Source: Patescibacteria group bacterium
GTDB lineage: Bacteria; Patescibacteriota; Microgenomatia; Levybacterales; GWA1-39-11
NCBI GenBank assembly: GCA_035549295.1
Contig: DASZRG010000033.1
Span: forward strand, 2,304 to 66,303
Length of the DNA: 64,000 nucleotides
Direction: 5' to 3'
Shown here: positions 1-64,000 of the stretch, one piece after another
How the letters are laid out: every line of letters begins with the position of its first letter
Position numbering within the stretch: the stretch's first letter is position 1
Position numbers and translations under genes: made by a program
Notes under the pieces: model-generated
The model's database searches: none
The model's input: the letters and a program-made list of their open reading frames with translations, nothing else
Told to the model about the DNA's origin: nothing

Positions 1-24
1 CAGAAAACGTAAGACTTATCAATA

Positions 25-1593
25 CTACTTTAGCTCCAACCCTTCTCCTGCTACTGCCTTGACGTTTTCAATAAATGGTATAAATTGCTCTTGGTATCTC
101 AGCAGAGCTTGAAAAGCAATCATACCTATTTGCACTGGTCCATTAAACTGCGTTGGCTCATTCGGCTTAGGCTGCTCACCCATTACATGTGAGTAAGTAA
201 TCCTTGTTCTATTCCAAATTTTACTCCAATCATCCTGAGTACTTCTCACGCTTGGATGAGAAATCAATAACATCTGTACCCCAACCATACCTGATATCCA
301 CGACTCTTCCGACGCGAAACGTGATTTACCTGATTTGTCAGTCCTTTTTTTAATATCATCTATTACTTCCTTCGGAAGTGGCGGTGCACTTCTTGTATCA
401 TGTAGAACAAAACCGTAAGAACCATCGGGAGCTTCTTGTACTCGAACTACTGGGATAGCTAGTTCACCAAACTTAACATTCCCATCTGGATACTGAATAC
501 CTGCAATCGCACCCTCGAGCTTTTCCCTAGATCCATCACCTATAAAAATATTACCAGTCTCATCATCCACTTCAATATCAATATATTTGCGAAACTTTCC
601 TTCTTTCAAAAGTGTATATTCGTTTCTGGGGACATTGTAAAAACCCTCACCTATTTTTATAATTGTGTGGCCTTTTACGTCCTTTGCTTGCCTTAAAATA
701 TTCTTATCCAATAAGTCTTCGTTATATACAGCATTTCCATCTTCATCTTTGTATAAAGTTGCACGCCTTCTTCCTGCTTCTGCCACATATGGATTAAACA
801 TCTCAAGCTCATCCGGTGACCCTTGTCCTCTTATGAGACGTGCGGCTTTATTTCTGCTGATAGATCGCCCGGACGTCTTCAGATGTCTCACTTCATCTTC
901 TGACAACATAAAAAATCGAGTTAAAAGTGCTGGGTCAATAGGAGCTTTCCCTTCAATCATATCTTTTATAACTCTTTTTGCATCGTCTAAGTCGGGACGT
1001 TCAATCGCTGGTAAACCAGAAAGTGCGTCAATTGCATGACGAGTCTTAATAGCAAGACTAAGATTTTCCTGGTATTGTTTTATGTTCGAATTTATATATT
1101 CGTGCATTTTTCCATCTCCAAAAACCTTGGCCTGATGCTCAAGGGATCCGAAATAGGCGCCCCACACTCCAGGCATACCCTCCTCATGCCTCGCTCGTCG
1201 TTTGTGATCTGAATGCAGGATAGTGTAAATATCGGAGGAGGCATCACCAATACCTGGATCGCTATTTGAGATTTTTAACAATCTTGTATACAGCTCCACC
1301 CCATTCAACGGCGGAAAGACTATGGCATACTCTTGACCTGCGTCATGCGGTATTGAATAAACTGATACGCTATCGTGAGGAATGGGGTTTTCTCTGTCTT
1401 CAGGCTGCAGGAGCTTAACAAGAGGTACGTTATGAATAACACGAACTTGCTGCTCAGGTCTTTTTAATTCATTGTTTTGATAGTCGACTGGTTGGACCTC
1501 GGAACTCATGATTGGAGATTTTAGCACATTTTGAGGTTTATAGCTTTTGGATAATAGTTTTTTACAATAAAAAAACGCTTCTGAGAAGCACAT
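25..1593 (-). CDS. hypothetical protein (522 aa), tandem paralog 1 of 2
   Basis: Long uninterrupted ORF. It is colinear with and clearly similar to the adjacent 1724..3268 product. Shared blocks include SWISGMVGVQML and the C-terminus FIPFI[ED]NVKAVAGEG[LS]ELK. No known family recognised. Confidence 0.5.
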   Translation of the reverse strand: MCFSEAFFYCKKLLSKSYKPQNVLKSPIMSSEVQPVDYQNNELKRPEQQVRVIHNVPLVKLLQPEDRENPIPHDSVSVYSIPHDAGQEYAIVFPPLNGVELYTRLLKISNSDPGIGDASSDIYTILHSDHKRRARHEEGMPGVWGAYFGSLEHQAKVFGDGKMHEYINSNIKQYQENLSLAIKTRHAIDALSGLPAIERPDLDDAKRVIKDMIEGKAPIDPALLTRFFMLSEDEVRHLKTSGRSISRNKAARLIRGQGSPDELEMFNPYVAEAGRRRATLYKDEDGNAVYNEDLLDKNILRQAKDVKGHTIIKIGEGFYNVPRNEYTLLKEGKFRKYIDIEVDDETGNIFIGDGSREKLEGAIAGIQYPDGNVKFGELAIPVVRVQEAPDGSYGFVLHDTRSAPPLPKEVIDDIKKRTDKSGKSRFASEESWISGMVGVQMLLISHPSVRSTQDDWSKIWNRTRITYSHVMGEQPKPNEPTQFNGPVQIGMIAFQALLRYQEQFIPFIENVKAVAGEGLELK

Positions 1594-1723
1594 AATGATT
1601 ATACTAAACTGACTTTCTCCTCGACTAAATTTCTAGTTTAGAGTGACCCTTCACCTTCGCTCCGCTCAACCAGTTGTTTTTGGAATAAAAGTGTTTTATC
1701 AGAAACGAGAAGAGTTATCTATA

Positions 1724-3268
1724 CTACTTTAACTCCGATCCTTCTCCTGCTACTGCCTTAACGTTATCGATAAATGGTATGAAATGTTCTGGATAGCGAC
1801 TTAGTGCTTGCAATGCAATCACGCCGGATTGAACCGGACCATTTACTTGATCTTCAAAAAATTGATAATTAATCTTATGTTTTGGCGCATCTCCTGTAAC
1901 ATCTGCGAACGTAATTCTTTTTTTTCCCCAAATCAAACTCCAAGTGTCTTCTATTTTTCGAATAGTTGGATGAGAAGCAGTAAGCATCTGCACACCAACC
2001 ATGCCTGAAATCCAACTTTTATCACTCTCGAGAATCGAACCCCCTACATCATCTGTCCAAGCAACAATATCATTCAAGACCGCTTCTGGAAGTTCAGGTG
2101 AAGTCTTTAACTCATTCAGGATAAAGCCAAAATTTCCATTATCATCTTCAAGAATTCTTACTATAGGTATAGCAAGTCTTCCATGGGGCAACGGCTTCAT
2201 TTCAGGCTTTTTCAATCCTGCAAGATGAGATTCTAAAACTTGTATCGTATCGTCGTACTCAACTCTACCTTCCTCATCAACATTTATCTTAATTTTCATA
2301 CCAGTCTTATCATTTAAAAATCCTTCAAGGACAACATCATGAGGAAATCCATATTTTCTTTCGTTAATTTGTATGACAGTGCAATTTCTAACGTCAGCAA
2401 AACTTGCCGTCGCCATTTTTGTCATTTGTACTTCATTGTATGAAACATCACCATTTTCATCTACAATCATTCCAGATTTAGCTTTTGCTGCGGCTACAAC
2501 TGCAGGCTCAAAGTCTGCAAGCTGTTTGGGCGAACCCTTACCCCTTAAAAGTTCTGCTGCCTTTCCAATAGACAACAGTTTTTTACTTTTGTGAAATCTT
2601 CTCACTTCATCACCTTTCAGGTTAAAAAATTTTCTTAAAAACTCAACATCAGTTTCGCATCTATCCTCTAAAGCGTCCTTTGCGTCTTGTTTTAGATGTT
2701 CTATTCCTTCTGAGACTTCCTCAACCGTTGTTCCAGTGGTGCTTTTTAAAATCTCAAGAAGTCGTCTTGTTGCTTCAAAGTCATCATTATAAGCCTTGCT
2801 ATCCTTCCTAAATTCATGCTGCATTATTCTATTGTTATAATTTCCATCGAAAAGAACGTCTCTCTGAAGTCTAACTGAACTAAAATATGCTCCCCATAAG
2901 AGTCCCATTCCTTGCCCATGTTCGCCTCGAAGTCGTGGTCCATTTCCACCCCGGTGTGACAAAATCATATTATAATCATCTATCACTCCTGTGAAGCCGT
3001 CCTCTTGCACGGAAACGCTGTTCTGAACATCAAGAAGTTTTATACCATCTTTCGGCGCAAAGACTACTGCATATTCCGTCCCTTCAGGACGCGGAATAGT
3101 ATATATAGAAACGCGGTCTGTCGAGATGGGATTGTTTTGGTCTTTAGGCTCAAGAAGTCCTGCCAGCGGAAAATTACGCATAACCATTACTGGGGATTCA
3201 GAAGTTCTGAGTTCGGCTCTACCTGCAAAGTCCTGCGCATGTGGCTCAAATCTTTGTTCGGCTGTCAT
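1724..3268 (-). CDS. hypothetical protein (514 aa), tandem paralog 2 of 2
   Basis: Full-length paralog of 25..1593. The duplicated 3' flank is also conserved: cagaaaacgtaagacttatcaatactactttagctcc at 1-37 versus cagaaacgagaagagttatctatactactttaactcc at 1700-1737. Confidence 0.5.
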   Translation of the reverse strand: MTAEQRFEPHAQDFAGRAELRTSESPVMVMRNFPLAGLLEPKDQNNPISTDRVSIYTIPRPEGTEYAVVFAPKDGIKLLDVQNSVSVQEDGFTGVIDDYNMILSHRGGNGPRLRGEHGQGMGLLWGAYFSSVRLQRDVLFDGNYNNRIMQHEFRKDSKAYNDDFEATRRLLEILKSTTGTTVEEVSEGIEHLKQDAKDALEDRCETDVEFLRKFFNLKGDEVRRFHKSKKLLSIGKAAELLRGKGSPKQLADFEPAVVAAAKAKSGMIVDENGDVSYNEVQMTKMATASFADVRNCTVIQINERKYGFPHDVVLEGFLNDKTGMKIKINVDEEGRVEYDDTIQVLESHLAGLKKPEMKPLPHGRLAIPIVRILEDDNGNFGFILNELKTSPELPEAVLNDIVAWTDDVGGSILESDKSWISGMVGVQMLTASHPTIRKIEDTWSLIWGKKRITFADVTGDAPKHKINYQFFEDQVNGPVQSGVIALQALSRYPEHFIPFIDNVKAVAGEGSELK

Positions 3269-3311
3269 TGCCTGTGGATTATATTAACAATAGGCGCAAG
3301 TTTCAACTTTT

Positions 3312-5069
3312 TTAAAAGATGATTCTCACGCCGCCGAGTTCTTCGTAGTCGAATTCGTGGAAGTGGTGAATTGACCCTATGAGGATTCTATTTGTGTGGC
3401 TCTTGTACTCTTTCGCTATAGCCTTTACCGCCTGGGGACCAAATCTAAAATCCTTATAAACACAATCTATCTTAAAATGAGGAAAAGCGCCTGCCGCCTG
3501 AAGATGTGGAATAGCATTCTTTATCTCCTTGAATCTATCTCGGTCGTCTTTGTTATCGTGGTTGGCGCAATGGACGAGCGTTATATTCCATGCTGTTTCG
3601 TTGGAGTTTATATAGTGAAGTAGCGGATAGAGTCGCTCAACGTGATTGACAAATGCTATCACTCGACCGCTTGTCAGGTCTTCAAAGTGCGCCTCAATAT
3701 ATCTGTGTACAAAGCCAATATTTTTCGTCAGGCGCAATATTATCCTAAGGCTTAGATCCTCAAAGACTATCGACATGACAATAATAATCGCCGGTATGAA
3801 ATATATCGCAAAGTAAAAAAGATTGGTTGTATCTATTTTGATATTTCCTGCAATTCCCGAGAGCGTTGCCAGGAAAGCTACGATAACAAATACAGCAGGA
3901 GCGTTATACGTGCGTTTGAGCTCAGTTCTCGTCTCGCGAAGTATCAGATTGCCCAGTGCAAACATACTCATGACTCCAAGAAATGCGATAGTATAAACAC
4001 CGGCAAGTGACAAAATATTTCCACCGGTAAGAATTAATATCGATGCACATAGAAGAAAGAAAAGAATAATAATTCTTGGGTGACTTCCACTCTTGCTTCT
4101 CTTTGTCAAAAAGCCAGGAAGACATGCGTCGGATGCCATTCTGTAGATAAGCCCAGTCACACCAACAAATGATGTGAGTACTGCACCAGCAAGTACCAAA
4201 AATGCATCAATGACAATAAATATTTGAAAGTAATGACCTCCCATAACAGCTGCTTCCTGAGACAGTAAGAAGTCTTTTGCAGCGACGATTGATGACAGAG
4301 GCGAAAGACCAAGGATGATAAGTGCGATCAATGGATTGAAAATTGCGACACCTATCAACATGTTACGAAGTGTCTTTCGAAAAACTCCCTCATCCTGCTC
4401 TTCGACAAAATTGGCAGATGACTCAAATCCAGATACCCCAAGAAGTGATGCAGAGAATCCTAGGAAAAGTGCTGCTACTATACCGCCTTCTTTGTGAAGA
4501 ACAGTTGTTGTGTGCAACAAATTCTGAAGAAAGAAAGTGTGATGAGTAAAAAGTGTATAGCCACCTAGTGCGACAAAGGAAACAAGACTTACTATGTGAA
4601 GTATAAAAATACCAAGCGCAAGCTTCGCCGAATCCTTAATCCCTCCTATAACAAGCAGTGCGAAGAAGAAAAGCAGAGCTATCGTTGCAGGAATGACTGG
4701 AATCTGTGGCACTATGGTATGCAAATACTCAATACTTACTTTTCCAGAAAGAACAGCTGTTGCAATATACGACAGCATTGTGAGAACTCCTGCAACTGCT
4801 GCGACTGACTTGGAAGTAGCGTTAAGCAGACAGTTGTATGCCCCACCATTTATAGGAAGCGCCTCAACGACCTCTGTATAAACAGACTTATAGAAGAAAA
4901 GAATCGCAACGATTATGACGAGTACAAGTGGTGCGTATACTCCTGCATAAATTACTGCAATTCCTGATACGTAGAGGCATGAACTTAAAATGTCATTTCC
5001 GCAGATGGCGGTTGCTGCCCATTGTCCTAATTTTTTATGTCCAGATTTTTTCTCCATTTTTACCAACAA
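3312..5069 (-). CDS. APC-superfamily amino-acid permease with an extra ~150-aa C-terminal soluble domain
   Basis: About 12 hydrophobic segments. N-terminal block GQWAATAICGNDILSSCLYVSG and GGAYNCLL are typical of APC transporters. The C-terminal ~150 aa are hydrophilic. The true start may be the internal MEKKSG, 12 nt downstream. Confidence 0.6.
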   Translation of the reverse strand: MLVKMEKKSGHKKLGQWAATAICGNDILSSCLYVSGIAVIYAGVYAPLVLVIIVAILFFYKSVYTEVVEALPINGGAYNCLLNATSKSVAAVAGVLTMLSYIATAVLSGKVSIEYLHTIVPQIPVIPATIALLFFFALLVIGGIKDSAKLALGIFILHIVSLVSFVALGGYTLFTHHTFFLQNLLHTTTVLHKEGGIVAALFLGFSASLLGVSGFESSANFVEEQDEGVFRKTLRNMLIGVAIFNPLIALIILGLSPLSSIVAAKDFLLSQEAAVMGGHYFQIFIVIDAFLVLAGAVLTSFVGVTGLIYRMASDACLPGFLTKRSKSGSHPRIIILFFLLCASILILTGGNILSLAGVYTIAFLGVMSMFALGNLILRETRTELKRTYNAPAVFVIVAFLATLSGIAGNIKIDTTNLFYFAIYFIPAIIIVMSIVFEDLSLRIILRLTKNIGFVHRYIEAHFEDLTSGRVIAFVNHVERLYPLLHYINSNETAWNITLVHCANHDNKDDRDRFKEIKNAIPHLQAAGAFPHFKIDCVYKDFRFGPQAVKAIAKEYKSHTNRILIGSIHHFHEFDYEELGGVRIIF

Positions 5070-5087
5070 AAAACCACCTACAGGTGG
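5066..5087 (-). terminator. hairpin ccacctacaggtgg followed by a T-run on the minus strand (candidate intrinsic terminator or attenuator)
   Basis: Plus strand reads aaaaaaaa-ccacctacaggtgg. On the minus strand this is a 6-bp stem hairpin plus a U-tract. It lies ~95 nt downstream of the 5181..5585 gene and immediately upstream of the permease start. Confidence 0.35.
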
Positions 5088-5180
5088 CTTGCCCTGAGCC
5101 CTAAGCTGTTTTACGCGAGGAAATCATTATAGACACGAACACATAAAAATTTCAAGTGTCCTACTAAAATTTCTTACAAA

Positions 5181-5585
5181 TTAAACAATTTGTTCTATTC
5201 TCACTCTTGGGGTTAAGTGAACGTAGACGCCATGAACTTCAATTTTTCGATCTTCAAGTATTTCTTGCACTGTATCCACAGTCTTTTTAATATCCTCTTT
5301 TTGCTGCTCTTCGTTAACTGGATTACCGGCACAGTTTTCGTGACCATGAACTATTATTCCTGAGCTCTTATGCTTATCAGTTGAAACAAGTATCATTCCT
5401 TTTACGTCTTCGTACATTTCAGGATCTGTCTCCTTTTTTGAGAAAACTCCAACTAAACCTGCTTCCGTAACTGTATCTGCGAATTCAGCACCGAAAATAA
5501 GAGAAGCATAGCGATTAACCGCTTTCTGTACCCGTCCATCCATACATCCAACTGATGTAAAAAACGTTGCGATTGGATCTGCCAT
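5181..5585 (-). CDS. small beta-carbonic-anhydrase-like protein (134 aa)
   Basis: Contains C-x-D-x-R-V (GCMDGRVQ) and, ~75 aa later, H-x-x-C-x-G (VHGHENCAGN). These are the two zinc-site motifs of beta-class carbonic anhydrases. The protein is shorter than canonical beta-CAs. Confidence 0.35.
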   Translation of the reverse strand: MADPIATFFTSVGCMDGRVQKAVNRYASLIFGAEFADTVTEAGLVGVFSKKETDPEMYEDVKGMILVSTDKHKSSGIIVHGHENCAGNPVNEEQQKEDIKKTVDTVQEILEDRKIEVHGVYVHLTPRVRIEQIV

Positions 5586-5679
5586 AAAGATCTATTATAT
5601 AAAACTTCTCATAACTTTCAAGATCCCATAATACTTGAAAAAGTAGTAAAAAATGAGTATAATTTCGACTTGTTAAAAT

Positions 5680-6852
5680 ATGACAAACGAATCAGAACAA
5701 TTCGTACCTCGAGAAGTAACTGAAGTCAGGAAAAAAGACAAAATTACTGCAGAAAGCCTCCTCTCTGATAATAGATCCGATAAAGCAAGAACAAATATTA
5801 CCATCTGGCACGAAAATGCTGCTGCTGGCCTCCTAATTGAATCTGACACATGCGGCGATGCAAGGCAAGAGGTGCCAGATTTAACACGGGCTGTCATCGT
5901 GCAAAGTATTGGCACCGCCGGATCAAAAGAAGAATATCGTGGTCTTATAAATCACAGGTCAATTAAAGCTGCTGTAAATGTCGCCCATTTTGCAGGAAAT
6001 ACTGTTAGACCCGGAGTTGCACCAACTGGCTGCGGTGGGCTTGCCGCAAAAGAAGAAATGGTTGCCAAAGGACAACAAGGCAGCAGAGAAGGTATCGGTC
6101 ATTATGTTGAAAATGATATATATCACTCAGATGTCATTGTCCAAACATGTGTTTCGGCAATTCAAATGGCCGATATGACGGACAAACCTGTACTTGCCGC
6201 AGCTCAAGATCATCTTACTGGAATAATTTTACCTCTGATTGCTTTCTGGACGAAGGGCAATACCAGATATAGCATTCACAACAGATCACTAACCATGGAT
6301 GACATTCTCAGACCTGAGAAATATAGTCCTTCAAAAATCTATCGAGATGGACTTCCAATTATAGATGAGGAAGATTTGCCAGAAGTTTTCCATGAATATT
6401 TAATGGCAAACACAATTGAGACTCGCGACCTCCATGTTAAATATCCTGATTTTCGCGAGAGGCAAACCACACAAAATCCATCAACTGTTTTGTTATCAAC
6501 TGATATAAGACCCCCTCGACTTAGGCTACCTGAAAGTTTTGACGAGCCTGGCTCTGTTTTCAGACTTAGCTTACCAAGGAGAAAGTTTGCCAATGGGACT
6601 GACATTTCCGTGGAGATACCTGAAAAAGACCTTGTGAGTGTCGTAAACCAAACACAATACCCAATAGAGCACTTCAGCAATGTAGAAAATCTAATTATTG
6701 AAACCAGAGATTTTCAGGTTTCACTGGATCTCATGGGCCATTTTATGGCAAAGCCATGGATGAAAGACTGGCGAGAAAAAGGTGGGAAACAAGTAATTTT
6801 AGTTGAAACACAGGGAGGACGAATAAATAGAATTGCCGACGTTAAACTCTAA
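5680..6852 (+). CDS. hypothetical protein (390 aa) with a degenerate beta-CA-like N-terminal region
   Basis: Long ORF divergent from 5181..5585. It has CGDAR, then VIVQSIGTAG, then PTGCGG with the spacing of beta-CA motifs, but the His is replaced. The 3' end overlaps the dprA stop by 11 nt. Confidence 0.45.
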   Translation: MTNESEQFVPREVTEVRKKDKITAESLLSDNRSDKARTNITIWHENAAAGLLIESDTCGDARQEVPDLTRAVIVQSIGTAGSKEEYRGLINHRSIKAAVNVAHFAGNTVRPGVAPTGCGGLAAKEEMVAKGQQGSREGIGHYVENDIYHSDVIVQTCVSAIQMADMTDKPVLAAAQDHLTGIILPLIAFWTKGNTRYSIHNRSLTMDDILRPEKYSPSKIYRDGLPIIDEEDLPEVFHEYLMANTIETRDLHVKYPDFRERQTTQNPSTVLLSTDIRPPRLRLPESFDEPGSVFRLSLPRRKFANGTDISVEIPEKDLVSVVNQTQYPIEHFSNVENLIIETRDFQVSLDLMGHFMAKPWMKDWREKGGKQVILVETQGGRINRIADVKL

Positions 6853-8008
6853 ATTTACCTTCAGAACTTTTCAGTATTCCAGAAAGCTCCATTTTTGATA
6901 GCATTACGGAAAGTTTTGTATTTGGAATTTTGGTCTCGCGGGAAATCTCATCAATTGTCTTTTCCTCATCCTGAACACAATAAAAAATTTTCCGCTCATC
7001 TGCGTTCAGAGATTGCTTTGTCGCTTCGCTCCTCGCAATGACATAAATACCTGATTCGTGATTCTTGATTCTTAATTCGCTTAATATGTCGTCTACTGAA
7101 CTAACCAAAATCGCTCCTTGTTTTAATAATTTTAAACTTCCTTGACTCATTTGAGATGTAATCGGACCTGGTACTGCAAAAACTGTTTTGCCTTGTTTTA
7201 TTGCGAACTCGGCAGTAATAAGTGAACCACTCCCCTCTGCTGCTTCCGTGATAAGAACCGATGAACTTAGACCTGAAACAATTCGGTTGCGAGCTGGAAA
7301 CGAACCAACTGTTGCTGGCATACCTAGCGGATATTCTGAAATAATTAAGCCATTTTTATCGAGAATATTTTCATAAAGCTTTTCGTTTTCTCGAGGATAA
7401 GGACAATCAACTCCACATCCAAGAACAGCGATTGTTGAACCATTTGCATCAAGCGTCGCTTGATGAGCAACTCCATCTACTCCAAGCGCCATACCAGAGA
7501 CGATAATAAAACCATATGAGACGAGCTGTGAGACTAATGTTTCAGTAACTTGCCTACCGTAAGAAGTAATCTTGCGCGCACCGACGACGGCGATGACGGA
7601 AGAATTTGCCTGATCCTGGTCAAGCCAGGATGACAAATTCTGTCGAGATTCTGAAACAAGTTCAGAATGACAGGATAAAAGTAGTTCTTTGTTTCCTTTT
7701 ACGTAAAGGCCGATCGGTGGTGAATCGAGCTTCCTCAGACTTTCTGGATAATATTTATCTCCATAAGGGATAAAAGTCACTCGTGCTTTATTGAGCATTC
7801 CAAGATAATTTTGTATATCGAATGACTTCTTAAACTCGGCAAACTTTGCAAAATTACTTTTACCAATTCCCACCTCTTTATATTTTGCAAGAGTATCATT
7901 TTCCCATGCGTCGCGTGCTGTCCCAAACTTTTTCAATAGCTTTTGGAATCCCTTTGGACCAACACCAACCGAATTTGAAAAGGCAAGAATGAAATCTCTC
8001 TCAATCAT
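6842..8008 (-). CDS. dprA: DNA processing protein DprA (Smf)
   Basis: N-terminal SAM-like GVGPKGFQKLLKKFGTARDAW. Rossmann core VIAVVGARKITSYGRQ...IVSGMALGVDGVAHQATL...SFPARNRIVSGLS. C-terminal winged helix. Two short repeat elements are embedded in frame; see findings. Confidence 0.85.
   Translation of the reverse strand: MIERDFILAFSNSVGVGPKGFQKLLKKFGTARDAWENDTLAKYKEVGIGKSNFAKFAEFKKSFDIQNYLGMLNKARVTFIPYGDKYYPESLRKLDSPPIGLYVKGNKELLLSCHSELVSESRQNLSSWLDQDQANSSVIAVVGARKITSYGRQVTETLVSQLVSYGFIIVSGMALGVDGVAHQATLDANGSTIAVLGCGVDCPYPRENEKLYENILDKNGLIISEYPLGMPATVGSFPARNRIVSGLSSSVLITEAAEGSGSLITAEFAIKQGKTVFAVPGPITSQMSQGSLKLLKQGAILVSSVDDILSELRIKNHESGIYVIARSEATKQSLNADERKIFYCVQDEEKTIDEISRETKIPNTKLSVMLSKMELSGILKSSEGKFRV
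7018..7054. repeat. 37-bp repeat agagattgctttgtcgcttcgctcctcgcaatgacat inside the dprA CDS
   Basis: 36 of 37 nt identical to the intergenic copy at 11085..11121. Confidence 0.8.
7645..7671. repeat. palindromic hairpin repeat gagattctgaaacaagttcagaatgac inside the dprA CDS
   Basis: 26 of 27 nt identical to 8066..8092. Same family as 16378..16406, 33301..33360 and 39848..39907. Confidence 0.8.
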
Positions 8009-8065
8009 TTGCTTAAGAATATCACATTCTTGTCGTCCTGAGACTCGCTTCAGGACCTCATCGTT

Positions 8066-8092
8066 GAGATTCTGAAACTAGTTCAGAATGAC
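8066..8092. repeat. palindromic hairpin repeat gagattctgaaactagttcagaatgac in the dprA 5' region
   Basis: Stem attctgaaac/gttcagaat. Copy of 7645..7671. Confidence 0.8.
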
Positions 8093-8120
8093 GTCGTATT
8101 GGGTGTGGTAAAATTGATGT

Positions 8121-8939
8121 ATGAAAGTTAGGTTTCTTCATCTTAATATTTTTCAGGGGAAATATTTTACAAGAATAGTAAAGTTTATAAAGGAAAATGA
8201 CATAGATTTGCTTCATCTGCAGGAAGTGACAGGCGGAAAACTAAGCAAAGGCGGCGGATTCTCGTATGAGCATGTGCCTGAAGCAAACGAAATGATAATC
8301 GCCCAGGATACTGTAGGAATTGATAATCTCAAAAGGCTAAAAGAAGAATTTCCCTATGACTTTCGATTTGCAAAAACGTCAGGCTTTGTTGGGGACCCTA
8401 CAGCATATTACGGCAATGGAACTTTCTTCAGACCTGAGTTTAAATTGCTTGATGAAAAGATCATAGTATTACATCCGGAGAATGAAGAGACTCCTGAATT
8501 TAACAAATGGGAAGAATCAGGAAGATCAGCACTTTTTCTAAAATTTGAAATAGAAAATAAAACTTTTTGGAGCATCAATACTCATCTTGCATGGGGTAAC
8601 AATCCATACGATGCAGATTACAAAACCAAACAGGCACAACTTATCATCGACGAGATTGAAAAGCTAAAAGAACCATTTATCTTGAGTGGAGACTTTAATA
8701 TGGTTGCCGAGACTCAGGTTGTTGCAATGTTTGAAAAGTATGGGACCAACTGGACAAAAAAAGAAGGTATTACAAATACATTAAATGGGCATGTTCACGG
8801 TATAAAAAAACTATTTCCGCCGGGTCTTGCTGTCGACTATGTCTTCACCTCACCTGAAGTAAACGTAAAATCATATAGGCTAGTTGATGAAATTGACCTC
8901 TCTGACCACTATGGAATGCTTCTGGAGTTAGAGGTCTAG
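8121..8939 (+). CDS. endonuclease/exonuclease/phosphatase (EEP) family protein
   Basis: LLHLQEV, then SINTHLAWGN, then SGDFNM, then LSDHYGM. This is the typical EEP motif order. Confidence 0.7.
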   Translation: MKVRFLHLNIFQGKYFTRIVKFIKENDIDLLHLQEVTGGKLSKGGGFSYEHVPEANEMIIAQDTVGIDNLKRLKEEFPYDFRFAKTSGFVGDPTAYYGNGTFFRPEFKLLDEKIIVLHPENEETPEFNKWEESGRSALFLKFEIENKTFWSINTHLAWGNNPYDADYKTKQAQLIIDEIEKLKEPFILSGDFNMVAETQVVAMFEKYGTNWTKKEGITNTLNGHVHGIKKLFPPGLAVDYVFTSPEVNVKSYRLVDEIDLSDHYGMLLELEV

Positions 8940-8940
8940 A

Positions 8941-9327
8941 CTAACCTCTTGTCTTTTGGAATTCTTCTCTTAACTCGATGTCGATGTCATATGCGCGACG
9001 GTTTGCCTCTTCAATTTGTTCAGGTGTAAATTTAGCCTCCTCAGTCAGATCATTTTCAGCTCTCACAGCATTATTTGCCGTGAAATATGCGAAATTTGCG
9101 AGCATAACATCCCCAGCTTTTTTGTTCTCGGGTGTAAGTCCACGCGTATGAAGCCCCGTCCATGCATCGAAAACCATTGCTTTACCAGCTTCGAACCCGC
9201 CCTCTACTTTGGTTGCAGCAACACCAATATCAGCATATTTTATATTCAGAGGCGTTTTCAAGGGATGGAGATTTCGCTGATCTATAGTTCTCTGTGAAAC
9301 TGGTAAGTCTGCCGATGGTTCTGGCAT
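8941..9327 (-). CDS. hypothetical protein (128 aa)
   Basis: ORF with good coding appearance. No family recognised. Confidence 0.4.
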   Translation of the reverse strand: MPEPSADLPVSQRTIDQRNLHPLKTPLNIKYADIGVAATKVEGGFEAGKAMVFDAWTGLHTRGLTPENKKAGDVMLANFAYFTANNAVRAENDLTEEAKFTPEQIEEANRRAYDIDIELREEFQKTRG

Positions 9328-9368
9328 GATTATGTTATAGCATAGGTTTTAAAATTTTAATACTACTT

Positions 9369-10010
9369 TTAACCTCCGTCTTCAATTTTTGATTCAACAT
9401 CTCGTTTTAAATCTACCGAATGATACGGGTTGTCACCAACACCAAAGTAAAACCGCCCGTAAGCTCCATGACCTATATGACTTGGAGTTCCATACGATCC
9501 TCCGGATCGATTCGTTGAAGTACTACTTTGTCCAGGAATATTCTGAGTCTTAGGTTGACCATCCGGATAAAATTCTTCTATAAAAGGGCGTGCAAGATCA
9601 ACAAATAACGCATGGTCTCTTATCAAAATCGAATTCATAGTATAATGAGGAGCATAAGTAGCTCCCGGACCCTGAGAATAACTAGCATGAGCAACAGGAA
9701 CTTTTCCTTTTAGCCTTTCTTTTAGCACTGATAAAGGCCTGCGACTGATATTTGTTCTTATATCAAATCCTTCTAAAACTGCTTTTCCTATACTCATAAA
9801 TCTCGGGTCTTTTCCCCTCATGAGCTTCTGGAGAATATACCCATTTGTCAATTTGGAATCAAAAAATGCCTGTAGCTTACTGTAATTTCTCTCGGCATCA
9901 ACAAACCCTACAAAATCATCAAAAGTATTTAAACCATCTAAAAAACTTAAATCTAATTCGGCCTCATCGGGGACGCCCTGTCCAATTTGATATTCAAAAC
10001 TCATCTTCAA
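9369..10010 (-). CDS. hypothetical protein (213 aa)
   Basis: ORF only. Confidence 0.45.
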   Translation of the reverse strand: MKMSFEYQIGQGVPDEAELDLSFLDGLNTFDDFVGFVDAERNYSKLQAFFDSKLTNGYILQKLMRGKDPRFMSIGKAVLEGFDIRTNISRRPLSVLKERLKGKVPVAHASYSQGPGATYAPHYTMNSILIRDHALFVDLARPFIEEFYPDGQPKTQNIPGQSSTSTNRSGGSYGTPSHIGHGAYGRFYFGVGDNPYHSVDLKRDVESKIEDGG

Positions 10011-10079
10011 ATTATAGCAAAATTGTAAAAATATATACTATGGGTTGCAAAAATGTCGTAATTATAGTTTAATACTCCG

Positions 10080-10838
10080 ATGGCAGGAGAAAGATACCAA
10101 GGCGGATATGAAAGCCGAGGTTTTAAGCTTACAAAAACAGAAGTAGATTTGTTTAGAACGCTGACAACGATGGATAGTCAAAGCAAGCTCCATGAAGCGC
10201 ACGGGATAACTTATGACAGCGCGGAACACCATATTAAAAGAGCTGCTGGAAGAAATAGACTAAATCCAAATGTAAAAAATTCTACTACCCAAGGCGCCGA
10301 AGTCAGAATCGTTGTTAATCTAATACGCGATGAGCAGATAGTATTAAAAAATCTTCCAGAGCAACTCGACTTCACAGATGATGAAACTACAGTGGTTGCC
10401 AGTTTACTTGAGGGATTTGACAGAAATGAAACCGCGGAACTAACTGGCTTCTCACTTCGTAAAGTGAGACACATTCTAGAAAGTATTTATGTAAAAACTG
10501 GATCAACAGGACGCGGTAAACGTGGAAATGTTCATGCAGCAGCCGTTATCACCGCTTGCGATGTCCGAGACATGCAAAGAAGGAGAAGGCCATACCAATC
10601 GGATACTCCAAAAGCTCGCCGAATGCCTTTCGTTTCAAGTTCTGTAAGAACTGTAAATCAAGTGCTCACCGAGAAAGCTATAGCTGAAGTTCCCGATATG
10701 GATTATCAAAAAGTTGAGGAGGCATGGTGGATATATGCCGCCAAACACAAAGAACAATTTATGGAAGCAATGCGCGAATATCCTACAGAATTGGCAGCGA
10801 ATGTCGACAAGCTTGTTGACAGTCTAGATTCGGAATGA
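10080..10838 (+). CDS. hypothetical protein with a LuxR/sigma-70 region-4-like HTH
   Basis: ETTVVASLLEGFDRNETAELTGFSLRKVRHILESIYVKTG resembles a LuxR-type HTH. Confidence 0.4.
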   Translation: MAGERYQGGYESRGFKLTKTEVDLFRTLTTMDSQSKLHEAHGITYDSAEHHIKRAAGRNRLNPNVKNSTTQGAEVRIVVNLIRDEQIVLKNLPEQLDFTDDETTVVASLLEGFDRNETAELTGFSLRKVRHILESIYVKTGSTGRGKRGNVHAAAVITACDVRDMQRRRRPYQSDTPKARRMPFVSSSVRTVNQVLTEKAIAEVPDMDYQKVEEAWWIYAAKHKEQFMEAMREYPTELAANVDKLVDSLDSE

Positions 10839-10855
10839 GAAAATTTGGATGAGCA

Positions 10856-10921
10856 CCTAACCTCACCCCAACCCTCTCCTGCTAGGAGAGGGAGATCAAG
10901 GTTTTAGGTTATTACTAAAAA
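10856..10921. repeat. composite repeat A: C-rich box, hairpin ccctctcc-tgcta-ggagaggg, then atcaaggttttag
   Basis: Related copies at 27790..27897 and 31775..31826. Confidence 0.7.
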
Positions 10922-10923
10922 CT

Positions 10924-11085
10924 ATGAATATTCCGCAGATACTTGAAACTCTAACTGATCTTATACTTCATTTCTCGTTTGAGAAGGCAAAAGATCAATC
11001 AAAGCTTGTAGCAGTTGTATTTGCTCTTGTCGCACTGGTGGTAATCTTCTTCGGATTCGTCTTTTCATTAATACCACAATTCTAA
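10924..11085 (+). CDS. small membrane protein (53 aa)
   Basis: ATG..TAA ORF, below the length cut-off of the provided track, with one C-terminal TM helix (LVAVVFALVALVVIFFGFVF). The 11085 repeat starts at its stop codon. Confidence 0.3.
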   Translation: MNIPQILETLTDLILHFSFEKAKDQSKLVAVVFALVALVVIFFGFVFSLIPQF

Positions 11086-11121
11086 GAGATTGCTTCGTCG
11101 CTTCGCTCCTCGCAATGACAT
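11085..11121. repeat. 37-bp repeat agagattgcttcgtcgcttcgctcctcgcaatgacat (intergenic copy)
   Basis: Matches 7018..7054 inside dprA. Confidence 0.8.
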
Positions 11122-11216
11122 TATAGTGATTAAGATTAAAAGAATTAGTGATTAGTCAATTCTCATTGGCGGGTTAACGAGTTGACTTTGGTTACAGAAA
11201 ACTGAATACTGAGATT

Positions 11217-11909
11217 GTGGGAGAAAATAAAATCGCGAGTAAAAGTTTTTATAATAGACTTCCAAAGTCTTTGACTACCGTAACGGGCTTTTCTAAATTT
11301 ATTGCACTTTGTCTTTTTATCCTCCTACCCTTCGCAGGATTTATGATAGGCGCGAGATATCAGGCAAAAATTGACTCAACTCTAATCAGTCAGACAACAC
11401 GTCAAACCTCAACCAGCAATAATTCAACGACTAGTAAATTACCAGATACGCAAAACTGGAAAACATATACAAATGCAAAATTTGGATTTTCGATAAAATA
11501 CCCTGCCGGTATTCCCGTCTACGTACCAGATACCCCAGTAATGCCGGACAATATTACAATACCACTGCCACAGCAAATCGCAACCGATGATACCTCAGAA
11601 AAAAATCTATTAATTATTATAAGAAAGTCAGATATGACTGCTGATCAAAACGTCCAAGAAAGAATCCATCAAGATAATCTATATAATACATCAGGAGGAA
11701 AATCTAATAGCAAAGTTTTAACTTTAGTAGGAAATAAATTCCAAATATTTATGCAAGATTTTCCAAGTTTAAAAGTTATAAAATTGGAATATTTTATTGA
11801 TAGAAATGGATATCTATATCAATTCAATATCAATACATCTTATCAAAACGAATCGCAAGTTGAAGATCTTGTAAATCAAATTCTTTCAACCTTCAAATTC
11901 ACAAAATAA
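11217..11909 (+). CDS. membrane-anchored protein with one PsbP-like module (cassette gene 1)
   Basis: GTG start. N-terminal TM helix. Module starts NWKTYTNAKFGFSIKYP and the protein ends ILSTFKFTK-stop. Confidence 0.6.
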   Translation: MGENKIASKSFYNRLPKSLTTVTGFSKFIALCLFILLPFAGFMIGARYQAKIDSTLISQTTRQTSTSNNSTTSKLPDTQNWKTYTNAKFGFSIKYPAGIPVYVPDTPVMPDNITIPLPQQIATDDTSEKNLLIIIRKSDMTADQNVQERIHQDNLYNTSGGKSNSKVLTLVGNKFQIFMQDFPSLKVIKLEYFIDRNGYLYQFNINTSYQNESQVEDLVNQILSTFKFTK

Positions 11910-11910
11910 T

Positions 11911-13374
11911 ATGGAAGCAAATAAAAATACTCAGACGGATCCTACTTTACCAGCGCAATCTGATCCGTTGCAATCAATTAATCCAGTTGCACCAAATAAA
12001 TACCTAAGAATATTTATCATCTTTTTGTGTTTTTTTGTTGGTATCCCACTTATTCTCATACCTATTATTATTGCAATTTTTGTTGTACCGCAACTAATGA
12101 GTCTATATAGTCATCTAGAAATTCATAATAAACCTAGCTACTTTCTAATTTATTCTGAACTATTTATTGCTGCGGCGCTTGGTGGACTAAATCCATTTTT
12201 TGGGATAAAGCTTATAAAGCACCCGACGAATCTAAAGAAAGCCGCAACTATCGCGATCCTAACCTTTTTCATTCAGGGTGTTGTGTTGGCATTAAGCTTA
12301 ATACCAATTCTTACTCCTATTTATTCACTGGTCAATCAAATCCAGGATGAGCCAACAAAAGAAAATACAAGTGTAAATCAAATAAAACCGCTCAAAACCT
12401 ATACGAATACAGAATACAATTATTCTCTAAGTTATCCTTCCAACTTGAATATTATTCCTCACGATTCCACAGCATCAAATACTTTCTCATTGACGAACAA
12501 ACCCAATCCTAAAAATGATCTGTATCCTGTTGATGAAGACAAAAAATATTTTGAGATTGAGGTGATGGTTAGTCCGGCCGATGGCCAGTCAATCAATGAC
12601 ATAGCAACAAGAATGGATAACTATAAAAATAGATCTGACTATGTAAGAACTCCCTACAAATTAGACGGAATAAATGGATATAAAGGGACAGATATTTCTG
12701 TTGACTCGTATACCATGGGGGTTGAAGTAATTAAAGACAATTACGATTATTTTATTGCTCTTAGAAAGTTTGATGACAAAAATACAGAGGGGATCAATGA
12801 TTTTAATCGAATTCTATCACTATTCAAATTTACAAACTTAACCGATGAACACCTCTGGAAAACTTATTCTAATGATGCATACGGATTCTCACTTCAGTAC
12901 CCGTCTAATTTGAAAATCGATCCTCCCGTATCAAGCGGGACCCTAGTTCCACCTTTTAACGGAAAGAGTCCGGAATTTAATAAAACGTTTATCGATACCG
13001 ATACCTACCACTACACATCGGATGACTTTATTCAAAATATTGATACTGGATATCGCTACAATGGATTCGTAATTTTTATATCCGATAATCCCGACAATGA
13101 AGATTTTTATACTTTTGCCAAAAATAACGCAACATCTATCGCATCTGCGGTTCAACCTTACACGCATAAAACTTACACAATAAATGTTACCAAAACCGAA
13201 ATAGGCGGAAGAGAAGCTTATTATTACAGTGGTTTTGAGCCACTAATATTCAACTTCTATATGGTCAGGCTTACCGATAGCAAATTCTTAATTCTTACGA
13301 ATGTGGAAGAAGCGAACGGACAATTTACTCAACAATTCCAAAAAATTCTCTCAACCATTAAATTTACAAACTAA
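11911..13374 (+). CDS. polytopic membrane protein with two PsbP-like modules (cassette gene 2)
   Basis: Four N-terminal TM helices. Modules begin LKTYTNTEYNYSLSYP and LWKTYSNDAYGFSLQYP. They end ILSLFKFTN (internal) and ILSTIKFTN-stop. Confidence 0.6.
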   Translation: MEANKNTQTDPTLPAQSDPLQSINPVAPNKYLRIFIIFLCFFVGIPLILIPIIIAIFVVPQLMSLYSHLEIHNKPSYFLIYSELFIAAALGGLNPFFGIKLIKHPTNLKKAATIAILTFFIQGVVLALSLIPILTPIYSLVNQIQDEPTKENTSVNQIKPLKTYTNTEYNYSLSYPSNLNIIPHDSTASNTFSLTNKPNPKNDLYPVDEDKKYFEIEVMVSPADGQSINDIATRMDNYKNRSDYVRTPYKLDGINGYKGTDISVDSYTMGVEVIKDNYDYFIALRKFDDKNTEGINDFNRILSLFKFTNLTDEHLWKTYSNDAYGFSLQYPSNLKIDPPVSSGTLVPPFNGKSPEFNKTFIDTDTYHYTSDDFIQNIDTGYRYNGFVIFISDNPDNEDFYTFAKNNATSIASAVQPYTHKTYTINVTKTEIGGREAYYYSGFEPLIFNFYMVRLTDSKFLILTNVEEANGQFTQQFQKILSTIKFTN

Positions 13375-13376
13375 AA

Positions 13377-15104
13377 ATGGACGACAACACACGAAACCCA
13401 GAACAGGACGATCAACCAGTGCAAGTCGCAAGAAAGCAAACAATAAATGACCTGAGATATCAAATCACCCAACTGCCATACATCTGGTACTTAAGTTTCA
13501 CTCTTTATGCGCTATCTCTAGGATCATTTTCTCCGTTTTTTTCCTTAATTTCGATTATTGGAATTGTATGTATATTTCTGTCGTTATTATCGTTTGCCTC
13601 ATTTGTATTTTTTATACCAAGATTTTTTAGAGTTTTTTATCTCTATGCCTTGGAAAACGGCTTCCCAGCCCTAGTCAAAGATATAAGAAGTCTCCAATTT
13701 GATAAACCTCAAAAAATTGCAATGGCTATTGTGTTTGTGTATTTCTTGATAATATTTGTAGTGTTAGTGCTGTTTGTTGCTTCAAATTTATTGCTGAACA
13801 TTACAATTCGACCTTCTATTATTCTCTCTATTGCTCGATTCCCAATATGGATCATCCTGTATTTAGATGCATATCTCCTGTTAAATTACAAAACAAATAT
13901 ACTTAAGAAATTTTCCATCCCTCAAACAACCTTAACTAAATCTATTTTCAACTCACTCGTTGGAATTTTAGTCCTAATACCCTTCTGCCTTACATCGCTA
14001 GTTGTATACTCTGCTTTTTACTCGAGAATTCACCCAGCAAAAGTTGCGTGCACGGCTGAAGCAAAGATTTGCCCTGACGGCACAACCGTTGGTCGTTCTG
14101 GTCCAACTTGCGAATTCACAAAATGCCCACCCCAAAAAACAACCGCAACAAATAACGATGCAGAAACTGCAAGATGGAAAACTTATACAAATACAAAAAT
14201 TGGCTACACAATAAAATATCCTCCTAGTTTCACTGAGCCAAATGTTCCCTGTGCTTCCTTTTGCCTTGCAAATGGCACCGAGGAGAATACTTTAATAAGT
14301 TTTTATGATAAAAACAGTAACGGCTACTCATTAACAGCATTTAAATCAATGAGCACTCTTGAACAGATAGTTAAAGAAAGGCAAACTGCTACAACATTCT
14401 CAGATATTGTTCCTCAATTTTTCCCAGACAAACCAATTAAATCTTTAAAAACAACCACCATAGATGGAATAACCACCTATTGGTATTCAACAGATCACAT
14501 CAATAAAGATGGTTCAAGTGGTGTCGACATTTACTTTTTCCAGAATGGTTACGCATTTATTTTCAGGGCTGGTGAATTTTCAAAAATAAATCAAAAACAA
14601 CTAGACGGAATGCTTTCAACATTCAAGTTCACAAACCAAAATCAAACTAGTGATAATTCAAATTGGAATGATGGGGTTATTGGTAATTTAACTTTTAAAT
14701 ATCCTTCACAATACCATGGAGGTTATGTATGCGGTAACAAGTCTGAATTTTTCATTGATACAGGTCCAATCCCTCAACAATGTCCATATGGCGATGATAC
14801 TCCAGCTTTTAATTTGGGCTTTACAAAAAATGAGACTTTGGCACAGGCAAAAAAAGATTTTCTAAGTAAAACAGGACGCATTGATCAAACAACTAAGGAT
14901 ATTGTGATAGACGGACGCGCGTCACTTGAAACAAAAGAAGTTTGGCCACCAGGACAAGATGTGGTAAATCACAATAATTGGGCTATATATATTGCAGATG
15001 GCCAGGATTTGTATGGTTTTTATTCTTTTGACCTACATATAAAAGCCGCAGACCAAGAAAAATATTTTGATCAAATTGCCTCAACCTTCAAATTCACGAA
15101 ATAA
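13377..15104 (+). CDS. polytopic membrane protein with a Cys-rich linker and two PsbP-like modules (cassette gene 3)
   Basis: Five to six TM helices. Linker CTAEAKICPDGTTVGRSGPTCEFTKCPP. Module 1 runs RWKTYTNTKIGYTIKYP to MLSTFKFTN. Module 2 ends IASTFKFTK-stop. Confidence 0.6.
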   Translation: MDDNTRNPEQDDQPVQVARKQTINDLRYQITQLPYIWYLSFTLYALSLGSFSPFFSLISIIGIVCIFLSLLSFASFVFFIPRFFRVFYLYALENGFPALVKDIRSLQFDKPQKIAMAIVFVYFLIIFVVLVLFVASNLLLNITIRPSIILSIARFPIWIILYLDAYLLLNYKTNILKKFSIPQTTLTKSIFNSLVGILVLIPFCLTSLVVYSAFYSRIHPAKVACTAEAKICPDGTTVGRSGPTCEFTKCPPQKTTATNNDAETARWKTYTNTKIGYTIKYPPSFTEPNVPCASFCLANGTEENTLISFYDKNSNGYSLTAFKSMSTLEQIVKERQTATTFSDIVPQFFPDKPIKSLKTTTIDGITTYWYSTDHINKDGSSGVDIYFFQNGYAFIFRAGEFSKINQKQLDGMLSTFKFTNQNQTSDNSNWNDGVIGNLTFKYPSQYHGGYVCGNKSEFFIDTGPIPQQCPYGDDTPAFNLGFTKNETLAQAKKDFLSKTGRIDQTTKDIVIDGRASLETKEVWPPGQDVVNHNNWAIYIADGQDLYGFYSFDLHIKAADQEKYFDQIASTFKFTK

Positions 15105-15105
15105 T

Positions 15106-16293
15106 ATGGAAGAAAGTAAAGTAGCTGATACAATCGAACCCGCCTTGAGTCCTACTCAAATAAATATTTCCGAAGCTGAAAAAAGAGAAACGAACAATAA
15201 AAAAAAGTTGTTTAAAAAGATCCTATTCGCGATACTTATTATTGTTGTTATTCTAGTAATTCATGCAATAGCGGATTGGCTTGGGGTATATACGCTATTT
15301 CAAAAACCCGAGAACACAGCGCTTCACGATGATATTTCGATGTGGCACAACTCACCTCAAGTGCCGTCATTCGAAACGCCAGCAAACTGGAAAACATATA
15401 CAAGTACTCCCGGGGCATACAAAATATCTTATCCACCTGACTACACAATAAATACTGGCCATTCGATGGGAGTTGATGGCGTCATCACTGTAGAATCTGA
15501 CAGTTACACAGAACTAATTTCAACAACCATACCTACCACAAATGAAAATATGAAAATCAGCATAGATTCGAAGCTAACAGATTACAAAACTATAGACGAT
15601 GTAGCTAGCAGCGACTGTGCCGATGCAAAAAAGGGAAGAGGGGAAGTTTATGAGCGACTCGACGGGGCGCCCTCATTGATATATCGAAATATTAACTGCG
15701 GCCCGCGATCCTCGACCAAAATTTACACCATTAATAGTGGCCGTGCCTATTCAATAACTGTTGAAAGTAATATAGAAGACGAAAAAATACGGCCGATCTA
15801 CAGCGACATACTTTTAACATTTAAATTTGCGCCTAGCAAAACTCTTGATACCTCAGATTGGAAAACATATACAAATGCAGAATTTGGATTCTCATTCAAA
15901 TATCCGAGCAAATTTACAATCAAAGAAGTGAGATATTATGATGCTGAAGGGAACTATAGAAATAAACTATACCCCGATGTTTATTACTTAATTTCGTTTT
16001 ATATAAATGAAGATGGAAAAGAAGGTTATTCAAGCTATACTTTCATCGCACAAGATTATGCTGAAAATACTATTTCGCAAGCATTTAAAGACATAAAAAC
16101 GATTCCAATTACAAAACCAAATGGTGTAGATGAGGCGTCCGCAACTAGTCACCAGCTGGACAGTGGCAACTTTGACACGATCTATAGAATTGGCAATAAA
16201 TACTACTATTTTGAACCTACTATTCAAGACAGTACAAGCCGTGAACACATATGGGATTATCCAATCCTGTCAACAATTAAATTCACAAAATAG
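15106..16293 (+). CDS. membrane-anchored protein with two PsbP-like modules (cassette gene 4)
   Basis: Start chosen at MEESK to mirror the MEANK start of gene 2. The gene junction aaattcacgaaataatatggaag duplicates the gene1/gene2 junction. Modules begin NWKTYTSTPGAYKISYP and DWKTYTNAEFGFSFKYP. The protein ends ILSTIKFTK-stop. Confidence 0.6.
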   Translation: MEESKVADTIEPALSPTQINISEAEKRETNNKKKLFKKILFAILIIVVILVIHAIADWLGVYTLFQKPENTALHDDISMWHNSPQVPSFETPANWKTYTSTPGAYKISYPPDYTINTGHSMGVDGVITVESDSYTELISTTIPTTNENMKISIDSKLTDYKTIDDVASSDCADAKKGRGEVYERLDGAPSLIYRNINCGPRSSTKIYTINSGRAYSITVESNIEDEKIRPIYSDILLTFKFAPSKTLDTSDWKTYTNAEFGFSFKYPSKFTIKEVRYYDAEGNYRNKLYPDVYYLISFYINEDGKEGYSSYTFIAQDYAENTISQAFKDIKTIPITKPNGVDEASATSHQLDSGNFDTIYRIGNKYYYFEPTIQDSTSREHIWDYPILSTIKFTK

Positions 16294-16377
16294 TATTTTT
16301 TAATGATTAGTCGGGAATTGTTAACAGGTATATCTCTATAATTTGCGTCATGCTGAATTTATTTCAGCATCTCGCTT

Positions 16378-16406
16378 TCGAGGTCCTGAAACAAGTTCAG
16401 GACGAC
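16378..16406. repeat. hairpin repeat tcgaggtcctgaaacaagttcaggacgac
   Basis: Stem gtcctgaa/ttcaggac. Adjacent second hairpin gctgaatttatttcagc at 16352..16368. Confidence 0.75.
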
Positions 16407-16415
16407 AATTCGATA

Positions 16416-16447
16416 TCTTGTCAATTGTTAATTGTCAGTGGTCAATT
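16416..16447. repeat. caattgac direct-repeat motif at the PBP2 3' end
   Basis: ttgtcaattgttaattgtcagtggtcaattg. It is the reverse complement of the motif at 20987..21019. Confidence 0.6.
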
Positions 16448-18214
16448 GTTTTTCTTCGTGAAGTAATCAGTGAGGATTTGCTTTGCTATGGGTCCTGCGA
16501 TAGATGATCCTTCTCCTCCATTTTCGACCAGAACTGTAACGGCAATTTCCGGATGGTTAAATGGCGCAAAGACTGTGATCCATGCATCGGGCGCTTTATC
16601 AGGAGAAGTCTCAGCAGTTCCAGTCTTACATGCAACTTTTACATGCACCATGTTGGCTCCGGCCGATGCATCCTGCGTATAGTCAATATTGTCGATTTTA
16701 AGCTTGGGATTTTTTACTTTAAAATCAAAAAGGGGCCATGCAACTCCGCCAGTATCGCATGCTTCAAGCATTCCTTGTCGAACCAAATTTATATTACCAG
16801 GCTTTATGAACCCTGTCTTTATAGCTTTTGTTTGGTCGGCCAAAAGATGCGGCTGCCAGAGAGTCCCACCATTGGCAAAAACTTCTGTAAATGAATTCAC
16901 CTGAAGAGGTGTCGCAAGAATATATCCCTGTCCGATTCCATAATTGTAGGTATCTCCCAAATACCATTGCTCCCCGATATTTTTCTCTTTCCATTCTATA
17001 GTCGGGATTGTTCCTTCTGCTTCCGATGGCAAATCTATATTTAACTTTGACCCCATTCCAAACGTCCTTGCCCATGAGGAAATATAATCAACACCTGTTT
17101 TTTCAGCAGTCTTGTAAAAGAAAATATCATTTGAGCGCTTGATAGCACCTACTATATTTAGGTTTCCCTCCGTCCTGCCATATTGCAAATAATACCAATT
17201 ACCAAATGAGAAGGTCCCGACTTTCAAAATACCTGTATCTTCTATCTCTGTGTTTTCGTCAATCGAACCTTTCTCAAGTGCTGCCGTTGCTGCGACTAGT
17301 TTAAAAGTCGACCCTGGGGGATACGCCCCACCTGTGGCACGATCAAGAAGCGGCAGACCCTGCGAGTCACTCAGAACGCTCTGAACATCTTTGTATTGTC
17401 CCTCAGGTTTGTAGCTTGCCGGATGCGTAAAAAGATTTGGGTCAAATGAAGGAGCTGAGAAAAGCGCTAAAATTCCACCATTGCGAGGATCGGAAACAAC
17501 TACGGCACCGTGCTCAACCCCCTTCATAGCGGACTCGACAGACAAACCGATATCACCATCAAGCGTTGTATTTAGATTGTATCCGGGAGTTGGTGGATCC
17601 TCACCAAGTTGCCTAACGAGAACTCCACGCGAATCAACTTCATACAAAAACTTTCCATCAACCCCATGAAGATATTTTTCATATTCTTTTTCAAGTCCTG
17701 ATTTACCAACAAAATCATAAGACGAATAATCGTCAAATTCTGGAAGATTTATTTCGTCCGGTGATATTTGACCAATGTATCCAACAACATGCGCAAAAGC
17801 ACCTGCTTCACGATAGTCACGTAGTACATCGTTCTGGACAGGTTTGCCATCAGATATCATACGAAGCGCTTCGTCTTTTGAAAGAAGTCGTACTTTCCCG
17901 TTTTCAATTATTTTAAATGAGGGACTATTTGATACAAGCGGCTTACCATTTCTGTCAAAAATTATTCCGCGGGGAGCCGATATAGATAGTGTTCTGGTCC
18001 TATTTTGGTCTGACAAAGTTTTGTAGTAATCCCCTCTTAAAATTTGCAGATAGAAAAGTCGAGCAAGAATAATTCCAAAGAAAAGAAAAAGGAAAAATAG
18101 TGGCGCAAGCACAAGCACTTCATCAGAAATAAGATTACTTCGCGATCTAGATCTTGAGATCCTTTCACCTTTTACACTGTCAAAAAAAGCTGGACCAACC
18201 TTTATTTTAGGCAT
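16442..18214 (-). CDS. mrdA: penicillin-binding protein 2 (peptidoglycan D,D-transpeptidase)
   Basis: N-terminal TM helix. SxxK (GSTFKLV), SxN (RSNDIFF) and KTG (KTGTAE) are in the right order. Located immediately downstream of mreCD. Confidence 0.85.
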   Translation of the reverse strand: MPKIKVGPAFFDSVKGERISRSRSRSNLISDEVLVLAPLFFLFLFFGIILARLFYLQILRGDYYKTLSDQNRTRTLSISAPRGIIFDRNGKPLVSNSPSFKIIENGKVRLLSKDEALRMISDGKPVQNDVLRDYREAGAFAHVVGYIGQISPDEINLPEFDDYSSYDFVGKSGLEKEYEKYLHGVDGKFLYEVDSRGVLVRQLGEDPPTPGYNLNTTLDGDIGLSVESAMKGVEHGAVVVSDPRNGGILALFSAPSFDPNLFTHPASYKPEGQYKDVQSVLSDSQGLPLLDRATGGAYPPGSTFKLVAATAALEKGSIDENTEIEDTGILKVGTFSFGNWYYLQYGRTEGNLNIVGAIKRSNDIFFYKTAEKTGVDYISSWARTFGMGSKLNIDLPSEAEGTIPTIEWKEKNIGEQWYLGDTYNYGIGQGYILATPLQVNSFTEVFANGGTLWQPHLLADQTKAIKTGFIKPGNINLVRQGMLEACDTGGVAWPLFDFKVKNPKLKIDNIDYTQDASAGANMVHVKVACKTGTAETSPDKAPDAWITVFAPFNHPEIAVTVLVENGGEGSSIAGPIAKQILTDYFTKKNN

Positions 18215-18283
18215 TGCTATATTTAAAAAATTTCAAATTTATAATATCAAATATCCAATTTCAAATAATTCAAACGTATTTTT

Positions 18284-18694
18284 TTAGAATAGGAATTTGG
18301 ACTTTGAGAAGTAAGAAAATGTCACACCTGCAAGCGCAAAAATTAATAAGTAAATTATCAAGTTGGTGGTATAGCCTGAAATTAATGCGTAAAGATATGT
18401 TAGAACGAAAATCATAAGCAAGACTATTTTATATTCTTTAATTTCAAACAAACGACGAGCTGAATAAATAGATATAAAAGAAATAGATAATAGCAGTGGT
18501 GTTAAACCAACATTTGATGCTTTGATGGCATCAAGCAAAAATGCTAGAAACATAAGAATTATAATAGTCGCGGTCTCGGGTAAAAATAAATAAGTTATTA
18601 TTGAAAAAATAAAAAAGATTGGAAGAGATGTCAAAACACTATCAAAAAAAAGCGAAGTGAAAACTAAAAGAAACAACAAATATCTGGAATTCAT
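18284..18694 (-). CDS. mreD: rod shape-determining protein MreD (start trimmed to MNSRY)
   Basis: Small polytopic membrane protein between mreC and PBP2. The ATG overlaps the mreC stop in an ATGA arrangement. The longest ORF (to 18835) would overlap mreC by 140 nt. Confidence 0.5.
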   Translation of the reverse strand: MNSRYLLFLLVFTSLFFDSVLTSLPIFFIFSIITYLFLPETATIIILMFLAFLLDAIKASNVGLTPLLLSISFISIYSARRLFEIKEYKIVLLMIFVLTYLYALISGYTTNLIIYLLIFALAGVTFSYFSKSKFLF

Positions 18695-18695
18695 C

Positions 18696-19481
18696 TTAAA
18701 ACTTTTCAACCACAAAGACAGTTTCGAGGCGACTAAAATCAATAGTCGTTTCGATTTTGGCTGTTTGAAATGGGAGACTCGGACTTTTGTTAACTGACAC
18801 AATCTTGCCAATAACAAGCTCTGGTGGAATACCAATCCCAGAACTTCCCACGTCTCCCGCTGTCAAAAGAAACGTATTGTTGTTAATCGTGTCGTTGATG
18901 GAGACACGATCCAGCAAAATAAAATCCTGATCGCCATGAGCAACACCTGGCGCACCTGTGTCTGATGCTTTGGCAAGTGTTACAAAATCTGGATTGATAG
19001 TCAGAATAACCTCAGAAAAGACAGGCGTAACTTTGCCAAGTTTTCCGATCAAATTATTCCCCTCAACAACCGCCATTCCCGTCTTCATCCCTAGATCTGA
19101 ACCATGATCTATCGTAAGCGTAATTGGTTGAAAAAAAGAACCGGTAAAACCAATAACTTTGACCGGTGAAAGTGTGTAAGATTTAGTTTCAGTAGTATCA
19201 AATTGTGAGCGAAAGGCGTCGTTATCGCGCTTAATACGATCGTAATCTAAGAGTTTTTGGGTGAGCTCCAAATTTTCTTTTTTGAGCTTTTCGGCTGGAC
19301 TTCCTTTCCCTGTTAGCTCGTTGTCATCGGATCGCATACCATAAATAATAGACTTTGGAACTTTGAACGTATTTTGGGCTATTGCGGCAAGCGCGCTGAA
19401 AGGCCAAGAATTATTGTTAAGTAAAATAAGAAGTGATAAAGTAAGAAAAATAAAAAGTACAGCGAGTTGTATTTTTTTCAT
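18696..19481 (-). CDS. mreC: rod shape-determining protein MreC (start at MKKIQ)
   Basis: N-terminal TM helix, coiled-coil region (ELTQKLLDYDRIKRDNDAFRSQ), then beta-rich C-terminus. Followed by mreD and PBP2. Confidence 0.65.
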   Translation of the reverse strand: MKKIQLAVLFIFLTLSLLILLNNNSWPFSALAAIAQNTFKVPKSIIYGMRSDDNELTGKGSPAEKLKKENLELTQKLLDYDRIKRDNDAFRSQFDTTETKSYTLSPVKVIGFTGSFFQPITLTIDHGSDLGMKTGMAVVEGNNLIGKLGKVTPVFSEVILTINPDFVTLAKASDTGAPGVAHGDQDFILLDRVSINDTINNNTFLLTAGDVGSSGIGIPPELVIGKIVSVNKSPSLPFQTAKIETTIDFSRLETVFVVEKF

Positions 19482-19588
19482 CCATAATATTCTAGCGCTG
19501 TGAGGCGAGAAATACAAACGTGCATGCGAATTTTATACTAATTTAACTAGTGCGAATTTATACTAATTAGTTGGTTTTAATTATTTAA

Positions 19589-20974
19589 ATGATAAAAAGA
19601 CGGAAGAAATTAACTGGGCGTAAATCATCTGCTATAATCTCTCGCACGATGTTGCAAGAGTTGGCGTTAAAAGAGGCTGTTCGAAATAATGAAAAAAGTA
19701 AGGGCCCCCACACCTCACCCAATCCAGAACATTACCCCAATGGCTATCTGTGGGACTCAAACTTTGCCGCAATAGTCTATGCAGAACTTGGTGAGCCAGA
19801 CCGCGGTGCGCAAGAAGTTGAAACCGTTCTTTCATGGCAAAATAAAAAAAGTGGTTTTATACCAAATATGAAACTCGGATACGGTCGCAATCTAGATATT
19901 GAAAAATATACGTTCACCAATCCAGGACATGAAAGCAATTACTCACAGCCTCCATTTCATGCAAGAGCCGCTATGACAGTGTATAAATCGTATGTTGAAA
20001 GTGGACAAAAAACTAAAGGTGAAAGATTTTTAAAAGATAATTATGAGTCACTCGCTCTGGCATATAAATATTTTATTGACGGGCGGCAAAACTCTGAAAG
20101 CGACCCTTTGATAGGAATTATTCATCCACATGAGACAGGCCGCGACTCAGACCCTACTTTTGACTTTATTAAAAAACGCTTGCCGACAATGCCTGGCAAG
20201 ACTCCAAAAGTAATAAGTCTTGCAAATACGGTCTTTGACTATGGAAGCGCTCTCAAACTAAATGTTGACCTCATGAAAGTTAATTGGAATATAAAGCGTA
20301 TTCGCGAAGAAGGAATTTTTTGGGTCAATGATGTCATGTTCAATGTAGCTTATGCTGAAAACCTAAGGTATATGAGTGAAATCGCCGAGATTGTAGGGAA
20401 TAAAGGTGGCGTAGAATTCTTTGGTCAAAAAGCAGATGATGTTGCGCAAAAGATAATTGGCGAAATGTGGGACGAAAAAAATCAAATGTTTTATGCAACA
20501 GATATAGATGGTGCGCCAATCAAGAAAATTTCGATTTCAAACATAACGCCCATTATGCTTCCTGGTATAAAAAATGAACAACTCTCAAGGATTTTGGATC
20601 TCTTAGATAACAAGGACTGGTTCAATACACCATATCCCATACCATCTGTTCCAGCTAAAAGTCCTAACTTTGACCCACACTATGATGAGAAAAGACTCTG
20701 GCGCGGACCGGTCTGGATGAATACCAACTGGATGATAGTCGAAGCACTTTTTATGCAGGCTGAGAAACCGGGTGTCAAAGGAACAAAACTTGCGGAAAGA
20801 TGTATGAATCGAGCATTTGAAATATGCGAAAAGTCTATAGAGCTTGCAAAAGAACACGGATTCTGGGAATTTTATGATGCAATAAATGGTCAGGGACTTC
20901 GTATCAATCACTTTACCTGGTCAACCCTGGCGGGAGTTATTGAAAAACGATATTTGGAGAAGAAAACCGCCTGA
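19589..20974 (+). CDS. six-hairpin (alpha/alpha)6 glycoside hydrolase, GH63/GH15-like
   Basis: WRGPVWMNTNWM and the C-terminal GFWEFYDAINGQG are typical of six-hairpin glycosidases, which include mannosylglycerate/glucosylglycerate hydrolases. The exact family is not resolved. Confidence 0.5.
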   Translation: MIKRRKKLTGRKSSAIISRTMLQELALKEAVRNNEKSKGPHTSPNPEHYPNGYLWDSNFAAIVYAELGEPDRGAQEVETVLSWQNKKSGFIPNMKLGYGRNLDIEKYTFTNPGHESNYSQPPFHARAAMTVYKSYVESGQKTKGERFLKDNYESLALAYKYFIDGRQNSESDPLIGIIHPHETGRDSDPTFDFIKKRLPTMPGKTPKVISLANTVFDYGSALKLNVDLMKVNWNIKRIREEGIFWVNDVMFNVAYAENLRYMSEIAEIVGNKGGVEFFGQKADDVAQKIIGEMWDEKNQMFYATDIDGAPIKKISISNITPIMLPGIKNEQLSRILDLLDNKDWFNTPYPIPSVPAKSPNFDPHYDEKRLWRGPVWMNTNWMIVEALFMQAEKPGVKGTKLAERCMNRAFEICEKSIELAKEHGFWEFYDAINGQGLRINHFTWSTLAGVIEKRYLEKKTA

Positions 20975-20986
20975 GTACTAACAATT

Positions 20987-21019
20987 GACGATTGACCACT
21001 GACAATTGACCGCTTAATT
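20987..21019. repeat. caattgac direct-repeat motif at the glycosidase 3' end
   Basis: caattgacgattgaccactgacaattgaccgc. Matches 16416..16447 in mRNA sense. Confidence 0.6.
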
Positions 21020-21111
21020 TCCAATTACCAAATGACAGTCTCCAGTTAATTTATTAATTGATCAATTTTAAAATTAATTGGGAGCTGGAACATGCAACTG
21101 GAAATTTTCTC

Positions 21112-21149
21112 GTGATACCCGTGGTACCCATGATACCCTTATGATGACT
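21112..21149. repeat. GTGATACCC-type tandem repeat
   Basis: gtgataccc-gtggtaccc-atgataccc-ttatgatgac. Related arrays at 27722..27763 and 33391..33426. Confidence 0.6.
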
Positions 21150-21879
21150 TGGGTTTGGCGAAGACTAATGTACGTTTCCAGTCCGTGCCAGGCGGCCAGC
21201 AGGTTTGAAGTATCACGCGTTCTCCTTTTCCAAGCGCAGGGTCAATATATGAGACGTCCGAACTATCGACAAGCTTTGTGTCGTAGACAGTATAGTCATA
21301 TCGTTTACCTTTGAAAAATAGATATACATCATCTCCTGGCACCATATCTTTAAGAAGATAAAAAACAGCATTGTAACGCCCTATATCCCAAAAATTGTCT
21401 GCAGAATGGGCAAAAAGATATGTAGTACCGTTCACTCCAGGATATGCTGTGCCCTTGGCATGTGCAATACTGTGAAGCAGCACTCTCAAGTATTCTTCTT
21501 TGTTGGATGGATCAACATTGGCCGTAATTGCCTCAGCCGCACCGATCTTTGGGACAACTATGGAGAAGTCTGTATTTGGCGGAATTAGGATCTTTTCAGT
21601 ATTGTTGGCCACGATATCCGATAGACTTGGACCGTTTTGTGAAAGCGAAGTGTTTCTGTACTTGTCTGCAAGTCGTCCAAGAGCTGTCTCCTGAGGCACA
21701 ACTGGCTTGTTAACCTCTGGCGCAAGGACATACTTTACGCCCCTAACTTTCGACAACTGATATGAGGCTTCGTAATATGCAGATGGCCCAAATGTCGCGA
21801 ATAAACCAAAAATTGAGAAAAGAATAAGAAAATTACTGATGGTCCGAAGTATAAGAAAATTGATAAATTCTCGTCTCAC
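21139..21879 (-). CDS. sortase family transpeptidase
   Basis: N-terminal TM helix. Catalytic His in TTYLFAHS. TLxTC-type Cys motif ILQTCWP. Downstream Arg. GTG start. Confidence 0.7.
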   Translation of the reverse strand: MRREFINFLILRTISNFLILFSIFGLFATFGPSAYYEASYQLSKVRGVKYVLAPEVNKPVVPQETALGRLADKYRNTSLSQNGPSLSDIVANNTEKILIPPNTDFSIVVPKIGAAEAITANVDPSNKEEYLRVLLHSIAHAKGTAYPGVNGTTYLFAHSADNFWDIGRYNAVFYLLKDMVPGDDVYLFFKGKRYDYTVYDTKLVDSSDVSYIDPALGKGERVILQTCWPPGTDWKRTLVFAKPKSS

Positions 21880-21949
21880 TATAAATTTATTATATCCTTT
21901 TTGTGCACCTTTTGAAAAAAATAGCCAGTTGATATAGAATGATTGTGTT

Positions 21950-22621
21950 ATGCCAAGTTTTGGACCTGATCAGATTGAAGCAATGGACAAAAGAAGGACA
22001 CGCCGCAACTTCTTAGGCACAACAATAGCAGGCGGTGCAGCGGCGGCAATCGTAGCGGCTTTCGAATTAAAAAGCAGCAAAAAGAAAATTGTTGCCCAAT
22101 CAACAATTCAGACCCCAACACCCTCGACTGAAACAGGATTGCAGCGAGTGGTTGCGCACAGTCAACCCGAAAACGCAAGTGCCGCTGAAGCTCTCACTCC
22201 AACAATGTTTATTCCCGGCGAAACAAAAATGTCTATGGCAGCAGGCCCAGATGATCTGAAATTCAGACAAGGCATTACACTACAATCTCCTGCGTTTCCA
22301 TACAAATCCTCTATCAATAGCATAAATGGTGCTGATGTATATGGTTCAGCTTGGATAAGCATATTCAATGCAGAGGTTGTAAAAGCCGATGGAAAAGTAT
22401 ATATCAAAATTCCAAAGGTCGACACCGTCATAGGGAGAAACTCTGATGGAACTCCACACTACGATACGCAAAGGAATCTTTTTGTTGAAATTAATAATGA
22501 CACATTAGAAAGCGGACAATTAAAACCTGCAGGCATGCCTATACCTATCGACAAACAAAACGGTATTACGGTTCCTCCTAAAAATGGCCATGCTTTCAGC
22601 GAAATAAAAGCTCTACAGTAG
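21950..22621 (+). CDS. secreted hypothetical protein with a Tat-type signal peptide
   Basis: KRRTRRNFLGTTIAGGAAAAIVAAF fits an RR-x-FLG twin-arginine signal. Confidence 0.5.
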   Translation: MPSFGPDQIEAMDKRRTRRNFLGTTIAGGAAAAIVAAFELKSSKKKIVAQSTIQTPTPSTETGLQRVVAHSQPENASAAEALTPTMFIPGETKMSMAAGPDDLKFRQGITLQSPAFPYKSSINSINGADVYGSAWISIFNAEVVKADGKVYIKIPKVDTVIGRNSDGTPHYDTQRNLFVEINNDTLESGQLKPAGMPIPIDKQNGITVPPKNGHAFSEIKALQ

Positions 22622-22629
22622 ACCTCTCT

Positions 22630-23172
22630 CTATTTCTTTTTTATCTGGAGCATCATAAGGATGATGAGTGCGAATGCGGTAAATGACATAAGGGGAATTG
22701 TGATGTATCCAAACGACGCAACTTGCTTCAGAGCACAGTTTGCAACCTCATCAGAACATGGTAATGGAATCGGGGACATCTGAAGTATGTAGTGGTAAGT
22801 CGCAATAACAATTCCAACTATTGAAAGTGGTAAAACGTAACGCTTGATACCCCAATCATTTTTAAGATTGGCTATTCCAAGTAGTAGAACTTGCGGGTAC
22901 ATACAGATCCTCTGATACCAACATAGTTTGCAAGGAACAAAATGTGCAATTTCAGAGAAAAAGAGCGATCCGGACATCGCAAAAAGGGCTATAAAAAATG
23001 AAAAAATTAAAGCATTGTCTGAAAATAATTGAACAATATTATTCATCGTTTTGTTCTTTTTATTCAATTTTCTGAGGAAAAGTAGAATTGCAAAAAAAAC
23101 GATAAAAATTTGTGCGATCAGTACTAAATCGGCAATGGCAGAAACAACAATACGTGCGCTTGCGTGATCCAT
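22630..23172 (-). CDS. DsbB/BdbC-like disulfide bond formation membrane protein
   Basis: Four TM helices. First-loop CKLCWYQR and second pair CSDEVANC. Same organisation as BdbC/DsbB. Confidence 0.6.
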   Translation of the reverse strand: MDHASARIVVSAIADLVLIAQIFIVFFAILLFLRKLNKKNKTMNNIVQLFSDNALIFSFFIALFAMSGSLFFSEIAHFVPCKLCWYQRICMYPQVLLLGIANLKNDWGIKRYVLPLSIVGIVIATYHYILQMSPIPLPCSDEVANCALKQVASFGYITIPLMSFTAFALIILMMLQIKKK

Positions 23173-23942
23173 TATTTATACTTTGCGGTAATTTCTGCGG
23201 CGATTACTTTCTTGAAATCTTCATAATTTGACGGAAGAGGTGACATCGGAACATTGTCGACAAAGAATGTTGGAGTACCTGAGACCCCCACGACTCCACC
23301 CTCGTCCATAGTCTGACTAATTTTCTTAGATGTATCTGAACTATCGATATCTATATTAAGCTTGTCAGTGCTCATACCAAGAGCTTTTGCTGCTGCAACC
23401 ATTTTTGCGCGGGCATCAGTTGCTGCAAGATCTGCCCATGAATCCTGATTGTCATACAGCCAATCATGCATTTGCCAGAATTTTCCTTGATCGCCAGCGG
23501 CAACTGCTACTTTTGCTGCGAGTTCTGCATTTGGGTGGACTGTCGTGAGCGGAAAATTCTTATAAAGAAGCTTCATTTTTCCATTAAATTCTTGTGATGC
23601 TTGTCTAACAAGTGGCTCATACGCCTTACATGCAGGACATTGAAGATCACCAAATTCAACCAAGGTAACTTTGGCATTCTGATCACCTCTAACATATCCA
23701 GCACTACTGAGAACAATTGGCTTGTCTTTTTCTTTCTTGATGGAGAATATGATAAACCCGAAGAAGGCTACAAAAATAAGAACACCGAGTGAGATAATAA
23801 TCCATTTCGCAGCTCCACTGCCACCTCCGGACTGACTTTTGGCCTCTTGCTTCTCGAGTCTTCGAAGCTCTTTTATCTCTTTCTTGGTCATCTTATTATC
23901 ATCCATGGAGTATATGATAGGAGATATGTGAAAGTTAGTCAA
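23172..23942 (-). CDS. DsbA/BdbD-like thioredoxin-fold thiol:disulfide oxidoreductase
   Basis: Membrane anchor plus CPAC active site (GDLQCPACKAYEP) in a DsbA-length domain. Translationally coupled to the DsbB-like gene. Confidence 0.7.
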   Translation of the reverse strand: MTNFHISPIIYSMDDNKMTKKEIKELRRLEKQEAKSQSGGGSGAAKWIIISLGVLIFVAFFGFIIFSIKKEKDKPIVLSSAGYVRGDQNAKVTLVEFGDLQCPACKAYEPLVRQASQEFNGKMKLLYKNFPLTTVHPNAELAAKVAVAAGDQGKFWQMHDWLYDNQDSWADLAATDARAKMVAAAKALGMSTDKLNIDIDSSDTSKKISQTMDEGGVVGVSGTPTFFVDNVPMSPLPSNYEDFKKVIAAEITAKYK

Positions 23943-23976
23943 CCCCGATTTAATCGGGGTCTGTGACTTGCGATAA

Positions 23977-23985
23977 TGATATAAT
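23977..23985 (+). promoter_or_regulatory. extended -10 box TGATATAAT upstream of the tRNA pair
   Basis: TGnTATAAT lies 9 nt before the tRNA-Arg 5' end. The same 9-mer precedes the CDS starts at 49147 and 49802. Confidence 0.45.
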
Positions 23986-23994
23986 TACCCGAGT

Positions 23995-24068
23995 GTCCCC
24001 GTAGCTCAATTGGATTGAGCAGGCCCGTCCTAAGGGCAAGATTGGAGGTTCAAGTCCTCTCGGGGACG
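23995..24068 (+). tRNA. tRNA-Arg (anticodon CCT)
   Basis: Hand-folded cloverleaf. Acceptor gtccccg/cggggac. D-stem gctc/gagc. Anticodon loop gtCCTaa with U33 and A37. T-arm ggagg-ttcaagt-cctct. CCA is not encoded. Confidence 0.6.
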
Positions 24069-24070
24069 CA

Positions 24071-24142
24071 CGGGGTGTAGGTCATCGGTAGACCGCGCGA
24101 TTCGGGTTCGCGAGGCAGGGAGTCCAATTCTCCCCACCCCGA
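24071..24142 (+). tRNA. tRNA-Pro (anticodon CGG)
   Basis: Hand-folded. Acceptor cggggtg/caccccg. D-stem ggtc/gacc. Anticodon stem cgcga/tcgcg with loop ttCGGgt. T-arm gggag-tccaatt-ctccc. Confidence 0.6.
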
Positions 24143-24146
24143 CATT

Positions 24147-24800
24147 TTATAAGTTTTCCTCGATCAACTTTAGGGTTTTTTCATCTTCTAAAATTCTAGT
24201 GTGGCCTACGACATCAACGCGAATATTTTTTGCACCTCTTAAGTACGAATGTGAGGAAGGCAAGATATGAAGATCGTATTTGGAATAGACATTTGTTATT
24301 TTTGAATTATTTTTACTCTTTCTATTAACCTCTTTTAATACTCTTGAGTCATACGACAACTCGCGCAGCGAAAATGTGGGCCAATATCCCCAGATCGTCC
24401 CCTTGTATGGCACGCTAATGCTAATGACCCTTTTAACTTTTGATGTCCTATCAAGTAAAAGTTTTGCAATAATCCCGCCCTTACTGTGCGATATTAATGT
24501 GACATTCCTCAACTTGTGACTTTCTACATATTCTTCAATCAACTCTACACTTTTATCGATTGGTAACATGCCGTGTCCAAGACTCACGGGAAAATGAATC
24601 TTGTAACCTTTTTCATTTAGAAAATTCCCAATGACAGAAAGAAAATTCCAACCTTCTGCAAAACCTGGAATGATAATTATGTTTTCTTTTTTTCCGTTAG
24701 ACCAATAATTTGGCACTGAAGGCGTGATGAGACCTTCGACTTGTCTTATTATAATAAGAGCACATTCCGCAATAAATCCGGTGAAAATTTTGACGAGCAT
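24147..24800 (-). CDS. alpha/beta-hydrolase (lipase/esterase-like)
   Basis: Nucleophile elbow ISHSKGG (G-x-S-x-G) plus a downstream His. Lipase/PGAP1-like size. Confidence 0.55.
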   Translation of the reverse strand: MLVKIFTGFIAECALIIIRQVEGLITPSVPNYWSNGKKENIIIIPGFAEGWNFLSVIGNFLNEKGYKIHFPVSLGHGMLPIDKSVELIEEYVESHKLRNVTLISHSKGGIIAKLLLDRTSKVKRVISISVPYKGTIWGYWPTFSLRELSYDSRVLKEVNRKSKNNSKITNVYSKYDLHILPSSHSYLRGAKNIRVDVVGHTRILEDEKTLKLIEENL

Positions 24801-24866
24801 ACGCTATTTTAACATCTTACATTTTTCACGTTGACAAGATAATTTTTTCCTGATAATGTATTTATA

Positions 24867-25088
24867 ATGCCCAAAAAGAAGTCCGCTCCAAAAAAAGTCG
24901 CAAGGAAATCTGCTCCAAAAAAAGTAGCAAGAAGTAGCTCTACAAAGCGAGCAAATAACAGTAGAACATTTTCATTCTGGATTGGTGTTATAACAATTGT
25001 GGTAATTGGAATTCTAGTACTCGCCTACTCACAAGGTAACAATTATAAAAACGCCATCAGCTCCTACACCGGCGCTTCGCAGCAATAG
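24867..25088 (+). CDS. small Lys-rich membrane protein (73 aa)
   Basis: N-terminal SAPKKVAR tandem, then one TM helix. Confidence 0.35.
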   Translation: MPKKKSAPKKVARKSAPKKVARSSSTKRANNSRTFSFWIGVITIVVIGILVLAYSQGNNYKNAISSYTGASQQ

Positions 25089-25150
25089 TAATTAGTTACT
25101 AGAAATCCCCACAGAATAATTAATCTTTAAGATATGGTCAAGAGTGTTTT

Positions 25151-25237
25151 ACCATGGCAGGGTTTTTACCATGGCAGGGTTTGACCTTGCCAAGATTAGC
25201 TTCAAAACTGGTGTTTGGCAGGGTTTGACCTTGCCAT
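25151..25237. repeat. REP doublet, upstream flank of the RAYT
   Basis: Partial copy accatggcagggttttt. Then the 70-bp unit at 25168..25237: accatggcagggtttgaccttgccaag, attagcttcaaaactggtgt, ttggcagggtttgaccttgcca. Each REP is an imperfect palindrome ggcaggg-tttga-ccttgcc. Confidence 0.85.
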
Positions 25238-25273
25238 ATTGACAGTAAATACTACTACTCGTATTGTAAGAGT

Positions 25274-25954
25274 GTGCCTGCAAAAAATAGAATTAAACCT
25301 TATATTGAAAATGGTTATTACCACATCTATAACCGCGGGGTAAACAAAAGACTTATTTTCAAAGACAAAAAGGACTGCATCGTTTTTCAAAGATTCCTAA
25401 AGCAATATCTATCTCCGAAAGATGATTTAAAAGAATTTATGAGACCGGGTGAGCGCTTGGATCGACTCATGAAGACGAATATGCATGGAGAGCTTGAGAT
25501 TCTGGCTTTTGCTCTAATGCCAAATCATTTCCATCTCTTAGTACGCCAAAAGAAACCAGAAGCTATCATAAAATTCATGAGACGTCTATGTACTTCCTAC
25601 TCTATGTATATAAATAGAAAATATCAACGAGTTGGACATTTATTCCAAGATGCATATAAAGGTGTTTTAGTTTTAGATGATCAATATCTGCTTCACTTAT
25701 CTAGATATATACATCTCAATCCAGATGCTCTAGACTCTGGCATGATAAATTTTAGAGAGTTCAATAGTTATCCATACTACTTGGGTGAACAATCAGCGAA
25801 ATGGGTTAACACAAAATACATTCTTAAGTATTTTAGAAATGAAAAAGTTGGTAACCACAATGGTTCATATGAAAATTTTATTGAAGACTATCGTAAATCC
25901 TCTACAAAAAACTTTCTTATTGGTTTAGCTCTTGATGATGACGACGTCGTTTGA
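25274..25954 (+). CDS. REP-associated tyrosine transposase (RAYT, IS200-like Y1 HUH transposase)
   Basis: HUH motif NHFHLLV. Catalytic Tyr region LSRYIHLNP. The size is that of the Y1 transposase fold. Flanked on both sides by identical REP doublets. GTG start. Confidence 0.8.
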   Translation: MPAKNRIKPYIENGYYHIYNRGVNKRLIFKDKKDCIVFQRFLKQYLSPKDDLKEFMRPGERLDRLMKTNMHGELEILAFALMPNHFHLLVRQKKPEAIIKFMRRLCTSYSMYINRKYQRVGHLFQDAYKGVLVLDDQYLLHLSRYIHLNPDALDSGMINFREFNSYPYYLGEQSAKWVNTKYILKYFRNEKVGNHNGSYENFIEDYRKSSTKNFLIGLALDDDDVV

Positions 25955-26023
25955 CCATGGCAGGGTTTGACCTTGCCAAGATTAGCTTCAAAACTGGTGT
26001 TTGGCAGGGTTTGACCTTGCCAG
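25954..26023. repeat. REP doublet, downstream flank of the RAYT
   Basis: Identical 70-bp unit to 25168..25237, beginning at the RAYT stop codon. Confidence 0.85.
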
Positions 26024-26029
26024 AAAGAG

Positions 26030-27055
26030 TTATTGGTCTGGGTCGTCATGGCCTTCGGGGTATTTGGGGATGGCGCGGCGCTCGTCGTCTTCTGGTTCTC
26101 GATTAGAAAAGCCCATGGACAATCCCAGAATGTGCGGTACTTTTGTCCATCCAACTTCCGGTAGTCCATTTACTGTCTCGTAGGGTTTTGAAACATCTAG
26201 AGCATCATCAAACTCTTGTCGACTAACTCGAATAGGTACAACAATTTTTTTAACGACTTCTCGCTCGAGATCTGTTTGCAATATCGTGAGCGCCAAACCT
26301 CTTTCTTCGATTTGTTGGACCCACCACTCAATATTATATTTAAATGGGGAAGACATATTCTCTGCCACCATCCATGCTCTATAGTTTTCGGGATGACTCA
26401 ACATAACAGGGTTACTTAAAAAACTATACTTATGTCCACTATCCGCAAAATTCCAGTGTTCGGCAGATTGACCACCATTTCCATCTCTTGCAATCGTAAA
26501 CGTAAAATCTTCTGCTTCACTGTCTATTGGTGAGAACATTCCTCCTAGAATTATTTCATCGAGCACAATATCTTGACGTTTTCTGTCGTAACTGTATGTT
26601 GCTTTTAAAAGATCTGGAAGAGTCTCGTCTGCTTCGACGGCATCATAAGGATCTGGAAGAGTCTCGTCTGCTTCGACTGTATCAAGTGATTTGTGGAAAT
26701 CGACAGATAAAACTTTTTCTCCCGGTTTTAACTTATACATTGAGTTGTAGTGACCCCTTTTTACTTCTAGAGTAAATGTTTTACTTTTTACTAGAGCTTC
26801 GTCGACATGAAATGTAAACGAATTCAAATATAAAGAGCTAATTTTATTACCCGTATCTAGATCGTGAAATCTCTCAAGGTATGTCTCTATGTCAAATGGT
26901 GGCGCCAGCCGCGGCGTATAAATACTTATAAAACCGGCCCTGATATTCATTGGGCGACCAGGTGTAAACTGTTGACTTTCATCTAAAGTGATTCCCCAAC
27001 TTTTAGGAATAATTGGTTGCCCGTCACGACTTGTTCCATTTTCAGCATATGACAT
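26030..27055 (-). CDS. hypothetical protein with an internal 39-bp tandem duplication
   Basis: ORF trimmed to MSYAENG. The longest ORF (to 27181) would overlap ndk. The unit gatctggaagagtctcgtctgcttcgac is duplicated at 26611..26677, giving VEADETLPD twice. Confidence 0.45.
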   Translation of the reverse strand: MSYAENGTSRDGQPIIPKSWGITLDESQQFTPGRPMNIRAGFISIYTPRLAPPFDIETYLERFHDLDTGNKISSLYLNSFTFHVDEALVKSKTFTLEVKRGHYNSMYKLKPGEKVLSVDFHKSLDTVEADETLPDPYDAVEADETLPDLLKATYSYDRKRQDIVLDEIILGGMFSPIDSEAEDFTFTIARDGNGGQSAEHWNFADSGHKYSFLSNPVMLSHPENYRAWMVAENMSSPFKYNIEWWVQQIEERGLALTILQTDLEREVVKKIVVPIRVSRQEFDDALDVSKPYETVNGLPEVGWTKVPHILGLSMGFSNREPEDDERRAIPKYPEGHDDPDQ

Positions 27056-27098
27056 ATTATGGGATATTATACCACGAAAATAAGAAAATGAGGGGGGA

Positions 27099-27671
27099 CT
27101 AGATGTTCTCGTCGGAGCGTTTGTAAGAGTGGATTTCCGAAGGTTCGAACCAAAGCATTTTTTCAAAGTTAGCTTCTTCAACCGAAGCTGAAATATGGAC
27201 GAGATTCATAACACCACGACGCTCATCATTGGCATATGCTGCTGAGTCGGTTGAGAAATCACCGCGAATTGTACCAGCTGGCGCTGCGACTGGCATAGTT
27301 GGACCTGCCATATTTACGACATTTTCCACTGCGTGTCGACCTTCAAGAATCATAGCTAGAATTGGTCCTGACTGGACATAGTCAAATAGCCATTTGTTAA
27401 CGAGTTTTCCAAGCTCAAGCGGGTCATCTGTTCCAAATTCTTTGATGGGATCTTTACCGTATTTTGTGTAGGTTGAGAGAGTCTTCTCCCCCCAGCGCTT
27501 AAGGGTTGCTTCCTTGTCTGATTGGTAGTGCTTGAGAAGTCTCTCTTCATCTGGCGCTACCATTTTCATTGCAACAATTTTGAGTCCCATTCGCTCAAAA
27601 CGATGTAAAATCTCACCAATTATTCCGCGCTTGACGCCGTCTGGCTTAATGAGAACTAACGTTTGTTCCAT
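27099..27671 (-). CDS. ndk: nucleoside diphosphate kinase (long form)
   Basis: LVLIKPDGVKRGIIGEIL..., GPILAMILEG, active-site His in NLVHISAS. Longer than typical Ndk because of insertions. Confidence 0.75.
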   Translation of the reverse strand: MEQTLVLIKPDGVKRGIIGEILHRFERMGLKIVAMKMVAPDEERLLKHYQSDKEATLKRWGEKTLSTYTKYGKDPIKEFGTDDPLELGKLVNKWLFDYVQSGPILAMILEGRHAVENVVNMAGPTMPVAAPAGTIRGDFSTDSAAYANDERRGVMNLVHISASVEEANFEKMLWFEPSEIHSYKRSDENI

Positions 27672-27721
27672 TCAGATATTATAAGAATTTCGCAGATGTT
27701 TTACAAGGAGTGATTGGGATA

Positions 27722-27763
27722 TGAGTATACAGTATTGAGTATCGAGTATTGAGTTAACAGGAT
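27722..27763. repeat. GAGTATC/GATACTC tandem repeat
   Basis: gagtatacagtattgagtatcgagtattgagtta. Reverse-complement relative of the arrays at 21112 and 33391. Confidence 0.55.
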
Positions 27764-27789
27764 AAAGGGTTTGCGAGTTAATGCGGAAT

Positions 27790-27897
27790 ACCACCCTCAT
27801 CCCAGCTTTCACCTCTCGAGGGAGAAGGAAGAATATTTCTTGTGGATTACTATGAATTGGGAAAGAGAAATCAAGGTTTTAGACTATTACAGAAAAC
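27790..27897. repeat. composite repeat A copy
   Basis: ccaccctcatccc, then hairpin cctctcgagggagaagg, then atcaaggttttagactattacagaaaac. Compare 10856..10921. Confidence 0.65.
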
Positions 27898-27923
27898 TAG
27901 GAGCTAACGAGTTTGATTCTCTA

Positions 27924-29192
27924 CTATTTCAGGAGGTCTTGGAAGTGGGATTCGTCTTTGAAGTCTCCTATTATTGCGAGGTTCAGTGGACCTGAAAGAT
28001 ATTTTTTCGCAACTCGCAATACATCCGCATGCGTTACATCATCTATCTTTTTTACTGCCTCATCTGGCGATTCGAGCTTTTTCTCAAGCAGAAGATCTGA
28101 CCCAAAGAAAATAGAGACTGACCTCGTGTCTTCAAGATCTAAAACAAAATGCCCCTTCACAAACTCTTTTGCTTTCTTGACTTCATTAGTCGTTATTTCT
28201 CCATCCTTTTGGACCTTTTGGTACTCTTCGACAACGATCTTTATAGCATCATCTATTCGCTTTGGATCAGCACCGACATACGTCGTCAGATGACCACAGT
28301 CTAGATAATTCTCAGAAGACGTCCTAACATAGTATGCAAGACCGCGCTTCTCTCGAACCTCATGGAAAAGGCGACTGGACATACCGCCACCTAATATTGC
28401 AGACAAAATATTGAGCGGATATCGATCCTCCTCAACAACTGACCCTACAGTTCTCACACCGAGCGCAAAATGAGCTTGATCTGTCTTTTTGTGCTGGATT
28501 TTAACTGCATTTTCAAGCTGACCTTCTATAACAGATAAGAATCCTTCGGTTGTGAAAGACGAAAGTCCGCCGAAATATTTCTCAGCAAGTTTCCCAATAG
28601 CCTTAACATCTACTTTTCCGGCGATAACGAGAACCATATTAGATGCTGAGTAGAATTTGTTCATGTAGTCGATAAAATCTGCTCGCTTGACTGTATTTAT
28701 GACTTCTTTCCGTCCACCTATTTCCCACCCCATCGGCGTATCGCCATACAAAAGCGCCTCATAAACATCACCTATTTTACGGGTCGGAGTATCTTCGTAT
28801 AGATTGATCTCTTCGTTTATAACTCCACGCTCGCGATCAATTTCATCCTGATCAAGCAGTAAATTAGAAATCATGTCAGAGAGAATATCGAGAGATAGCT
28901 CAACTCGATTGGCTGCAGACTTGATGTAGTAACCTGTGTAGTCTTTTCCTGTAAATGCGTTGCTTTCAGCACCTGCTCCATCTATGAGGGACGAAATTTC
29001 CATGGCTGTCTTGCGGTTTTTGGTGCCCTTAAATGCCATATGCTCAAGAAAATGAGAGATACCATTGTTCTCAAAAACTTCATATCGACTTCCCGCTCCA
29101 ACAAGCACCAAAGTAGTTGCCGACTCCATCTCCATAATAGGCGCAACAACAAGATTTAGGCCATTTTTTAGTTTTGAATGAAAGTACTTCAT
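27924..29192 (-). CDS. M16 (pitrilysin/insulinase) family zinc peptidase
   Basis: Inverted zinc motif HxxEH in GISHFLEHMAFKGT with a downstream Glu. Both M16 halves are present. Confidence 0.8.
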   Translation of the reverse strand: MKYFHSKLKNGLNLVVAPIMEMESATTLVLVGAGSRYEVFENNGISHFLEHMAFKGTKNRKTAMEISSLIDGAGAESNAFTGKDYTGYYIKSAANRVELSLDILSDMISNLLLDQDEIDRERGVINEEINLYEDTPTRKIGDVYEALLYGDTPMGWEIGGRKEVINTVKRADFIDYMNKFYSASNMVLVIAGKVDVKAIGKLAEKYFGGLSSFTTEGFLSVIEGQLENAVKIQHKKTDQAHFALGVRTVGSVVEEDRYPLNILSAILGGGMSSRLFHEVREKRGLAYYVRTSSENYLDCGHLTTYVGADPKRIDDAIKIVVEEYQKVQKDGEITTNEVKKAKEFVKGHFVLDLEDTRSVSIFFGSDLLLEKKLESPDEAVKKIDDVTHADVLRVAKKYLSGPLNLAIIGDFKDESHFQDLLK

Positions 29193-29210
29193 ACAGATCC
29201 TTATTATAAA

Positions 29211-29900
29211 TTATTCTTGTGGGTTATTAAACACAACATCTGAATAAGATTCTAAAAAGTGATACATTGCGTTCGCACCATCTTTAATTTCGGGTTCAAA
29301 TTGAGTGAATTCATCCGCGAAATCATCGATCAACGGCTTTAGATGATATTGACCTGCGGTCGTAACACCCTTTGAGTTTCTAGCTCGTCCCAGAATGGAG
29401 TTACGGGAATCAGGTTTCACTCCAAATTCATTGAACGCATTATCTATTTCGGGCTGCGGAATCGCGCGTACACTATCAACAAAAGCTTCTTGATCTGGGG
29501 CTTGAATATGATATGCCTTAAGTACAAAAGACATACCGATAGTTGTTGCATTTTTTTTGTAGACACTATCGTGTCTTTCTGGAGGATAATTTCTATCTAA
29601 CCACTCATCAACACTTTCTAGAAAAACATTGTCACCTTCTGTGCTATAAAAAGCTCCAAATGTTTCCTCTGCTAAATTGGTTGCGTTTATCCACCAATAC
29701 TGTGCGTAATAAGAACCATACTCGTCATCTTCTCTTACTTGATCAATTATTCCCCACATATTCTCAACAGTATCTTTACTAATAAGTGGTGCTGATACTA
29801 AAGCTGATTCATCATCTGGAGAATAATCATTTCTCCATCTTGAATAAGCTGCTCTAGCATCAGGACTAATTCCTTGTAGGTCTTCTGACTCGTTTGCCAT
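29211..29900 (-). CDS. hypothetical protein (229 aa)
   Basis: ORF only. Acidic, Trp/Tyr-rich. Confidence 0.45.
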   Translation of the reverse strand: MANESEDLQGISPDARAAYSRWRNDYSPDDESALVSAPLISKDTVENMWGIIDQVREDDEYGSYYAQYWWINATNLAEETFGAFYSTEGDNVFLESVDEWLDRNYPPERHDSVYKKNATTIGMSFVLKAYHIQAPDQEAFVDSVRAIPQPEIDNAFNEFGVKPDSRNSILGRARNSKGVTTAGQYHLKPLIDDFADEFTQFEPEIKDGANAMYHFLESYSDVVFNNPQE

Positions 29901-29959
29901 AGATGAGCATTTTATAACTTATAGGCTTATTTGGCAAGTTAATTATTCACTTTCGCAAA

Positions 29960-29985
29960 GATTCTTCGCGTACGCTCAGAATGAC
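29960..29985. repeat. gtcatt...gaatc family hairpin (divergent copy)
   Basis: gattcttcgcgtacgctcagaatgac. Shares its termini with the 7645 and 11085 families. Confidence 0.5.
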
Positions 29986-29996
29986 AGTCCCATTCT

Positions 29997-31784
29997 TTAC
30001 ATTTTCTCGACCGTCTCGATGCCAAGTAGCTTGAGGCCGTTTTTTAGAGTAATGCCAACTGCCATAGTAAGATCTAGCCTGAATTGATTTTCTCCAATTT
30101 TGTGCTTTTGATAAAAGAAATTAAATTTCTGCGAAAGCGCGAATAGATACTCCGCAACAAGATTGGGGGACAGTTTTTCAGCAGCAATGCTAACCACTTC
30201 AGGATAATAGGAAATATGTCGCATTAGGTTTGCCTCTTCCGAATTTATGTCATTTTCTGCAATATCTTTTATCTTTTCTCCGGAGTCTTTCACTCCTTTT
30301 CTGAGCACAGACTGTGTCCTAACATAAGTGTACTGTATGTATGGCCCAGATGCGCCCGAAAGTGCGATAGAATCATCAAAATTAAACTCTATATTTCCGC
30401 CAATCGCACTTTTGAGAAGTGCGAATTTTATTGCTGCCATGCCGACTTTTTCGGCCGTTACATCATCCATATCAGGGAATTCTTTTTGGATACGCCCCAC
30501 TGCCTCATCCATAAGCCACTCACCAGTTATGACGTCGCCCGTTCTGCTCGACATTTTTCCTGTTGGAAGACGTACTAGACCATTGGCAATATGTGAAGTT
30601 TTTGCAGCCAGATCAGGATTTATCTGAGAAAGTGCCTTTATAATAACTTTGAAATACTCCGCTTGCTCCTGACCTGTGATGATGATCGATTTGTCATATG
30701 CAAAATCTTTGTATTTAACTCCAGCAAGACCCATGTCTTTTGCTTCGTATGTCGGAAGACCAAGAGAATTTATAAAGACGCGATTGTGAAGACCAAACTT
30801 CTTACCAGGAAAAATGATCGCTCCATCTGACTCCTCAAAAATGCCTTTTTTCAGATATTCACGGACTAGATCGGTTCCGATTTTCTGGACTTCACTTTCA
30901 AAATAATAGTGTTCAAATTTCATTCCGAGCCTTTTGTAAATCGTCTCAAAATATTCAAGGCTCCATGTGCGACCTTTTCTGTAAAGATCCACAATTGATG
31001 GATCTTTTTCGTAAACTGCTTTATTTATCTTGTATATTTCCTGCTTTGTCGCGTCACTTTCTTCAAATTTAGTTGCACCGTTGGCATATGCTTTGCCAAG
31101 AAATTGAGCTTTTATATTTATGGGTGCTGAGTCTACCGGCATTTGATCATGCAAAGCCTGCATACCAAAAATCGCTTTGGCAACATGAAGCCCAACGTCT
31201 CCCTGATAACAAACGCGCTGTACGTCGCCGCCAATTGCCTCGTACATGCGACACAAAGACTCACCAACTATATTTACATATAGATGGCCTATATGAAATT
31301 CTTTAAACGGATTGGGGTCTGTAAACTCGATCATGATCTTCTCTGACTTCAAGAGATCAGTTTTACCGAATTTATCAGCATCAGCCATCACGCCTGCAAT
31401 AATATTTGATAGATATTTTTTACTGAGCGTGAAGTTGATGAAGCCAGGAGGGGCGACGTCGACGCGTTGGAAAGTACCATGGGTATCAGGAGTATCAAGG
31501 GTATCAAGTGAAGACTTGATTTTGTATGCGATGTCGAGTGGCTTCTCATGTAAAACGCCTGCAATTCTCATAGCTACATTCGTATAGTAGTCGCCGTTTT
31601 CACTTTTGTCAGACAATTTGACTTCAGGCACAATTCCTGTAACCCCGAGCCCACCGAGCGCGGCCTCAAGGCTCTTTATGATAACTTCTTTTGCGTCCAT
31701 AGCTTCTAATTTTAAATGCTGGCTGCTTAAATGTAAATGAAGCATGATTTTATAAAGTTTTATCTGCCAAATTACCACTCTCAC
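29997..31784 (-). CDS. argS: arginine--tRNA ligase
   Basis: HIGH motif HIGHLYVNIV. KMSKS-like GKMSSRTG. C-terminal DALR-type anticodon-binding region. The true start may be an internal Met (MLHLH or MDAKEV). Confidence 0.85.
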   Translation of the reverse strand: MRVVIWQIKLYKIMLHLHLSSQHLKLEAMDAKEVIIKSLEAALGGLGVTGIVPEVKLSDKSENGDYYTNVAMRIAGVLHEKPLDIAYKIKSSLDTLDTPDTHGTFQRVDVAPPGFINFTLSKKYLSNIIAGVMADADKFGKTDLLKSEKIMIEFTDPNPFKEFHIGHLYVNIVGESLCRMYEAIGGDVQRVCYQGDVGLHVAKAIFGMQALHDQMPVDSAPINIKAQFLGKAYANGATKFEESDATKQEIYKINKAVYEKDPSIVDLYRKGRTWSLEYFETIYKRLGMKFEHYYFESEVQKIGTDLVREYLKKGIFEESDGAIIFPGKKFGLHNRVFINSLGLPTYEAKDMGLAGVKYKDFAYDKSIIITGQEQAEYFKVIIKALSQINPDLAAKTSHIANGLVRLPTGKMSSRTGDVITGEWLMDEAVGRIQKEFPDMDDVTAEKVGMAAIKFALLKSAIGGNIEFNFDDSIALSGASGPYIQYTYVRTQSVLRKGVKDSGEKIKDIAENDINSEEANLMRHISYYPEVVSIAAEKLSPNLVAEYLFALSQKFNFFYQKHKIGENQFRLDLTMAVGITLKNGLKLLGIETVEKM

Positions 31785-31826
31785 CCCAACCCTCTCTCAA
31801 AGAGAGAGGGAAGATAATGTTTTTAG
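31775..31826. repeat. composite repeat A copy
   Basis: tcaccccaaccctctctc-aa-agagagaggg then aagataatgtttttagcc. Confidence 0.65.
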
Positions 31827-31895
31827 CCTTGGCAGGGTTTGACCTTGCCAGAATTAGCTTCAAAATCAGAGTTTGGCAGGGTTTGACCTTGCCAA
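31827..31895. repeat. orphan REP doublet
   Basis: ccttggcagggtttgaccttgccag, aattagcttcaaaatcagag, tttggcagggtttgaccttgccaa. Same architecture as the RAYT flanks. Confidence 0.85.
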
Positions 31896-31949
31896 AGCGA
31901 AGTACATAAATTTAAACCAAAATTCAAAATTTGCTATATAATTTAAGCA

Positions 31950-32351
31950 ATGAGTGAAGGCGAATCAATTAAACCCGAACAACTACAGGGATCCGTTCAT
32001 GAAGAACCTAGACTTGTTTTGTTTAGGAGGAAAAAAATTCCCGTTCCTTCTGTCGAACCACAAGTTCAAGGTGCACTTAATGGTAATGAAGAATCGATTA
32101 ACCAACTTCTCAAATTTATTGATAAAAGCATACCGGCTCATTCTCCAACAAGAGAAGAAACAAAAGGAAAAATAATTGAAAATTTAGGAAAATTTAATCC
32201 CGACCGCGGAAATAGTAAATTATCCTACAATGAAAAACTTAGAAATTGGATAAGAATGTCTGCTCGTTCTGATGCCTCTAATTACAATGATAAAATGCAA
32301 AGACGAGAAAGAAGAGCTAATCGAGATTCAAATCTCGGAGGAACTGCTTAA
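31950..32351 (+). CDS. hypothetical protein (133 aa)
   Basis: ORF only. Its 3' end overlaps galU convergently. Confidence 0.4.
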   Translation: MSEGESIKPEQLQGSVHEEPRLVLFRRKKIPVPSVEPQVQGALNGNEESINQLLKFIDKSIPAHSPTREETKGKIIENLGKFNPDRGNSKLSYNEKLRNWIRMSARSDASNYNDKMQRRERRANRDSNLGGTA

Positions 32352-33213
32352 ATTCACCACTGATATCAGCATGCTTTAGGGCAAACTCAACGGCTGTCTT
32401 CATATACTCTAGCTTGTTTCCGGTATCGTAGTATTTGCCATTTTCTATTTCTGCCGCGATCACCTTGTGACCTTCCTCGAGCATGAGCTTGAGGGCATCA
32501 TTGTAATATAGCTCTTCACCCTCTTTGAGATTTTCTGATGCGCGATCAAGATAATTGAATATCTCAGGAGTCAGAAGCGTACTGCTGACATTTGCGAGAT
32601 TTGAGGGGGCATTTTCTTTGCCTGGCTTTTCAATGATAACTCCTGCGTCAATAAGCCCTGGTCGTATCTCCTCTCCCCCTGCAAATCCATATCTATCATA
32701 ATCTTCATCCTTTTTGGCTCTGATTGATGAGAGAACCGAACATCCGAATTCTTCATATATATCTATCATTTGCTTGAAGCGTGACTTAGGCTCGGCTGAA
32801 ATAAAGTCATCGCTAAATGTATATATGAAGGGCTCATTTCCGACTATGTGTCGGACATTCAGAAGTGGCGTACCATTTCCATACGGCCCCTTCTGCCTAA
32901 CATATATAAAGTTGGCCATTGTCGAAATTTGCTCGATTTGCTCAAGAAGTGGTCTTTTTTTCTCACCACCCATACGAAGATTCTCGATAAGGTCCAGATT
33001 GGCTGCATCAAAGTGGTCTTCAATCGTCCTTTTGTGGTACCCAGTGACAAGAATGATATCAGTGATACCAGCGTCAACCAATTCCTCTACTATATATTGA
33101 ATAATAGGTTTATCGACAATCGGAAGCATCTCCTTGGGCATAGCCTTGGTCTGCGGAAGAAAACGGGTCCCAAACCCTGCAGCAGGAATAACAGCTTTTC
33201 GAATTTTGCTCAT
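32317..33213 (-). CDS. galU: UTP--glucose-1-phosphate uridylyltransferase
   Basis: N-terminus KAVIPAAGFGTRFLPQTKAMPKEMLPIVDKPIIQYIVEE is near the GalU consensus. Confidence 0.8.
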   Translation of the reverse strand: MSKIRKAVIPAAGFGTRFLPQTKAMPKEMLPIVDKPIIQYIVEELVDAGITDIILVTGYHKRTIEDHFDAANLDLIENLRMGGEKKRPLLEQIEQISTMANFIYVRQKGPYGNGTPLLNVRHIVGNEPFIYTFSDDFISAEPKSRFKQMIDIYEEFGCSVLSSIRAKKDEDYDRYGFAGGEEIRPGLIDAGVIIEKPGKENAPSNLANVSSTLLTPEIFNYLDRASENLKEGEELYYNDALKLMLEEGHKVIAAEIENGKYYDTGNKLEYMKTAVEFALKHADISGEFKQFLRDLNLD

Positions 33214-33300
33214 ATCTTTAGGTAAGAATATTATATTACAAACTTATTGTGAATGCATTAAATCAATTATGACTTTTGTAAGAAATTGCCCTCCTCATAC

Positions 33301-33360
33301 GTCATTCTGAACTCGTTTCAGAATCTCACACTCGAGGTCCTGAAATAAATTCAGGACGAC
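33301..33360. repeat. two adjacent hairpin repeats
   Basis: gtcattctgaactcgtttcagaatctc at 33301-33327 and ctcgaggtcctgaaataaattcaggacgac at 33331-33360. Confidence 0.75.
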
Positions 33361-33390
33361 AAACAAAAAACGATGTGAGCTTTGTTGCAC

Positions 33391-33426
33391 GTGATACTCG
33401 TGATACTTTTGATACTCGTGATACCC
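33391..33426. repeat. GTGATACTC tandem repeat
   Basis: gtgatactc-gtgatactttt-gatactc-gtgataccc. Confidence 0.6.
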
Positions 33427-33478
33427 TTCCATAAGCTATGTATAGACAACTAGGCACGACGTATGGTAAAATCTCTGA

Positions 33479-33652
33479 ATGTTCACGTTTCTAACCGAGG
33501 TCAGATCTGAGCTTGAGAAGGTAACGTGGCCAACCAATCAGGACGTCATAAGGCTTACGTCAATCGTAATTTTGATCTCACTGATAGTTGGAATATACCT
33601 TGGAGGAGCTGATTACTTGTTCACAGAACTCCTTGGAATATTAGTTAAATAA
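33479..33652 (+). CDS. secE: preprotein translocase subunit SecE (57 aa)
   Basis: Small ORF missing from the provided track, immediately upstream of nusG. TEVRSELEKVTWPT followed by a single TM helix is the canonical SecE pattern. Confidence 0.55.
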   Translation: MFTFLTEVRSELEKVTWPTNQDVIRLTSIVILISLIVGIYLGGADYLFTELLGILVK

Positions 33653-33654
33653 AA

Positions 33655-34227
33655 ATGGACGACAATAACGCAAATAACAAAGTAGATACGAATCTTGAAG
33701 GAAAGCGCGGACGATGGTTCATCGTTCACACGTATTCTGGCCATGAAAATAAAGTTGCGAAGACTCTGATGCAAAGAGTTGACGCAATGGGCTTCAAAGA
33801 AAGAATTCTTGACGTACTCGTCCCAACCAAAGAAATAGTAAAAGTACGTGGTGGCAAAAAAGAGACTATCAAAGAGAAGATTTTTGCAGGATACATCTTC
33901 GTCAAAATGATCCTTGATGATGAAGCATGGCTTTTGGTCCGCACAACTCCAGGAGTTACGTCATTTGTAGGAACGCTCAACAAGCCTACACCTGTTCGCG
34001 ACGAAGAGATTGATGCAATCTTGAAATTCACAGAAATGTCAGCACCAGTATTTAAGTCTGCATTCTCAATGGGCGAAGCTGTAAAGATAACTGACGGTCC
34101 ATTCTCAGACTTTTTAGGATCAGTTGAGTCAATTGATGAGGAAAAAGGGAAAGTAAAAGTATTGGTATCTATCTTTGGTCGCGAAACACCGGTTGAACTA
34201 GATTTCTTGCAAGTAAGCAAGATTTAA
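33655..34227 (+). CDS. nusG: transcription termination/antitermination factor NusG
   Basis: NGN domain (RWFIVHTYSGHENKV...FAGYIFVKM) and C-terminal KOW (GEAVKITDGPFSDFLGSVESID). Confidence 0.85.
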   Translation: MDDNNANNKVDTNLEGKRGRWFIVHTYSGHENKVAKTLMQRVDAMGFKERILDVLVPTKEIVKVRGGKKETIKEKIFAGYIFVKMILDDEAWLLVRTTPGVTSFVGTLNKPTPVRDEEIDAILKFTEMSAPVFKSAFSMGEAVKITDGPFSDFLGSVESIDEEKGKVKVLVSIFGRETPVELDFLQVSKI

Positions 34228-34324
34228 GGAAGGAGAGCAGGTGCGGTCTCGCAGAATGCGAGATGAGGCTTTGTCTCAAGCACCGTCGAGAGGAAACGTA
34301 GTTGCCTCTCGAGATGAAAGTATT

Positions 34325-34747
34325 ATGGCTAAGAAAATAAAAACACTTATAAAGTTAAATGTTACGGGAGGATCTGCTACTCCTGCACCACCTGTTGGAA
34401 CAGCACTTGGTCCTCACGGACTTCCTATTATGGATTTCGTTAAAGCATTTAACGACAGAACGGCTGACCAGAAAGGTACAGTTCTTCCAGTTGTTATAAC
34501 GGTCTATGAAGACAGAACATTCTCTTTTATCATCAAAAAACCACCAATTCCTGAGCTTATCAAAAAGGAACTAAAGATAGAAAAAGGTGCTGGCAAACCA
34601 GGTCGTGAAAGTGCTGGAAAAATAACCGACGCACAAGCACGACATGTTGCGGAAATAAAACTTGAGGATTTGAATACAAATGACGTTGACCAGGCAGCAA
34701 AGATAGTAAAAGGTGTCGCGAGAAGTATGGGCATCCAAAGTGAGTAA
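34325..34747 (+). CDS. rplK: 50S ribosomal protein L11
   Basis: Start trimmed to MAKKIK. PAPPVGTALGPHG and other L11 signature blocks. Confidence 0.85.
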   Translation: MAKKIKTLIKLNVTGGSATPAPPVGTALGPHGLPIMDFVKAFNDRTADQKGTVLPVVITVYEDRTFSFIIKKPPIPELIKKELKIEKGAGKPGRESAGKITDAQARHVAEIKLEDLNTNDVDQAAKIVKGVARSMGIQSE

Positions 34748-34823
34748 CTAGATACTAGAGATTAGATATTAGAAAAACAAATTTTCTAGTAACTAGTTTC
34801 TAGTCACTAATATCTATTTTATT

Positions 34824-35684
34824 ATGGGTAAAGTGAAACTAAAAGTCGTAGGAGACGAACAACAAGAGAAAGAACAAGTAGCTGAGCAGAAGAAAAAGCG
34901 AGAAGAAAAAGCTGCGAAAAAGGCGACTGTAAAAGACGTAGGTCTTGGAGGCGGCGAGAGAATCAATGCCATTGGAATTTCAGAGGAAGAAATCGCCAAT
35001 GAGCTCGAACAAAAGCCTGTAACCACTGAGGGCACTGAGAAATCGACGAAAGACAGTGATAAAACAGTGGTTGCAAAGAAAGCTCGCAAAGTTGAGGCAC
35101 GCGTAAAGGGCAAGAAGCACACTGAAAATATGTCACATGTTGCAAAAGCAACCAACTACCCTATTAAAAATGGTGTTGAAATGCTCAGAAAATTCAAACC
35201 AAGCAAGTTTGACGAAACAGTCGAACTCCACATCAATGTAAAAGAAAAAGGAATTTCAGGTCAAGTTGTCCTTCCACATGGAACAGGTAAAAAACTCAGA
35301 ATCAAAATTGCAGATGATGCTATCATTGCAGAAGTTGAAAAAGGGAAAATCGACTTTGACGTACTCGTTGCTGCACCAAGCATGATGCCAAAGCTTGCAA
35401 GGGTCGCAAGAGTTCTTGGACCACGCGGTCTCATGCCAAATCCAAAAAGTGGAACAATAACTGACAACCCACAGCAAGTTATAGACAAGCTTTCAGCTGG
35501 TCAAATAAATTACAAGACAGAAAGCGCTGCTCCTATCATCCACATGAGTGTTGGAAAACTCTCTTTTGATGACAAGAAACTCGAGGAAAATATCAGCGTT
35601 GCTATCACATCAATAGGAACTAATAAAATTGACAACATCACACTCAAGTCCACAATGAGCCCCGGTATTAAGATTACTGTTTAA
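34824..35684 (+). CDS. rplA: 50S ribosomal protein L1 with a ~70-aa Lys/Glu-rich N-terminal extension
   Basis: L1 core from roughly residue 75 (YPIKNGVEMLRKF...VVLPHGTGK...GPRGLMPNPKSGT). The extension is low complexity and highly charged. Confidence 0.85.
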   Translation: MGKVKLKVVGDEQQEKEQVAEQKKKREEKAAKKATVKDVGLGGGERINAIGISEEEIANELEQKPVTTEGTEKSTKDSDKTVVAKKARKVEARVKGKKHTENMSHVAKATNYPIKNGVEMLRKFKPSKFDETVELHINVKEKGISGQVVLPHGTGKKLRIKIADDAIIAEVEKGKIDFDVLVAAPSMMPKLARVARVLGPRGLMPNPKSGTITDNPQQVIDKLSAGQINYKTESAAPIIHMSVGKLSFDDKKLEENISVAITSIGTNKIDNITLKSTMSPGIKITV

Positions 35685-35721
35685 TCACGGCAGTGTCGTC
35701 CGTGATCTAAAAACAGACTCT

Positions 35722-37485
35722 ATGAGAACAGCAGAACAGACTGAAAACCAAGACGATTCAAGACAAAATAGTACCCGTCATTTATTCGAAGCATTTAGAC
35801 ATATTCCAATTAAAGGCCACGCACCTCTCTCCCCTATTAATTCTCTTGTTGCATCCTCTGCCCCTCTGGCAATAGATAATGAACCCACCCAAGACGATTT
35901 AACCCAAGAAAAATTGGACGCTGAATTAAAAGAAGCTAGACGAGTAATGAAAGCTGCCGAACGTGAAGTTCTTAAAGATGAAGCATCACGTAAGTATAGA
36001 ACTAATTTTGTATCTCGAGGCATAAGTCGATGGCTCTATCATAGAGGTCTTGTTGGCATTGCGGAAAGAATTGCACCTGATGAAGCAAGAGGGAGAAGAC
36101 TTGCTGATGCAACTCGAGGGCTTGAAGATGCAGCAGCGCGCGCCAGACGAGGAGTAAAAGATCAAAAATGGGCAGAACCCAGAACTACATTGGATCCAAA
36201 CCCCCAAACTACTCCGAGAACTGATCCTATGCCAACATCTGAGCCAGTTGTGGAAATCAACCCGCAACAAGAACTTAGAGCTGAACTTGAAGGTGTTCTG
36301 GCACAATTACCGCTCGACCCCACACGGACACCTGAACAACAGCAAAAAATTCACAATATAGCAATAGAGGCCGCACTACAAATCGCAGAACTTGAGGACA
36401 AACGCGAGCAAGAAGCCAAAGCTCGGGCAACTGATCCGAAACCAGATGAAAAATCTATTGTGAATAGACCTACTACAAAACCACGAACTTACAATCCTCC
36501 TCCTGTTAGAGAGTATTTAGTGCGATTATCAAGCCCTGAAACTACTCCTGCTCCGGCCAATACCAGCACGCCAAAATTGTCCACAGTTGTCGAGGGATTA
36601 AAAATAGAAACAAGTTACGAAGAAGTAAAAGAACCAGTCAGCGAAACGATTAAACGATGGGATAAAATGGGTATATTTGAACATACAGATCGCGCGGCTC
36701 GACAAAGATTGGCTAATTTTTTAGAAGGAATCAGTATTACCGCTCATGTTACCCTTGAACAGATGCGAGAATTATATGGATTTGATGATCCCAATAATTC
36801 TACTCAATTACGTGCACTTGAAAACTTCGCAACTAAATTTTTTGACCTAATGCATGTTGATGACAAAATAAAACGAAGTCGACTCAACGATCCAAACAAA
36901 CACTCAGCTATTCATGGAATTTCTACTATTTATTCACCTGATTCTTCCGAGATTCACGGCGTGCGTTATAGCGCAAGAAACTATAAATATAACGATCCTG
37001 CGTCAACTCATTTTGACATTCCTGGCCCTAGCCGCCGCGACAGATTTAGAGTAACTTTTTTCCCTCTTCCTTATGCTAGATACAGAGTGGGTGGACATCC
37101 CCTTCCCGCCCTGGACAACTTGAGGCCTCAAGAAGCGCGGTCTATAATGCACGCCAGATTCCCATATAGACAAGCAGAAGTGGAAGATGCAATAAATGAA
37201 GCCAAAAAAACTCTACAAATGCCTCATATTGAAATGAGTTCTTACAGAGACGGACTTCTGACCACAACACTTCGCGGAGAATTAAGCGAAGTTTTGGATG
37301 GACAAAATATTAGACATGATTTGAATATGAGCATGGCAGGATTTCCCGAAGTTAATACTGTTATAACAATTGGAAGCAAACCACAAAGAATAATTTTAGG
37401 ACAAGCACCTGAAGAAGAAATAAAGTCTCCGCTTCAAAAATTGGCTGAAGATTTTGCTGGTCTAAAGAAAATCCACTTATATTAA
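35722..37485 (+). CDS. hypothetical protein (587 aa), Pro/Arg/Thr-rich
   Basis: Long ORF. Sits where rplJ-rplL would normally follow rplA. Confidence 0.5.
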   Translation: MRTAEQTENQDDSRQNSTRHLFEAFRHIPIKGHAPLSPINSLVASSAPLAIDNEPTQDDLTQEKLDAELKEARRVMKAAEREVLKDEASRKYRTNFVSRGISRWLYHRGLVGIAERIAPDEARGRRLADATRGLEDAAARARRGVKDQKWAEPRTTLDPNPQTTPRTDPMPTSEPVVEINPQQELRAELEGVLAQLPLDPTRTPEQQQKIHNIAIEAALQIAELEDKREQEAKARATDPKPDEKSIVNRPTTKPRTYNPPPVREYLVRLSSPETTPAPANTSTPKLSTVVEGLKIETSYEEVKEPVSETIKRWDKMGIFEHTDRAARQRLANFLEGISITAHVTLEQMRELYGFDDPNNSTQLRALENFATKFFDLMHVDDKIKRSRLNDPNKHSAIHGISTIYSPDSSEIHGVRYSARNYKYNDPASTHFDIPGPSRRDRFRVTFFPLPYARYRVGGHPLPALDNLRPQEARSIMHARFPYRQAEVEDAINEAKKTLQMPHIEMSSYRDGLLTTTLRGELSEVLDGQNIRHDLNMSMAGFPEVNTVITIGSKPQRIILGQAPEEEIKSPLQKLAEDFAGLKKIHLY

Positions 37486-37537
37486 TTTTATATATTGACG
37501 GGCCTTTTGAGAAATGATATAAAGTTTCAAACTCTAC

Positions 37538-38446
37538 ATGGTCGCAGAAACCACAGGATACGAAGCATCAAAAGAAGCCGGTGTACATAGCCTCAGACAA
37601 ATGGGCGCAAATCTCGCAACAGAACTCGGTCCTTTATTTCCAGACATTCCCATGCAAGGACAAGACCACAGATATATGGTGGGTGTCAAAATGAGAACAG
37701 TTGGCGACGCCTCTGAAATGCTTACATTATCTTCCGATGGACAAATAAGGTCTGTAACAACACAAATTTCAGAAGTTGGCGGTGGATGGCATACTACTTC
37801 TGAGCCATACAAATCTGGCAATTATGACGTCATTGAACACACCCCCCGACTACTTAATGCTGTCTATGAGACTGTCAGAAAACGTGCCCATCAAGATAGT
37901 GACTCTGACAGAATTCACGCGGCTATTGGCGTACTTAACAAACGAAAAGCAGTATTGACAGCTGCAAAAAACATATCGCTTGACGCGATGGAAGAAGATT
38001 CGTATGGACCTGGCGCAACTGACTATTTTGTAGAATCACATGACAAAATGACTGACGACCCAGAGATATCAACAGACATAAGCAATATGAAAAAAGTAAT
38101 TGATGCTTATGATTTTAGATCGGATATAGTTGCATCTGCATCACATGACGAGTTAACTGAAGCAGTTTTAGATTTTGTTGAAGAGGTTGGAATAAATGGA
38201 CACGCAATAAATATTTCAGGTGAGGTTGTTTATTTCCCACTATCTGAAGGCGGAAATGGTTCGGAAGCAAGCTCAGGACTTGCGCTTTCGAGTAGCGGTG
38301 AAGTGGTTGAAGTTGGATCACGTTTTCAGAATAGCGTGCCAACCATACGGACCGAGGATAGTCTTGAAAAAGATGAGTTGAAAAACCTAACTGATGGACT
38401 ACTCCATGCGGCAGTTCACAGGGTTTACCCACAGCTTGTCTGGTAA
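37538..38446 (+). CDS. hypothetical protein (302 aa)
   Basis: ORF only. Confidence 0.45.
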   Translation: MVAETTGYEASKEAGVHSLRQMGANLATELGPLFPDIPMQGQDHRYMVGVKMRTVGDASEMLTLSSDGQIRSVTTQISEVGGGWHTTSEPYKSGNYDVIEHTPRLLNAVYETVRKRAHQDSDSDRIHAAIGVLNKRKAVLTAAKNISLDAMEEDSYGPGATDYFVESHDKMTDDPEISTDISNMKKVIDAYDFRSDIVASASHDELTEAVLDFVEEVGINGHAINISGEVVYFPLSEGGNGSEASSGLALSSSGEVVEVGSRFQNSVPTIRTEDSLEKDELKNLTDGLLHAAVHRVYPQLVW

Positions 38447-39328
38447 TCATACTCCGCGGCGGTATTCAGCTTTATGCTCTTTTATTTTCTCCTGATCTTC
38501 CTCAAAGAAATGCTCTTTTATAAATACCATTGTGTCAATTGGGTCCTGAGTATTTACAAATATACCTGTTGATATCTCAAATCCCCCGAGCGTCTTTGAA
38601 CGTGGCAAAATCCTGAGGTACCAATCCCGGTGCGGGTAGATATAAAAATTGTAGGGGAAATCATGACCATGACGAGCCTCGAATATAAAAATTAATCTTC
38701 TTAATATATATGCAAGATTTTCAATTTCTTCATAATTTATTTCACCAAACAACTTTCCCCGATCGGCTGGAACAATCCATACCTCGTCAGGCCACTGGGA
38801 ATACGGGGGACAAATAAGTTCAAAGTCTTTTACTTTTAGAAATTCTCGTTTGTAGTCAAGAAATTCCTCAAGTGATGGTACAACGACAGGTATTTCATGT
38901 GGAACAACAGCAATTTGCGAATGGGAATGATTGATAGACTCACCGGCCTCATGCCCTGAGTTTGAAAAAATTGATACAGTTCCAAATTTCAGATGAGCGT
39001 TGAAACGGTTAACATATGCTTCAATAATCAACTTGACCTGCTCGACAGAAAGCTCTGAAATGGACTGCAGGTGCTGCGGCGTATGTAAAACAACCTCATG
39101 AATTGGCGCAAACGGGAATTTATTCTTGATAACCCTAACCGACCATTTATCATCTCCATCTTCGCCACCAATCCTAAATGTCTCCACTTCTGTGTTTTGA
39201 GATACCGGACAAAACGGACATGCACGCTCTTGTGACTTTTTGTGTATATCAGGCCTTGTTGCGCGCTTCGGTGCAGAAATGATCCAGTTCTGAAGCGAGG
39301 GAATATTGACAAATTTAAAATCAGACAT
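38447..39328 (-). CDS. GalT-like hexose-1-phosphate uridylyltransferase (HIT superfamily)
   Basis: Zinc-knuckle CPFCP near the N-terminus. H-x-H-x-Q triad as HSHSQ. Classical GalT has HPHGQ. Confidence 0.6.
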   Translation of the reverse strand: MSDFKFVNIPSLQNWIISAPKRATRPDIHKKSQERACPFCPVSQNTEVETFRIGGEDGDDKWSVRVIKNKFPFAPIHEVVLHTPQHLQSISELSVEQVKLIIEAYVNRFNAHLKFGTVSIFSNSGHEAGESINHSHSQIAVVPHEIPVVVPSLEEFLDYKREFLKVKDFELICPPYSQWPDEVWIVPADRGKLFGEINYEEIENLAYILRRLIFIFEARHGHDFPYNFYIYPHRDWYLRILPRSKTLGGFEISTGIFVNTQDPIDTMVFIKEHFFEEDQEKIKEHKAEYRRGV

Positions 39329-39448
39329 AAGTTCGGGCAGTCAGAAAACTCAGAAAACTCAGAAAGTCAGAGATTTAGGGATTTTCGAACCTACATATAT
39401 TAAAACGGATGTAAGCAGAAAAATGCAAGAGATTTCATAAATTAACCA

Positions 39449-39477
39449 TTGACAAAGATTGTATCGGGTGATATATT
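39449..39477 (+). promoter_or_regulatory. sigma-70-type promoter TTGACA-N17-TATATT for the arsR-like gene
   Basis: Exact TTGACA, a 17-bp spacer, then TATATT. Confidence 0.5.
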
Positions 39478-39480
39478 GAT

Positions 39481-39508
39481 TTATTGAAATATTTCGATAT
39501 GTCAATAA
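39481..39508. promoter_or_regulatory. 12-4-12 imperfect inverted repeat, candidate ArsR operator
   Basis: ttattgaaatat-ttcg-atatgtcaataa, between the promoter and the ATG at 39538. Confidence 0.45.
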
Positions 39509-39537
39509 AGACTTTATAATATATAATCTATAAGTTT

Positions 39538-39813
39538 ATGACTGACCCAACACTTAAAATTTTTAAAGCGCTTTCTGATGAAACCCGACTTCAAATCGTT
39601 CGTGACTTGATGAACGGCCATTCCGGAGTCTGCCCAGAGATTCAAAAGTCTATTTCAAAATCTCAACCCACTCTATCACATCATATTGGAAAGTTGGTTG
39701 AGGCAGATGTTTTGATAGAGTCGAAAACTGGCGTTAATTGCCACTACAAGGTGAATACTAAATTTCTGAAAGATCAAGGAATTGATATTAAAAAAGTGAT
39801 AAAAATCGACTAA
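39538..39813 (+). CDS. ArsR/SmtB family transcriptional regulator
   Basis: LSDETRLQIVRDL...ISKSQPTLSHHIGKLVEADVL is a winged HTH of the ArsR type. Confidence 0.75.
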   Translation: MTDPTLKIFKALSDETRLQIVRDLMNGHSGVCPEIQKSISKSQPTLSHHIGKLVEADVLIESKTGVNCHYKVNTKFLKDQGIDIKKVIKID

Positions 39814-39847
39814 GACATCTGTCACCCTGGACTACGATCCGGGGTCT

Positions 39848-39907
39848 CGATGAGATCCTGAAACACATGAAAGCGTTGTTTCCAGTGCAAGGCAAGTTCA
39901 GGATGAC
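39848..39907. repeat. interrupted copy of the ctgaaacaagttcag hairpin repeat
   Basis: cgatgagatcctgaaac, then a ~28-nt insert, then caagttcaggatgac. Confidence 0.55.
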
Positions 39908-39919
39908 TATTGCATAAAT

Positions 39920-40552
39920 ATGGATAACAAGTGGACACAAATACCAACTGACGAAGTCATCAACGCAACAATCGCGGCTCTCGATGCAAATAATATCGAA
40001 GCATTCGTTGTTGAAAACGGAGAAGATGCTAAAAAAAAGTTCTTTGAACTAGTCCCCGAGGGATCTGAGATATTCACAAATACCTCGACTACCCTCGATA
40101 CTCTTGGGATAACTGAAGTTTTGAACAACTCAGGTAAATACACATCGATAAAAAACAAAGTTATGGAGCTTGCCAAAAGTGAGCCTGAAAATGCAATTCA
40201 CCGCAAACAAATCGGAAGTGCCATGCCGTACGCTACCGGATCAGTCCACGCAATTACAGCTGATGGACATCTACTGATAGCATCTGGGTCCGGCAGTCAG
40301 CTCCCGGGATATGCTTATGGAGCTGATCACATAGTATGGATTGCTGGAGCACACAAGTTAGTAAAAGATGTGAATGAGGGAATCAAGAGAATTTATGAGC
40401 ACTCTCTCCCGCTTGAGTCCGCACGAATGAACAAAGTATATAACACTACAACCGGAAGCAACCCAAGAAGAATACTCATATTTAATAACGAAAACGATAT
40501 GAACAAGGCAAGAACAAAACTAATAATAGTCAAGGAAGTCCTTGGATTCTAG
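39920..40552 (+). CDS. LUD-domain (LutC/YkgG-like) protein
   Basis: Size and blocks (IFTNTSTTL, GSAMPYATGSVHAITADG, LLIASGSGSQL, IVWIAGAHKL) resemble the LUD domain. Confidence 0.45.
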   Translation: MDNKWTQIPTDEVINATIAALDANNIEAFVVENGEDAKKKFFELVPEGSEIFTNTSTTLDTLGITEVLNNSGKYTSIKNKVMELAKSEPENAIHRKQIGSAMPYATGSVHAITADGHLLIASGSGSQLPGYAYGADHIVWIAGAHKLVKDVNEGIKRIYEHSLPLESARMNKVYNTTTGSNPRRILIFNNENDMNKARTKLIIVKEVLGF

Positions 40553-40601
40553 AGAAGAGATTATCACGGATTTAAAACAGATTTTCACAGATAGCCGCTG
40601 A

Positions 40602-41114
40602 CTAGTTATTTGAATTTAAGTTCCTCATAAAAATATCGTATTCAAATACAGTTTCTGGATTTTCCCATGGAAGGATAGGTAGTAAATACGGACCTGACTT
40701 ATCACTTGAAAGTTGGACAATAATACCTAACTGACTGTTGAGTTTCGCATCATGCGAATCACTCATATCGAGATGCTTCATGTAATTACTCCACAAATCT
40801 TTTTTAACATTGGTGTAGTCTCCAATCCCCATCTCTTCTAGATTTCGACCTATCTCTATTTGGCGGTTCCGTAATATTTTTAGCTGAAGTGGGTTTTGAA
40901 GGGGAACATGCTCCTCTAGTGTAAGAAGCTCAACAAACGCAAGATAAGAGTAAAAATCTCCGAGGAGCATATTTGCATAGTCTTCAGAAATATTTACAAG
41001 ATTTCTTGTTTTTTCACATTCACGATCAAAAGCAAAAAGAGCAATATCGGCTCTTGGCGATTCGGGTATCTTGCGCTCATCATCACGCTGACCACCTACA
41101 ATTATTATTTCCAC
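40602..41114 (-). CDS. hypothetical protein (170 aa)
   Basis: ORF coupled to era (ATG overlaps the era stop). Confidence 0.4.
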   Translation of the reverse strand: MEIIIVGGQRDDERKIPESPRADIALFAFDRECEKTRNLVNISEDYANMLLGDFYSYLAFVELLTLEEHVPLQNPLQLKILRNRQIEIGRNLEEMGIGDYTNVKKDLWSNYMKHLDMSDSHDAKLNSQLGIIVQLSSDKSGPYLLPILPWENPETVFEYDIFMRNLNSNN

Positions 41115-41947
41115 TACTCTTCGACCTCCACTGTGAGTTCGAGGAAGATTTTCTGGCCGGTCGCGACTTCTAGTTCTTTGCGGCTCATGCTGCCTATAAC
41201 CTTTATTTTTGATCCACCTGAGCCTATTATCATTTTTTTATACTTTGTCTCGGTTGTTATGATGCGTGCCTTGATATAAAAAATGCCGTTGTCGCGGGGT
41301 GCAACCTCATCAACTACAACACGTATTTTATAAGGCAACTCATCGCGAAGGATTAAAAATGCTTTTTCGCGGATGTTCTCCTCGATATAAAGCTTGGAAT
41401 CAAGATTCATAGCTGGTGTCGGCATGTCCTCGCGAATCACCATCTTCTCACCCTCAGGAAGATACTCAACAATTTTCTGGACAAGAGGGCCCAAATTTTT
41501 TACTTTGAGTGCTGACACTTCAACCACTGCGTCAAACTCATCTTCTAGAAATTTGTACTCCTCACTATAATCCGGCCCTTTTTGGTCAATTTTATTGATT
41601 ACTAGTATTTTAGGCTTGTTAACTTTGCGAAGAATTCCAAGCACTCTATTCTCCTCAATTCCACGGCGCCTCGTGTGGTCGACTACATAGAGAACTACAT
41701 CGATGTCGTTTTTGAGAGTCTGCTCTGCCTGCAAATTGATGTCATGGTTATATGACTTGGCAAAAATACCAGGAGTGTCTACGAACATAATCTGAGCATA
41801 CTCGTCCTCATATACTGCGTATGTTGAAAATTGAGTTGTCTGAGGTTTGGGAGAAGTTATTGCTACTTTTTGCCCCACCAAATTATTGACAAGTGTTGAC
41901 TTGCCAGAATTCGGCCGACCAATTAAAGCTACTGTTCCTACCTTCAT
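41114..41947 (-). CDS. era: GTPase Era
   Basis: G1 GRPNSGKST. G3 DTPG. G4 NKID. C-terminal KH domain. Confidence 0.85.
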   Translation of the reverse strand: MKVGTVALIGRPNSGKSTLVNNLVGQKVAITSPKPQTTQFSTYAVYEDEYAQIMFVDTPGIFAKSYNHDINLQAEQTLKNDIDVVLYVVDHTRRRGIEENRVLGILRKVNKPKILVINKIDQKGPDYSEEYKFLEDEFDAVVEVSALKVKNLGPLVQKIVEYLPEGEKMVIREDMPTPAMNLDSKLYIEENIREKAFLILRDELPYKIRVVVDEVAPRDNGIFYIKARIITTETKYKKMIIGSGGSKIKVIGSMSRKELEVATGQKIFLELTVEVEE

Positions 41948-42126
41948 TGTTGAAAACTTAAAATGGTACCCTTAGGAGTCCCGATCTTATCGGGACGACG
42001 TAAGGTGACTTTCATAGACATGAATTTTACCATAAATCGTGCCTAACATAAAGAATTTTAAGCTTGAAAATTCAAAATACATTGATTGCGCCTTACCAAA
42101 CGAGTCTCATGTGATAAAATCCCCCT

Positions 42127-43692
42127 ATGAAGATTTTATTCGTGGGTGCTGAGGTTGCACCATTTGTGTCAGTCGGTGGTCTTTCTCAAGTCAGCTATTT
42201 CCTACCCCGCGCACTTCAAAAAAGAGGAAATGATGTAAGGATATTTACTGCTCGACATGGCGCAATGGATGAAGTCAAGGAAAAATTCCAGCTGAAGATG
42301 AAAATAAAATCTCTAAAAGTTCCTGTTGCATCTGAAAATGATAAGAAAAAAAGGACTACAAAACAAAAATATATTGCGTGTCGAGTTTCAACATACAGCA
42401 AAACTGGCGAGCCTACTACATATTTTCTTGAAAACCGCGAATATTACGAACTCCGCGCCAATGTATTCGGATACAAAGATGATCATGTCCGATTTGCCCT
42501 ACTTTCAAAAGGAATACTTGAGGCTCTGCTTCAGATGAAAAAGAAAAAAGACACCGATTGGTGGCCTGACCTGATACATGCCAATGACTGGCATACTGGA
42601 TACTTTATCGACATGGCGCGCGAGGATCCCAGGTACAAAAAACTTCTTGAAAACATACCGATTGTTTTTACAGTTCACAACTTTTTCTATCAAGGAAATA
42701 TCAATTTCCGATATATACATGAGCGAGAGCGCGACACTGGATCAACACCTCTTATGAGTCTTGATTCTCCTCGGCTTCTGAGACAAAATCCTCTGCTTCG
42801 CGGACTAATTTACGCTGATGAGGTGAATACTGTGAGTCCGACACATGCGATAGAGGTCTTAACGCCAGAGTATGCCGAAGGGCTTGATAAAACGCTTAAC
42901 AAAATTCGAGGAAAACTTACGGGAATTCTCAATGGTCTTGATACAAAAGAATTTAATCCCGAGACTGATCCGTTGATTATAAAAAATTATTCCATTTCAT
43001 CTTTTGCGGCGGCGAGGCGGGTCAATAAAGCAAATTTACAAAAAGAGTTTGGACTTGAGGAAAAGCCTGATGCACCAATCATTGCGGTTTTGGGTCGAAT
43101 CTCGGCTCAAAAGGGCTGGGAGCTCATACTTGATGTACTACCCCATCTACTTGTTGAACGACCCAATGTACAAATAATCGTACTAGGACAAGGAGATGAA
43201 AAATACCAAAATGATTTAATCAATATTCAAAGAAGATTTCCAAATCAAGTTGGTCTTCATATGCAGCGCGACTTTAGACTACCGAGAAAAATATATTCCG
43301 GAGCTGACATGATACTTATTCCTAGCCTTTTTGAACCAGGAGGAATCGTCGCGCTTGAAGCGTTGCGCTATGGAACGGTGCCAATAGTCAGACGAACCGG
43401 TGGACTCAACGATGTAGTAGCCGACTTCAATCCAAATACTGGTGTTGGGAACGGATTTTCATTCACACAAAAAAGTCCATGGTCTCTCTATGGATCGATC
43501 GTCTCAGCGCTATCTCTATATGAGAATTCAAAACTCTGGAATACTCTTGTGCGAAATTGTCTCAAGTCCGACTTCTCATGGGATCAAACGGCCGGTGAAT
43601 ATGACAGATGGTATCAGAAAGCTCTAGAGGAACGCCGCCGCGCGACAGACATCAATCCATCCCCCGCGTATAAGATAACGGTCGAGAAGTAG
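42127..43692 (+). CDS. glgA: glycogen/starch synthase (GT5)
   Basis: N-terminal KILFVGAEVAPFVSVGGLSQV and the GT-B C-terminal E-x7-E region. Confidence 0.85.
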   Translation: MKILFVGAEVAPFVSVGGLSQVSYFLPRALQKRGNDVRIFTARHGAMDEVKEKFQLKMKIKSLKVPVASENDKKKRTTKQKYIACRVSTYSKTGEPTTYFLENREYYELRANVFGYKDDHVRFALLSKGILEALLQMKKKKDTDWWPDLIHANDWHTGYFIDMAREDPRYKKLLENIPIVFTVHNFFYQGNINFRYIHERERDTGSTPLMSLDSPRLLRQNPLLRGLIYADEVNTVSPTHAIEVLTPEYAEGLDKTLNKIRGKLTGILNGLDTKEFNPETDPLIIKNYSISSFAAARRVNKANLQKEFGLEEKPDAPIIAVLGRISAQKGWELILDVLPHLLVERPNVQIIVLGQGDEKYQNDLINIQRRFPNQVGLHMQRDFRLPRKIYSGADMILIPSLFEPGGIVALEALRYGTVPIVRRTGGLNDVVADFNPNTGVGNGFSFTQKSPWSLYGSIVSALSLYENSKLWNTLVRNCLKSDFSWDQTAGEYDRWYQKALEERRRATDINPSPAYKITVEK

Positions 43693-43780
43693 GAGTTGGC
43701 ATTTGGCAATTAGCTGTTAGTTTAAAACTCTACTCTAAAATTATTACTAAGTGCTAACCCCTAAACGCTAACTCCCAACT
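43692..43780. repeat. ~88-bp palindromic element B
   Basis: ggagttggcatttggcaattagctgttag...ctaacccctaaacgctaactcccaactcg. Termini gagttgg/ccaactc are inverted. Second copy at 61995..62064. Confidence 0.65.
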
Positions 43781-43803
43781 CGTAAATCTGCTAAGATATT
43801 AGC

Positions 43804-45507
43804 ATGCAGGATAATCTCAATTTCTTTGACGAATTTAACAAATCACCCGAAAAAGAAACCTTGAAGAATAACCCAATTGCGTATTTTTGTGCAGAATTCG
43901 CTCTAACTAGCAGCATGCCAATCTATGCAGGAGGGCTTGGGGTTTTGGCTGGTGACCTGCTTCGCGAAGCTAGCGATCGCAGCTTTCCAATAGTCGGCGT
44001 TGGCCTTTATTATAACGACGGGTATGAAACTCTTCACAATGTGAATGAGGAAGGATTTATCGCGGCCCCTCATATACATAAGTCTCCAGAGTCATTTGGT
44101 CTTGAACCAGTCATGGGAGACAATGAAAAACCTATAAAAATCACCATCCCGATTGAAGGGCGGCAAGTGGCGGTGCGCGCATGGCGATGGCAAACAGGAA
44201 CAATTCCAGTATTTCTACTCGATACTGATTGCGAAGAAAATGCTTCAGATGACCGACGGATAACAGATCATTTGTATGTAATCGATCGTCAGATGAGACT
44301 CAAGCAAGAAATAGTTCTCGGAATAGGAGGCGCTCGCATGCTGAGAGAATTTAAAGTTGATCCGGCTGCATACCACATGAACGATGGACATCCAAGCCTA
44401 CTCTCCTATGAACTAATAGGACGGCTAATAAAAGAAAAGCATTTGAGTTTTGATGATGCGGTCCGAGAAGCTTCTGGAAAGATTGTATTTACAAACCATA
44501 CTCTCGTTACAGGTGGACAAGAGATATTCAACGATGATCTCATCTCGCTTCTTTTATCTGACTTCATGGAAGAGATGGGTATCCCAGCCAACAATTTTTT
44601 GTCTCTTGGAAGGATTCAAGACGCCTCATCATTCTCTCTGACGCAATTATCATTCAATGTCGCAGGTGCGACAAATGCCGTTAGCAAAATTCACTCAAAA
44701 TACGCAAAAGGCCTCTGGCCCAATCACCCACTTCAACCCATCACAAACGGCATACACGTACCGTCGTGGAATGGGATCAAAGATGAGGCCTTCTGGGAGT
44801 CACATATTGAGAATAAGCGGGCACTTCTTGCCAAAATTCACATGATGAAAAATCTGGATTGGCAAGATACAGACTTTATAATCGCCTGGGCGAGAAGGCT
44901 CGTGGAATACAAGAGGCCCACTGCAATGCTTGACGATATAGCAAAATTAAAAGAAATGTTAAACAATTCAGATAAGCCTGTCAGATTTGTTTTCTCAGGC
45001 CGTCTGCATCCAAGTGACACAACAGGTGAAGAAATACTAAAAAAAGTCGTAGAAATGATTGAAAAAGAAGTTCCTGGATCTGCCGTATTTCTGCCGGACT
45101 ATGACCTAGACCTTGCAAGACTTTTGACTTCTGGATGTGATATATGGGTCAATACGCCTATTGTCGGATTTGAAGCTTGCGGAACGAGCGGTATGAAAGC
45201 AGCACTGAATGGCGTACTACCTGTCTCAACTCTTGACGGGTGGATAGCCGAAATAGATCTTTTGGGTCGCGGCTTTCCACTTGATAACGATAATATCACG
45301 GCATCATTAATGGGGATTTTGAAAAATGAAATTATTCCACTTTTTTTTGAGAGGGATGAAAAAGGAGTTCCTCAAAAGTGGTTAGCAAATATGAAAAATT
45401 GTCGTGAGATGATAAAAAATGATTTCTCAGCAACAAGAATGTTACGAGAGTATATTGAAAGATTATATACGCCTTTTATTTCACGAACTGAGTCTCACCC
45501 TCTGTAA
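43804..45507 (+). CDS. alpha-glucan phosphorylase (GT35, short archaeal/bacterial type)
   Basis: FCAEFALTSSMPIYAGGLGVLAGD and the PLP lysine region ACGTSGMKAALNG. Confidence 0.85.
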   Translation: MQDNLNFFDEFNKSPEKETLKNNPIAYFCAEFALTSSMPIYAGGLGVLAGDLLREASDRSFPIVGVGLYYNDGYETLHNVNEEGFIAAPHIHKSPESFGLEPVMGDNEKPIKITIPIEGRQVAVRAWRWQTGTIPVFLLDTDCEENASDDRRITDHLYVIDRQMRLKQEIVLGIGGARMLREFKVDPAAYHMNDGHPSLLSYELIGRLIKEKHLSFDDAVREASGKIVFTNHTLVTGGQEIFNDDLISLLLSDFMEEMGIPANNFLSLGRIQDASSFSLTQLSFNVAGATNAVSKIHSKYAKGLWPNHPLQPITNGIHVPSWNGIKDEAFWESHIENKRALLAKIHMMKNLDWQDTDFIIAWARRLVEYKRPTAMLDDIAKLKEMLNNSDKPVRFVFSGRLHPSDTTGEEILKKVVEMIEKEVPGSAVFLPDYDLDLARLLTSGCDIWVNTPIVGFEACGTSGMKAALNGVLPVSTLDGWIAEIDLLGRGFPLDNDNITASLMGILKNEIIPLFFERDEKGVPQKWLANMKNCREMIKNDFSATRMLREYIERLYTPFISRTESHPL

Positions 45508-46030
45508 GCCACTTCTCTTGTGGATGTAGAAGAACTGATGCTAGATCAACGCCCTCTTTGTTAAATATGTGACCATAAAGTGCAACAAGCCGCCCAGCAT
45601 CTACTCGTGTTGTCATGCGAATAATATCTTTTTCTCGTAAGCCCTCCGCAACCAGCGCAGTATAAAACTCCTCATCAGGCACATAAACATCCAGACTTTC
45701 GCTGGGTCGATCTAAAAAAATAGATTGCTTCAAAAAGTCGTCAGGTAATGGAAAATTTTCAGCACGCCTATAATCGTAGGGGTAGTATGCCAGTATATTT
45801 AATTCTACTTCAGTTCTTAATGAGTCGCTCTCCTCAAAATACCTAATGGCCTCTTTCTTTTTGGGATATATATCACTGTTGCGCTCCGCCATTAGCACGG
45901 TAGACGCAATCATATGCAGAGGGTGAAATTTATCAAGATCAGTATAGTCAGGGCTCTTAGCGTTAAAATGAAATCGCCCTATTTGCCCAGATGGTTGATA
46001 ATATCCAAATCTTGCTGACTCACGCGCCAT
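45476..46030 (-). CDS. hypothetical protein (184 aa)
   Basis: ORF only. Its 3' end overlaps the phosphorylase convergently. Confidence 0.4.
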   Translation of the reverse strand: MARESARFGYYQPSGQIGRFHFNAKSPDYTDLDKFHPLHMIASTVLMAERNSDIYPKKKEAIRYFEESDSLRTEVELNILAYYPYDYRRAENFPLPDDFLKQSIFLDRPSESLDVYVPDEEFYTALVAEGLREKDIIRMTTRVDAGRLVALYGHIFNKEGVDLASVLLHPQEKWLTEGETQFVK

Positions 46031-46355
46031 AATACCAACTAGTTTCCAATAAGATGGGTTCGTCGCACGATGAGGATGCTTCGACGTTTCTTCTAGAAGT
46101 AATTCAACATAATTATTTTCTTGAAAATAAAAAAATCGCTTTTTGATGTAAGATAAGCCTCAGCGCTTTGCGCATCATGTATCGCATCGATTTTCGCTCT
46201 CTGCTGAGCAGGCTGCAGTATCTCAACCCCCATAGCCGCCAATTATACCAAAATCAACCTAACAACGATAACTATAAGTCTCCATTACTAGCCAGAACAG
46301 CTAAGTTGCCCCAATTCCGCATTAAATGTAGGGGAAAGATTTATTGCGGAAGACT

Positions 46356-46371
46356 GTATGATCGATCATAC
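46356..46371. promoter_or_regulatory. perfect 16-bp palindrome gtatgatcgatcatac (copy 1)
   Basis: Lies 9 nt upstream of the YerC-like start. Confidence 0.6.
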
Positions 46372-46379
46372 TATCTCTA

Positions 46380-46793
46380 ATGGCAAGGGTCTCAAAGTAC
46401 AGAGTTGAATACAAAACATATATCCAGATTTTGGATACTTTGGATTTGGTTCTGGGAAAAATGAAAAAAGACGAAGTCCGCTCTTTTCTGTTTTCGCTCC
46501 TTGGGAGAAATGAACGAATAATGATTGCAAAAAGATTTATGGCAATCTTACTTCTGCAGAGAGGCGTAAGCGTATCAGAAATTGCGAAAAGACTTAAACT
46601 CACTAGGCAAACGATTTACAGATTGGATGAAATAAAAGAATTAAAGAGTCATGGATTTCTTCTCGCTCTAAAGAAAGTGAATCAAGATGAACTTAACCGT
46701 GGAATAAAAAAGATTCTATTGGATGTTGCTAAAGAAATGGGATCAAGTCGGAAAGGTATTGGATGGCAAAACGTCCTAAAGGAACATGTATGA
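46380..46793 (+). CDS. TrpR-like YerC/YecD family DNA-binding protein
   Basis: LLGRNERIMIAKRFMAILLLQRGVSVSEIAKRLKLTRQTIYRL matches the YerC/YecD TrpR-like HTH. Confidence 0.55.
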   Translation: MARVSKYRVEYKTYIQILDTLDLVLGKMKKDEVRSFLFSLLGRNERIMIAKRFMAILLLQRGVSVSEIAKRLKLTRQTIYRLDEIKELKSHGFLLALKKVNQDELNRGIKKILLDVAKEMGSSRKGIGWQNVLKEHV

Positions 46794-46808
46794 TCGATCA
46801 TACATGTT
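46783..46808. promoter_or_regulatory. 26-bp perfect palindrome aacatgtatgatcgatcatacatgtt (copy 2)
   Basis: Contains the 16-mer. Overlaps the YerC-like stop codon. Confidence 0.6.
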
Positions 46809-46874
46809 CTTGGAAGTGATTATAAAGGAGCTTAAACAAGCTACCAATAATAAGTAACTGCATGATTCTTATCG

Positions 46875-47426
46875 CTACCAACCTTGTTCTTTATATTTCC
46901 TAACTATTTGGGGGAATTTTTTGGAAAAAACCTTAATTTTGTCTGTCATAACGAATAGGTCTTTTATCTGATATAAGTCAGGATTTTTCATATATTTCTT
47001 GATCCACGAGATCGCGTCTTCTATATCTTCAGCTATATAGTCTGTTGAAATAAATAAAAATGGATTTATAAAATCTTTCACAATTACTCCCTGAAATACT
47101 ATATTCGGCTTTCTGTGATGTGAATTTTTGGGAATGATGGCAATAACAGGTTTTTTAAATTGTTTTGCCATGAGTATTTCTTGCGCAGTCCCAGCACCAA
47201 TTTTTTCTGCCGCGTGAACAATTGCTATATCTGTGTGTTTTATAAGGTATAAATCATGTCCAACCACCGTTTCAGGTCCTTCTTTATCATTTATCAAGTC
47301 GCCATGAAGAAAATTTGCATTAGGAATTGCTTTACTGATCTTTCCGACATAATCAGTCTTCCAATCAATCCAATTTTTCCTAACCTCATCTCCCTTGGGA
47401 ATACTTCCAAGAAGAATTATTTTCAT
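46875..47426 (-). CDS. hypothetical protein (183 aa), possibly with a nucleoside 2-deoxyribosyltransferase-like fold
   Basis: ORF only. The N-terminal MKIILLGS... is Rossmann-like. The family call is weak. Confidence 0.4.
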   Translation of the reverse strand: MKIILLGSIPKGDEVRKNWIDWKTDYVGKISKAIPNANFLHGDLINDKEGPETVVGHDLYLIKHTDIAIVHAAEKIGAGTAQEILMAKQFKKPVIAIIPKNSHHRKPNIVFQGVIVKDFINPFLFISTDYIAEDIEDAISWIKKYMKNPDLYQIKDLFVMTDKIKVFSKKFPQIVRKYKEQGW

Positions 47427-47448
47427 ATTTTTGAATTATAGCAAAGAG

Positions 47449-47470
47449 GAAAAGTATGATCGATCATACT
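47449..47470. promoter_or_regulatory. 22-bp perfect palindrome aaagtatgatcgatcatacttt (copy 3)
   Basis: In the promoter region of the 46875..47426 minus-strand gene. Confidence 0.6.
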
Positions 47471-47540
47471 TTTTCTTAGGAAGGATTGCATTGAAGCTTA
47501 AAATCTTGCAGCTTGGCGGAGATTGCGGGAAAGTATTATG

Positions 47541-48053
47541 TTAGTTTTTGACCATTTCAATCTTTGGTAAAACTTTTCCGCTCGCAAAAATTACTGGGTC
47601 GTCGCTTGTGGGACCATTTTCTACAAACCCAAGTTTTTTGTAAAAGTTGATAGCTTTTTGGTTGTAAGAAACTACATTAAGAGAAATTTTCCCAGCTCCC
47701 AATTGTTCAAGTCCTTTTTCCAACAATGCTCGTCCGATTCCTTGTTCTTGATATTCAGGTAATACGAATATAGCCGCAATTTTTCTGTTTGGTATATCAA
47801 CTCCCATAAATCCGACAATTTCTCCTCCGTCTTTGGCAACCAAAGAGACGGAAGTGTCAGTATTTTTTATGATTTCGGCAATTTCTTCAGTTCTTTCAGG
47901 AGTTAACATTTCATTTGTTTTCGAATCGATATCTTCACGAGTAATTCCTAATTCTTCATTTGGATAAGTTTGAAGCCAAGTTATTTTTTGGATTTCCCTA
48001 AATCTTTTTGCATCCTCAGGTCTTGCAGGAAGTATTTTGATATTATTGTTCAT
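47541..48053 (-). CDS. GNAT family N-acetyltransferase
   Basis: Motif A QEQGIGRALLEKG in a GNAT-length protein. Confidence 0.7.
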   Translation of the reverse strand: MNNNIKILPARPEDAKRFREIQKITWLQTYPNEELGITREDIDSKTNEMLTPERTEEIAEIIKNTDTSVSLVAKDGGEIVGFMGVDIPNRKIAAIFVLPEYQEQGIGRALLEKGLEQLGAGKISLNVVSYNQKAINFYKKLGFVENGPTSDDPVIFASGKVLPKIEMVKN

Positions 48054-48166
48054 GCATTAATTATATCAGGAGTACGATCCAGCTCCTTTTGCAGGCATTA
48101 GTCAGCGATCTTCGAACAATGTGGCATAAAATAAGCTCTTTTGATATTGGACAACTTCAAAAGTTC

Positions 48167-48898
48167 TTAGCTCTCCAGCCCGCTTTTTAGGAAATTAAGT
48201 TCCTCTTGATATACAGGTTGTACCACATCATAATCCCACGAACTATGATCTTGTCCAGCGAGTATCATTACTGATTGTCCTTTTTGTTTTACTTTATCTA
48301 TAACTTGATTTCGCAACTCTTCACTTATATATTTATCATTTTCTCCGTAAACAAGGTGTATCTTACCCGTATAATTATCTAAACAATCAAAAAAGTTTGC
48401 ATTTCTAGCTTCCTGCCAAAATGTTCCTTTGTATCTCTGTCCACCTTCTTCATAAACTACATTAGCGTCTTTATCAAATGTAGATTTAGGATCAGGAACC
48501 CACACAATTATAGCTGGGATTTTACCTCTTAATTCTTCTTTTGAAGTAGCTATCATCGCTGTAGTTGCTCCCATACTCTGACCGAGAAGTATTACTTTAT
48601 AGTCTTTATCTAAGTACTTTTTAGCAAAATATGCTGTTGTATTTACCCAATCGTTAAAAGAGGAGTTTATATAATCTCCTTCTGAGTTCCCACTACATGC
48701 TTGATCAAAACGTAAGCTAGAAAATCCTTCTTTCAAAAGGAGCTGTTCAAAATCAACAAAAGTCCTTGCAGGGCCAATAGATGTTCCCCTGAAACCGTGA
48801 CTCATAATCACAATTTTATTCTGAGGGTTTTCTGGCTCTGTAAGAATGTTAAAAATTTCTCTCCCATTTATTATTTCAAAACTAACTTGTTTATTCAT
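48167..48898 (-). CDS. alpha/beta-hydrolase
   Basis: Nucleophile elbow LLGQSMGATTA and a late His (GQDHSSW). Confidence 0.6.
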   Translation of the reverse strand: MNKQVSFEIINGREIFNILTEPENPQNKIVIMSHGFRGTSIGPARTFVDFEQLLLKEGFSSLRFDQACSGNSEGDYINSSFNDWVNTTAYFAKKYLDKDYKVILLGQSMGATTAMIATSKEELRGKIPAIIVWVPDPKSTFDKDANVVYEEGGQRYKGTFWQEARNANFFDCLDNYTGKIHLVYGENDKYISEELRNQVIDKVKQKGQSVMILAGQDHSSWDYDVVQPVYQEELNFLKSGLES

Positions 48899-48973
48899 AT
48901 TGCGATTATCTCAAACCCGCAGAAGAATATAAAGAGTTGATGAAGAGTTCGAGGATAGTACATCCAGAGTTTG

Positions 48974-49044
48974 CAGGGACGCAGGGATTCGAACCCTGAA
49001 AAAAGGTTTTGGAGACCTCTATGATACCATTTCATCACATCCCT
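48974..49044 (-). tRNA. tRNA-Trp (anticodon CCA)
   Basis: Hand-folded on the minus strand. Acceptor agggatg/cgtccct with one G-U pair. D-stem atga/tcat. Anticodon stem gaggt/acctt with loop ctCCAaa. T-arm caggg-ttcgaat-ccctg. Discriminator G. Confidence 0.6.
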
Positions 49045-49099
49045 TCGCTCATGGTGCCCAAAAGCACCCTCCAATTATATTTAAATTCAACCTCATATT

Positions 49100-49146
49100 C
49101 AACGGCAGGAGGGATTCGAACGTACCTCATTTGATATAATCTCAGC
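49100..49146 (+). promoter_or_regulatory. conserved upstream element caacggcaggagggattcgaacgtacctc followed by TGATATAAT
   Basis: A T-arm-like GGATTCGAAC box followed by an extended -10, ending 9 nt before the ATG. A second copy is at 49764..49801. Confidence 0.4.
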
Positions 49147-49671
49147 ATGAACTTATTGGAAGAAGTTATCGAATCAGAAAGACTAAAGCTGGTTCCAACC
49201 TCAGAGGAATATGCTCAAGACATCTATAAAGAATTTACTCGAGAGATAACTGAGTACATGTACCCAAAATCAGCAGATGACGTTTCAGAAACCTTAGAAT
49301 TCATTAAGTTTTCGAGAGATAAAATGGAAACAGGTGAACAATTGCAGGTTGTAATTCTCAATAAAAATACAGGTGAATTTTTAGGACACGGAGGAATAAA
49401 TCATCTTGATTCAGGTACCCCCGAATTAGGCATTTGGATAAAAAGAGATGCTCATGGTAACAAGTATGGATTAGAGGCAATACATGCATTAAAGAACTGG
49501 ATTGATAGAAATTTGTCATATAGATATATCTTCTATCCCGTTGATAATCGGAACATTGCAAGCAGGAAAATAGCAGAAAGTTTAGGTGGAATAATTGAAG
49601 ATGAATACAAAAAAACAAACATGCAGGGAAATATTTTAGACATGGTCGAATATAGAATTTATCCGAAATAA
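49147..49671 (+). CDS. GNAT family N-acetyltransferase (RimL/RimJ-like)
   Basis: ERLKLVPTSEEYAQDIYKEF is a RimL-type N-terminus. GNAT-length protein. Confidence 0.55.
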   Translation: MNLLEEVIESERLKLVPTSEEYAQDIYKEFTREITEYMYPKSADDVSETLEFIKFSRDKMETGEQLQVVILNKNTGEFLGHGGINHLDSGTPELGIWIKRDAHGNKYGLEAIHALKNWIDRNLSYRYIFYPVDNRNIASRKIAESLGGIIEDEYKKTNMQGNILDMVEYRIYPK

Positions 49672-49763
49672 TACTTTCCTACAAAGTTTACAAGAACCCA
49701 CCACACTCATCTCGGGTTCGCTTGTGAACGTAGCCTGCAACGGATTTAGCTTCAAATTTTATA

Positions 49764-49801
49764 CAACCACGGAGGAATTCGACCTCTGATATAATAACCG
49801 G
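49764..49801 (+). promoter_or_regulatory. second copy of the ggaggaattcgacc plus TGATATAAT upstream element
   Basis: caaccacggaggaattcgacctctgatataataaccgg directly precedes the ATG at 49802. Confidence 0.4.
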
Positions 49802-50152
49802 ATGAAAAGATACATATTTATATTTATCAATGTCATCCTCGCTTGTTTTTTTGCATTATTGTTGTTGAGTTCACCTTACGTCGCAATTCAAGGAGACAAT
49901 ATCTTTCGCCTTTTGAATATTTACTGGGGAAATATTGTCATTTTTCTCTTTATAGTAATCAACTGCACGACTGCTTATAAACTTTCCATTAAGACTGAGC
50001 AAAAGAATCTTAATAGATATATGTTATGGACGTTTTTTACAATTGTTGGTTTCTTTGTAGTTTTTGTAGTTGGAGTTGCGCTCTCCTCGTCAGAAGCTCC
50101 AACGGGTCCAACACCCGAAGAGGTTTTTAGGCTTCAGATTATAAAGTTATAA
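49802..50152 (+). CDS. small membrane protein (116 aa)
   Basis: Three predicted TM helices. Confidence 0.4.
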   Translation: MKRYIFIFINVILACFFALLLLSSPYVAIQGDNIFRLLNIYWGNIVIFLFIVINCTTAYKLSIKTEQKNLNRYMLWTFFTIVGFFVVFVVGVALSSSEAPTGPTPEEVFRLQIIKL

Positions 50153-50232
50153 CTTCCTACACCTGAACAGCTGATAGGGTTCTCGTTATAGTGTTAATTT
50201 GATTTTTTGATTTTGTTTGGTAAAGTAAATTT

Positions 50233-50994
50233 ATGCCAGAAGAAACTTCAAAAGACGGTCCCCCATCAGAAAGTCATTTGATCCCCATAGGAGAAAATGG
50301 GATGCAGCCAACAGGATTGAAAAGCAAATTATCAGTGGGACTCCATGAAGTCGGACGCAGAATTAAACATGAACCTTCAGATGAGGAAGTAGTTACACTT
50401 GCCGGCGATGTGTTAAAAAAACTTCTCGAAGGTATTGAGGAAGGAGGTACAGTTTCGCTTTTCAACGATATCAAAAGCGGTGATCTTGTAACTGCTGTAT
50501 TTCATGGTGAATTCACTTCTGCAAAAATCCCACATTTAGATGTCTCCTTGTGGAAAAAGGAAAGGAAGCCAAATGATGAAACACTTTCAACGCAGAAACA
50601 GCTTTTTAATGAAACAGAGGCTAGAATTTCTTTACAGGCAAGCGAAGCCTCACCTCTAAGAAGATCTCTTGTTATTAGACAGTTATGGGACGCGCCGGAA
50701 AATGATTATAGCGTTGTTTTTGTGAGAGATATTGATAATGAATCGGTAAACACAGCTCTACCACGCCGAAATAGCGAGAAAGTAAAATTTATGCAAGATA
50801 TCCTTGAAACCAAAGTTGATGTTGCTGCAAACGAAGCTCATTTTGGCCGACCTTACTTTCCTGGAGATACAAGATCTGCAACTAGACCGGGTGATAAAGC
50901 AGACCATACCATGCATTGGGTACGAGACGTAAAAGACCGCTTACCTCTATTAACAGCTCACGCCCCCGCACTCATTACAGGACCTAGTGAATAA
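50233..50994 (+). CDS. hypothetical protein (253 aa)
   Basis: ORF only. Confidence 0.4.
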   Translation: MPEETSKDGPPSESHLIPIGENGMQPTGLKSKLSVGLHEVGRRIKHEPSDEEVVTLAGDVLKKLLEGIEEGGTVSLFNDIKSGDLVTAVFHGEFTSAKIPHLDVSLWKKERKPNDETLSTQKQLFNETEARISLQASEASPLRRSLVIRQLWDAPENDYSVVFVRDIDNESVNTALPRRNSEKVKFMQDILETKVDVAANEAHFGRPYFPGDTRSATRPGDKADHTMHWVRDVKDRLPLLTAHAPALITGPSE

Positions 50995-51242
50995 TAAGTT
51001 CTCAACCTCCAAAGGCGGGCAAGCATAGGGACTCAGGAGAAGTTCTAATTGGTTTTGAATACTTTTACTTGACGTGCAGTCCCTAATTCTTCTGCGGTCA
51101 TTTGTTTTGGCCACAACAGGTCCCTTGAGCTACCGTAAATGGGAATGCGCCATCGCTGCTTGCACTGAACAAAGCGAATGTGTTGAACTGATATTGTTTG
51201 ATGTGCTTATACTACTCTTCAAACTTTGTTAAACTAGCAAGG

Positions 51243-51821
51243 ATGGCAAACAAAGATCATATCAATCAGGGACTATTACTTGAATATATCACTCTACTAT
51301 GGAATGTTGTTGGGTGCGTAGTGGTTGTATTTGCCGCTTATACGGCGAGATCAGTTGCGCTTCTAGGATTTGGAATAGATAGTTTGATTGAAATTTTTGC
51401 TTCAATTGTCGTTGTATGGCAGCTTAAATCAATCAACAAAGATAAAGAAAAATTTGCCGAGCATCTCATCTGTATGGCATTTTTACTCCTTGCGGCCTAT
51501 ATCTTAATTCAGTCAATAATTGTTTTGTTTACACAGTTTCATGCGAGCAACTCACCTCTTGGAATTTTCTGGCTTGCGATAACTGCTGTTGCAATGTACC
51601 TTTTAGCATTTGGCAAATCAAGGGTTGGCAAAAAATTGAATAATCCCGTACTCATGAAGGAAGCAAAAGTTACACTAGTTGACGGATTTCTTGCAACAAG
51701 CGTACTTGTCGGACTTCTTCTACAGGCATTATTTAAATTCTGGTGGGCAGATCCACTCACGGGATTTGTAATTGTTTATTATGGAGTAAAAGAAGGCCTC
51801 CACACATTTGATAATCATTAG
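51243..51821 (+). CDS. cation diffusion facilitator (CDF) transporter, membrane domain only
   Basis: Start at MANKDH. Six TM helices with a CDF-like arrangement (LLGFGIDSLIEIF...). No C-terminal cytoplasmic domain. Confidence 0.5.
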   Translation: MANKDHINQGLLLEYITLLWNVVGCVVVVFAAYTARSVALLGFGIDSLIEIFASIVVVWQLKSINKDKEKFAEHLICMAFLLLAAYILIQSIIVLFTQFHASNSPLGIFWLAITAVAMYLLAFGKSRVGKKLNNPVLMKEAKVTLVDGFLATSVLVGLLLQALFKFWWADPLTGFVIVYYGVKEGLHTFDNH

Positions 51822-51897
51822 AATTATGTATTAAAGTATAGAAACTTAACGCTTCCACTGATATGGTTTGATACCATTGACAACTCCAAATACATAG

Positions 51898-52260
51898 GTG
51901 CTATACTGTCTCACTATGGCAAATAAAACTGTAAATACTCCTGCCACCATTGTTGACGTTAACAAGGCTTTGAAGAGTTCTGAAAAGGTTTTGAGAACTG
52001 AAATATTAAGAGTTGAGGAACGTGTTGAAAGAGTTGAGGAACGCGTTGAAAGAGTTGAGGAACGCGTTGAAAGAGTTGAGATAAAGCTTACGTCAATGGA
52101 CGCAAAACTTGATAAGATTTCTAATCAATTGGATGGTTTTGTAGGAAGAGTTGATGATTTATCAAATGATAACGAAATTGGCACTGATCATATCCATGAA
52201 CTACGCAAAACCACAAAGGACCACGAGAAAAGAATTGCAAAACTTGAATCTGTAAACTAA
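51898..52260 (+). CDS. coiled-coil protein with an RVEERVE heptad tandem
   Basis: A 21-bp unit gttgaggaacgcgttgaaaga is repeated at 52011..52080 more than three times. The probable start is MANKTV. Confidence 0.4.
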   Translation: MLYCLTMANKTVNTPATIVDVNKALKSSEKVLRTEILRVEERVERVEERVERVEERVERVEIKLTSMDAKLDKISNQLDGFVGRVDDLSNDNEIGTDHIHELRKTTKDHEKRIAKLESVN

Positions 52261-52808
52261 TCTGATAACTCTTCTCTTTTTATTACCATTATGTCGGTTA
52301 GATCGGGGTCGTCGGGGATTTGTACAGTTTTGACATATTTAAATCCTACTTTCTCATATGCCTTGATAGCTCTTTTGTTATCTGGTTCTGGACCAATAAT
52401 ACAAGTTGTTATATCTGGATTGGCGAATACAATTTCCTTTAGAAATTTTTTTAACATCATACTCCCAAATCCGCGTCCTACAAAATCCTGCTCACCGATA
52501 AATAGGTCAACGCTCGCAGTGTGGTCGTCGTAACCAACATACTGTCCAAATTCCTCCCAATAATCATTCACTTTATAATTTTGAATGTATGCGACAGGTT
52601 TAATATCGTATAAAACGAGATGAGGTGCTGTAGGTTTGTTCCCAATAATTTTTGGGTCGTAACGCTTGGCAACCTCTTCAAGCGAGTTATCTTTATCTTT
52701 GTCGTACCACTCATGGACATGAGGCTCAGACAACCATCTTTGCATAAGAGGCAGATCCTCCGATAGGAGTTTTCTAAATGAAATTTTACCCTCATCAAAC
52801 ATATCCAA
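52257..52808 (-). CDS. GNAT N-acetyltransferase (AAC(6')-like)
   Basis: LMQRWLSEPHVHEWY, LYDIKPVAYIQNY and GRGFGSMMLKKFL resemble aminoglycoside 6'-N-acetyltransferase-type GNATs. Confidence 0.6.
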   Translation of the reverse strand: MDMFDEGKISFRKLLSEDLPLMQRWLSEPHVHEWYDKDKDNSLEEVAKRYDPKIIGNKPTAPHLVLYDIKPVAYIQNYKVNDYWEEFGQYVGYDDHTASVDLFIGEQDFVGRGFGSMMLKKFLKEIVFANPDITTCIIGPEPDNKRAIKAYEKVGFKYVKTVQIPDDPDLTDIMVIKREELSD

Positions 52809-52873
52809 ATTGTAACACGAAGATATGACACAACGATATTTGGAAGCAAACAGTTAACTGATATAATCACAGT

Positions 52874-53575
52874 ATGGGTGCGGAAGAAAAAGTAAGTCTC
52901 AAAATTCTTGAGGAGCTAGGAGCAAAGCCATCTATAAGCGAAGAGCACGGCTTAGCTTTAATCAGAGACACGGATCTTAAAATATTTAGTCCGGGGATAA
53001 GTACGGCGGGTTTTGCAGAAATCCGCATGGCAAACGGAAATCCTGATCGACATATTGTAGCAACAACTATCGACCAACAAGGTCTTGAATTCGCTAATCA
53101 AGTAATTGGCGAAGTAGGATTGCAAGATCGCATCAAAACAAAACTTGAAGACCTTCGAGATGGTGGATATCCTGATGATTCGTTTGATTTTATTTATGCA
53201 CGCTTAGTGCTCCACTATCTTTCAACTCAAGACTTGGATTTAGTCTTAGGCAAACTGGCAAAATCTCTAAAATATGAAGGAAGAATGTTTGTGGTAGTAA
53301 GATCTGAGAAAAATATGGATAGAACAGACCCCAATGTAACTTATGATTCAGCTACGAAACTTACCACGTATCCAACTTACAGACCAGATGGATCTATCAA
53401 TGCAAAACATACTAGATACTTTCATACACCCGAATCGATTACTTCTCATTTTGGAAATGCAGGTCTTAAGGTAAATGATTTACAAGAATATGAGGAACAA
53501 CTTTATGGTGATTTTATGAGAAAAGAAATTTCTCAGACAAAAGATCATGTTATTGAGTTTATCGCCACAAAATAA
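52874..53575 (+). CDS. class I SAM-dependent methyltransferase-like protein
   Basis: ILEELGAKPSISE...GISTAG and DFIYARLVLHYL resemble motifs I and post-II. Confidence 0.4.
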   Translation: MGAEEKVSLKILEELGAKPSISEEHGLALIRDTDLKIFSPGISTAGFAEIRMANGNPDRHIVATTIDQQGLEFANQVIGEVGLQDRIKTKLEDLRDGGYPDDSFDFIYARLVLHYLSTQDLDLVLGKLAKSLKYEGRMFVVVRSEKNMDRTDPNVTYDSATKLTTYPTYRPDGSINAKHTRYFHTPESITSHFGNAGLKVNDLQEYEEQLYGDFMRKEISQTKDHVIEFIATK

Positions 53576-53596
53576 ATTGTTTTAGTTTCTTATTGA

Positions 53597-54847
53597 ATGA
53601 AAACGCGATACAAGAAATTATTTATAAATTACAAATATGAGATTATTTTATTTGTAACTTTTATTTTTCTTCGCTTCTTTGAGCTTTATGGGAGAGGATT
53701 TGTAGGATGGGATCAAACCGACAGCGCATGGGCAACGTATAGAATACTCACCCAAAACTTTTTCACTTTGCAGGGCGTGCCTATTAAAGGAAATGCCGGG
53801 ATGTATCTTGGGCCTCTATATTACTATCTCATCACCCCATTCTACTTTATAACCCGCATGGATATGAGCGCATCACTATTCTTTGCTGGAGTTGTAAGTA
53901 TAGTAAGTGTTGTTATTTTCTTTTATATAACCAAACAACTTTTTGATAAACAAACTGCATTGGTTTCAACTGTTATCTATACGTTTTCGGTAGGTGTCGT
54001 GGCAGCAGATCGCATACAAGCGGCATATATTCTTATCCCGATTATTTCTTTTGCATTTTTCTATTGTCTGTATCGATTCCTTACAGGAAATGAAAAATAC
54101 TTGTTATACGCGGCGATAGTTATCGGATTTGGGTTTCATGCCCATTTCACAACAGTCTTCTATCTAATAATTCTTCTACTTACACTCCCATTCTTCCCAA
54201 GAACCAAAAGAACTCTTCAGTATGGACTTTATAGTCTGCTTGCTTTTGCAGTCTTCACTTTTCCACTATGGATACCTCTTCTTTTTAAACACGCAGGGTC
54301 TAATTCAATACTTTCGTATTTGTCATCATCAAATCACGGCTTCCATTTAGTAAGGCTCTGGCAACTTCGCAACGACGCATTTATTAGCTTTCAGAATATA
54401 TTCCAATTACCCGTGCTTAGACCTCTCGTATTCCTACTTATTCCACTATTTGCTTATGTTTTAAAAAAATCAAAGTCAGAGAAAATTATTTTCATATATC
54501 TAACTGTGCTTTGGGTAATCATTCCGTGGATTGCTTTTTCGATGTACAACGGGGAAATAACAGACTATTATTTCTCGCTACCCAGAAATTTGGGATTTAT
54601 GATGATGGGAGTTATTCTGGTTGCGTTATTCAAATCTAAAAACCAAATTATCAAATACTTTCCAGCGCTACTGCTTGTTGTATATGCGGCATACAATTTA
54701 TATTTATTCAACGGACTTCCCAAAGGCAATTATCTCAGTGTTACAGAAAATGCCAAATACAATCTCGCGGCCCACAAGAAGCTTAAATTTATAGATCGCG
54801 ACCCCAATTATTACACATACTACATTTATTCACTGCGGAAAAAATAA
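53597..54847 (+). CDS. polytopic membrane glycosyltransferase (ArnT/PMT-like, GT83/GT39-like)
   Basis: About 11 TM helices with an N-terminal loop and acidic patch, typical of lipid-linked sugar glycosyltransferases. Confidence 0.45.
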   Translation: MKTRYKKLFINYKYEIILFVTFIFLRFFELYGRGFVGWDQTDSAWATYRILTQNFFTLQGVPIKGNAGMYLGPLYYYLITPFYFITRMDMSASLFFAGVVSIVSVVIFFYITKQLFDKQTALVSTVIYTFSVGVVAADRIQAAYILIPIISFAFFYCLYRFLTGNEKYLLYAAIVIGFGFHAHFTTVFYLIILLLTLPFFPRTKRTLQYGLYSLLAFAVFTFPLWIPLLFKHAGSNSILSYLSSSNHGFHLVRLWQLRNDAFISFQNIFQLPVLRPLVFLLIPLFAYVLKKSKSEKIIFIYLTVLWVIIPWIAFSMYNGEITDYYFSLPRNLGFMMMGVILVALFKSKNQIIKYFPALLLVVYAAYNLYLFNGLPKGNYLSVTENAKYNLAAHKKLKFIDRDPNYYTYYIYSLRKK

Positions 54848-54875
54848 GACTTCCAACTAGCGATAATATATAATT

Positions 54876-55469
54876 GTGTTTATGTCGAAGGATCGCGTTG
54901 AGGGATTTAGTGATGGAGTATTTGCAGTGGCGCTCACACTGCTTGTCTTGGGAATTAGAATTCCAAATATTCCAGCACATTCTACTTCAACCGAATATCT
55001 TTCATTGATGGCGCCAATCATTCCGAGCGTTATAAGTTTTATACTTTCTTTTGTAATTATTTCTGTGCATTGGATCAATCATCATTATTTCTTCCGTCAT
55101 CTGCATAGTACTCCGATAAAAATTGTTTGGATGAATAATTTCTTTCTTCTCTGGATATGCTTCATGCCTTTTCCGACGGCAATGCTCGGAAGCCACCCTA
55201 CCGACCAATTTCCTCTAATTTTATTTGCAATAAACCAATTGCTTTGTGCACTAACTTTTTTTGGATTTAGAATTTACGCGACAAATAAAAAGCTATATGT
55301 CGGAGAAAAGGAATCAGAAAGATATTTTGGGCCAAGACACAGTCTACCTGCAATCGCAATTTACACACTTACTATAGTCATTGCATTTGTAAATACTTCA
55401 GCTGCGTTGGCATTCCTACTCCTGGCACCGGTTCTCTACTTCATCCCCAACAAAATAAAACTTGAGTGA
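54876..55469 (+). CDS. DUF1211/TMEM175-family membrane protein (putative K+ channel homologue)
   Basis: Signature RVEGFSDGVFAVALTLLVL at the N-terminus and six TM helices. Confidence 0.65.
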   Translation: MFMSKDRVEGFSDGVFAVALTLLVLGIRIPNIPAHSTSTEYLSLMAPIIPSVISFILSFVIISVHWINHHYFFRHLHSTPIKIVWMNNFFLLWICFMPFPTAMLGSHPTDQFPLILFAINQLLCALTFFGFRIYATNKKLYVGEKESERYFGPRHSLPAIAIYTLTIVIAFVNTSAALAFLLLAPVLYFIPNKIKLE

Positions 55470-55522
55470 TATAATCGCAATATAATCCGTGAAAATATCT
55501 ATTATTGATGTAGAATTGCCAA

Positions 55523-56233
55523 ATGCTAAAAGATAAAAAAATTATATTAATTGTTGGCGAAGTTGTCTTGCTCGGAGTTATTGTTCTTTTGATTGTGAAT
55601 AAAATCCATTCAAAAATCGAACCTCGCAAACTATCAAGCAAACCGATAGCCACCTTGCAGTCAGCAAAAGCATCACCCAATATAACAATCCCTGGCCCGA
55701 CGATAGATTTATCAAATTTACAAATATATACCAATGACAGATTTGACTATTCTTTCCAATATCCTGCTGGCTGGGAAATTGAAACGATGCCTACCGAAAC
55801 ATCTAAAAATAGTGACGTAAATTCTGCTGACCATATAAGGCTTTACAACATAAAGACTGAACAATTTGAAGAAGGTTGTCGCAAATCCTTTCATACAGGA
55901 TGCTCTATGGAAAATGGTGATCCTGGAATCATGATAACCACTTCCGAAAATAGTGAAGATCTCGATGCTGATGGATATTTCGTCAACGACGTTGCAAAGG
56001 ACATGACTGTATATGGAAAAGAGGGCGCTTGGGAAGTGATAAAAGAATCCAAAAAAGAGACTATCGCAAATCTAACCGTTATATCCGGAGATGTTACTGG
56101 GCCAGGAGGGTTTTCATACTATTATTTCCTAAGTCCTTCTGAAAAAACAGCATTCAGAACAGAACTGCAATTAAACTCAAACAATTCTCAGATTATGAAA
56201 GAAATATTCTCCTCTTTAAAATTCGCAGATTAA
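55523..56233 (+). CDS. membrane-anchored protein with a PsbP-like module (cassette family member)
   Basis: TM helix, then LQIYTNDRFDYSFQYPAGWEI. Ends IFSSLKFAD. Confidence 0.5.
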   Translation: MLKDKKIILIVGEVVLLGVIVLLIVNKIHSKIEPRKLSSKPIATLQSAKASPNITIPGPTIDLSNLQIYTNDRFDYSFQYPAGWEIETMPTETSKNSDVNSADHIRLYNIKTEQFEEGCRKSFHTGCSMENGDPGIMITTSENSEDLDADGYFVNDVAKDMTVYGKEGAWEVIKESKKETIANLTVISGDVTGPGGFSYYYFLSPSEKTAFRTELQLNSNNSQIMKEIFSSLKFAD

Positions 56234-56269
56234 TTGACTCGGCATAATATTTCCTGAAATACTTGATAA

Positions 56270-57076
56270 ATGTTAAATACAAAAGTTAAAAAGAGACCTG
56301 TAACAAAACCAAACTTTGCACTCGCCAATTTACTAATATTTTTCTGCCTAACAATTGCTATAGTTGTCGTCGCAACAACCATCATCTTACCAGTATCTAT
56401 CTTCATGTATGTTGCTTTAGTTACCCACCCACCAGCAGGAAGCACCAATTCTACTCCTGCCGCCTCAAGCGAAACATTGTCATACCGCGATGAAACGCTT
56501 GGAGTAAATTTCAATTATCCAATTGGCCTTGGCCGTGCACATGCAATGGATGATGCTCGCAGCAATCAGAATTGGCATAGAATTGACTTTGATAAAGGAG
56601 GTTTTGAAGCAGGATATACAGAAGTTTCAGCAAGTACATCAAATTATGTGCCAGTTGCCGGCGAAGGCAGTCCACACTACTTCGATGGGAAAATAACAAA
56701 TGATGATTCAATCGATTCTGTAAAAAGCAAACTTGAGGCTGCAGATTTCATTCCAGTAAGCGTTGAAAAAGTAAAAAGCAGAATAAGAACGAAAGCATTT
56801 CGCGTATACGTTGCACACTGCTATGGACCATGCTATCTCGAGCGACTTTACATAGTTCCCATCTACAATTCACAATTTTCTGATGTTGTGATACTTAGCG
56901 TTATAGGTGGAACATATGCAAAACTTCCTTCAAATGACCCGCTTCCAATCGACCAGACAAAACAATTTGCAGAAAGAGACGCAAATGCCATCGATCAAGG
57001 AACAGCGTCAAGTCAGATGCTCGCGATTGCTCGCGGAGAAGACATCATATTTAACTCACTATTATTCATCAAGTAA
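56270..57076 (+). CDS. membrane-anchored secreted protein, distant cassette family member
   Basis: TM helix, Ser/Thr/Pro linker, then LSYRDETLGVNFNYP. Confidence 0.4.
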   Translation: MLNTKVKKRPVTKPNFALANLLIFFCLTIAIVVVATTIILPVSIFMYVALVTHPPAGSTNSTPAASSETLSYRDETLGVNFNYPIGLGRAHAMDDARSNQNWHRIDFDKGGFEAGYTEVSASTSNYVPVAGEGSPHYFDGKITNDDSIDSVKSKLEAADFIPVSVEKVKSRIRTKAFRVYVAHCYGPCYLERLYIVPIYNSQFSDVVILSVIGGTYAKLPSNDPLPIDQTKQFAERDANAIDQGTASSQMLAIARGEDIIFNSLLFIK

Positions 57077-57191
57077 ATCAAACTAGTCAAAATAGTCCAT
57101 AGACTCGATCCAAACTTGCTGCCAAGATCTGATCTTGGCAGGTAAAACTTCTTTCATTGACTAGCTGAATTTTTCCTGAAATAATTTCTCT

Positions 57192-57581
57192 ATGACCCCT
57201 ACGCAAATAGATCGTTCAACTATGATCAAGGCAGTAATAGTCTCATGGATAGCATTTGGAGTAACATTTATTATTTCTCTACCCCTCATGTTATTTTTCA
57301 TGTGGATTTTGATCTGTGGAGATCGGCCATGTCCTCAATCGGCACTTATTGCATATTTGAGTCTGATTCCAATTGCAGTTAGAGCGTTTATTGCAACAGT
57401 AATTGGATTTATTTTTGTAAACAACAAATATAGGGACCGCGTGAGTAAAAAAACTTTTATTCAACTCTTCTTATGGATCTTAATACCATATTTATTGATT
57501 TATCTCATTCTAATACTTGTATTCAAGCAGACTTGGGAACCTCTTTGGTCACTACTAAATATCTTCGGTATAAAAATGTAG
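57192..57581 (+). CDS. membrane protein (129 aa)
   Basis: Three TM helices. Confidence 0.4.
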   Translation: MTPTQIDRSTMIKAVIVSWIAFGVTFIISLPLMLFFMWILICGDRPCPQSALIAYLSLIPIAVRAFIATVIGFIFVNNKYRDRVSKKTFIQLFLWILIPYLLIYLILILVFKQTWEPLWSLLNIFGIKM

Positions 57582-57687
57582 CAACAAGTCCGTTGACTGG
57601 CTGAATTTTTCCGAAATTATCTACTTATGGCTAAAAAGAAAATCGCTCGCAGACTAAATATACTCTAGTCGTGATATAATCTCCCGC

Positions 57688-58281
57688 ATGGCTATAGAAT
57701 CATTACCAACGCCGATTTCTGCGCCAATAAATCCATATCAACATGCATTTGCAGAAGTTGATGAGTTTTGGGACGTTTATGATCATAGAAATCCTACGCA
57801 ATCAGATTCAGAAGTTTCTAAAATACTTTCAAAGAAGTCTGATCTTGCACTCGCATGGATTGCAAACAGCGACTTCAAACCTGCCAGCGGCAAATTGATC
57901 GAAAGGATGAAGAATTCAAAAATTACGCAATTCTCTGCATTAGTGGAAATTGTTTTACCACTCTACTCAAACGCAAAAAGGACAATCGCAGTTGAAGATT
58001 TTAGAGATGACAATCTATTTTGGTCTGCTGTCCGACACTCTGTAAAGATGGCACCTACCGCAAATCAAGAGGATGTTGCACATTCTGTTGCAAGATTTGT
58101 CCAGAATGTAAACCCAATAAACAGAGCTCTCATCGTGGCTATTCTAAGCAAGCGCGGCGACATTGAAGAAGTTCTTGACCGAGCAGAAACCTTACTTGCC
58201 CCAGACGATGACATTGATAGATATTTATCAAAAATAGAAGATGAAGTGACAGCACTTAGGAAAACAGAACACGCGTCCTAA
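57688..58281 (+). CDS. hypothetical protein (197 aa)
   Basis: ORF only. Confidence 0.4.
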   Translation: MAIESLPTPISAPINPYQHAFAEVDEFWDVYDHRNPTQSDSEVSKILSKKSDLALAWIANSDFKPASGKLIERMKNSKITQFSALVEIVLPLYSNAKRTIAVEDFRDDNLFWSAVRHSVKMAPTANQEDVAHSVARFVQNVNPINRALIVAILSKRGDIEEVLDRAETLLAPDDDIDRYLSKIEDEVTALRKTEHAS

Positions 58282-58289
58282 TAATTATC

Positions 58290-58667
58290 TTAGACTTGGG
58301 CGATGAGGAGCTGATTTCCGTCTGGGTCTGCGACACTAAACCATTTGACCCCTGAGCCGGGCCCAAAAAGATCCGTCTTTATTTCTTCAGGCCTTGCGCC
58401 TTTTTCTGACAATTCTTTGTGCGATGCTTCGACACTAGACGCTGTAAAGTACACTTTGAGCGTTCCTGGCTTCATGAGATTTTCATAATTCGTAGTAAGA
58501 GTAATTGTTACACCACCCTCTGGGGGTGTAAGTGATACCCACCAATTATTGTCATCCTGGCGGTAATCTGACTTCACTTGAAGACCTAACTTGTCAACAT
58601 AGAATTCTTTTGCGGCGCCCATGTCTGTTACGCCGACACTGAGCATCATGAATTTGTTTACGATCAT
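58290..58667 (-). CDS. VOC/glyoxalase-like protein
   Basis: MLSVGVTDMGAAKEFYVDKLGL...DPDGNQLLI is a glyoxalase-type beta-alpha-beta-beta-beta module. Confidence 0.7.
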   Translation of the reverse strand: MIVNKFMMLSVGVTDMGAAKEFYVDKLGLQVKSDYRQDDNNWWVSLTPPEGGVTITLTTNYENLMKPGTLKVYFTASSVEASHKELSEKGARPEEIKTDLFGPGSGVKWFSVADPDGNQLLIAQV

Positions 58668-58841
58668 AAAACAATTATACCAGGTTTGATAATCTAGATA
58701 AAAGATTCAGGATAAAGAAAGTAATAAAATAGTTAATAGATAATAGTTAATAGAAATCAGATTTATCGCGAAAATCTCCTCTCATCGAATTATTACGTAT
58801 TTGTATTATTTCTGCACAAATACATATCATAAACTCGATTT

Positions 58842-59903
58842 GTGCTTAGAGAGCCTTTTTCTTATTTACCCTCAAATGAATCACCCTTTACAAGCAGCTT
58901 ACGGAGCGCAACAGTTGCAGAATACGAAGTGGCACGTGATGCGCATCCTGAATATTCAACAGGATTTAATGATCCAAATTTCCTAAAAACTGTTGCGAGG
59001 GCTGAGGGTGGCAGCTTTGAAGTCTTTAAGTGGAATACCTTTGAATCAAAGGGAATTCTTCCAGCTATCGTCGTTAGAAATCATAAAGCTGGAACTGTTA
59101 ACAATGTCCCTATTCGCTATATAGGACCCATTGTCGATGATCCCAAAACACTTCCTACCACCTTAAAATACTTAGGATCCGCGCTGGCAACAAAACTTAT
59201 TTACTTTAACCGAGCATCATTTACACCCGCACTAAATGAGCTCGACCTCCCACAATTCACAGAAAAAGGATTCCAGACTTATGACTTCACAACCTGCGTA
59301 TTACCACTTGATGACTTGAGCCCAGAAGGGCTGCCCATGACGACAAAACCAGACCTGCGACGAAAAATCAGACAAGCAAAAAATGCTGGCCTTATGGTGG
59401 AAGATGCGACTGAGGAAGATATCAAGGTCACACTCCCACGACTTATGAAATATGCCTACAACAGAAGCGGTGAAGAAGTACCTTACGCAGCTAAGCTGCC
59501 TAGCGAACTTTGGAATAGCATGCACGACAAGCCAAATGTCAGGATGGTTGCTGCCAGAATGGGATCTGAGACAATGGCGGTTCTTGTGGCACTTGCCGAT
59601 AAAGATACTATATATAGCATGTGGTATGCACGCTCTTATGATAACCCTGATCTGGATAATTTCGTAATCCTGGAATCGACGATTGGCCATGTAGCTCATG
59701 AGGCTGCCGCGGCGGGCATCACGAAGTATGACCTAGGTGGCGGAACAGCCGGAATAGTCAATTTTAAGCAAAGGATCGGCGCCGAGGTGCAGAATTTCCC
59801 TGTGATCAATTATACGCACCCCTTTGGACAGAAAGTGAAAACCTTAGCTAATTTTGCCAACAAACTGTCATCCCTAAACGCCCACATCCACGGTAGACAA
59901 TAG
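58842..59903 (+). CDS. FemAB/GNAT-like acyl- or aminoacyl-transferase family protein
   Basis: The C-terminal YDLGGG...FKQRIGA resembles FemAB-family peptidyl transferases. Weak call. Confidence 0.35.
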   Translation: MLREPFSYLPSNESPFTSSLRSATVAEYEVARDAHPEYSTGFNDPNFLKTVARAEGGSFEVFKWNTFESKGILPAIVVRNHKAGTVNNVPIRYIGPIVDDPKTLPTTLKYLGSALATKLIYFNRASFTPALNELDLPQFTEKGFQTYDFTTCVLPLDDLSPEGLPMTTKPDLRRKIRQAKNAGLMVEDATEEDIKVTLPRLMKYAYNRSGEEVPYAAKLPSELWNSMHDKPNVRMVAARMGSETMAVLVALADKDTIYSMWYARSYDNPDLDNFVILESTIGHVAHEAAAAGITKYDLGGGTAGIVNFKQRIGAEVQNFPVINYTHPFGQKVKTLANFANKLSSLNAHIHGRQ

Positions 59904-60099
59904 TCAAAATTTAGCCCTATAGTGTTGAAAGAGCTCCCCTTTTTTGGTAGAATAGTCTGACACAAAGACAAACCTGAGCGTATTTGCATGCTCTTCTTTT
60001 GTCTTTTTGCACTTTAAAAATACTTTTTACGGAATATTTGCTCCACTCACTCAGATTGTCCCATATAAGTAGATAAATCATTGTCTATTTGTATGGGAT

Positions 60100-61150
60100 A
60101 ATCTTTGCTTGGTTTGTGCCTAGCGTGACGATTCACGACAAGTTACAGCCTGAAAAGCGGAGCAAAGTTATTTTTCACAAACCGGAGGACCCGTGACAGA
60201 AGCACTTTATCTCTTAGGAGAAGCAACGCCAGATCTCCAAGCGTTCGCACTGTCGAACGACTACGAGCTGACACCCGTCACTCCTGACAACTTCCCAACT
60301 CGCAAGATGATCATCCTGAACTCAGGCGGCATCAAGATGATTTGGGAGAAACTTGAGGCATTTCAGATCGCGGTAGGGCTTCACGCTCTGCGATCGCGCC
60401 CGTTCATCTACCTCATCGGCGCTGGCGAGACGGCCTTTGTCCACCTCATGCCAATTCTGATGAGCCAGTATGTCGCAGGAACTGTCCATGCCTCCGACAT
60501 CTCACTGCTGCCCAAGCTTCTTTGCCCAAGGCAGCTGACTGAGGACTGGGACCTGATTGCCAAGCACGTCAACCTGAAGAAGGAGTACGAGGCCGAACTC
60601 GACGGGAAGCATTACCAACCGCATCCTCTCGATCACTTCGAGATCCCTCCCGAGCAGCGGGCTCACCTGGACGAGTGTCCACTCGTGTGCAAGCCAACGG
60701 CTTACACATACCTGAACGCGCAGCAAAAGAACCGTGAACAACCACATCGTCGACAGGTGGTCATCGCTTTCGCGGACCCCGTCTTCGGCAGCCCGTTCGC
60801 GGCTAACCCGATGAACAGCATCTTCGGGAGCTATGGCGGTTTCGGCATGATGGGTCTCGATCCTCTTACCGATGCTCTCGGCGCATTAATTTTTGGGGCT
60901 GCGGATCCTTGGGGCACTGATCCTGATGCCAGGTTCCGTGGATTCCCATACGGTGACGACCTCGGTCGTCGCCCTGGTGGTGGACCACACCGCTGACAAC
61001 TGACGACTAGCTGATGCGAGAGACCGCTTTCTCTCAAGTCGGCTCGGCCGTCACAAATTCCGTAAGAAGTACGCGCCGCGCGGCGAATATCTTCCTGCTC
61101 AGCAGGATAGGCTTCATGCCGAAAAATATTCGCCGCCGGCGCACTTCTTT
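60100..61150. other. GC-rich island, candidate horizontally acquired segment
   Basis: Base composition shifts abruptly to GC-rich for ~1 kb. The gene inside has a GGAGG Shine-Dalgarno and a GTG start, unlike its neighbours. Confidence 0.6.
60193..60996 (+). CDS. hypothetical protein (267 aa) with a Gly-rich C-terminal tail, inside the GC-rich island
   Basis: GTG start 6 nt after GGAGG. Codon usage is GC-biased. Confidence 0.5.
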   Translation: MTEALYLLGEATPDLQAFALSNDYELTPVTPDNFPTRKMIILNSGGIKMIWEKLEAFQIAVGLHALRSRPFIYLIGAGETAFVHLMPILMSQYVAGTVHASDISLLPKLLCPRQLTEDWDLIAKHVNLKKEYEAELDGKHYQPHPLDHFEIPPEQRAHLDECPLVCKPTAYTYLNAQQKNREQPHRRQVVIAFADPVFGSPFAANPMNSIFGSYGGFGMMGLDPLTDALGALIFGAADPWGTDPDARFRGFPYGDDLGRRPGGGPHR

Positions 61151-61160
61151 AAAAATTCTT

Positions 61161-61553
61161 CTATTTGACAATAATCGTGCCCTTCATTGATGGGTGGACA
61201 CTACAATGATACGTATATGTACCAGCTTTGCTAAACGTTATACTTCCTGACTGACCTTGCGGTAAGACTCCAGTATCCCAACTATTGTCATCCGCAGTTG
61301 CGCTGTGGCCTGTAGAATCCTGGTTGGTCCAAGTAACTTTATCCCCTACTTTGACTGTCAGTGTCTCGGGTCCAAAAGCGAAATTCTTGATAGTAACTGC
61401 GTTTCCACTCGTGGGCGCCTGAGTCGATTCGTTTGTCGTTGTGTTTTGTTGCATATTCATCTCGCTACTTCCCTTTGAATAGCTTTTCATCAGAAAATAC
61501 CCTCCACCAATTACTATTATTAAAACTATTATTACTATTATGATTTTGTTCAT
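61161..61553 (-). CDS. cupredoxin (type-1 blue copper protein, plastocyanin/amicyanin-like)
   Basis: TM anchor. Copper ligands His (TGHSAT), then C-x-x-H-x-x-M (YHCSVHPSMKG). Confidence 0.7.
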   Translation of the reverse strand: MNKIIIVIIVLIIVIGGGYFLMKSYSKGSSEMNMQQNTTTNESTQAPTSGNAVTIKNFAFGPETLTVKVGDKVTWTNQDSTGHSATADDNSWDTGVLPQGQSGSITFSKAGTYTYHCSVHPSMKGTIIVK

Positions 61554-61610
61554 TATTTCACCCCCTTCCGCTTGCTTGTTAATTTCAAAATCTTAAGCTA
61601 CAGTTAAATT

Positions 61611-61988
61611 ATGATACAAAACCAGAAAGCTGTAAATCTGCTCCTTCGAATAAGTATCGCGAGTGTTTTTCTGTATGCTGCTGTCGCCGCGACACTTCAG
61701 CCCCAGAACTGGATCTGGTATATTCCCCAAATTTTAAGAAATATGTTCCCTGGCCCACTACTTCTTCTTAGCTTCTCAGCATATCAGGCGATTTTGAGTA
61801 TTTGGATATTAAGCGGTAAGAAAACGTTTTATGCAGCATCGCTCGCCTGCCTAACATTTATCGGAATCATTGTTGCCAATATAAATTCCATTGATATCCT
61901 TTTCCGCGACCTCACAATCTTCTTCGCCTCACTCGCGCTCGCAGCCGGAGCGTACCCCGCAAAAAATAATGAGGCTGCGAGAAACTAG
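61611..61988 (+). CDS. small membrane protein, possibly DoxX-like
   Basis: LLRISIASVFLYAAV and three to four TM helices. Confidence 0.4.
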   Translation: MIQNQKAVNLLLRISIASVFLYAAVAATLQPQNWIWYIPQILRNMFPGPLLLLSFSAYQAILSIWILSGKKTFYAASLACLTFIGIIVANINSIDILFRDLTIFFASLALAAGAYPAKNNEAARN

Positions 61989-61994
61989 AATTTT

Positions 61995-62064
61995 GGGGTT
62001 GGCATTTGGCGGTTGGCTCTTAGTAAATTAACTAACCCCCAAAAGCTAAGCGCTAACTCCCCAG
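61995..62064. repeat. element B copy (shorter)
   Basis: ggggttggcatttggcggttggctcttagt...ctaacccccaaaagctaagcgctaactcccc. Compare 43692..43780. Confidence 0.6.
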
Positions 62065-62121
62065 ATGATACTAATCGCCATTGACTTTTCTCAGAATTCA
62101 GCATATTCTTAGATCAACAAC

Positions 62122-62880
62122 ATGATCGAATTCATATTTGTTGTAGCTATCATTTTATTCTTTCTCAGTGTTCGCGTCGTACAGGAATATGACCGCGGAG
62201 TTATATTTTTCCTAGGACGATGCACTGGCGTGCGGGGTCCTGGACTCATACTCCTCATACCTATTTTTGAGCGCATGGTAAACGTAAGCCTCAGAACCAT
62301 AACGATGGAAATCCCATCGCAAAAAATCATCACAAAAGATAATGTATCTATAGATATCGCAGCAGTTGCATACTATCACGTAGTTGACCCCAAAAAGTCA
62401 GTTCTTGCGATTCAAAATGTAAATGAGGCAGTCAATCAAATTAGCCAGACAACTGTCCGCAATGTCGTCGGACAATTTGTACTCGACCAACTCCTATCAA
62501 AAACGGCCGACATTAACTCACAAATTAAAAATGTTATCGACGACCACACAGAGCCTTGGGGTGTTCAAGTAACGGCAGTTGAGATAAAAGATATAACTCT
62601 TCCTGACAATATGCAGCGCGCTATGGCAAAAGAAGCTGAGGCGGAACGCGAGCGACGCGCCAAGATAGTTGCAGCAGAAGGAGAATTCCAAGCAGCTGTC
62701 AAGCTCGGCGAGGCAGCCGATCTTATATCAAAGCACCCAGTTGCGCTACAGCTTAGAACGCTTCAAACAATGGCTGAGATATCGACTGAGAAGAACTCAA
62801 CCATCATCTTCCCTGCACAATTTATGACCACAGTGCAGGACGCCATCAAGACCCTGGCGAGCGACAACAAAAATAAATAG
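62122..62880 (+). CDS. SPFH/band-7 (stomatin-like) protein
   Basis: TM helix, then [15 protein letters not shown]...[15 protein letters not shown]...[16 protein letters not shown]. Confidence 0.8.
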
Positions 62881-62952
62881 TAATTAGCAACTAGATACTA
62901 GAAACTAGTAATTTCCGACTTATAGTTTGATATTTGTGGGTGGTTTTTGGTA

Positions 62953-64000
62953 AAATGCGAGCATGACAGCTGAAAGACCTCTACAAGGTGAAGAATTCAG
63001 ACGAAACGTAGCTTCTGACCCATTTCTTGGTCTCTCGGGAAATCCAGAGCAGCTTGAGATAGATCGTGCATATTTTCACCAGGAAATGAGTCATATCGAA
63101 AATAAAATTCTTGAATACGATTCGTTTACGCCTCATCAAGCGACACTTTTTGGCATGCAACTTCTTGAAGGTGTAATAATCCAATCTGCTATACATGGAA
63201 GATATTTAGCATCTGCTGGGGATCCGATGGGAGCTTTATTGGCAGGAGACGCTGTCTTGTTGATGAGGGAAGAATTTTACCAAGCAAGTCAAGGAAATAA
63301 TTTTGGCTTAAAAAATTTCATAGAAACATACACTAATAATCTTCAATTACCTTCAGATCTTGATCCTTCAAGCATAAATCCTGACGCCATTACTCGAATT
63401 AAGGGTCTCGGAAATAAATATATGCTGATTCATGATGCAATTCCTGACACTGGAGCAGCAGATGACTTGCCTCAGGAACTGGCTTTCTTTAACGGTGGCG
63501 TAATTCGTCCATTCGGTTATGACTATCCAAGAGAGTTTTTTTCTAAGCCTTCCGAATCTTTAGCAGAACTTAGAGTCAAACAAGCAAATATTTTGGTGAA
63601 AGATAATTTACTTGATGATAAGGTTGCAAACCTAGGGGAAGTTAGCGAGGAAGAAGCAATAAGCATTGCACTCGAAGCTTTAGTTATCGAGCAAATTGGT
63701 AACGAGATTATCGCAAGAATGAAATATTGGGAAGGTGATGTGGCTAGTATTGACAGTGCGATGACAGATATTGTGCGAACTGACACTTTTCTACAATTAG
63801 CAAACGAGGGGCAATATATAGGTTTAAGACTTAATTTAGAACAGCGCGCAAGATCCCTAAGAGAATTAGCCGATGCTACAAGTGACCGACCAACTGAAAG
63901 AAGGAAATATTTAAAAGCAATGTTCAAAATAAATGAAATAGGTAATATTGTTCCTGAAACTGGTACACCAATTGATCTTGATAGGATCAAACAGGTTACT
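62953..64000 (+). CDS. hypothetical protein, 3'-truncated by the window end
   Basis: ATG at 62953. The reading frame stays open to position 64000, more than 349 codons. It is absent from the track because it has no stop. Confidence 0.45.

Follow-up and report, generated by a model that had tools for sequence, protein, structure and literature searches.

Short palindromes, probably of the CGTC-tagged REP type, within dprA of a Levybacteria genome, partly in a loop which such repeats also occupy in relatives

Palindromic repeats that lie in frame within housekeeping genes have been known since the work on Rickettsia, where Ogata et al. reportedly described in-frame RPE-1 elements in 2000. MITEs, the non-autonomous derivatives of DDE transposons, are in some instances also found in frame within genes. 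The systems closest to those considered here are the CGTC-tagged REPs, comprising the families CGTC-1 and CGTC-2 (Di Nocera, De Gregorio and Rocco, BMC Genomics 2013, PMC3733652). They are defined by an unpaired CGTC tag (with the variants TGTC and CCTC), a stem of 8-9 bp with complementary A/T in its first and second positions, a loop of 4-5 nt and a 3-nt unpaired tail with the consensus CCA, and their dimers are mostly of the 'HH' kind, in which the tags lie outside (PMC3733652). They occur in five phyla, mostly in intergenic DNA, with some intragenic copies notably in DNA replication and repair genes, and the Rickettsia repeats RPE-4 and RPE-6 have been assigned to them (PMC3733652).

We analyzed a stretch of 64 kb (hereafter the window) from a metagenome-assembled genome of an uncultured member of the Levybacteria, a lineage of the CPR/Patescibacteria. 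Its dprA gene contains three hairpin units:

6842..8008, minus strand: dprA (DNA-processing protein A), an intact ORF of 388 aa in the list of open reading frames.
7610..7675, minus strand: by alignment, a lineage-specific insertion of 22 codons (residues 112-133), SCHSELVSESRQNLSSWLDQDQ, made of two hairpin units head-to-tail.
7645..7672, minus strand: CGTC-type REP unit 1, tGTCATTCTGAACTTGTTTCAGAATCTC, with its tag on the sense strand and read as CHSELVSES.
7610..7635, minus strand: degenerate REP unit 2, tGTCATCCTGGCTTGACCAGGATCAG, found by a hairpin scan and matched by the covariance model R1 with 17.6 bits (E = 0.05).
7009..7043, minus strand: type-B REP, tGTCATTGCGAGGAGCGAAGCGACAAAGCAATCTC, in the linker from the Rossmann to the winged-helix domain, coding for VIARSEATKQS.

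The product matches the Pfam family DNA_processg_A (E = 6.8e-72) and also DprA_WH, retains every residue invariant among 27 orthologues, and is identical to a protein in NCBI annotated as DprA of a Patescibacteria MAG. The original prediction had placed two different elements within this gene and held that the ORF stays open through both, which it does. The first of these, element A (GAGATTCTGAAACAAGTTCAGAATGAC, 27 nt), lies exactly where predicted, at 7645-7671, and codes for (S)CHSELVSES(R), residues 113-121; its pattern was matched in 0 of 100 shuffles of the sequence. The predicted recurrence with one mismatch at 8066-8092 also holds, and a further such copy is present on the opposite strand at 33301-33327. 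The second, the 37-mer element B, codes for VIARSEATKQSL (residues 323-334) and spans 7008-7044, 10 nt away from the predicted 7018-7054; its second copy at 11085-11121 was correctly recognized and differs solely at the Y position. Unit 2, a weaker copy 10 nt downstream of element A, had been missed, and its stem subfamily recurs as CCGGGCTTGACCCGG at three other loci (L017, L019 and L058). Unit 1 is the top match of model R1 in the window (47.8 bits, E = 3e-9) and is itself among the copies from which R1 was built; unit 2 was left out of the building, and the type-B copy in dprA is a weak match (E = 1.2). Elements A and B share a 5' (T/C)GTCAT head and an AATCTC tail, and judging from these ends types A and B are two subfamilies within one superfamily rather than two different elements.

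Alignments of 27 DprA orthologues, and then of 82 Levybacteria DprA sequences, revealed that most have nothing at residues 112-133, and the Streptococcus pneumoniae protein (3UQZ) has 3 residues where the window DprA has 27. In an AF2 model of the window DprA (pLDDT 87.4) confidence is low only at residues 118-134 and 316-328 (both below 50), and a search for orthologues in close relatives with conserved, non-palindromic residues over 112-133 found none. On this comparative evidence residues 112-133 are a lineage-specific insertion among the 82 Levybacteria sequences, as the alignment check suggested with the original prediction was meant to establish. The comparison with 3UQZ further places it inside the extended Rossmann fold, in the turn before the first Rossmann strand (IAVVGARK), and not in a linker preceding the Rossmann domain as had been supposed. 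Hence the proposal of a tolerated in-frame insertion stands for 7610-7675, where an orthologue gap, a low-confidence loop and an intergenic family coincide. It is likely, short of proven, for the element at 7009-7043, whose insertion we infer from family membership only, because the linker around it, while hypervariable, is no longer than the linkers of orthologues. A related copy, GTCATTGCGAGCGCAGCGAAGCAATCTC, lies at the element B site and in the same frame in the closest relative, L082, whose DprA has 64-66% amino acid identity to that of the window. There is no closer protein in the collection searched, and a search for the exact window DprA on other contigs found none, so that these searches yielded no empty site at the nucleotide level. 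Conversely, the segments could be ancestral coding sequence from which the intergenic copies were derived, or assembly artefacts of a metagenome-assembled genome. We find either scarcely credible, as the first segment is missing from orthologues, the hairpin type is also found in five phyla according to PMC3733652 and in a Treponema saccharophilum plasmid (the only clear second host in a plasmid BLAST), and dozens of independent assemblies contain in-frame copies in ORFs that are intact.

About 10 further copies of type A and its relatives are present in the window, which has about 13 REP copies in 64 kb, 3 of them inside dprA and the remainder intergenic:

8031..8093, no single strand: inverted REP dimer with tags outside and a 6-nt spacer, in a divergent intergenic region of 112 nt, 24-85 nt upstream of the dprA ATG.
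11086..11120, minus strand: type-B REP, intergenic, the only other type-B copy within the window apart from one variant at 29958-29986.
16346..16407, no single strand: inverted REP dimer with tags outside and a 6-nt spacer, between convergent genes (E = 4e-8 and 2e-8).
29958..29986, minus strand: variant REP, GTCATTCTGAGCGTACGCGAAGAATCTT, intergenic (covariance model E = 0.02).
33300..33361, no single strand: inverted REP dimer with tags outside and a 6-nt spacer, in a divergent intergenic region (E = 3e-8 and 5e-8).
39820..39907, no single strand: inverted REP dimer with tags outside, the unit at 39820-39848 having E = 0.07 and the second unit a 29-nt insertion in its loop.
41975..42000, minus strand: weak, doubtful REP-like hairpin, GTCGTCCCGATAAGATCGGGACTCC, intergenic (covariance model E = 0.7).

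Thus the earlier view that both families are scattered through the window is borne out for type A and not for type B, with its two copies and one variant. The copy at 8066-8092 was rightly located upstream of dprA, and it had gone unnoticed that it is one half of an inverted dimer with 8031-8059 (covariance model E = 5e-8 for 8066-8093 on the minus strand and 1.8e-4 for 8031-8059 on the plus strand). This bears on the second suggestion of the original prediction, namely that the copy in the 5'-UTR pairs with that in the coding sequence and thereby regulates dprA. Cross-pairing is chemically possible between near-identical palindromes on the same strand. However, in both the minimum-free-energy and the centroid folds of the RNA the upstream unit is paired to the other half of its dimer (8031..8093 forms one long hairpin in the former) and the units in the coding sequence fold locally, so that the folding check proposed earlier goes against the idea. 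Furthermore, the nearest relative (L082) has no upstream copy, the copies which other lineages carry at the same DprA loop differ in family and orientation, and promoter-like matches, of which there is a single weak one, are no commoner than in shuffled sequence, the transcript start upstream of the dimer being putative. Regulation by such pairing is therefore very improbable.

To characterize the family we used 69 elements from the window and 81 other loci, where shuffled sequence yields 1-6. All copies carry the tag (T/C)GTC. Its GTC is invariant among 37 aligned copies, and in front of it 53 of the 69 elements have T and 14 have C; in the window the tag reads CGTC at 8093, 16346 and 33300 and TGTC at 7672. 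Positions 4-5 are AT in 65/69 elements, the stem is 8 bp long in 47/57 short copies, and A5-T25 and T6-A24 hardly vary, while five other pairs of the 8 change on both sides, i.e. covary; as the copies were gathered by a rule demanding pairing, these stem statistics are to be read with that caveat. Of the 57 short copies, 40 have a 5-nt loop and 8 a 4-nt one, and the type-B copies (7009-7043 and 11086-11120) lie outside the 4-5-nt loop rule, having a 5-bp outer stem and an interior of at least 12 nt with GCGAAGC. A 3-nt tail beginning with C is present in every copy (CTC 26, CTT 11, CTA 11, CCA 10). Units cluster and form dimers everywhere, with the tags outside in 16 dimers, direct in 3 and inside in none, and at other loci copies are found inside the genes for DprA, TopA, MreB, Wzy_C and Fmt. 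Among 42 copies none had a target-site duplication of at least 3 nt, 4 had one of 2 nt, which equals the permutation mean, and a search of their flanks for a target motif gave nothing beyond a preference for T at -1 and -2. Rfam had no family at the gathering threshold for the whole window and nothing meaningful at E <= 10 for 6800-8300.

These elements share with the CGTC REPs the tag, a stem of 8 bp that starts with an A-T and a T-A pair, the loop, the 3-nt tail, the HH dimers, a mostly intergenic distribution with some copies in known genes, notably of DNA metabolism, and the lack of any transposase gene flanked by the elements (PMC3733652). They differ in that the tail is CTC, CTT or CTA and not CCA, in that TGTC is commoner than CGTC, in the longer interior of type B (GAGGAGCGAAGCGACGA in place of a 4-5-nt loop), and in their host, which lies outside the phyla listed in that survey. 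With the Rickettsia RPEs they have in common palindromes lying in frame in conserved genes of a small-genome bacterium, with the gene open and the peptide away from the core; RPE-1 is 100-150 bp long against the 25-36 nt of the window units, and RPE-4 and RPE-6 are linked to the present elements through their assignment to CGTC REPs in PMC3733652. The GTAG REPs and REPINs with their RAYT are similar in being dispersed imperfect palindromes with an unpaired 5' tag whose inverted dimers can fold as one long hairpin, and the window too has a RAYT-like gene; the tag, however, is (T/C)GTC and not GT[AG]G, and, unlike in a REPIN-RAYT system (REPtron), that gene is not flanked by these REPs. MITEs resemble them as small, non-coding, dispersed and sometimes intragenic elements, but here there is no target-site duplication, and the unit is a single 27-nt hairpin and not two terminal inverted repeats around a core. 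Taken as a whole, the best explanation of the dprA segments is that they are copies of a dispersed family of short, imperfectly palindromic repeats that belongs to the CGTC-tagged REPs, and we hold this with considerable confidence.

The loop that holds the first insertion has been colonized repeatedly by such repeats in related species, as the aligned sequences show. An insertion is present in this same loop (the site of residues 112-133) in 25 of the 82 Levybacteria orthologues, which account for 25 of all 32 internal insertions of at least 5 aa in these proteins; the linker between the Rossmann and winged-helix domains has 6 small ones, though it is equally disordered in the model. The insertions in the loop belong to several unrelated hairpin families, occur in both orientations with varying numbers of units and are scattered over the tree; at one and the same place, sister taxa (L040 and L065, or the window and L082) differ in subfamily while keeping the same ends. 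TopA has two such sites (13/43 and 18/43) and MreB one (9/39), while PBP2 and MreC (63 sequences each) have almost no such insertions. Covariance-model matches in 1.27 Mb number 46, of which 8 are in the DprA loop, at a density which we roughly estimate to be more than 100-fold above the intergenic one. Uniform insertion followed by selection does not, without extra assumptions, explain this density. Such sites are absent from PMC3733652, one recB case apart, DprA and TopA are not named there as targets, and its supplements mention neither dprA nor smf nor topoisomerase; literature searches on palindromic or REP repeats in CPR/Patescibacteria brought up no pertinent paper, and one for the encoded peptide strings found nothing.

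The reverse copies are constrained by frame: as read from its sequence, the CTGAA-type unit has TGA in one forward and two reverse frames, and all reverse in-gene copies are read in the sole open frame, [EK]IL[KN]QVQ[ND]D. Those in the DprA loop have a net gain of only about 3 residues, with their GAGATTCTG end providing conserved xIL codons, and they are not described by a simple event inserting 27 nt. Forward and reverse copies moreover begin at different codons, which speaks against site-directed insertion, in which the elements or their enzyme recognize a DNA feature in this stretch of dprA and at the two topA sites, or home to resident copies, so that targeting and not tolerance makes the sites frequent. 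This would be a refinement of the REP explanation and no alternative to it, and draws on the 25 of 82 lineages hit at one loop against the 6 small linker insertions, the 8 of 46 matches in that loop, the sister taxa with different subfamilies in one place, the general clustering and dimerization of units, and the recB of two Xanthomonas species, where different REPs lie at approximately one position (PMC3733652). Yet unoccupied orthologues have no conserved nucleotide motif beyond a codon-level N-x-x-L-L, the flanks of the 42 copies offer only their T preference, and the use of the same loop by unrelated hairpin families is more easily explained by tolerance. We regard targeting as possible, if somewhat unlikely.

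At the nucleotide level, shared in-gene copies have also diverged less than the remainder of the gene, which could reflect constraint on the hairpin itself: the copies of the window and L082 have identical heads and tails against 37% divergence of the gene, and those of L017 and L019 are identical over 44 nt against 25% divergence gene-wide. The hairpins might accordingly be kept in dprA and topA for a function at the DNA or RNA level, such as regulating mRNA decay, making translation pause between folding units, or forming a structure sensitive to supercoiling or single-stranded DNA in genes whose products act on DNA of that kind; REPs have been put forward as RNA elements and as targets of gyrase, and DNA-metabolism genes are enriched in them (PMC3733652), and this part of the dprA mRNA folds more stably than shuffled sequence (z = -4.5). 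The palindromes by themselves trivially account for that low value, however, and recent replacement by family members also predicts the additional conservation. As about 70% of orthologues have no insertion, sister taxa differ, and orientation, family and unit number all vary, we consider such a function quite improbable. The stronger proposition that the DprA loop and the two TopA sites are true integration hot spots, at which CGTC-type REPs have been repeatedly inserted, exchanged and lost, perhaps with nucleotide-level selection on the hairpins as well, is in our view unlikely.

Returning to the dispersed REP copies as the preferred explanation, we propose that they would spread through the genome as single units and tag-outward dimers, and that an in-gene copy would survive only if the total inserted length preserves the reading frame, if it is read in a stop-free frame, and if it lies in a loop tolerating extra, probably disordered residues. 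In the window DprA two such tolerant loops would be occupied, namely the turn before the IAVVGARK strand and the hypervariable linker to the C-terminal winged helix; with both copies in tolerant loops, this DprA most likely remains functional and bears two 'passenger' peptides. The elements are presumably mobile, and may move as single-stranded DNA hairpins by means of a HUH/Y1-type enzyme acting in trans. A RAYT-like Y1 transposase is encoded in the window at 25274-25954; its gene is flanked by an unrelated 73-nt repeat with TGGCAGGGTTTGACCTTGCCA hairpins, and its homologues in L034 and L073 by yet other palindromes. We rejected it as the cognate transposase, since it shares no hairpins with the REPs in these 64 kb of the genome, and PMC6006769 has nothing on an enzyme for CGTC REPs. 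The concentration in the loop could result from repeated insertion together with selection, where in-gene copies would probably escape the deletions by which these small genomes lose intergenic DNA, and copies already in place might draw in others.

The basic phenomenon of palindromic repeats in frame within housekeeping genes, including REPs inside genes, was already part of the 2013 survey (PMC3733652), a precedent that the original prediction had not recognized; what goes beyond it here is the recurrently occupied site across Levybacteria. Our observations extend CGTC-type REPs to Patescibacteria and add DprA and TopA to the DNA-metabolism genes bearing them. These repeats yield recurrent 'junk' peptides (CHSELVSES, EILKQVQND, VIARSEATKQS) that inflate conserved CPR proteins, and recognizing them avoids their misreading as new domains or regulatory RNAs. 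The many independent events at one site offer a practical entry to the mobilization of CGTC REPs, for which no transposase is known. If the sites are indeed integration hot spots, they would constitute a natural series of independent insertions from which the mobilization mechanism and target rule could be worked out, and the long-noted bias of intragenic REPs to DNA-metabolism genes would have a mechanistic cause other than tolerance.

The dprA gene of the window encodes a protein of 388 aa (Pfam DNA_processg_A, E = 6.8e-72, plus the DprA winged helix) that is identical to one on record, annotated as the DprA of a metagenome-assembled Patescibacteria genome; its best relatives are those of Candidatus Levybacteria, the nearest only 64% identical. 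The original prediction of repeats lying in frame within this gene was borne out, as were the peptides given for the 27-nt element A and the 37-nt element B, but element B is at 7008-7044 rather than 7018-7054, and a copy at 7610-7635 had been missed. The gene and the copies in the window are as follows:

6842-8008, minus strand: dprA
7008-7044, in dprA: element B, recurring at 11085-11121
7610-7635, in dprA: second hairpin unit, 10 nt after the first unit
7645-7671, in dprA: element A, exact match
8031-8059: partner unit, making the upstream copy one half of an inverted dimer
8066-8092, upstream of dprA: element A, one mismatch
33301-33327, opposite strand: element A, one mismatch
16346-16407, 33300-33361 and 39820-39907: similar dimers (the last with tags outward and 29 extra nt in the loop of its second unit)
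11086-11120 and 29958-29986: single copies

No match to element A was obtained in 100 shuffles of the sequence. The two elements had been regarded as different; on the sense strand of dprA, however, both start with (T/C)GTCAT and finish with AATCTC, and this common head and tail indicates a single family. Further copies, including the second unit in dprA, came from a scan for a perfect inner stem bounded by this head and tail. The window copies so found are also hits of a covariance model trained on 37 copies, which among those outside its training set scores 8031-8059 (E = 1.8e-4), 29958-29986 (E = 0.02), 7610-7635 (E = 0.05) and 39820-39848 (E = 0.07), with weak scores for the two type-B copies (E = 1.2). 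The GCGAAGC motif in the type-B interior, which we take to be a very stable DNA mini-hairpin, offers a lead only. Rfam contains no family matching the repeats.

A census of the window and 81 related loci comprises 69 copies, where shuffled sequence gives 1-6. GTC follows a T in 53 copies and a C in 14, the stem is of 8 bp in 47 of 57 copies and opens with an A-T followed by a T-A pair, the loop has 5 nt in 40 copies and 4 nt in 8, and the 3-nt tail is CTC, CTT, CTA or CCA. Five of the eight stem pairs are changed on both sides; the stem pairing of 100% is a circular figure, as the collection rule itself required pairing. Tags point outward in 16 arrangements of adjacent copies, 3 arrangements are direct, and inward-facing tags do not occur. 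These repeats share the defining features of the CGTC-tagged REPs of Di Nocera, De Gregorio and Rocco 2013 (PMC3733652), which have a terminal CGTC, often TGTC, form dimers that are mostly HH, defined as tags outside, and have no associated or dedicated transposase. They differ in host phylum, in tail consensus and, for type B, in a longer interior containing GCGAAGC. Arrays of the same hairpin type lie between convergent genes on the Treponema saccharophilum plasmid pTS1; the one at L081 1430-1660 has five hairpins, which places the CGTC type also in Spirochaetota. The dprA repeats are a new case of an already known kind of element.

When all 65 of its long ORFs were scanned against Pfam, the window yielded only one Y1 transposase, a RAYT-like protein with HFHLL and RYIHLNP motifs (25274-25954), whose best NCBIfam match, below the model cut-off, is the REP-associated tyrosine transposase. 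The gene is flanked on both sides (region 25164-26022) by a 73-nt repeat, 99% identical and with two TGGCAGGGTTTGACCTTGCCA hairpins per copy, of which a solo copy lies at 31822-31894; the arrangement is REPtron-like, and its hairpin family is not the one in dprA. Y1 homologues in two other Levybacteria, at L073 9303-9887, directly upstream of dprA, and at L034 4361-4855, are likewise flanked by their own distinct palindromes, which agrees with CGTC REPs lacking a dedicated transposase (PMC3733652). A candidate mode of mobility would be movement as a single-stranded hairpin by an HUH enzyme acting in trans; consistent with this, none of 42 copies showed a target-site duplication of at least 3 nt. 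Flanks of the copies show a T preference at -1 and -2 and nothing further.

Other repeats occur in the window. Four tandem paralogous genes at 11217-16293, one with a weak Pfam PsbP_2 match, have common repeated N- and C-terminal motifs (families D1, D2, D5 and D9). The palindrome GTATGATCGATCATAC, with stems of 10-12 bp, is found three times upstream of small genes at 46356-47476 and may be an operator-like site. A tandem 21-nt repeat (AAGAGTTGAGGAACGYGTTGA) of at least 3 copies occupies 52008-52080 within the ORF 51898-52260.

Tolerated in-frame insertion, one of two explanations offered originally, is upheld by alignments of 27 and 82 DprA orthologues: between the conserved KGNKxLL and IAVVGARK most have five variable residues versus 27 in the window protein, where residues 112-133 (7610-7675), made of both hairpin units, are inserted. 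In S. pneumoniae DprA (3UQZ) the corresponding position holds three residues, which puts the insertion within the extended Rossmann fold, immediately ahead of the first core strand, and not in an inter-domain linker as had been supposed. Element B occupies a hypervariable stretch from the Rossmann fold to the winged helix. The stretch does not exceed that of orthologues in length, so that only family membership suggests an insertion here. At the same place and in the same frame the closest relative (L082) has GTCATTGCGAGCGCAGCGAAGCAATCTC, identical in head and tail, the two genes differing at 37% of nucleotides. An AlphaFold model of the window DprA (mean pLDDT 87.4) is confident except for residues 118-134 and 316-328, the two repeat-coded segments. 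The alternative, regulation by pairing of a 5'-UTR with a CDS hairpin, is disfavored: structure prediction for the 8120-7580 transcript has the upstream dimer forming one long hairpin with itself and the CDS units folding locally, and dprA of the closest relative lacks an upstream copy. The sole promoter-like match upstream of dprA is weak, no more than chance.

The loop preceding IAVVGARK is a hot spot. Among the 82 sequences there are 32 internal insertions of at least 5 aa, 25 of them at this loop and 2 more a few residues upstream; other insertions comprise one at another position of the fold and six small ones in the linker. The inserts include CGTC REPs in both orientations, as singles, dimers or trimers, and at least three further palindromic families, such as the CCCTC-type hairpin (accccaaCCCTCTCC...GGAGAGGG), intergenic in the window (10872-10892 and 31790-31810) and filling the loop at L082 1630-1715, where it codes PSPQPSPLGGGS...SLSPRERARERG. 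On a neighbor-joining tree insertion states are scattered and sister taxa unlike, implying that gains, losses or replacements happened independently many times. The loop holds 8 of 46 covariance-model hits within 1.27 Mb of Levybacteria DNA.

We repeated this analysis on families clustered from all long ORFs of the loci. TopA (43 sequences) has two hot spots, of 13 and 18 insertions, and hairpins of at least 6 bp are present in more than half of these; MreB (39) has one with 9 insertions, and in a Wzy_C-type protein (40) several loops are variable; PBP2 and MreC (63 each) and deformylase, formyltransferase and L10 (21-32) have almost none. The topA gene adjoins dprA in many Levybacteria, and its two recurrent sites contain REP units or dimers in frame. 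In-frame copies in these related loci include:

L022 13167-13238; L034 11930-11962 and 12587-12622; L048 11839-11866; L068 12618-12656; L049 7147-7209: topA
L058 5856-5923: MreB
L034 1199-1225; L038 1692-1760: O-antigen-ligase-like (Wzy_C) protein
L039 19180-19207: methionyl-tRNA formyltransferase

Read from the sequence, the CTGAA-type unit has two of three frames open in the forward direction (VILNLFQNL and xHSELVSES) and a single one in reverse, EILKQVQND. All reverse copies found within genes use this frame, as selection against stop codons predicts.

Several observations go beyond simple insertion. At the hot spot, a copy in reverse orientation brings a net gain of only about 3 residues, its GAGATTCTG end supplying the conserved xIL codons; copies held in common are more conserved than the surrounding gene (between L017 and L019, 25% of nucleotides differ overall and 0 of 44 around the hairpin); and occupancy of the loop is, as a rough estimate, over 100 times the intergenic density. 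All three could be explained by targeting, either of the site itself or of copies already there, by family members replacing each other through their conserved ends, or by longer survival of in-gene copies, since a deletion at such a place would mostly destroy an essential gene.

Neither DprA nor TopA is named as a REP target in PMC3733652 or its supplements, and our literature search turned up no publication that connects REPs with CPR bacteria. As far as we could find, the repeated colonization of one DprA loop, together with loops of TopA and MreB, across Levybacteria has not been described, which makes this recurrence a finding of moderate interest.

Follow-up and report, generated by a model that had tools for sequence, protein, structure and literature searches.

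A four-gene array of membrane-anchored PsbP_2-like proteins in a Patescibacteria genome, belonging to a large and divergent family of probable envelope proteins

A stretch of 64,000 nucleotides from a Patescibacteria group bacterium (contig DASZRG010000033.1), referred to here as the window, carries four adjacent co-directional genes at positions 11217-16293. The array was first described in a sequence-only reading, which took its proteins to be membrane-anchored and built from PsbP-like modules that share an opening and a closing motif. Reading of the open reading frames confirmed the four genes, two modules in each of genes 2, 3 and 4 (total seven, 1+2+2+2), and the stop codon of every gene directly after the closing motif. 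The features of the array and the two further loci considered here are as follows.

11217-11909, + strand: gene 1 (230 aa; ORF reading), with a signal-anchor helix at residues 24-58 (~nt 11286-11390), an S/T/N-rich disordered linker and a PsbP-like module at nt 11454-11906
11895-11917, + strand: junction 23-mer AAATTCACAAAATAATATGGAAG, copy 1, spanning the end of the gene 1 closing motif, TAA, a 1-nt spacer and the gene 2 ATG
11911-13374, + strand: gene 2 (487 aa; ORF reading, A1 HMM), with a polytopic N-terminal region at nt 11911-12387 and PsbP-like modules at 12388-12837 and 12853-13371
13377-15104, + strand: gene 3 (575 aa; ORF reading, A1 HMM), with a polytopic N-terminal region, a four-Cys linker CTAEAKICPDGTTVGRSGPTCEFTKCP at nt 14049-14129 and modules at 14172-14636 and 14661-15101
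15090-15112, + strand: junction 23-mer, copy 2, an exact match lying between genes 3 and 4
15106-16293, + strand: gene 4 (395 aa; longest ORF from TTG 15067), with a single TM helix at residues 32-64 (~nt 15199-15297), a linker and modules at 15385-15834 and 15856-16290
16294-16441, no strand assigned: intergenic, rich in hairpins, separating the array from the convergent PBP2 gene (MFE -39.6 kcal/mol, z -3.7 vs shuffles)
55523-56233, + strand: single-module family member with a TM anchor, LQIYTNDRFDYSFQYP ... IFSSLKFAD-stop (A1 HMM E 1.3e-13)
56270-57076, + strand: possible very divergent member, not established, LSYRDETLGVNFNYP ... IIFNSLLFIK-stop; only its termini are family-like

Within the array the spacing from each stop codon to the next start is 1, 2 and 1 nt, and the hairpin-rich region at 16294-16441 is probably the terminator zone that ends the operon. 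A scan for promoters found sites no more frequently than in shuffled sequence; one TTGACT-17-AATACT site lies just 5′ of gene 1 (11182-11210) and carries no evidential weight. Annotated neighbours of the array in the window include DprA, an EEP nuclease, PBP2, MreC/D, a glycoside hydrolase, a sortase and DsbA/B. The reading had pictured an episymbiont-type cell, and the source organism is indeed a CPR/Patescibacteria bacterium, as are the organisms behind the metagenome-assembled genomes of its relatives.

The closing motif is found in all seven modules of the array, once as the variant FKFAP (gene 4 module 1), whilst the canonical opening motif is present in six of the seven and is degenerate (NWNDGVIGNLTFKYP) in gene 3 module 2; the claim that every module shares both motifs thus stands for the closer and needs one exception for the opener. 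A profile built from an alignment of homologues whose first row is gene 1 (A1 HMM) matches genes 2-4 at E values of 8e-29 to 1.5e-34, far beyond chance. Nine to ten modules had been counted in the window, and the number has to be lowered to eight that are certain, namely the seven of the array and that at 55523-56233, the product of which forms its own cluster at 50% identity (P0105), plus a doubtful ninth at 56270-57076. Membership of the family by this last ORF is unsupported (hhalign probability 1.6%, and no match in Pfam).

The fold of the modules could be placed by both profile and structural comparison. PsbP_2 (PF18933) is among the Pfam matches of all four proteins (E 0.066 to 7e-6) and is the top match for genes 2-4, and in gene 2 the match is full-length in the profile (positions 8-184 of 184). 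The scores are 26.6 bits for gene 2, 22.0 for gene 4, 15.8 for gene 3 and 13.6 for gene 1 against a gathering cutoff of 27, so that the Pfam search recovers the family in every protein but none of them reaches the gathering score, gene 2 falling short by 0.4 bit. Matches to PsbP_2 at E<1e-3 are also seen for 34 of the 52 homologues in the alignment with gene 1. When the family profile was compared with the sequences of the PDB, the best three matches were all PsbP-family proteins and were collinear, albeit with weak E values (0.13-0.46); this link needed the 52-sequence profile, and an eight-sequence profile made from the window modules only returned noise. In the HMMER alignments, the opener YtNtkygFsiKYPadw lies against YSDTKDGYEFLYPNGW (sll1418) and YVDSYDGYEFLYPRGW (CyanoP, 2xb3), and the closer klfnQILSTF lies against DQFKTIVSSF, which ends at residue 162 of the 165-residue crystallised CyanoP chain (2xb3). 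The earlier comparison of the opener with the start of PsbP therefore holds, as it matches the canonical N-terminal hairpin motif of PsbP (G[YF]xFxYPxxW). AF2 models of moderate confidence (mean pLDDT 71-73, with gene 4 module 2 modelled poorly) give an alpha-beta-alpha sandwich with a central antiparallel sheet that is superposable on PsbP, CyanoP and Mog1. The NCBIfam search yielded nothing useful: the PSII_PsbP equivalog (NF040946) scored 14.5 bits against a cutoff of 60 and covered only the C-terminal 33 residues. Taken together, the fold comparison and the profile alignments support a PsbP/Mog1 fold and show, at the level of fold and profile, that the four genes are divergent paralogues that fall within the Mog1/PsbP superfamily, in its PsbP_2 (PF18933) branch.

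The proteins differ most in their N-terminal anchors. The single helix reported for genes 1 and 4 and the presence of N-terminal anchors were borne out, and the helix counts of the polytopic proteins were revised by hydropathy to 3-5 for gene 2 and 5-6 for gene 3. The AF2 models likewise contain N-terminal TM helices and a long uncleaved anchor helix. A lipobox ([LVI][ASTVI][GAS]C) was absent from all N-termini when these were read directly: gene 1 (IALC) and gene 2 (IFLC) have the wrong residue at -1, and the anchor of gene 4 lacks Cys. Nearly all relatives carry a single helix, in contrast to the polytopic N-terminal regions of genes 2 and 3; residues 1-225 of gene 3 found no homologue at E<=1e-3, and the polytopic region of gene 2 had no match in 78 related loci. 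The four-Cys linker of gene 3 was located as described and recurs at the same position in three relatives (P0007, P0015 and P0025). From hydropathy, the sole basis of the topology, the modules are predicted to be extracytoplasmic and to face outward. The window also encodes DsbB and a DsbA-like protein, which were counted together with the Cys-rich linker of gene 3 for an extracytoplasmic location.

The ending FKFT[KN], which had been left as either the last strand of the fold or a sorting signal, is the normal end of the PsbP fold and no new sorting signal. The first of these options is borne out by the models, in which the last 20 residues have a pLDDT of 83-87 and the motif comprises the tail of the C-terminal helix and the final short strand, and by the alignment with the C-terminal TIVSSF of CyanoP. 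Opener and closer delimit the domain as its conserved core, and as a consequence every module, and hence most genes, ends at the closer. The idea that a dedicated machine, such as the sortase encoded at 21139-21879, reads FKFT[KN]-stop as a new C-terminal signal for sorting or attachment is already largely refuted and now most improbable. It draws on the extreme conservation of the motif, on the 186 of 235 family proteins that end no more than four residues from it and on the position of the sortase gene 5 kb from the array, but 213 of 399 occurrences of the motif (53%) among the same 235 proteins are internal, at module-module boundaries, and 172 of these 213 precede a new opener at a median distance of 9 residues. 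Nor is the motif a tag on secreted proteins at large, a possibility that the reading had proposed to check, for it is confined to the family: in 1.16 Mb of CPR loci, 65 of the 68 ORFs of at least 100 aa that end in the motif belong to the family by HMM, with two of the other three lying inside family arrays, and in the window all six such ORFs are family members, one doubtfully. The suggested link to sortase fares no better, in that the six family ORFs of the window lack an LPXTG-type motif, hydrophobic segment and charged tail, the stop codon following two residues after F-K-F; of 78 related loci, only 6 have a sortase homologue within 10 kb, and two of these 6 are close syntenic relatives; and the proteins already possess N-terminal anchors. 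The two terminal motifs are near-invariant across phylum-level distances, more so than a purely structural role obviously requires, although this invariance is in part ascertainment, two of the searches having used exact words or QILSTF[KR]F as their seed; the motifs persist in variant form among 34 ORFs without the seed pattern.

The array had also been taken for a rapidly duplicating set of cassettes on account of a junction sequence shared by genes 1/2 and 3/4. The junction itself is real: 23 nt are identical and occur twice (at 11895 and 15090) where shuffled sequences predict 0 occurrences, and the likeness reaches 51 nt at 88% identity. Much of this identity arises because the encoded peptide, TFKFTK-stop/ME, is identical at both sites. 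Rapid duplication is contradicted by the modules, which are 18-31% identical; the best match of each is in another genome, and no module has a sibling in the window as its best match. It was also considered whether genes 3+4 arose as a copy of genes 1+2, but gene 1 and gene 3 module 2 are only 22% identical and genes 2 and 4 have no related N-terminal sequence past Met-Glu. With flanking sequence this divergent, any two-gene duplication would have to be ancient, or else the 51-nt patch would reflect a short gene conversion or a codon-level constraint. The identities between modules thus indicate that their divergence is old, not recent. At 18-31% amino-acid identity, synonymous sites between modules are saturated.

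The array is one instance of a very large family. At E<=1e-3 at least 6,881 clusters (50% identity) were recovered, and pattern searches gave more than 599 matches in Microgenomates, Parcubacteria, Saccharibacteria, WWE3 and Doudnabacteria, with relatives already carrying the name ‘PsbP-related protein’ in their source records. Two or more family genes are present in 30 of 76 loci, and one locus has 10; among relatives of the array itself the number ranges from 1-2 genes up to the four seen here. In syntenic relatives PBP2 is 50-59% identical whereas the ectodomains are at most ~30% identical or undetectable, which indicates that ectodomains evolve much faster than the flanking genes. Analysis of conserved neighbours across 78 loci revealed no functional partner, no neighbour family being present in more than 10 of the 78 and the recurrent ones being unrelated housekeeping genes. 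No relatives were found in phage GenBank records (tblastn) or in IMG/VR, so this is no phage-borne family. A literature search on PsbP_2/PF18933 or PsbP-like proteins in Patescibacteria/CPR found no paper on the family.

We consider it probable that the array is a four-gene operon of Sec-inserted, membrane-tethered PsbP_2-branch paralogues that act as non-enzymatic envelope-binding modules. Each protein would be inserted via the general Sec/YidC route and held in the cytoplasmic membrane by an N-terminal anchor that is not cleaved off, a single helix for genes 1 and 4 and a polytopic region for genes 2 and 3. A flexible S/T/P/N-rich linker, or in gene 3 a disulfide-bonded one, would then present the one or two alpha-beta-alpha sandwich domains at the outside of the membrane. 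In these domains WKTYTN..GF.FKYP, the opener, forms the N-terminal beta-hairpin, the closer QILSTFKFT[KN] corresponds to the helix end and final strand described above, and specificity would be carried by the poorly conserved middle (~20% identity). The proposed role, in which the modules would bind or scaffold envelope proteins, lipids or glycans, draws on analogy with all the characterised superfamily members (PsbP/CyanoP, PnsL, Mog1, DcrB, LpqN, Apa/MTC28, Tsi3/TplEi and the Eag chaperones).

The sequence-only reading favoured a host-interaction or adhesion repertoire, in which variable surface adhesins bind the host envelope of an episymbiotic CPR cell and the paralogues spread specificities. 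The many copies predicted outside the membrane, their highly divergent middles, the rapid evolution of the ectodomains relative to their flanks and the differing array sizes among relatives would all suit such a role, which is nevertheless unlikely: the short linker and anchor would hold the modules no more than a few nanometres from the membrane, probably below the wall or inside it and with no long stalk, adhesin-type repeats and any pilus or sortase association are lacking, and the divergence is ancient rather than recent. Less likely still is an envelope poly-immunity island whose modules neutralise wall- or membrane-targeting toxins in the manner of Tsi3 and TplEi/Tli4. Tandem, diversified, extracytoplasmic paralogues might be expected of such an island, and PsbP/MOG1 domains are listed among those fused to immunity proteins at polymorphic-toxin loci (PMC3482391). 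However, no toxin, effector or secretion-system gene lies beside the array or recurs across the 78 loci, CyanoP/PsbP score as high as or higher than the immunity proteins, and the family occurs in nearly all CPR, in many copies and with strongly conserved termini, whilst immunity genes are patchy and horizontally mobile.

A broader version of the envelope-binding reading is speculative and on balance doubtful. The PsbP-like family might constitute the main variable envelope-binding repertoire of Patescibacteria, with thousands of membrane-tethered modules whose terminal motifs dock a conserved envelope partner, whose fast-evolving middles take up host-derived lipids, fragments of wall or molecules of the host surface in an LpqN/Apa-like way, and whose polytopic anchors (genes 2 and 3) couple binding to a membrane function. 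If so, the family would be central to how reduced symbionts scavenge from or attach to their hosts. More immediately, a label as membrane-anchored PsbP_2-like envelope proteins is justified for the four genes and for one or two others of the window, the database start of gene 1 should shift upstream and the ‘FKFTK terminus’ need no longer be treated as a candidate signal. PsbP-fold ectodomains, which form thousands of clusters and occur in arrays that reach 10 genes, rank with the most expanded extracytoplasmic families of Patescibacteria and would reasonably be studied in the small number of CPR systems open to genetics; expansion and fast evolution are properties of the whole family and not of this locus.

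Several named systems share the fold. The lumenal extrinsic proteins of photosystem II and NDH (CyanoP/PsbP/PnsL1 (PPL2)) are only 9-16% identical to the array modules and are attached by a lipid or made with a cleaved transit peptide, whereas the array proteins keep a TM helix and show tandem modules within the protein as well as tandem gene arrays. Unlike the setting of photosystem II PsbP, the host here is a non-photosynthetic CPR bacterium, and no photosystem genes are present among the annotated ORFs of the window. The envelope proteins LpqN and Apa/MTC28 of Mycobacterium and DcrB of enterobacteria have the same fold with undetectable sequence similarity; they are single-domain proteins without large paralogue families, LpqN and DcrB being lipoproteins and Apa and MTC28 secreted, whereas the array proteins lack a lipobox and retain a TM anchor. 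BT_1490 (PDB 3hlz) is from Bacteroides thetaiotaomicron, a member of another phylum, with no sequence relationship to the array detected, and the periplasmic T6SS immunity proteins Tsi3 and TplEi/Tli4 again adopt the fold of the array modules. The closest counterpart is PF18933 PsbP_2 itself (‘PsbP-like protein’; ‘PsbP-related protein’ at NCBI), found in Patescibacteria and other bacteria, which is the same domain with the same boundaries as the array modules. The array proteins differ from it in lying just below the curated cutoff (at most 26.6 vs 27 bits) and, for genes 2 and 3, in being polytopic N-terminally; the array consists of ordinary, divergent members of a known, catalogued family and is not a new kind of element.

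The PsbP-like genes at 11217-16293 are ordinary divergent members of a catalogued and very large CPR family, and their description in the sequence-only reading, as a tandem array of four genes built from repeated modules, was borne out with small corrections: the ORFs, the motifs, the junction repeat and the profile matches are all present. The stop-to-next-start spacings across genes 1-4 are 1, 2 and 1 nt, and the genes therefore form a single tightly coupled operon. Genes for PBP2, MreD and MreC lie on the opposite strand, beyond the convergent intergenic region, and the strong hairpins on either side of the array are probably terminators. The array and its borders are as follows:

10839-10925: hairpin 3' of the ORF upstream of the array, perfect 9-bp stem CCCTCTCC(T)...GGAGAGGG, z -3.2
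11217-11909, plus strand: gene 1, 230 aa
11911-13374, plus strand: gene 2, 487 aa
13377-15104, plus strand: gene 3, 575 aa
15106-16293, plus strand: gene 4, 395 aa (start set at ATG 15106)
16294-16441: probable terminator zone in the convergent intergenic region 3' of the operon, hairpin-rich (z -3.7), with 3 or 4 stem-loops

At the 5' end of gene 1 (window 11217-11345), the database call (P0001, 188 aa) begins at Met43, within the TM helix. The better start is GTG 11217, because the segment upstream of Met43, 'LPKSLTTVTxFSK..LF.LLPFAGF', is conserved among gene 1 homologues. The N-terminal anchor sequence of gene 1 is a recurrent, well-conserved motif among its closest relatives. Motif scans and alignment defined one module in gene 1 and two in each of genes 2-4, seven in all and 145-173 aa long. 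The N-terminal motif, or opener ([WL]KTY[TS]N..[FY]..YP), is present in six of the seven and is degenerate in the second module of gene 3, while the C-terminal motif, or closer ([IM][LA][SL][TL][FI]KF[TA][KNP]), is found in every module; in all four genes the stop codon immediately follows the final closer. A profile from an alignment of homologues, in which gene 1 is the first row, matches genes 2-4 (E 8e-29 to 1.5e-34) and also an additional family member at 55523-56233 (E 1.3e-13). The ORF at 56270-57076 is family-like at its termini only, and its membership was not confirmed by profile comparison.

PsbP_2 (PF18933) is among the Pfam matches of all four proteins and is the top match for genes 2-4; gene 2 scores 26.6 bits (cutoff 27) with profile positions 8-184 of 184 covered, the Pfam scores of all proteins at the locus being formally sub-threshold. 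The 101 relatives of gene 1 that were found are Patescibacteria wherever the source names an organism; some are already labelled 'PsbP-related protein', many have a precomputed PF18933 assignment, and among 52 single-module relatives, 34 have a PsbP_2 match at E<1e-3. Gene 1 was modelled with AlphaFold from a 52-sequence alignment (mean pLDDT 73): a TM helix (24-58) leads through a disordered linker to a domain (80-230) in which a beta-hairpin and a helix are followed by four long strands, the C-terminal helix (212-224) and a short last strand (227-228). In the model of the two-module gene 4 protein, module 1 has a pLDDT of ~85-93, and the structural match list is the same as that of gene 1. 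The models confirm the PsbP/Mog1 fold suggested by the sequence-only reading, with moderate model confidence.

When 1.84 billion representatives were scanned exhaustively with HMMER, at least 6,881 clusters reached E<=1e-3, many of them matching over 2-6 stretches; the window proteins constitute clusters of their own. A pattern scan restricted to one genome per species matched at least 599 stretches, and most of the 78 loci among the matches listed belong to Microgenomates lineages, Parcubacteria, Saccharibacteria, WWE3 and Doudnabacteria. Tandem co-directional arrays of family genes are common, with two or more family ORFs in 30 of 76 listed loci (three in 7, four in 1 and ten in 1). The largest array seen (locus L037, 7388-19907, MAG 'bacterium isolate WY5.bin133') has 10 consecutive co-directional family ORFs over 12.5 kb. 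The recurrent neighbours in the listed loci are DnaK, PBP1A, TopA, DprA, sugar kinases, GAPDH and ABC transporters, and no neighbour family is present at more than 10 of the 78. Searches of phage records and of IMG/VR yielded no relatives, and no paper was found on the family in CPR. Typical members are carried by MAGs titled 'uncultured Gammaproteobacteria', 'Pseudomonadales', 'Nevskiaceae', 'Methylomirabilota' or 'Limnocylindrales'; such bins with non-Patescibacteria titles (L011, L014, L025, L026, L031, L045, L056, L062, L076, L030, L038 and L042) are probably mislabelled or contaminated, and the family is otherwise Patescibacteria-wide.

Five Levybacteria-type loci (L013, L008, L053, L007 and L034) are syntenic with window 6842-18214, where DprA and the convergent PBP2-MreD-MreC genes enclose an interval that is always occupied by PsbP-like genes, 1-2 in the relatives compared with four in the window. 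The window has three further ORFs (8941-10838) that match no Pfam family and lack a counterpart in these loci. In these syntenic relatives, identity is 50-59% for PBP2 and 43-48% for DprA, and the PsbP-like ectodomains, which are at most ~30% identical or undetectable, show evidence in their sequences of fast evolution. Growth of the array by rapid cassette duplication, as formerly proposed, is contradicted by the modules themselves: pairwise identity is 18-31% (DNA identity outside the motifs 60-76%), and when each window module was compared by BLAST with 92 other-genome modules and its siblings, no sibling was among the best matches; the paralogues are therefore old. A 23-mer at the gene 1/gene 2 (11895) and gene 3/gene 4 (15090) junctions occurs exactly twice, compared with 0 expected in shuffles, and lies in a 51-nt stretch with 88% identity between copies. 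Much of this identity exists because the peptide is identical (Q-I-x-S-T-F-K-F-T-K-stop, M-E) and the genome AT-rich; the small residual excess (~8 nt beyond the ATG) may represent an ancient two-gene duplication remnant, a short conversion tract or a translational-coupling constraint, and is no evidence of rapid turnover.

The array proteins have N-terminal hydrophobic anchors, with topology taken from hydropathy only. Features bearing on their anchoring and possible modification are:

11911-12387: polytopic N-terminal membrane region of gene 2 (hydropathy)
13377-14048: polytopic N-terminal membrane region of gene 3 (hydropathy)
14049-14129: four-Cys linker CTAEAKICPDGTTVGRSGPTCEFTKCP of gene 3, a recurrent mini-domain with no Pfam match
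22630-23172: DsbB gene
23172-23942: DsbA-like gene
53597-54847: PMT_2-family glycosyltransferase, in a second small cluster (53597-57076)
54876-55469: DUF-like membrane protein, same cluster

Nearly all of 235 family proteins have a single TM helix, in contrast to the polytopic regions of genes 2 and 3, the one mildly unusual aspect of this locus; no homologue of the gene 3 region was detectable, and neither region matched the 78 listed loci except at the Cys linker. Near-identical linkers lie between anchor and first module in three family proteins (P0007, P0015 and P0025), as in gene 3, and some ORFs of related loci terminate in ...NCEFAACP; the gene 3 linker is presumably disulfide-bonded. 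The second small cluster also holds the additional PsbP-like gene and the possible divergent one. Apa and MTC28 of mycobacteria, which have a PsbP-like fold, are O-mannosylated glycoproteins, and by analogy the S/T-rich linkers of the window proteins might be glycosylated.

Most likely, the array proteins would be inserted via the general secretion pathway and, because there is no lipobox, would stay membrane-anchored through an uncleaved helix. Short flexible linkers would hold their one or two PsbP-fold domains close to the outer face of the membrane, with the conserved terminal elements forming the domain core and the variable middle conferring specificity. To our knowledge, every superfamily member characterised so far binds proteins or lipids and is not an enzyme, and the array proteins would accordingly be expected to serve in binding or scaffolding within the envelope. 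The more specific proposal of a host adhesion repertoire found no specific support and seems unlikely, and an array of immunity proteins, for which specific support is likewise lacking, is more improbable still.

With rapid duplication, the other novel part of the earlier interpretation, FKFT[KN] as a sorting signal, also does not stand. Among 399 closing motifs in 235 family proteins, 213 lie inside the chain, and after 172 of those a short linker leads to another opener (median distance from motif to opener 9 residues), so the closer marks a domain boundary; the chain ends within 4 residues of it in 186 of the 235, because the PsbP-like domain is usually the last one. Six window ORFs end in the closer, all family members (one doubtful). 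Across 1.16 Mb of related CPR loci, 68 ORFs do so, of which 65 belong to the family and two of the remaining three sit within family arrays; the closer was not found on other kinds of protein in either set. The closer-ending window ORFs lack an LPXTG-like motif followed by a hydrophobic, charged tail, the family proteins already possess N-terminal anchors, and the suggested sortase link fails, since no more than 6 of the 78 listed loci (2 of them close syntenic relatives) have a sortase homologue within 10 kb. On these sequence grounds the sorting signal is refuted.

Both motifs instead have a structural role. The closer of the gene 1 model forms the end of the C-terminal helix and the last strand (pLDDT 83-87), and in the gene 4 model the closer of module 1, which lies inside the chain, adopts the same conformation. 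Part of the striking invariance of both motifs reflects ascertainment, the searches being seeded on words and patterns; it persists in variant form among the 34 ORFs without the seed pattern. The best three matches of the family profile to PDB sequences are all PsbP-family and collinear, if weak (E 0.13-0.46): the opener YtNtkygFsiKYPadw aligns to YSDTKDGYEFLYPNGW in CyanoP sll1418, YVDANDGYSYLYPADW in PnsL1 and YVDSYDGYEFLYPRGW in CyanoP 2xb3, and the closer ..fnQILSTF to ..DQFKTIVSSF, ending at residue 162/165 of the CyanoP chain. These collinear alignments indicate that both motifs are inherited PsbP signatures, and the crystallised CyanoP chain likewise stops ~3 residues past its closer-equivalent motif.

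Follow-up and report, generated by a model that had tools for sequence, protein, structure and literature searches.

A Y1 HUH nuclease gene bracketed by direct-hairpin cassettes in a Patescibacteria genome: a candidate low-copy, REPtron-like module

A gene for a 226-aa Y1 HUH nuclease/transposase in a Patescibacteria MAG is bracketed by near-identical copies of a 73-nt cassette, each carrying two direct copies of a 21-nt hairpin, and a third, more diverged cassette is found without such a gene elsewhere in the window (the whole 64-kb stretch of DNA that was analyzed). The interpretation we consider probable, with reservations given below, is that of a REPtron-like module of non-canonical form and low copy number, in which a class-2 Y1 HUH nuclease from a large Patescibacteria clade, encoded by a single-copy gene that is vertically inherited, is paired with a private DNA hairpin.

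To our knowledge, REP/RAYT systems have been characterized almost only in Proteobacteria, and we know of no DNA partner or function for subclass 2.1/Group 1, the largest RAYT-like group. We searched the literature for papers linking RAYTs or REPINs to CPR/Patescibacteria and found none of relevance. What emerges here is a very large Patescibacteria clade with subclass 2.1 motifs in which a cognate hairpin is present on both sides of most genes examined, with occasional orphans.

Hairpins and cassettes in the window

The 19-mer GGCAGGGTTTGACCTTGCC occurs six times in the 64-kb window, with zero mismatches and on the + strand only (starts 25173, 25217, 25959, 26003, 31831, and 31875); the count expected from shuffles is 0.03. 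They are arranged in three pairs, with starts 44 nt apart in each. The complete hairpin is 21 nt, TGGCAGGGT-TTG-ACCTTGCCA, likewise in six exact + strand copies, with a TTG loop and a 9-bp stem that includes one G.T pair. A preliminary description of this DNA had given the repeat as a REP palindrome with arms ggcaggg and ccttgcc around a central tttga: it is a palindrome, as claimed, but a longer one. The direct orientation reported there for the hairpins of each doublet applies to all six. No match was found on the - strand of the window at up to 3-4 mismatches, and the + strand folds into the hairpin better than the - strand, where the G.T pair becomes A.C.

The repeated unit is a 73-nt two-hairpin cassette, present in three copies, with both hairpins direct within each. 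The upstream copy (25164-25236, +; hairpin a at 25172-25192, hairpin b at 25216-25236, 23-nt spacer) precedes the Y1 gene (25274-25954, +, GTG start). Compared with it, the downstream copy (25950-26022, +; hairpins 25958-25978 and 26002-26022) is 99% identical and the orphan copy (31822-31894, +; intergenic, between divergent argS and ORF-31950) 88% identical. Identical 70-bp doublets on the two sides of the gene, and a third, orphan doublet, had been proposed earlier; all are present, but the exact identity of the flanking copies extends over 69 nt (25168-25236 = 25954-26022, ending where 25237 is T and 26023 is G), and the unit itself is 73 nt. Nor does the second unit begin at the stop codon, as had been thought: the TGA of the Y1 gene (25952-25954) falls within the downstream cassette, which spans the gap up to a convergent ORF ending at 26030. 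When the three cassettes are aligned together with their flanks they have sharp common ends, with similarity falling to background on both sides. An Rfam scan of the window found three tRNAs only, none of them at the cassettes.

The orphan and the flanking cassettes differ at 9 of the 31 positions outside the hairpins and at none of the 42 within them, an outcome with a chance probability of about 2e-4. Perfect hairpins combined with a drifting spacer fit recognition by a sequence-specific factor. The A-to-G change creating the G.T pair is common to all six copies (relatives have GGCAAGG), so that the six would either descend from one master sequence or have been homogenized. The conservation in the orphan and the shared A-to-G change argue for selection acting on the hairpin itself. 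The hairpins are flanked on the 5' side by ACCA, GCCT, TGTT, or AGTT; the 5' tetranucleotide that the preliminary description expected for RAYT recognition is not among them, as neither GTAG nor GTGG adjoins this palindrome class or the second one described below.

The extra partial REP noted earlier at 25151-25167 is present, and is a 17-nt tandem copy (+; ACCATGGCAGGGTTT, ACCATGGCAGGGTTTTT) of the first bases of the cassette. Partial 5'-arm copies upstream of the upstream hairpin are also seen at two of the homologous loci considered below (L044 9900-9971, where there are four of them, and L035 8605-8639), and their breakpoints vary across the window, L044, and L035. This suggests that the partial copies arose from slippage at the hairpin. 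Site-specific cleavage in the loop was considered as their source and dropped, since the differing breakpoints fit slippage better.

Several other repeats and features were recorded in the window. A second, unrelated two-hairpin cassette with direct hairpins is found at 16346-16408 and 33300-33362, both intergenic and 84% identical; it reads CGTCATKCTGAA..TTCAGMATCTC, then TCGAGGTCCTGAA..TTCAGGACGACAA, and has single relatives at 7642-7671 and 8049-8094. Since there is no second Y1 gene in the window, the partner of this cassette, if any, would be elsewhere. A hairpin family, CCCCAACCCTCTC..GAGAGGG, is present at 10865-10892 and 31785-31810; the second of these copies is 12 nt upstream of the orphan cassette, placing two different palindromic repeats next to each other upstream of argS. 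A 37-nt repeat, AGAGATTGCTTYGTCGCTTCGCTCCTCGCAATGACAT, occurs at 7008-7044 and 11085-11121 (97% identical). Between 11428 and 16309 there are four to five diverged segment copies at ~1.3-1.7 kb spacing (families D1, D2, and D8), which together look like a tandem array of paralogous genes. Closer to the Y1 gene, a 39-nt tandem repeat (26608-26684) lies inside the convergent ORF (26030-27181), and two adjacent tRNA genes (23995-24142) are located about 1.1 kb upstream.

Source genome, paralog, and copy number

The earlier impression of a CPR-type genome was correct: the source is a Patescibacteria MAG, and the window locus is also present in contig CAZMXU010000042.1 (97 kb) of Patescibacteria MAG GCA_964570355.1. 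The offset between the window and this contig is 2303 from L007 and 2282 from L050, the difference of 21 nt being one unit of a 21-nt tandem repeat found in three copies at 52008-52080.

The MAG sequence scanned comes to ~93 kb (~73 kb of the window contig and 20 kb of contig 55). The spread of the repeat through this genome, which the preliminary description had hoped to follow, is modest: the cassette of the window Y1 gene (class 1) is at three loci in ~73 kb of the window contig, a further 8.9 kb of that contig added no copies, and the class 1 hairpin does not occur in the 20 kb of contig 55. Its copy number may be far below that of true REPs. A search of 185,579 species genomes found the 19-mer only as six single matches, which were rejected as chance occurrences (unrelated, mostly high-GC taxa, with different flanks); JGI metagenomes gave 19 single matches to the 19-mer, none with cassette context.

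Contig 55 of the same MAG encodes a 67% identical paralog (P0002, L008) that has another palindrome, TGCCAAGATCWGATCTTGGCA, at its flanks: one copy precedes the gene and two follow it (L008 9224, 9987, and 10078). An orphan copy of TGCCAAGATCWGATCTTGGCA is intergenic in the window (57120-57140), on a different contig of the MAG from its paralog gene. It is the one orphan of this second (class 2) palindrome in the ~93 kb of MAG sequence.

The Y1 protein

The 226-aa ORF had initially been put forward as an HUH/Y1 protein, with a profile search as the means of checking its fold, and this identification is borne out. The protein matches Pfam Y1_Tnp (PF01797) at 2.6e-11, with 44.2 bits against a cut-off of 23; it has an HUH motif, H85-F-H87, and a catalytic Tyr145 in RYIHLNP, with H85, H87, and Y145 invariant among 38 homologs; and its predicted fold is of the TnpA type. 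It aligns from its first residue with homologs starting MPxKN. Scores with more specific models are lower: 43.3 bits for the NCBIfam RAYT model (NF047646), below the cut-off of 80, and 16.5 bits for the NCBIfam IS200 model, below the cut-off of 55. The protein shares about 20% identity with E. coli RayT, and hhalign against RayT aligns the HUH and Tyr motifs with weak support. PDB sequence searches, whether with the single protein or with a profile, returned marginal ISDra2 matches only.

An AF2 model built on the 38 homologs (pLDDT 83, pTM 0.82) finds its best PDB structural match in 4ER8, the complex of E. coli RAYT with a REP hairpin; ISDra2 and IS608 TnpA come next. Foldseek matches at E <= 1e-3 consist of 4ER8, ISDra2/IS608 TnpA chains, and one Thg1 (tRNA-His guanylyltransferase) chain at rank 16. 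The C-terminal tail is modeled as short helices at lower confidence, and residues 150-226 have no Pfam match at E <= 1, with no DnaA_C or HTH domain. In the subclass 2.1, Group 1, and TIRYT proteins, the HTH-like domain of the C-terminus may be DnaA_C, HTH_23, or HTH_28. One Y1 gene was found in the 64-kb window by HMM, and no tnpB.

Judged by its sequence and modeled fold, the protein is an HUH/Y1 enzyme on the RAYT side of the superfamily. Its motifs are NHFH, LFQ, YIHLNP, and a C-terminal SS-type motif (family consensus FSSYPYY). For subclass 2.1, Table 1 of Quentin et al. (2018; PMC6006769) lists NH[YF]H, FQ, and Y[IV]HLNP, with a median length of 238 aa; by motifs alone, the window protein fits as subclass 2.1-like, equivalent to Bertels Group 1. 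The motifs of the E. coli-type subclass 2.2 (DHLH, WE, YIHYNP) do not fit.

Homologs in other Patescibacteria

The family is large: a word-indexed search gave more than 7,900 proteins, the named ones mostly from Microgenomates-type CPR lineages, and a profile search gave 1,190 clusters at 50% identity (E <= 1e-30). Nine further homologous genes, at eight loci in other Patescibacteria assemblies, were examined for hairpins. Of these nine, six (two in L029 and one each in L035, L036, L043, and L044) are flanked on either side by a hairpin of their own; at the remaining three (L045, L046, and L048) the hairpins are inverted or of a more complex form. Close relatives keep the stem GGCAAGG/CCTTGCC and differ in their loops, and distant ones have other sequences. 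An orphan hairpin copy is also present in L029, 9 kb from the gene. A paralog with its own palindrome and homologs with their own flanking hairpins tie the hairpin to the gene, and the cognate relationship that these arrangements point to is real.

Two further observations were made at these loci. The TAACGATACGGGATCGT hairpin has a third copy in L029, at 15154-15170, and likewise in L030-L034; it falls within the coding sequence of the second Y1 gene and leaves the called ORF unbroken, an arrangement that recalls the REP insertions within tnpA-REP genes of subclass 2.4. In several Patescibacteria loci, 23S_rRNA_IVP (four-helix-bundle) genes are found 0.3-5 kb from Y1 genes (L029/L030 9100-9456 and 15588-15947; L035 2067-3884; L043 10489-10857), in two cases as the immediate upstream neighbor in the same orientation; the Y1 gene of the window has none next to it.

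Stability of the Y1 genes

The orthologs in L045 and L046 are both located between uvrA and uvrB and are 80% identical to each other, and the neighboring proteins of the same two loci are 86% (UvrB), 80% (UvrA), and 74% (UvrC) identical. Having diverged like their neighbors, these orthologs behave as domesticated genes, not as an IS. At a Levybacteria locus (P0062), the six occurrences listed come from different samples and all have the same neighbors; the hairpins there are fixed, with no presence/absence polymorphism across six of six near-identical population contigs. The Y1 genes are mid-contig, in short-read contigs of 32-168 kb, and the only second Y1 copy found in the part of the MAG examined is the diverged, 67%-identical paralog. 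Taken together, the sequence comparisons favor a stable chromosomal, domesticated gene over an IS. L035 and L036, compared in search of a clean insertion, diverge completely after 13352, a wholesale synteny break.

Promoter and gene control

A promoter-like sequence, TTGACA, 17 nt, TATTGT (25239-25267, +; 10/12 consensus), ends 6 nt before the GTG, and the upstream cassette ends 2 nt ahead of its -35 box. The same layout (-35, 17-18 nt, -10, 6 nt, start) is found at the paralog (L008) and at the homologs in L043 and L044. In L043 and L044 the TTGACA is supplied by the 3' arm of the hairpin, and in L046 and L048 the -35 box is within the hairpin loop. This promoter layout, with its 6-nt gap to the start, suggests a leaderless or near-leaderless transcript of the Y1 gene, which is probably controlled by its own upstream hairpin. 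A point against a leaderless transcript is that, in model bacteria, leaderless translation initiates poorly at GTG codons.

Possible mechanism and alternative explanations

E. coli TnpA-REP and the TnpA proteins of IS608 and ISDra2 recognize a hairpin on single-stranded DNA and cut and rejoin the DNA next to it. By analogy with these enzymes, we infer hairpin binding, cleavage, cassette mobilization, and autoregulation for the low-copy module proposed here. The enzyme would bind the 21-nt hairpin on a + strand that has become single-stranded, and would cut and rejoin the adjacent DNA; the 73-nt cassette, which flanks the gene on either side and has at least one further copy elsewhere, would be the unit that is maintained or occasionally copied, and the gene itself would no longer move. 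Hairpin formation or enzyme binding at the upstream cassette would probably control the gene's own transcription. Weighing against the module are the single orphan cassette in ~73 kb, the lack of polymorphism, and a published survey of the subclass without REPs; the orphan, moreover, need not have been transposed, and could be a solo remnant left by a gene copy since lost.

Might the palindromes instead be ordinary regulatory DNA or RNA elements (operator, terminator/insulator), locally duplicated and involving no transposition-type chemistry? Such elements would suit the position of the upstream hairpin, which at several loci adjoins or includes the -35 box, and that of the downstream cassette, which occupies the gap between convergent genes, as well as the very low copy number and the lack of any polymorphism seen; the orphan would then be terminator-like, or the solo cassette left behind when recombination between two 73-nt direct repeats removed a former gene copy. 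However, no T-run follows the hairpins and a terminator scan did not detect them, and the orphan stands between divergent genes, an implausible place for a terminator. The second palindrome class likewise has its orphan, which does not share a contig with the gene of that class; the hairpins are perfect while the spacer drifts; and the fold of the protein is that of an enzyme crystallized on such a hairpin. A purely regulatory origin seems unlikely to us.

Another possibility is that the locus is an autonomous IS200-like IS, the flanking hairpins being its left- and right-end subterminal hairpins and the orphan a PATE/MITE-like derivative or an RE-LE junction remnant. Every hairpin is on the coding strand, as in IS200/IS605 ends, the cassette has sharp common boundaries, the fold also matches IS608 and ISDra2 TnpA, and an extra Y1 gene in L036 is absent from L035. 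That last difference, however, coincides with a wholesale synteny break and not a clean insertion, and the tyrosine motif is Y---NP (class 2) rather than the Y---Q of IS200. The score of 16.5 bits with the NCBIfam IS200 model against its cut-off of 55, the lack of tnpB, and the fact that no second near-identical copy was seen in the MAG sequence examined (only 67% paralogs with different hairpins) point the same way, as do orthologs that are syntenic and diverged like housekeeping genes, and a locus that is fixed across samples; an autonomous IS must be judged quite improbable. Almost no weight can be given to a chance repeat or an assembly artifact: no points in favor of either were found, six exact 19-mers are present where 0.03 are expected, the locus is also in an NCBI record, and similar arrangements recur across independent assemblies drawn from many samples.

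The low-copy module can also be taken further, in a proposal that we offer tentatively and to which we would give a modest chance of being right. The hairpin nucleases of the large ~220-aa Patescibacteria Y1 clade may have been domesticated, each evolving together with a hairpin cassette of its own whose upstream copy carries or abuts the leaderless promoter of the gene; nuclease and cassette would form a self-regulating pair, acting on ssDNA hairpins, that places a few copies in a minimal genome. If true, this would provide a simple model for the role of the "REP-less" RAYT group (subclass 2.1/Group 1). Should the pattern described here hold on complete genomes, it would extend the REPtron idea to ultra-small genomes, give biochemists a substrate of great simplicity (a 21-nt hairpin within a 73-nt unit), and offer a marker for intragenomic repeat dynamics where there is almost no intergenic space. 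The basic picture of Y1 enzymes would be unchanged.

Comparison with known systems

With the IS200/IS605 group (IS200, IS608, ISDra2) the window locus shares the Y1 fold and same-strand subterminal hairpins at both gene ends, and its gene-less two-hairpin unit resembles an LE+RE mini-element. It differs in having a class-2 tyrosine motif and no tnpB, in failing the IS200 model, and in that no identical copies were seen and the gene is stable, syntenic, and vertically inherited.

Likeness to subclass 2.1, Bertels Group 1, and most TIRYTs/TIRtrons lies in the motif signature, in length (226 aa, near the 238 median), in the SS-type tail, and in a number of about two diverged copies per genome. 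Subclass 2.1 was reported without REP-like flanks, and with heterogeneous short tails in 2.1.2 (Quentin et al., 2018; PMC6006769), whereas hairpin flanks are present here in a protein placed by motifs, not by tree. TIRYT flanks are inverted TIRs, often GGGGWSAS, which can be self-complementary, with small families occurring as dimers (Di Nocera et al., 2013); those of the window gene are direct hairpin cassettes without GGGGWSAS.

For the REPtron, the reference is E. coli rayT/yafM (Nunvar, 2010; Ton-Hoang, 2012; Messing, 2012; PDB 4ER8). The preliminary description saw in the window the standard REP/RAYT arrangement, which was going too far. Canonical REPs occur as two in inverted orientation, with a GT(A/G)G head (Nunvar, 2010). 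Here there is no GT[AG]G head, and the hairpins within a unit are direct, not inverted, with no inverted partner in the window, so that no REPIN is formed. The protein, at about 20% identity to RayT and with 43.3 bits below the NCBIfam cut-off of 80, has subclass 2.1 motifs and a C-terminal extension of 60-70 aa; copy number is very low in the sequence scanned, and the host belongs to the Patescibacteria. On the side of likeness are the HUH/Y1 fold, with 4ER8 as its best match, and the Y---NP tyrosine motif; a gene present once and set between palindromes of its own, the composite units being direct on both sides, as at E. coli rayT (examined as a control), where the flanking BIME units are direct repeats, each with an inverted REP pair; a separate palindrome class for each paralog, with orphan copies elsewhere; and vertical inheritance.
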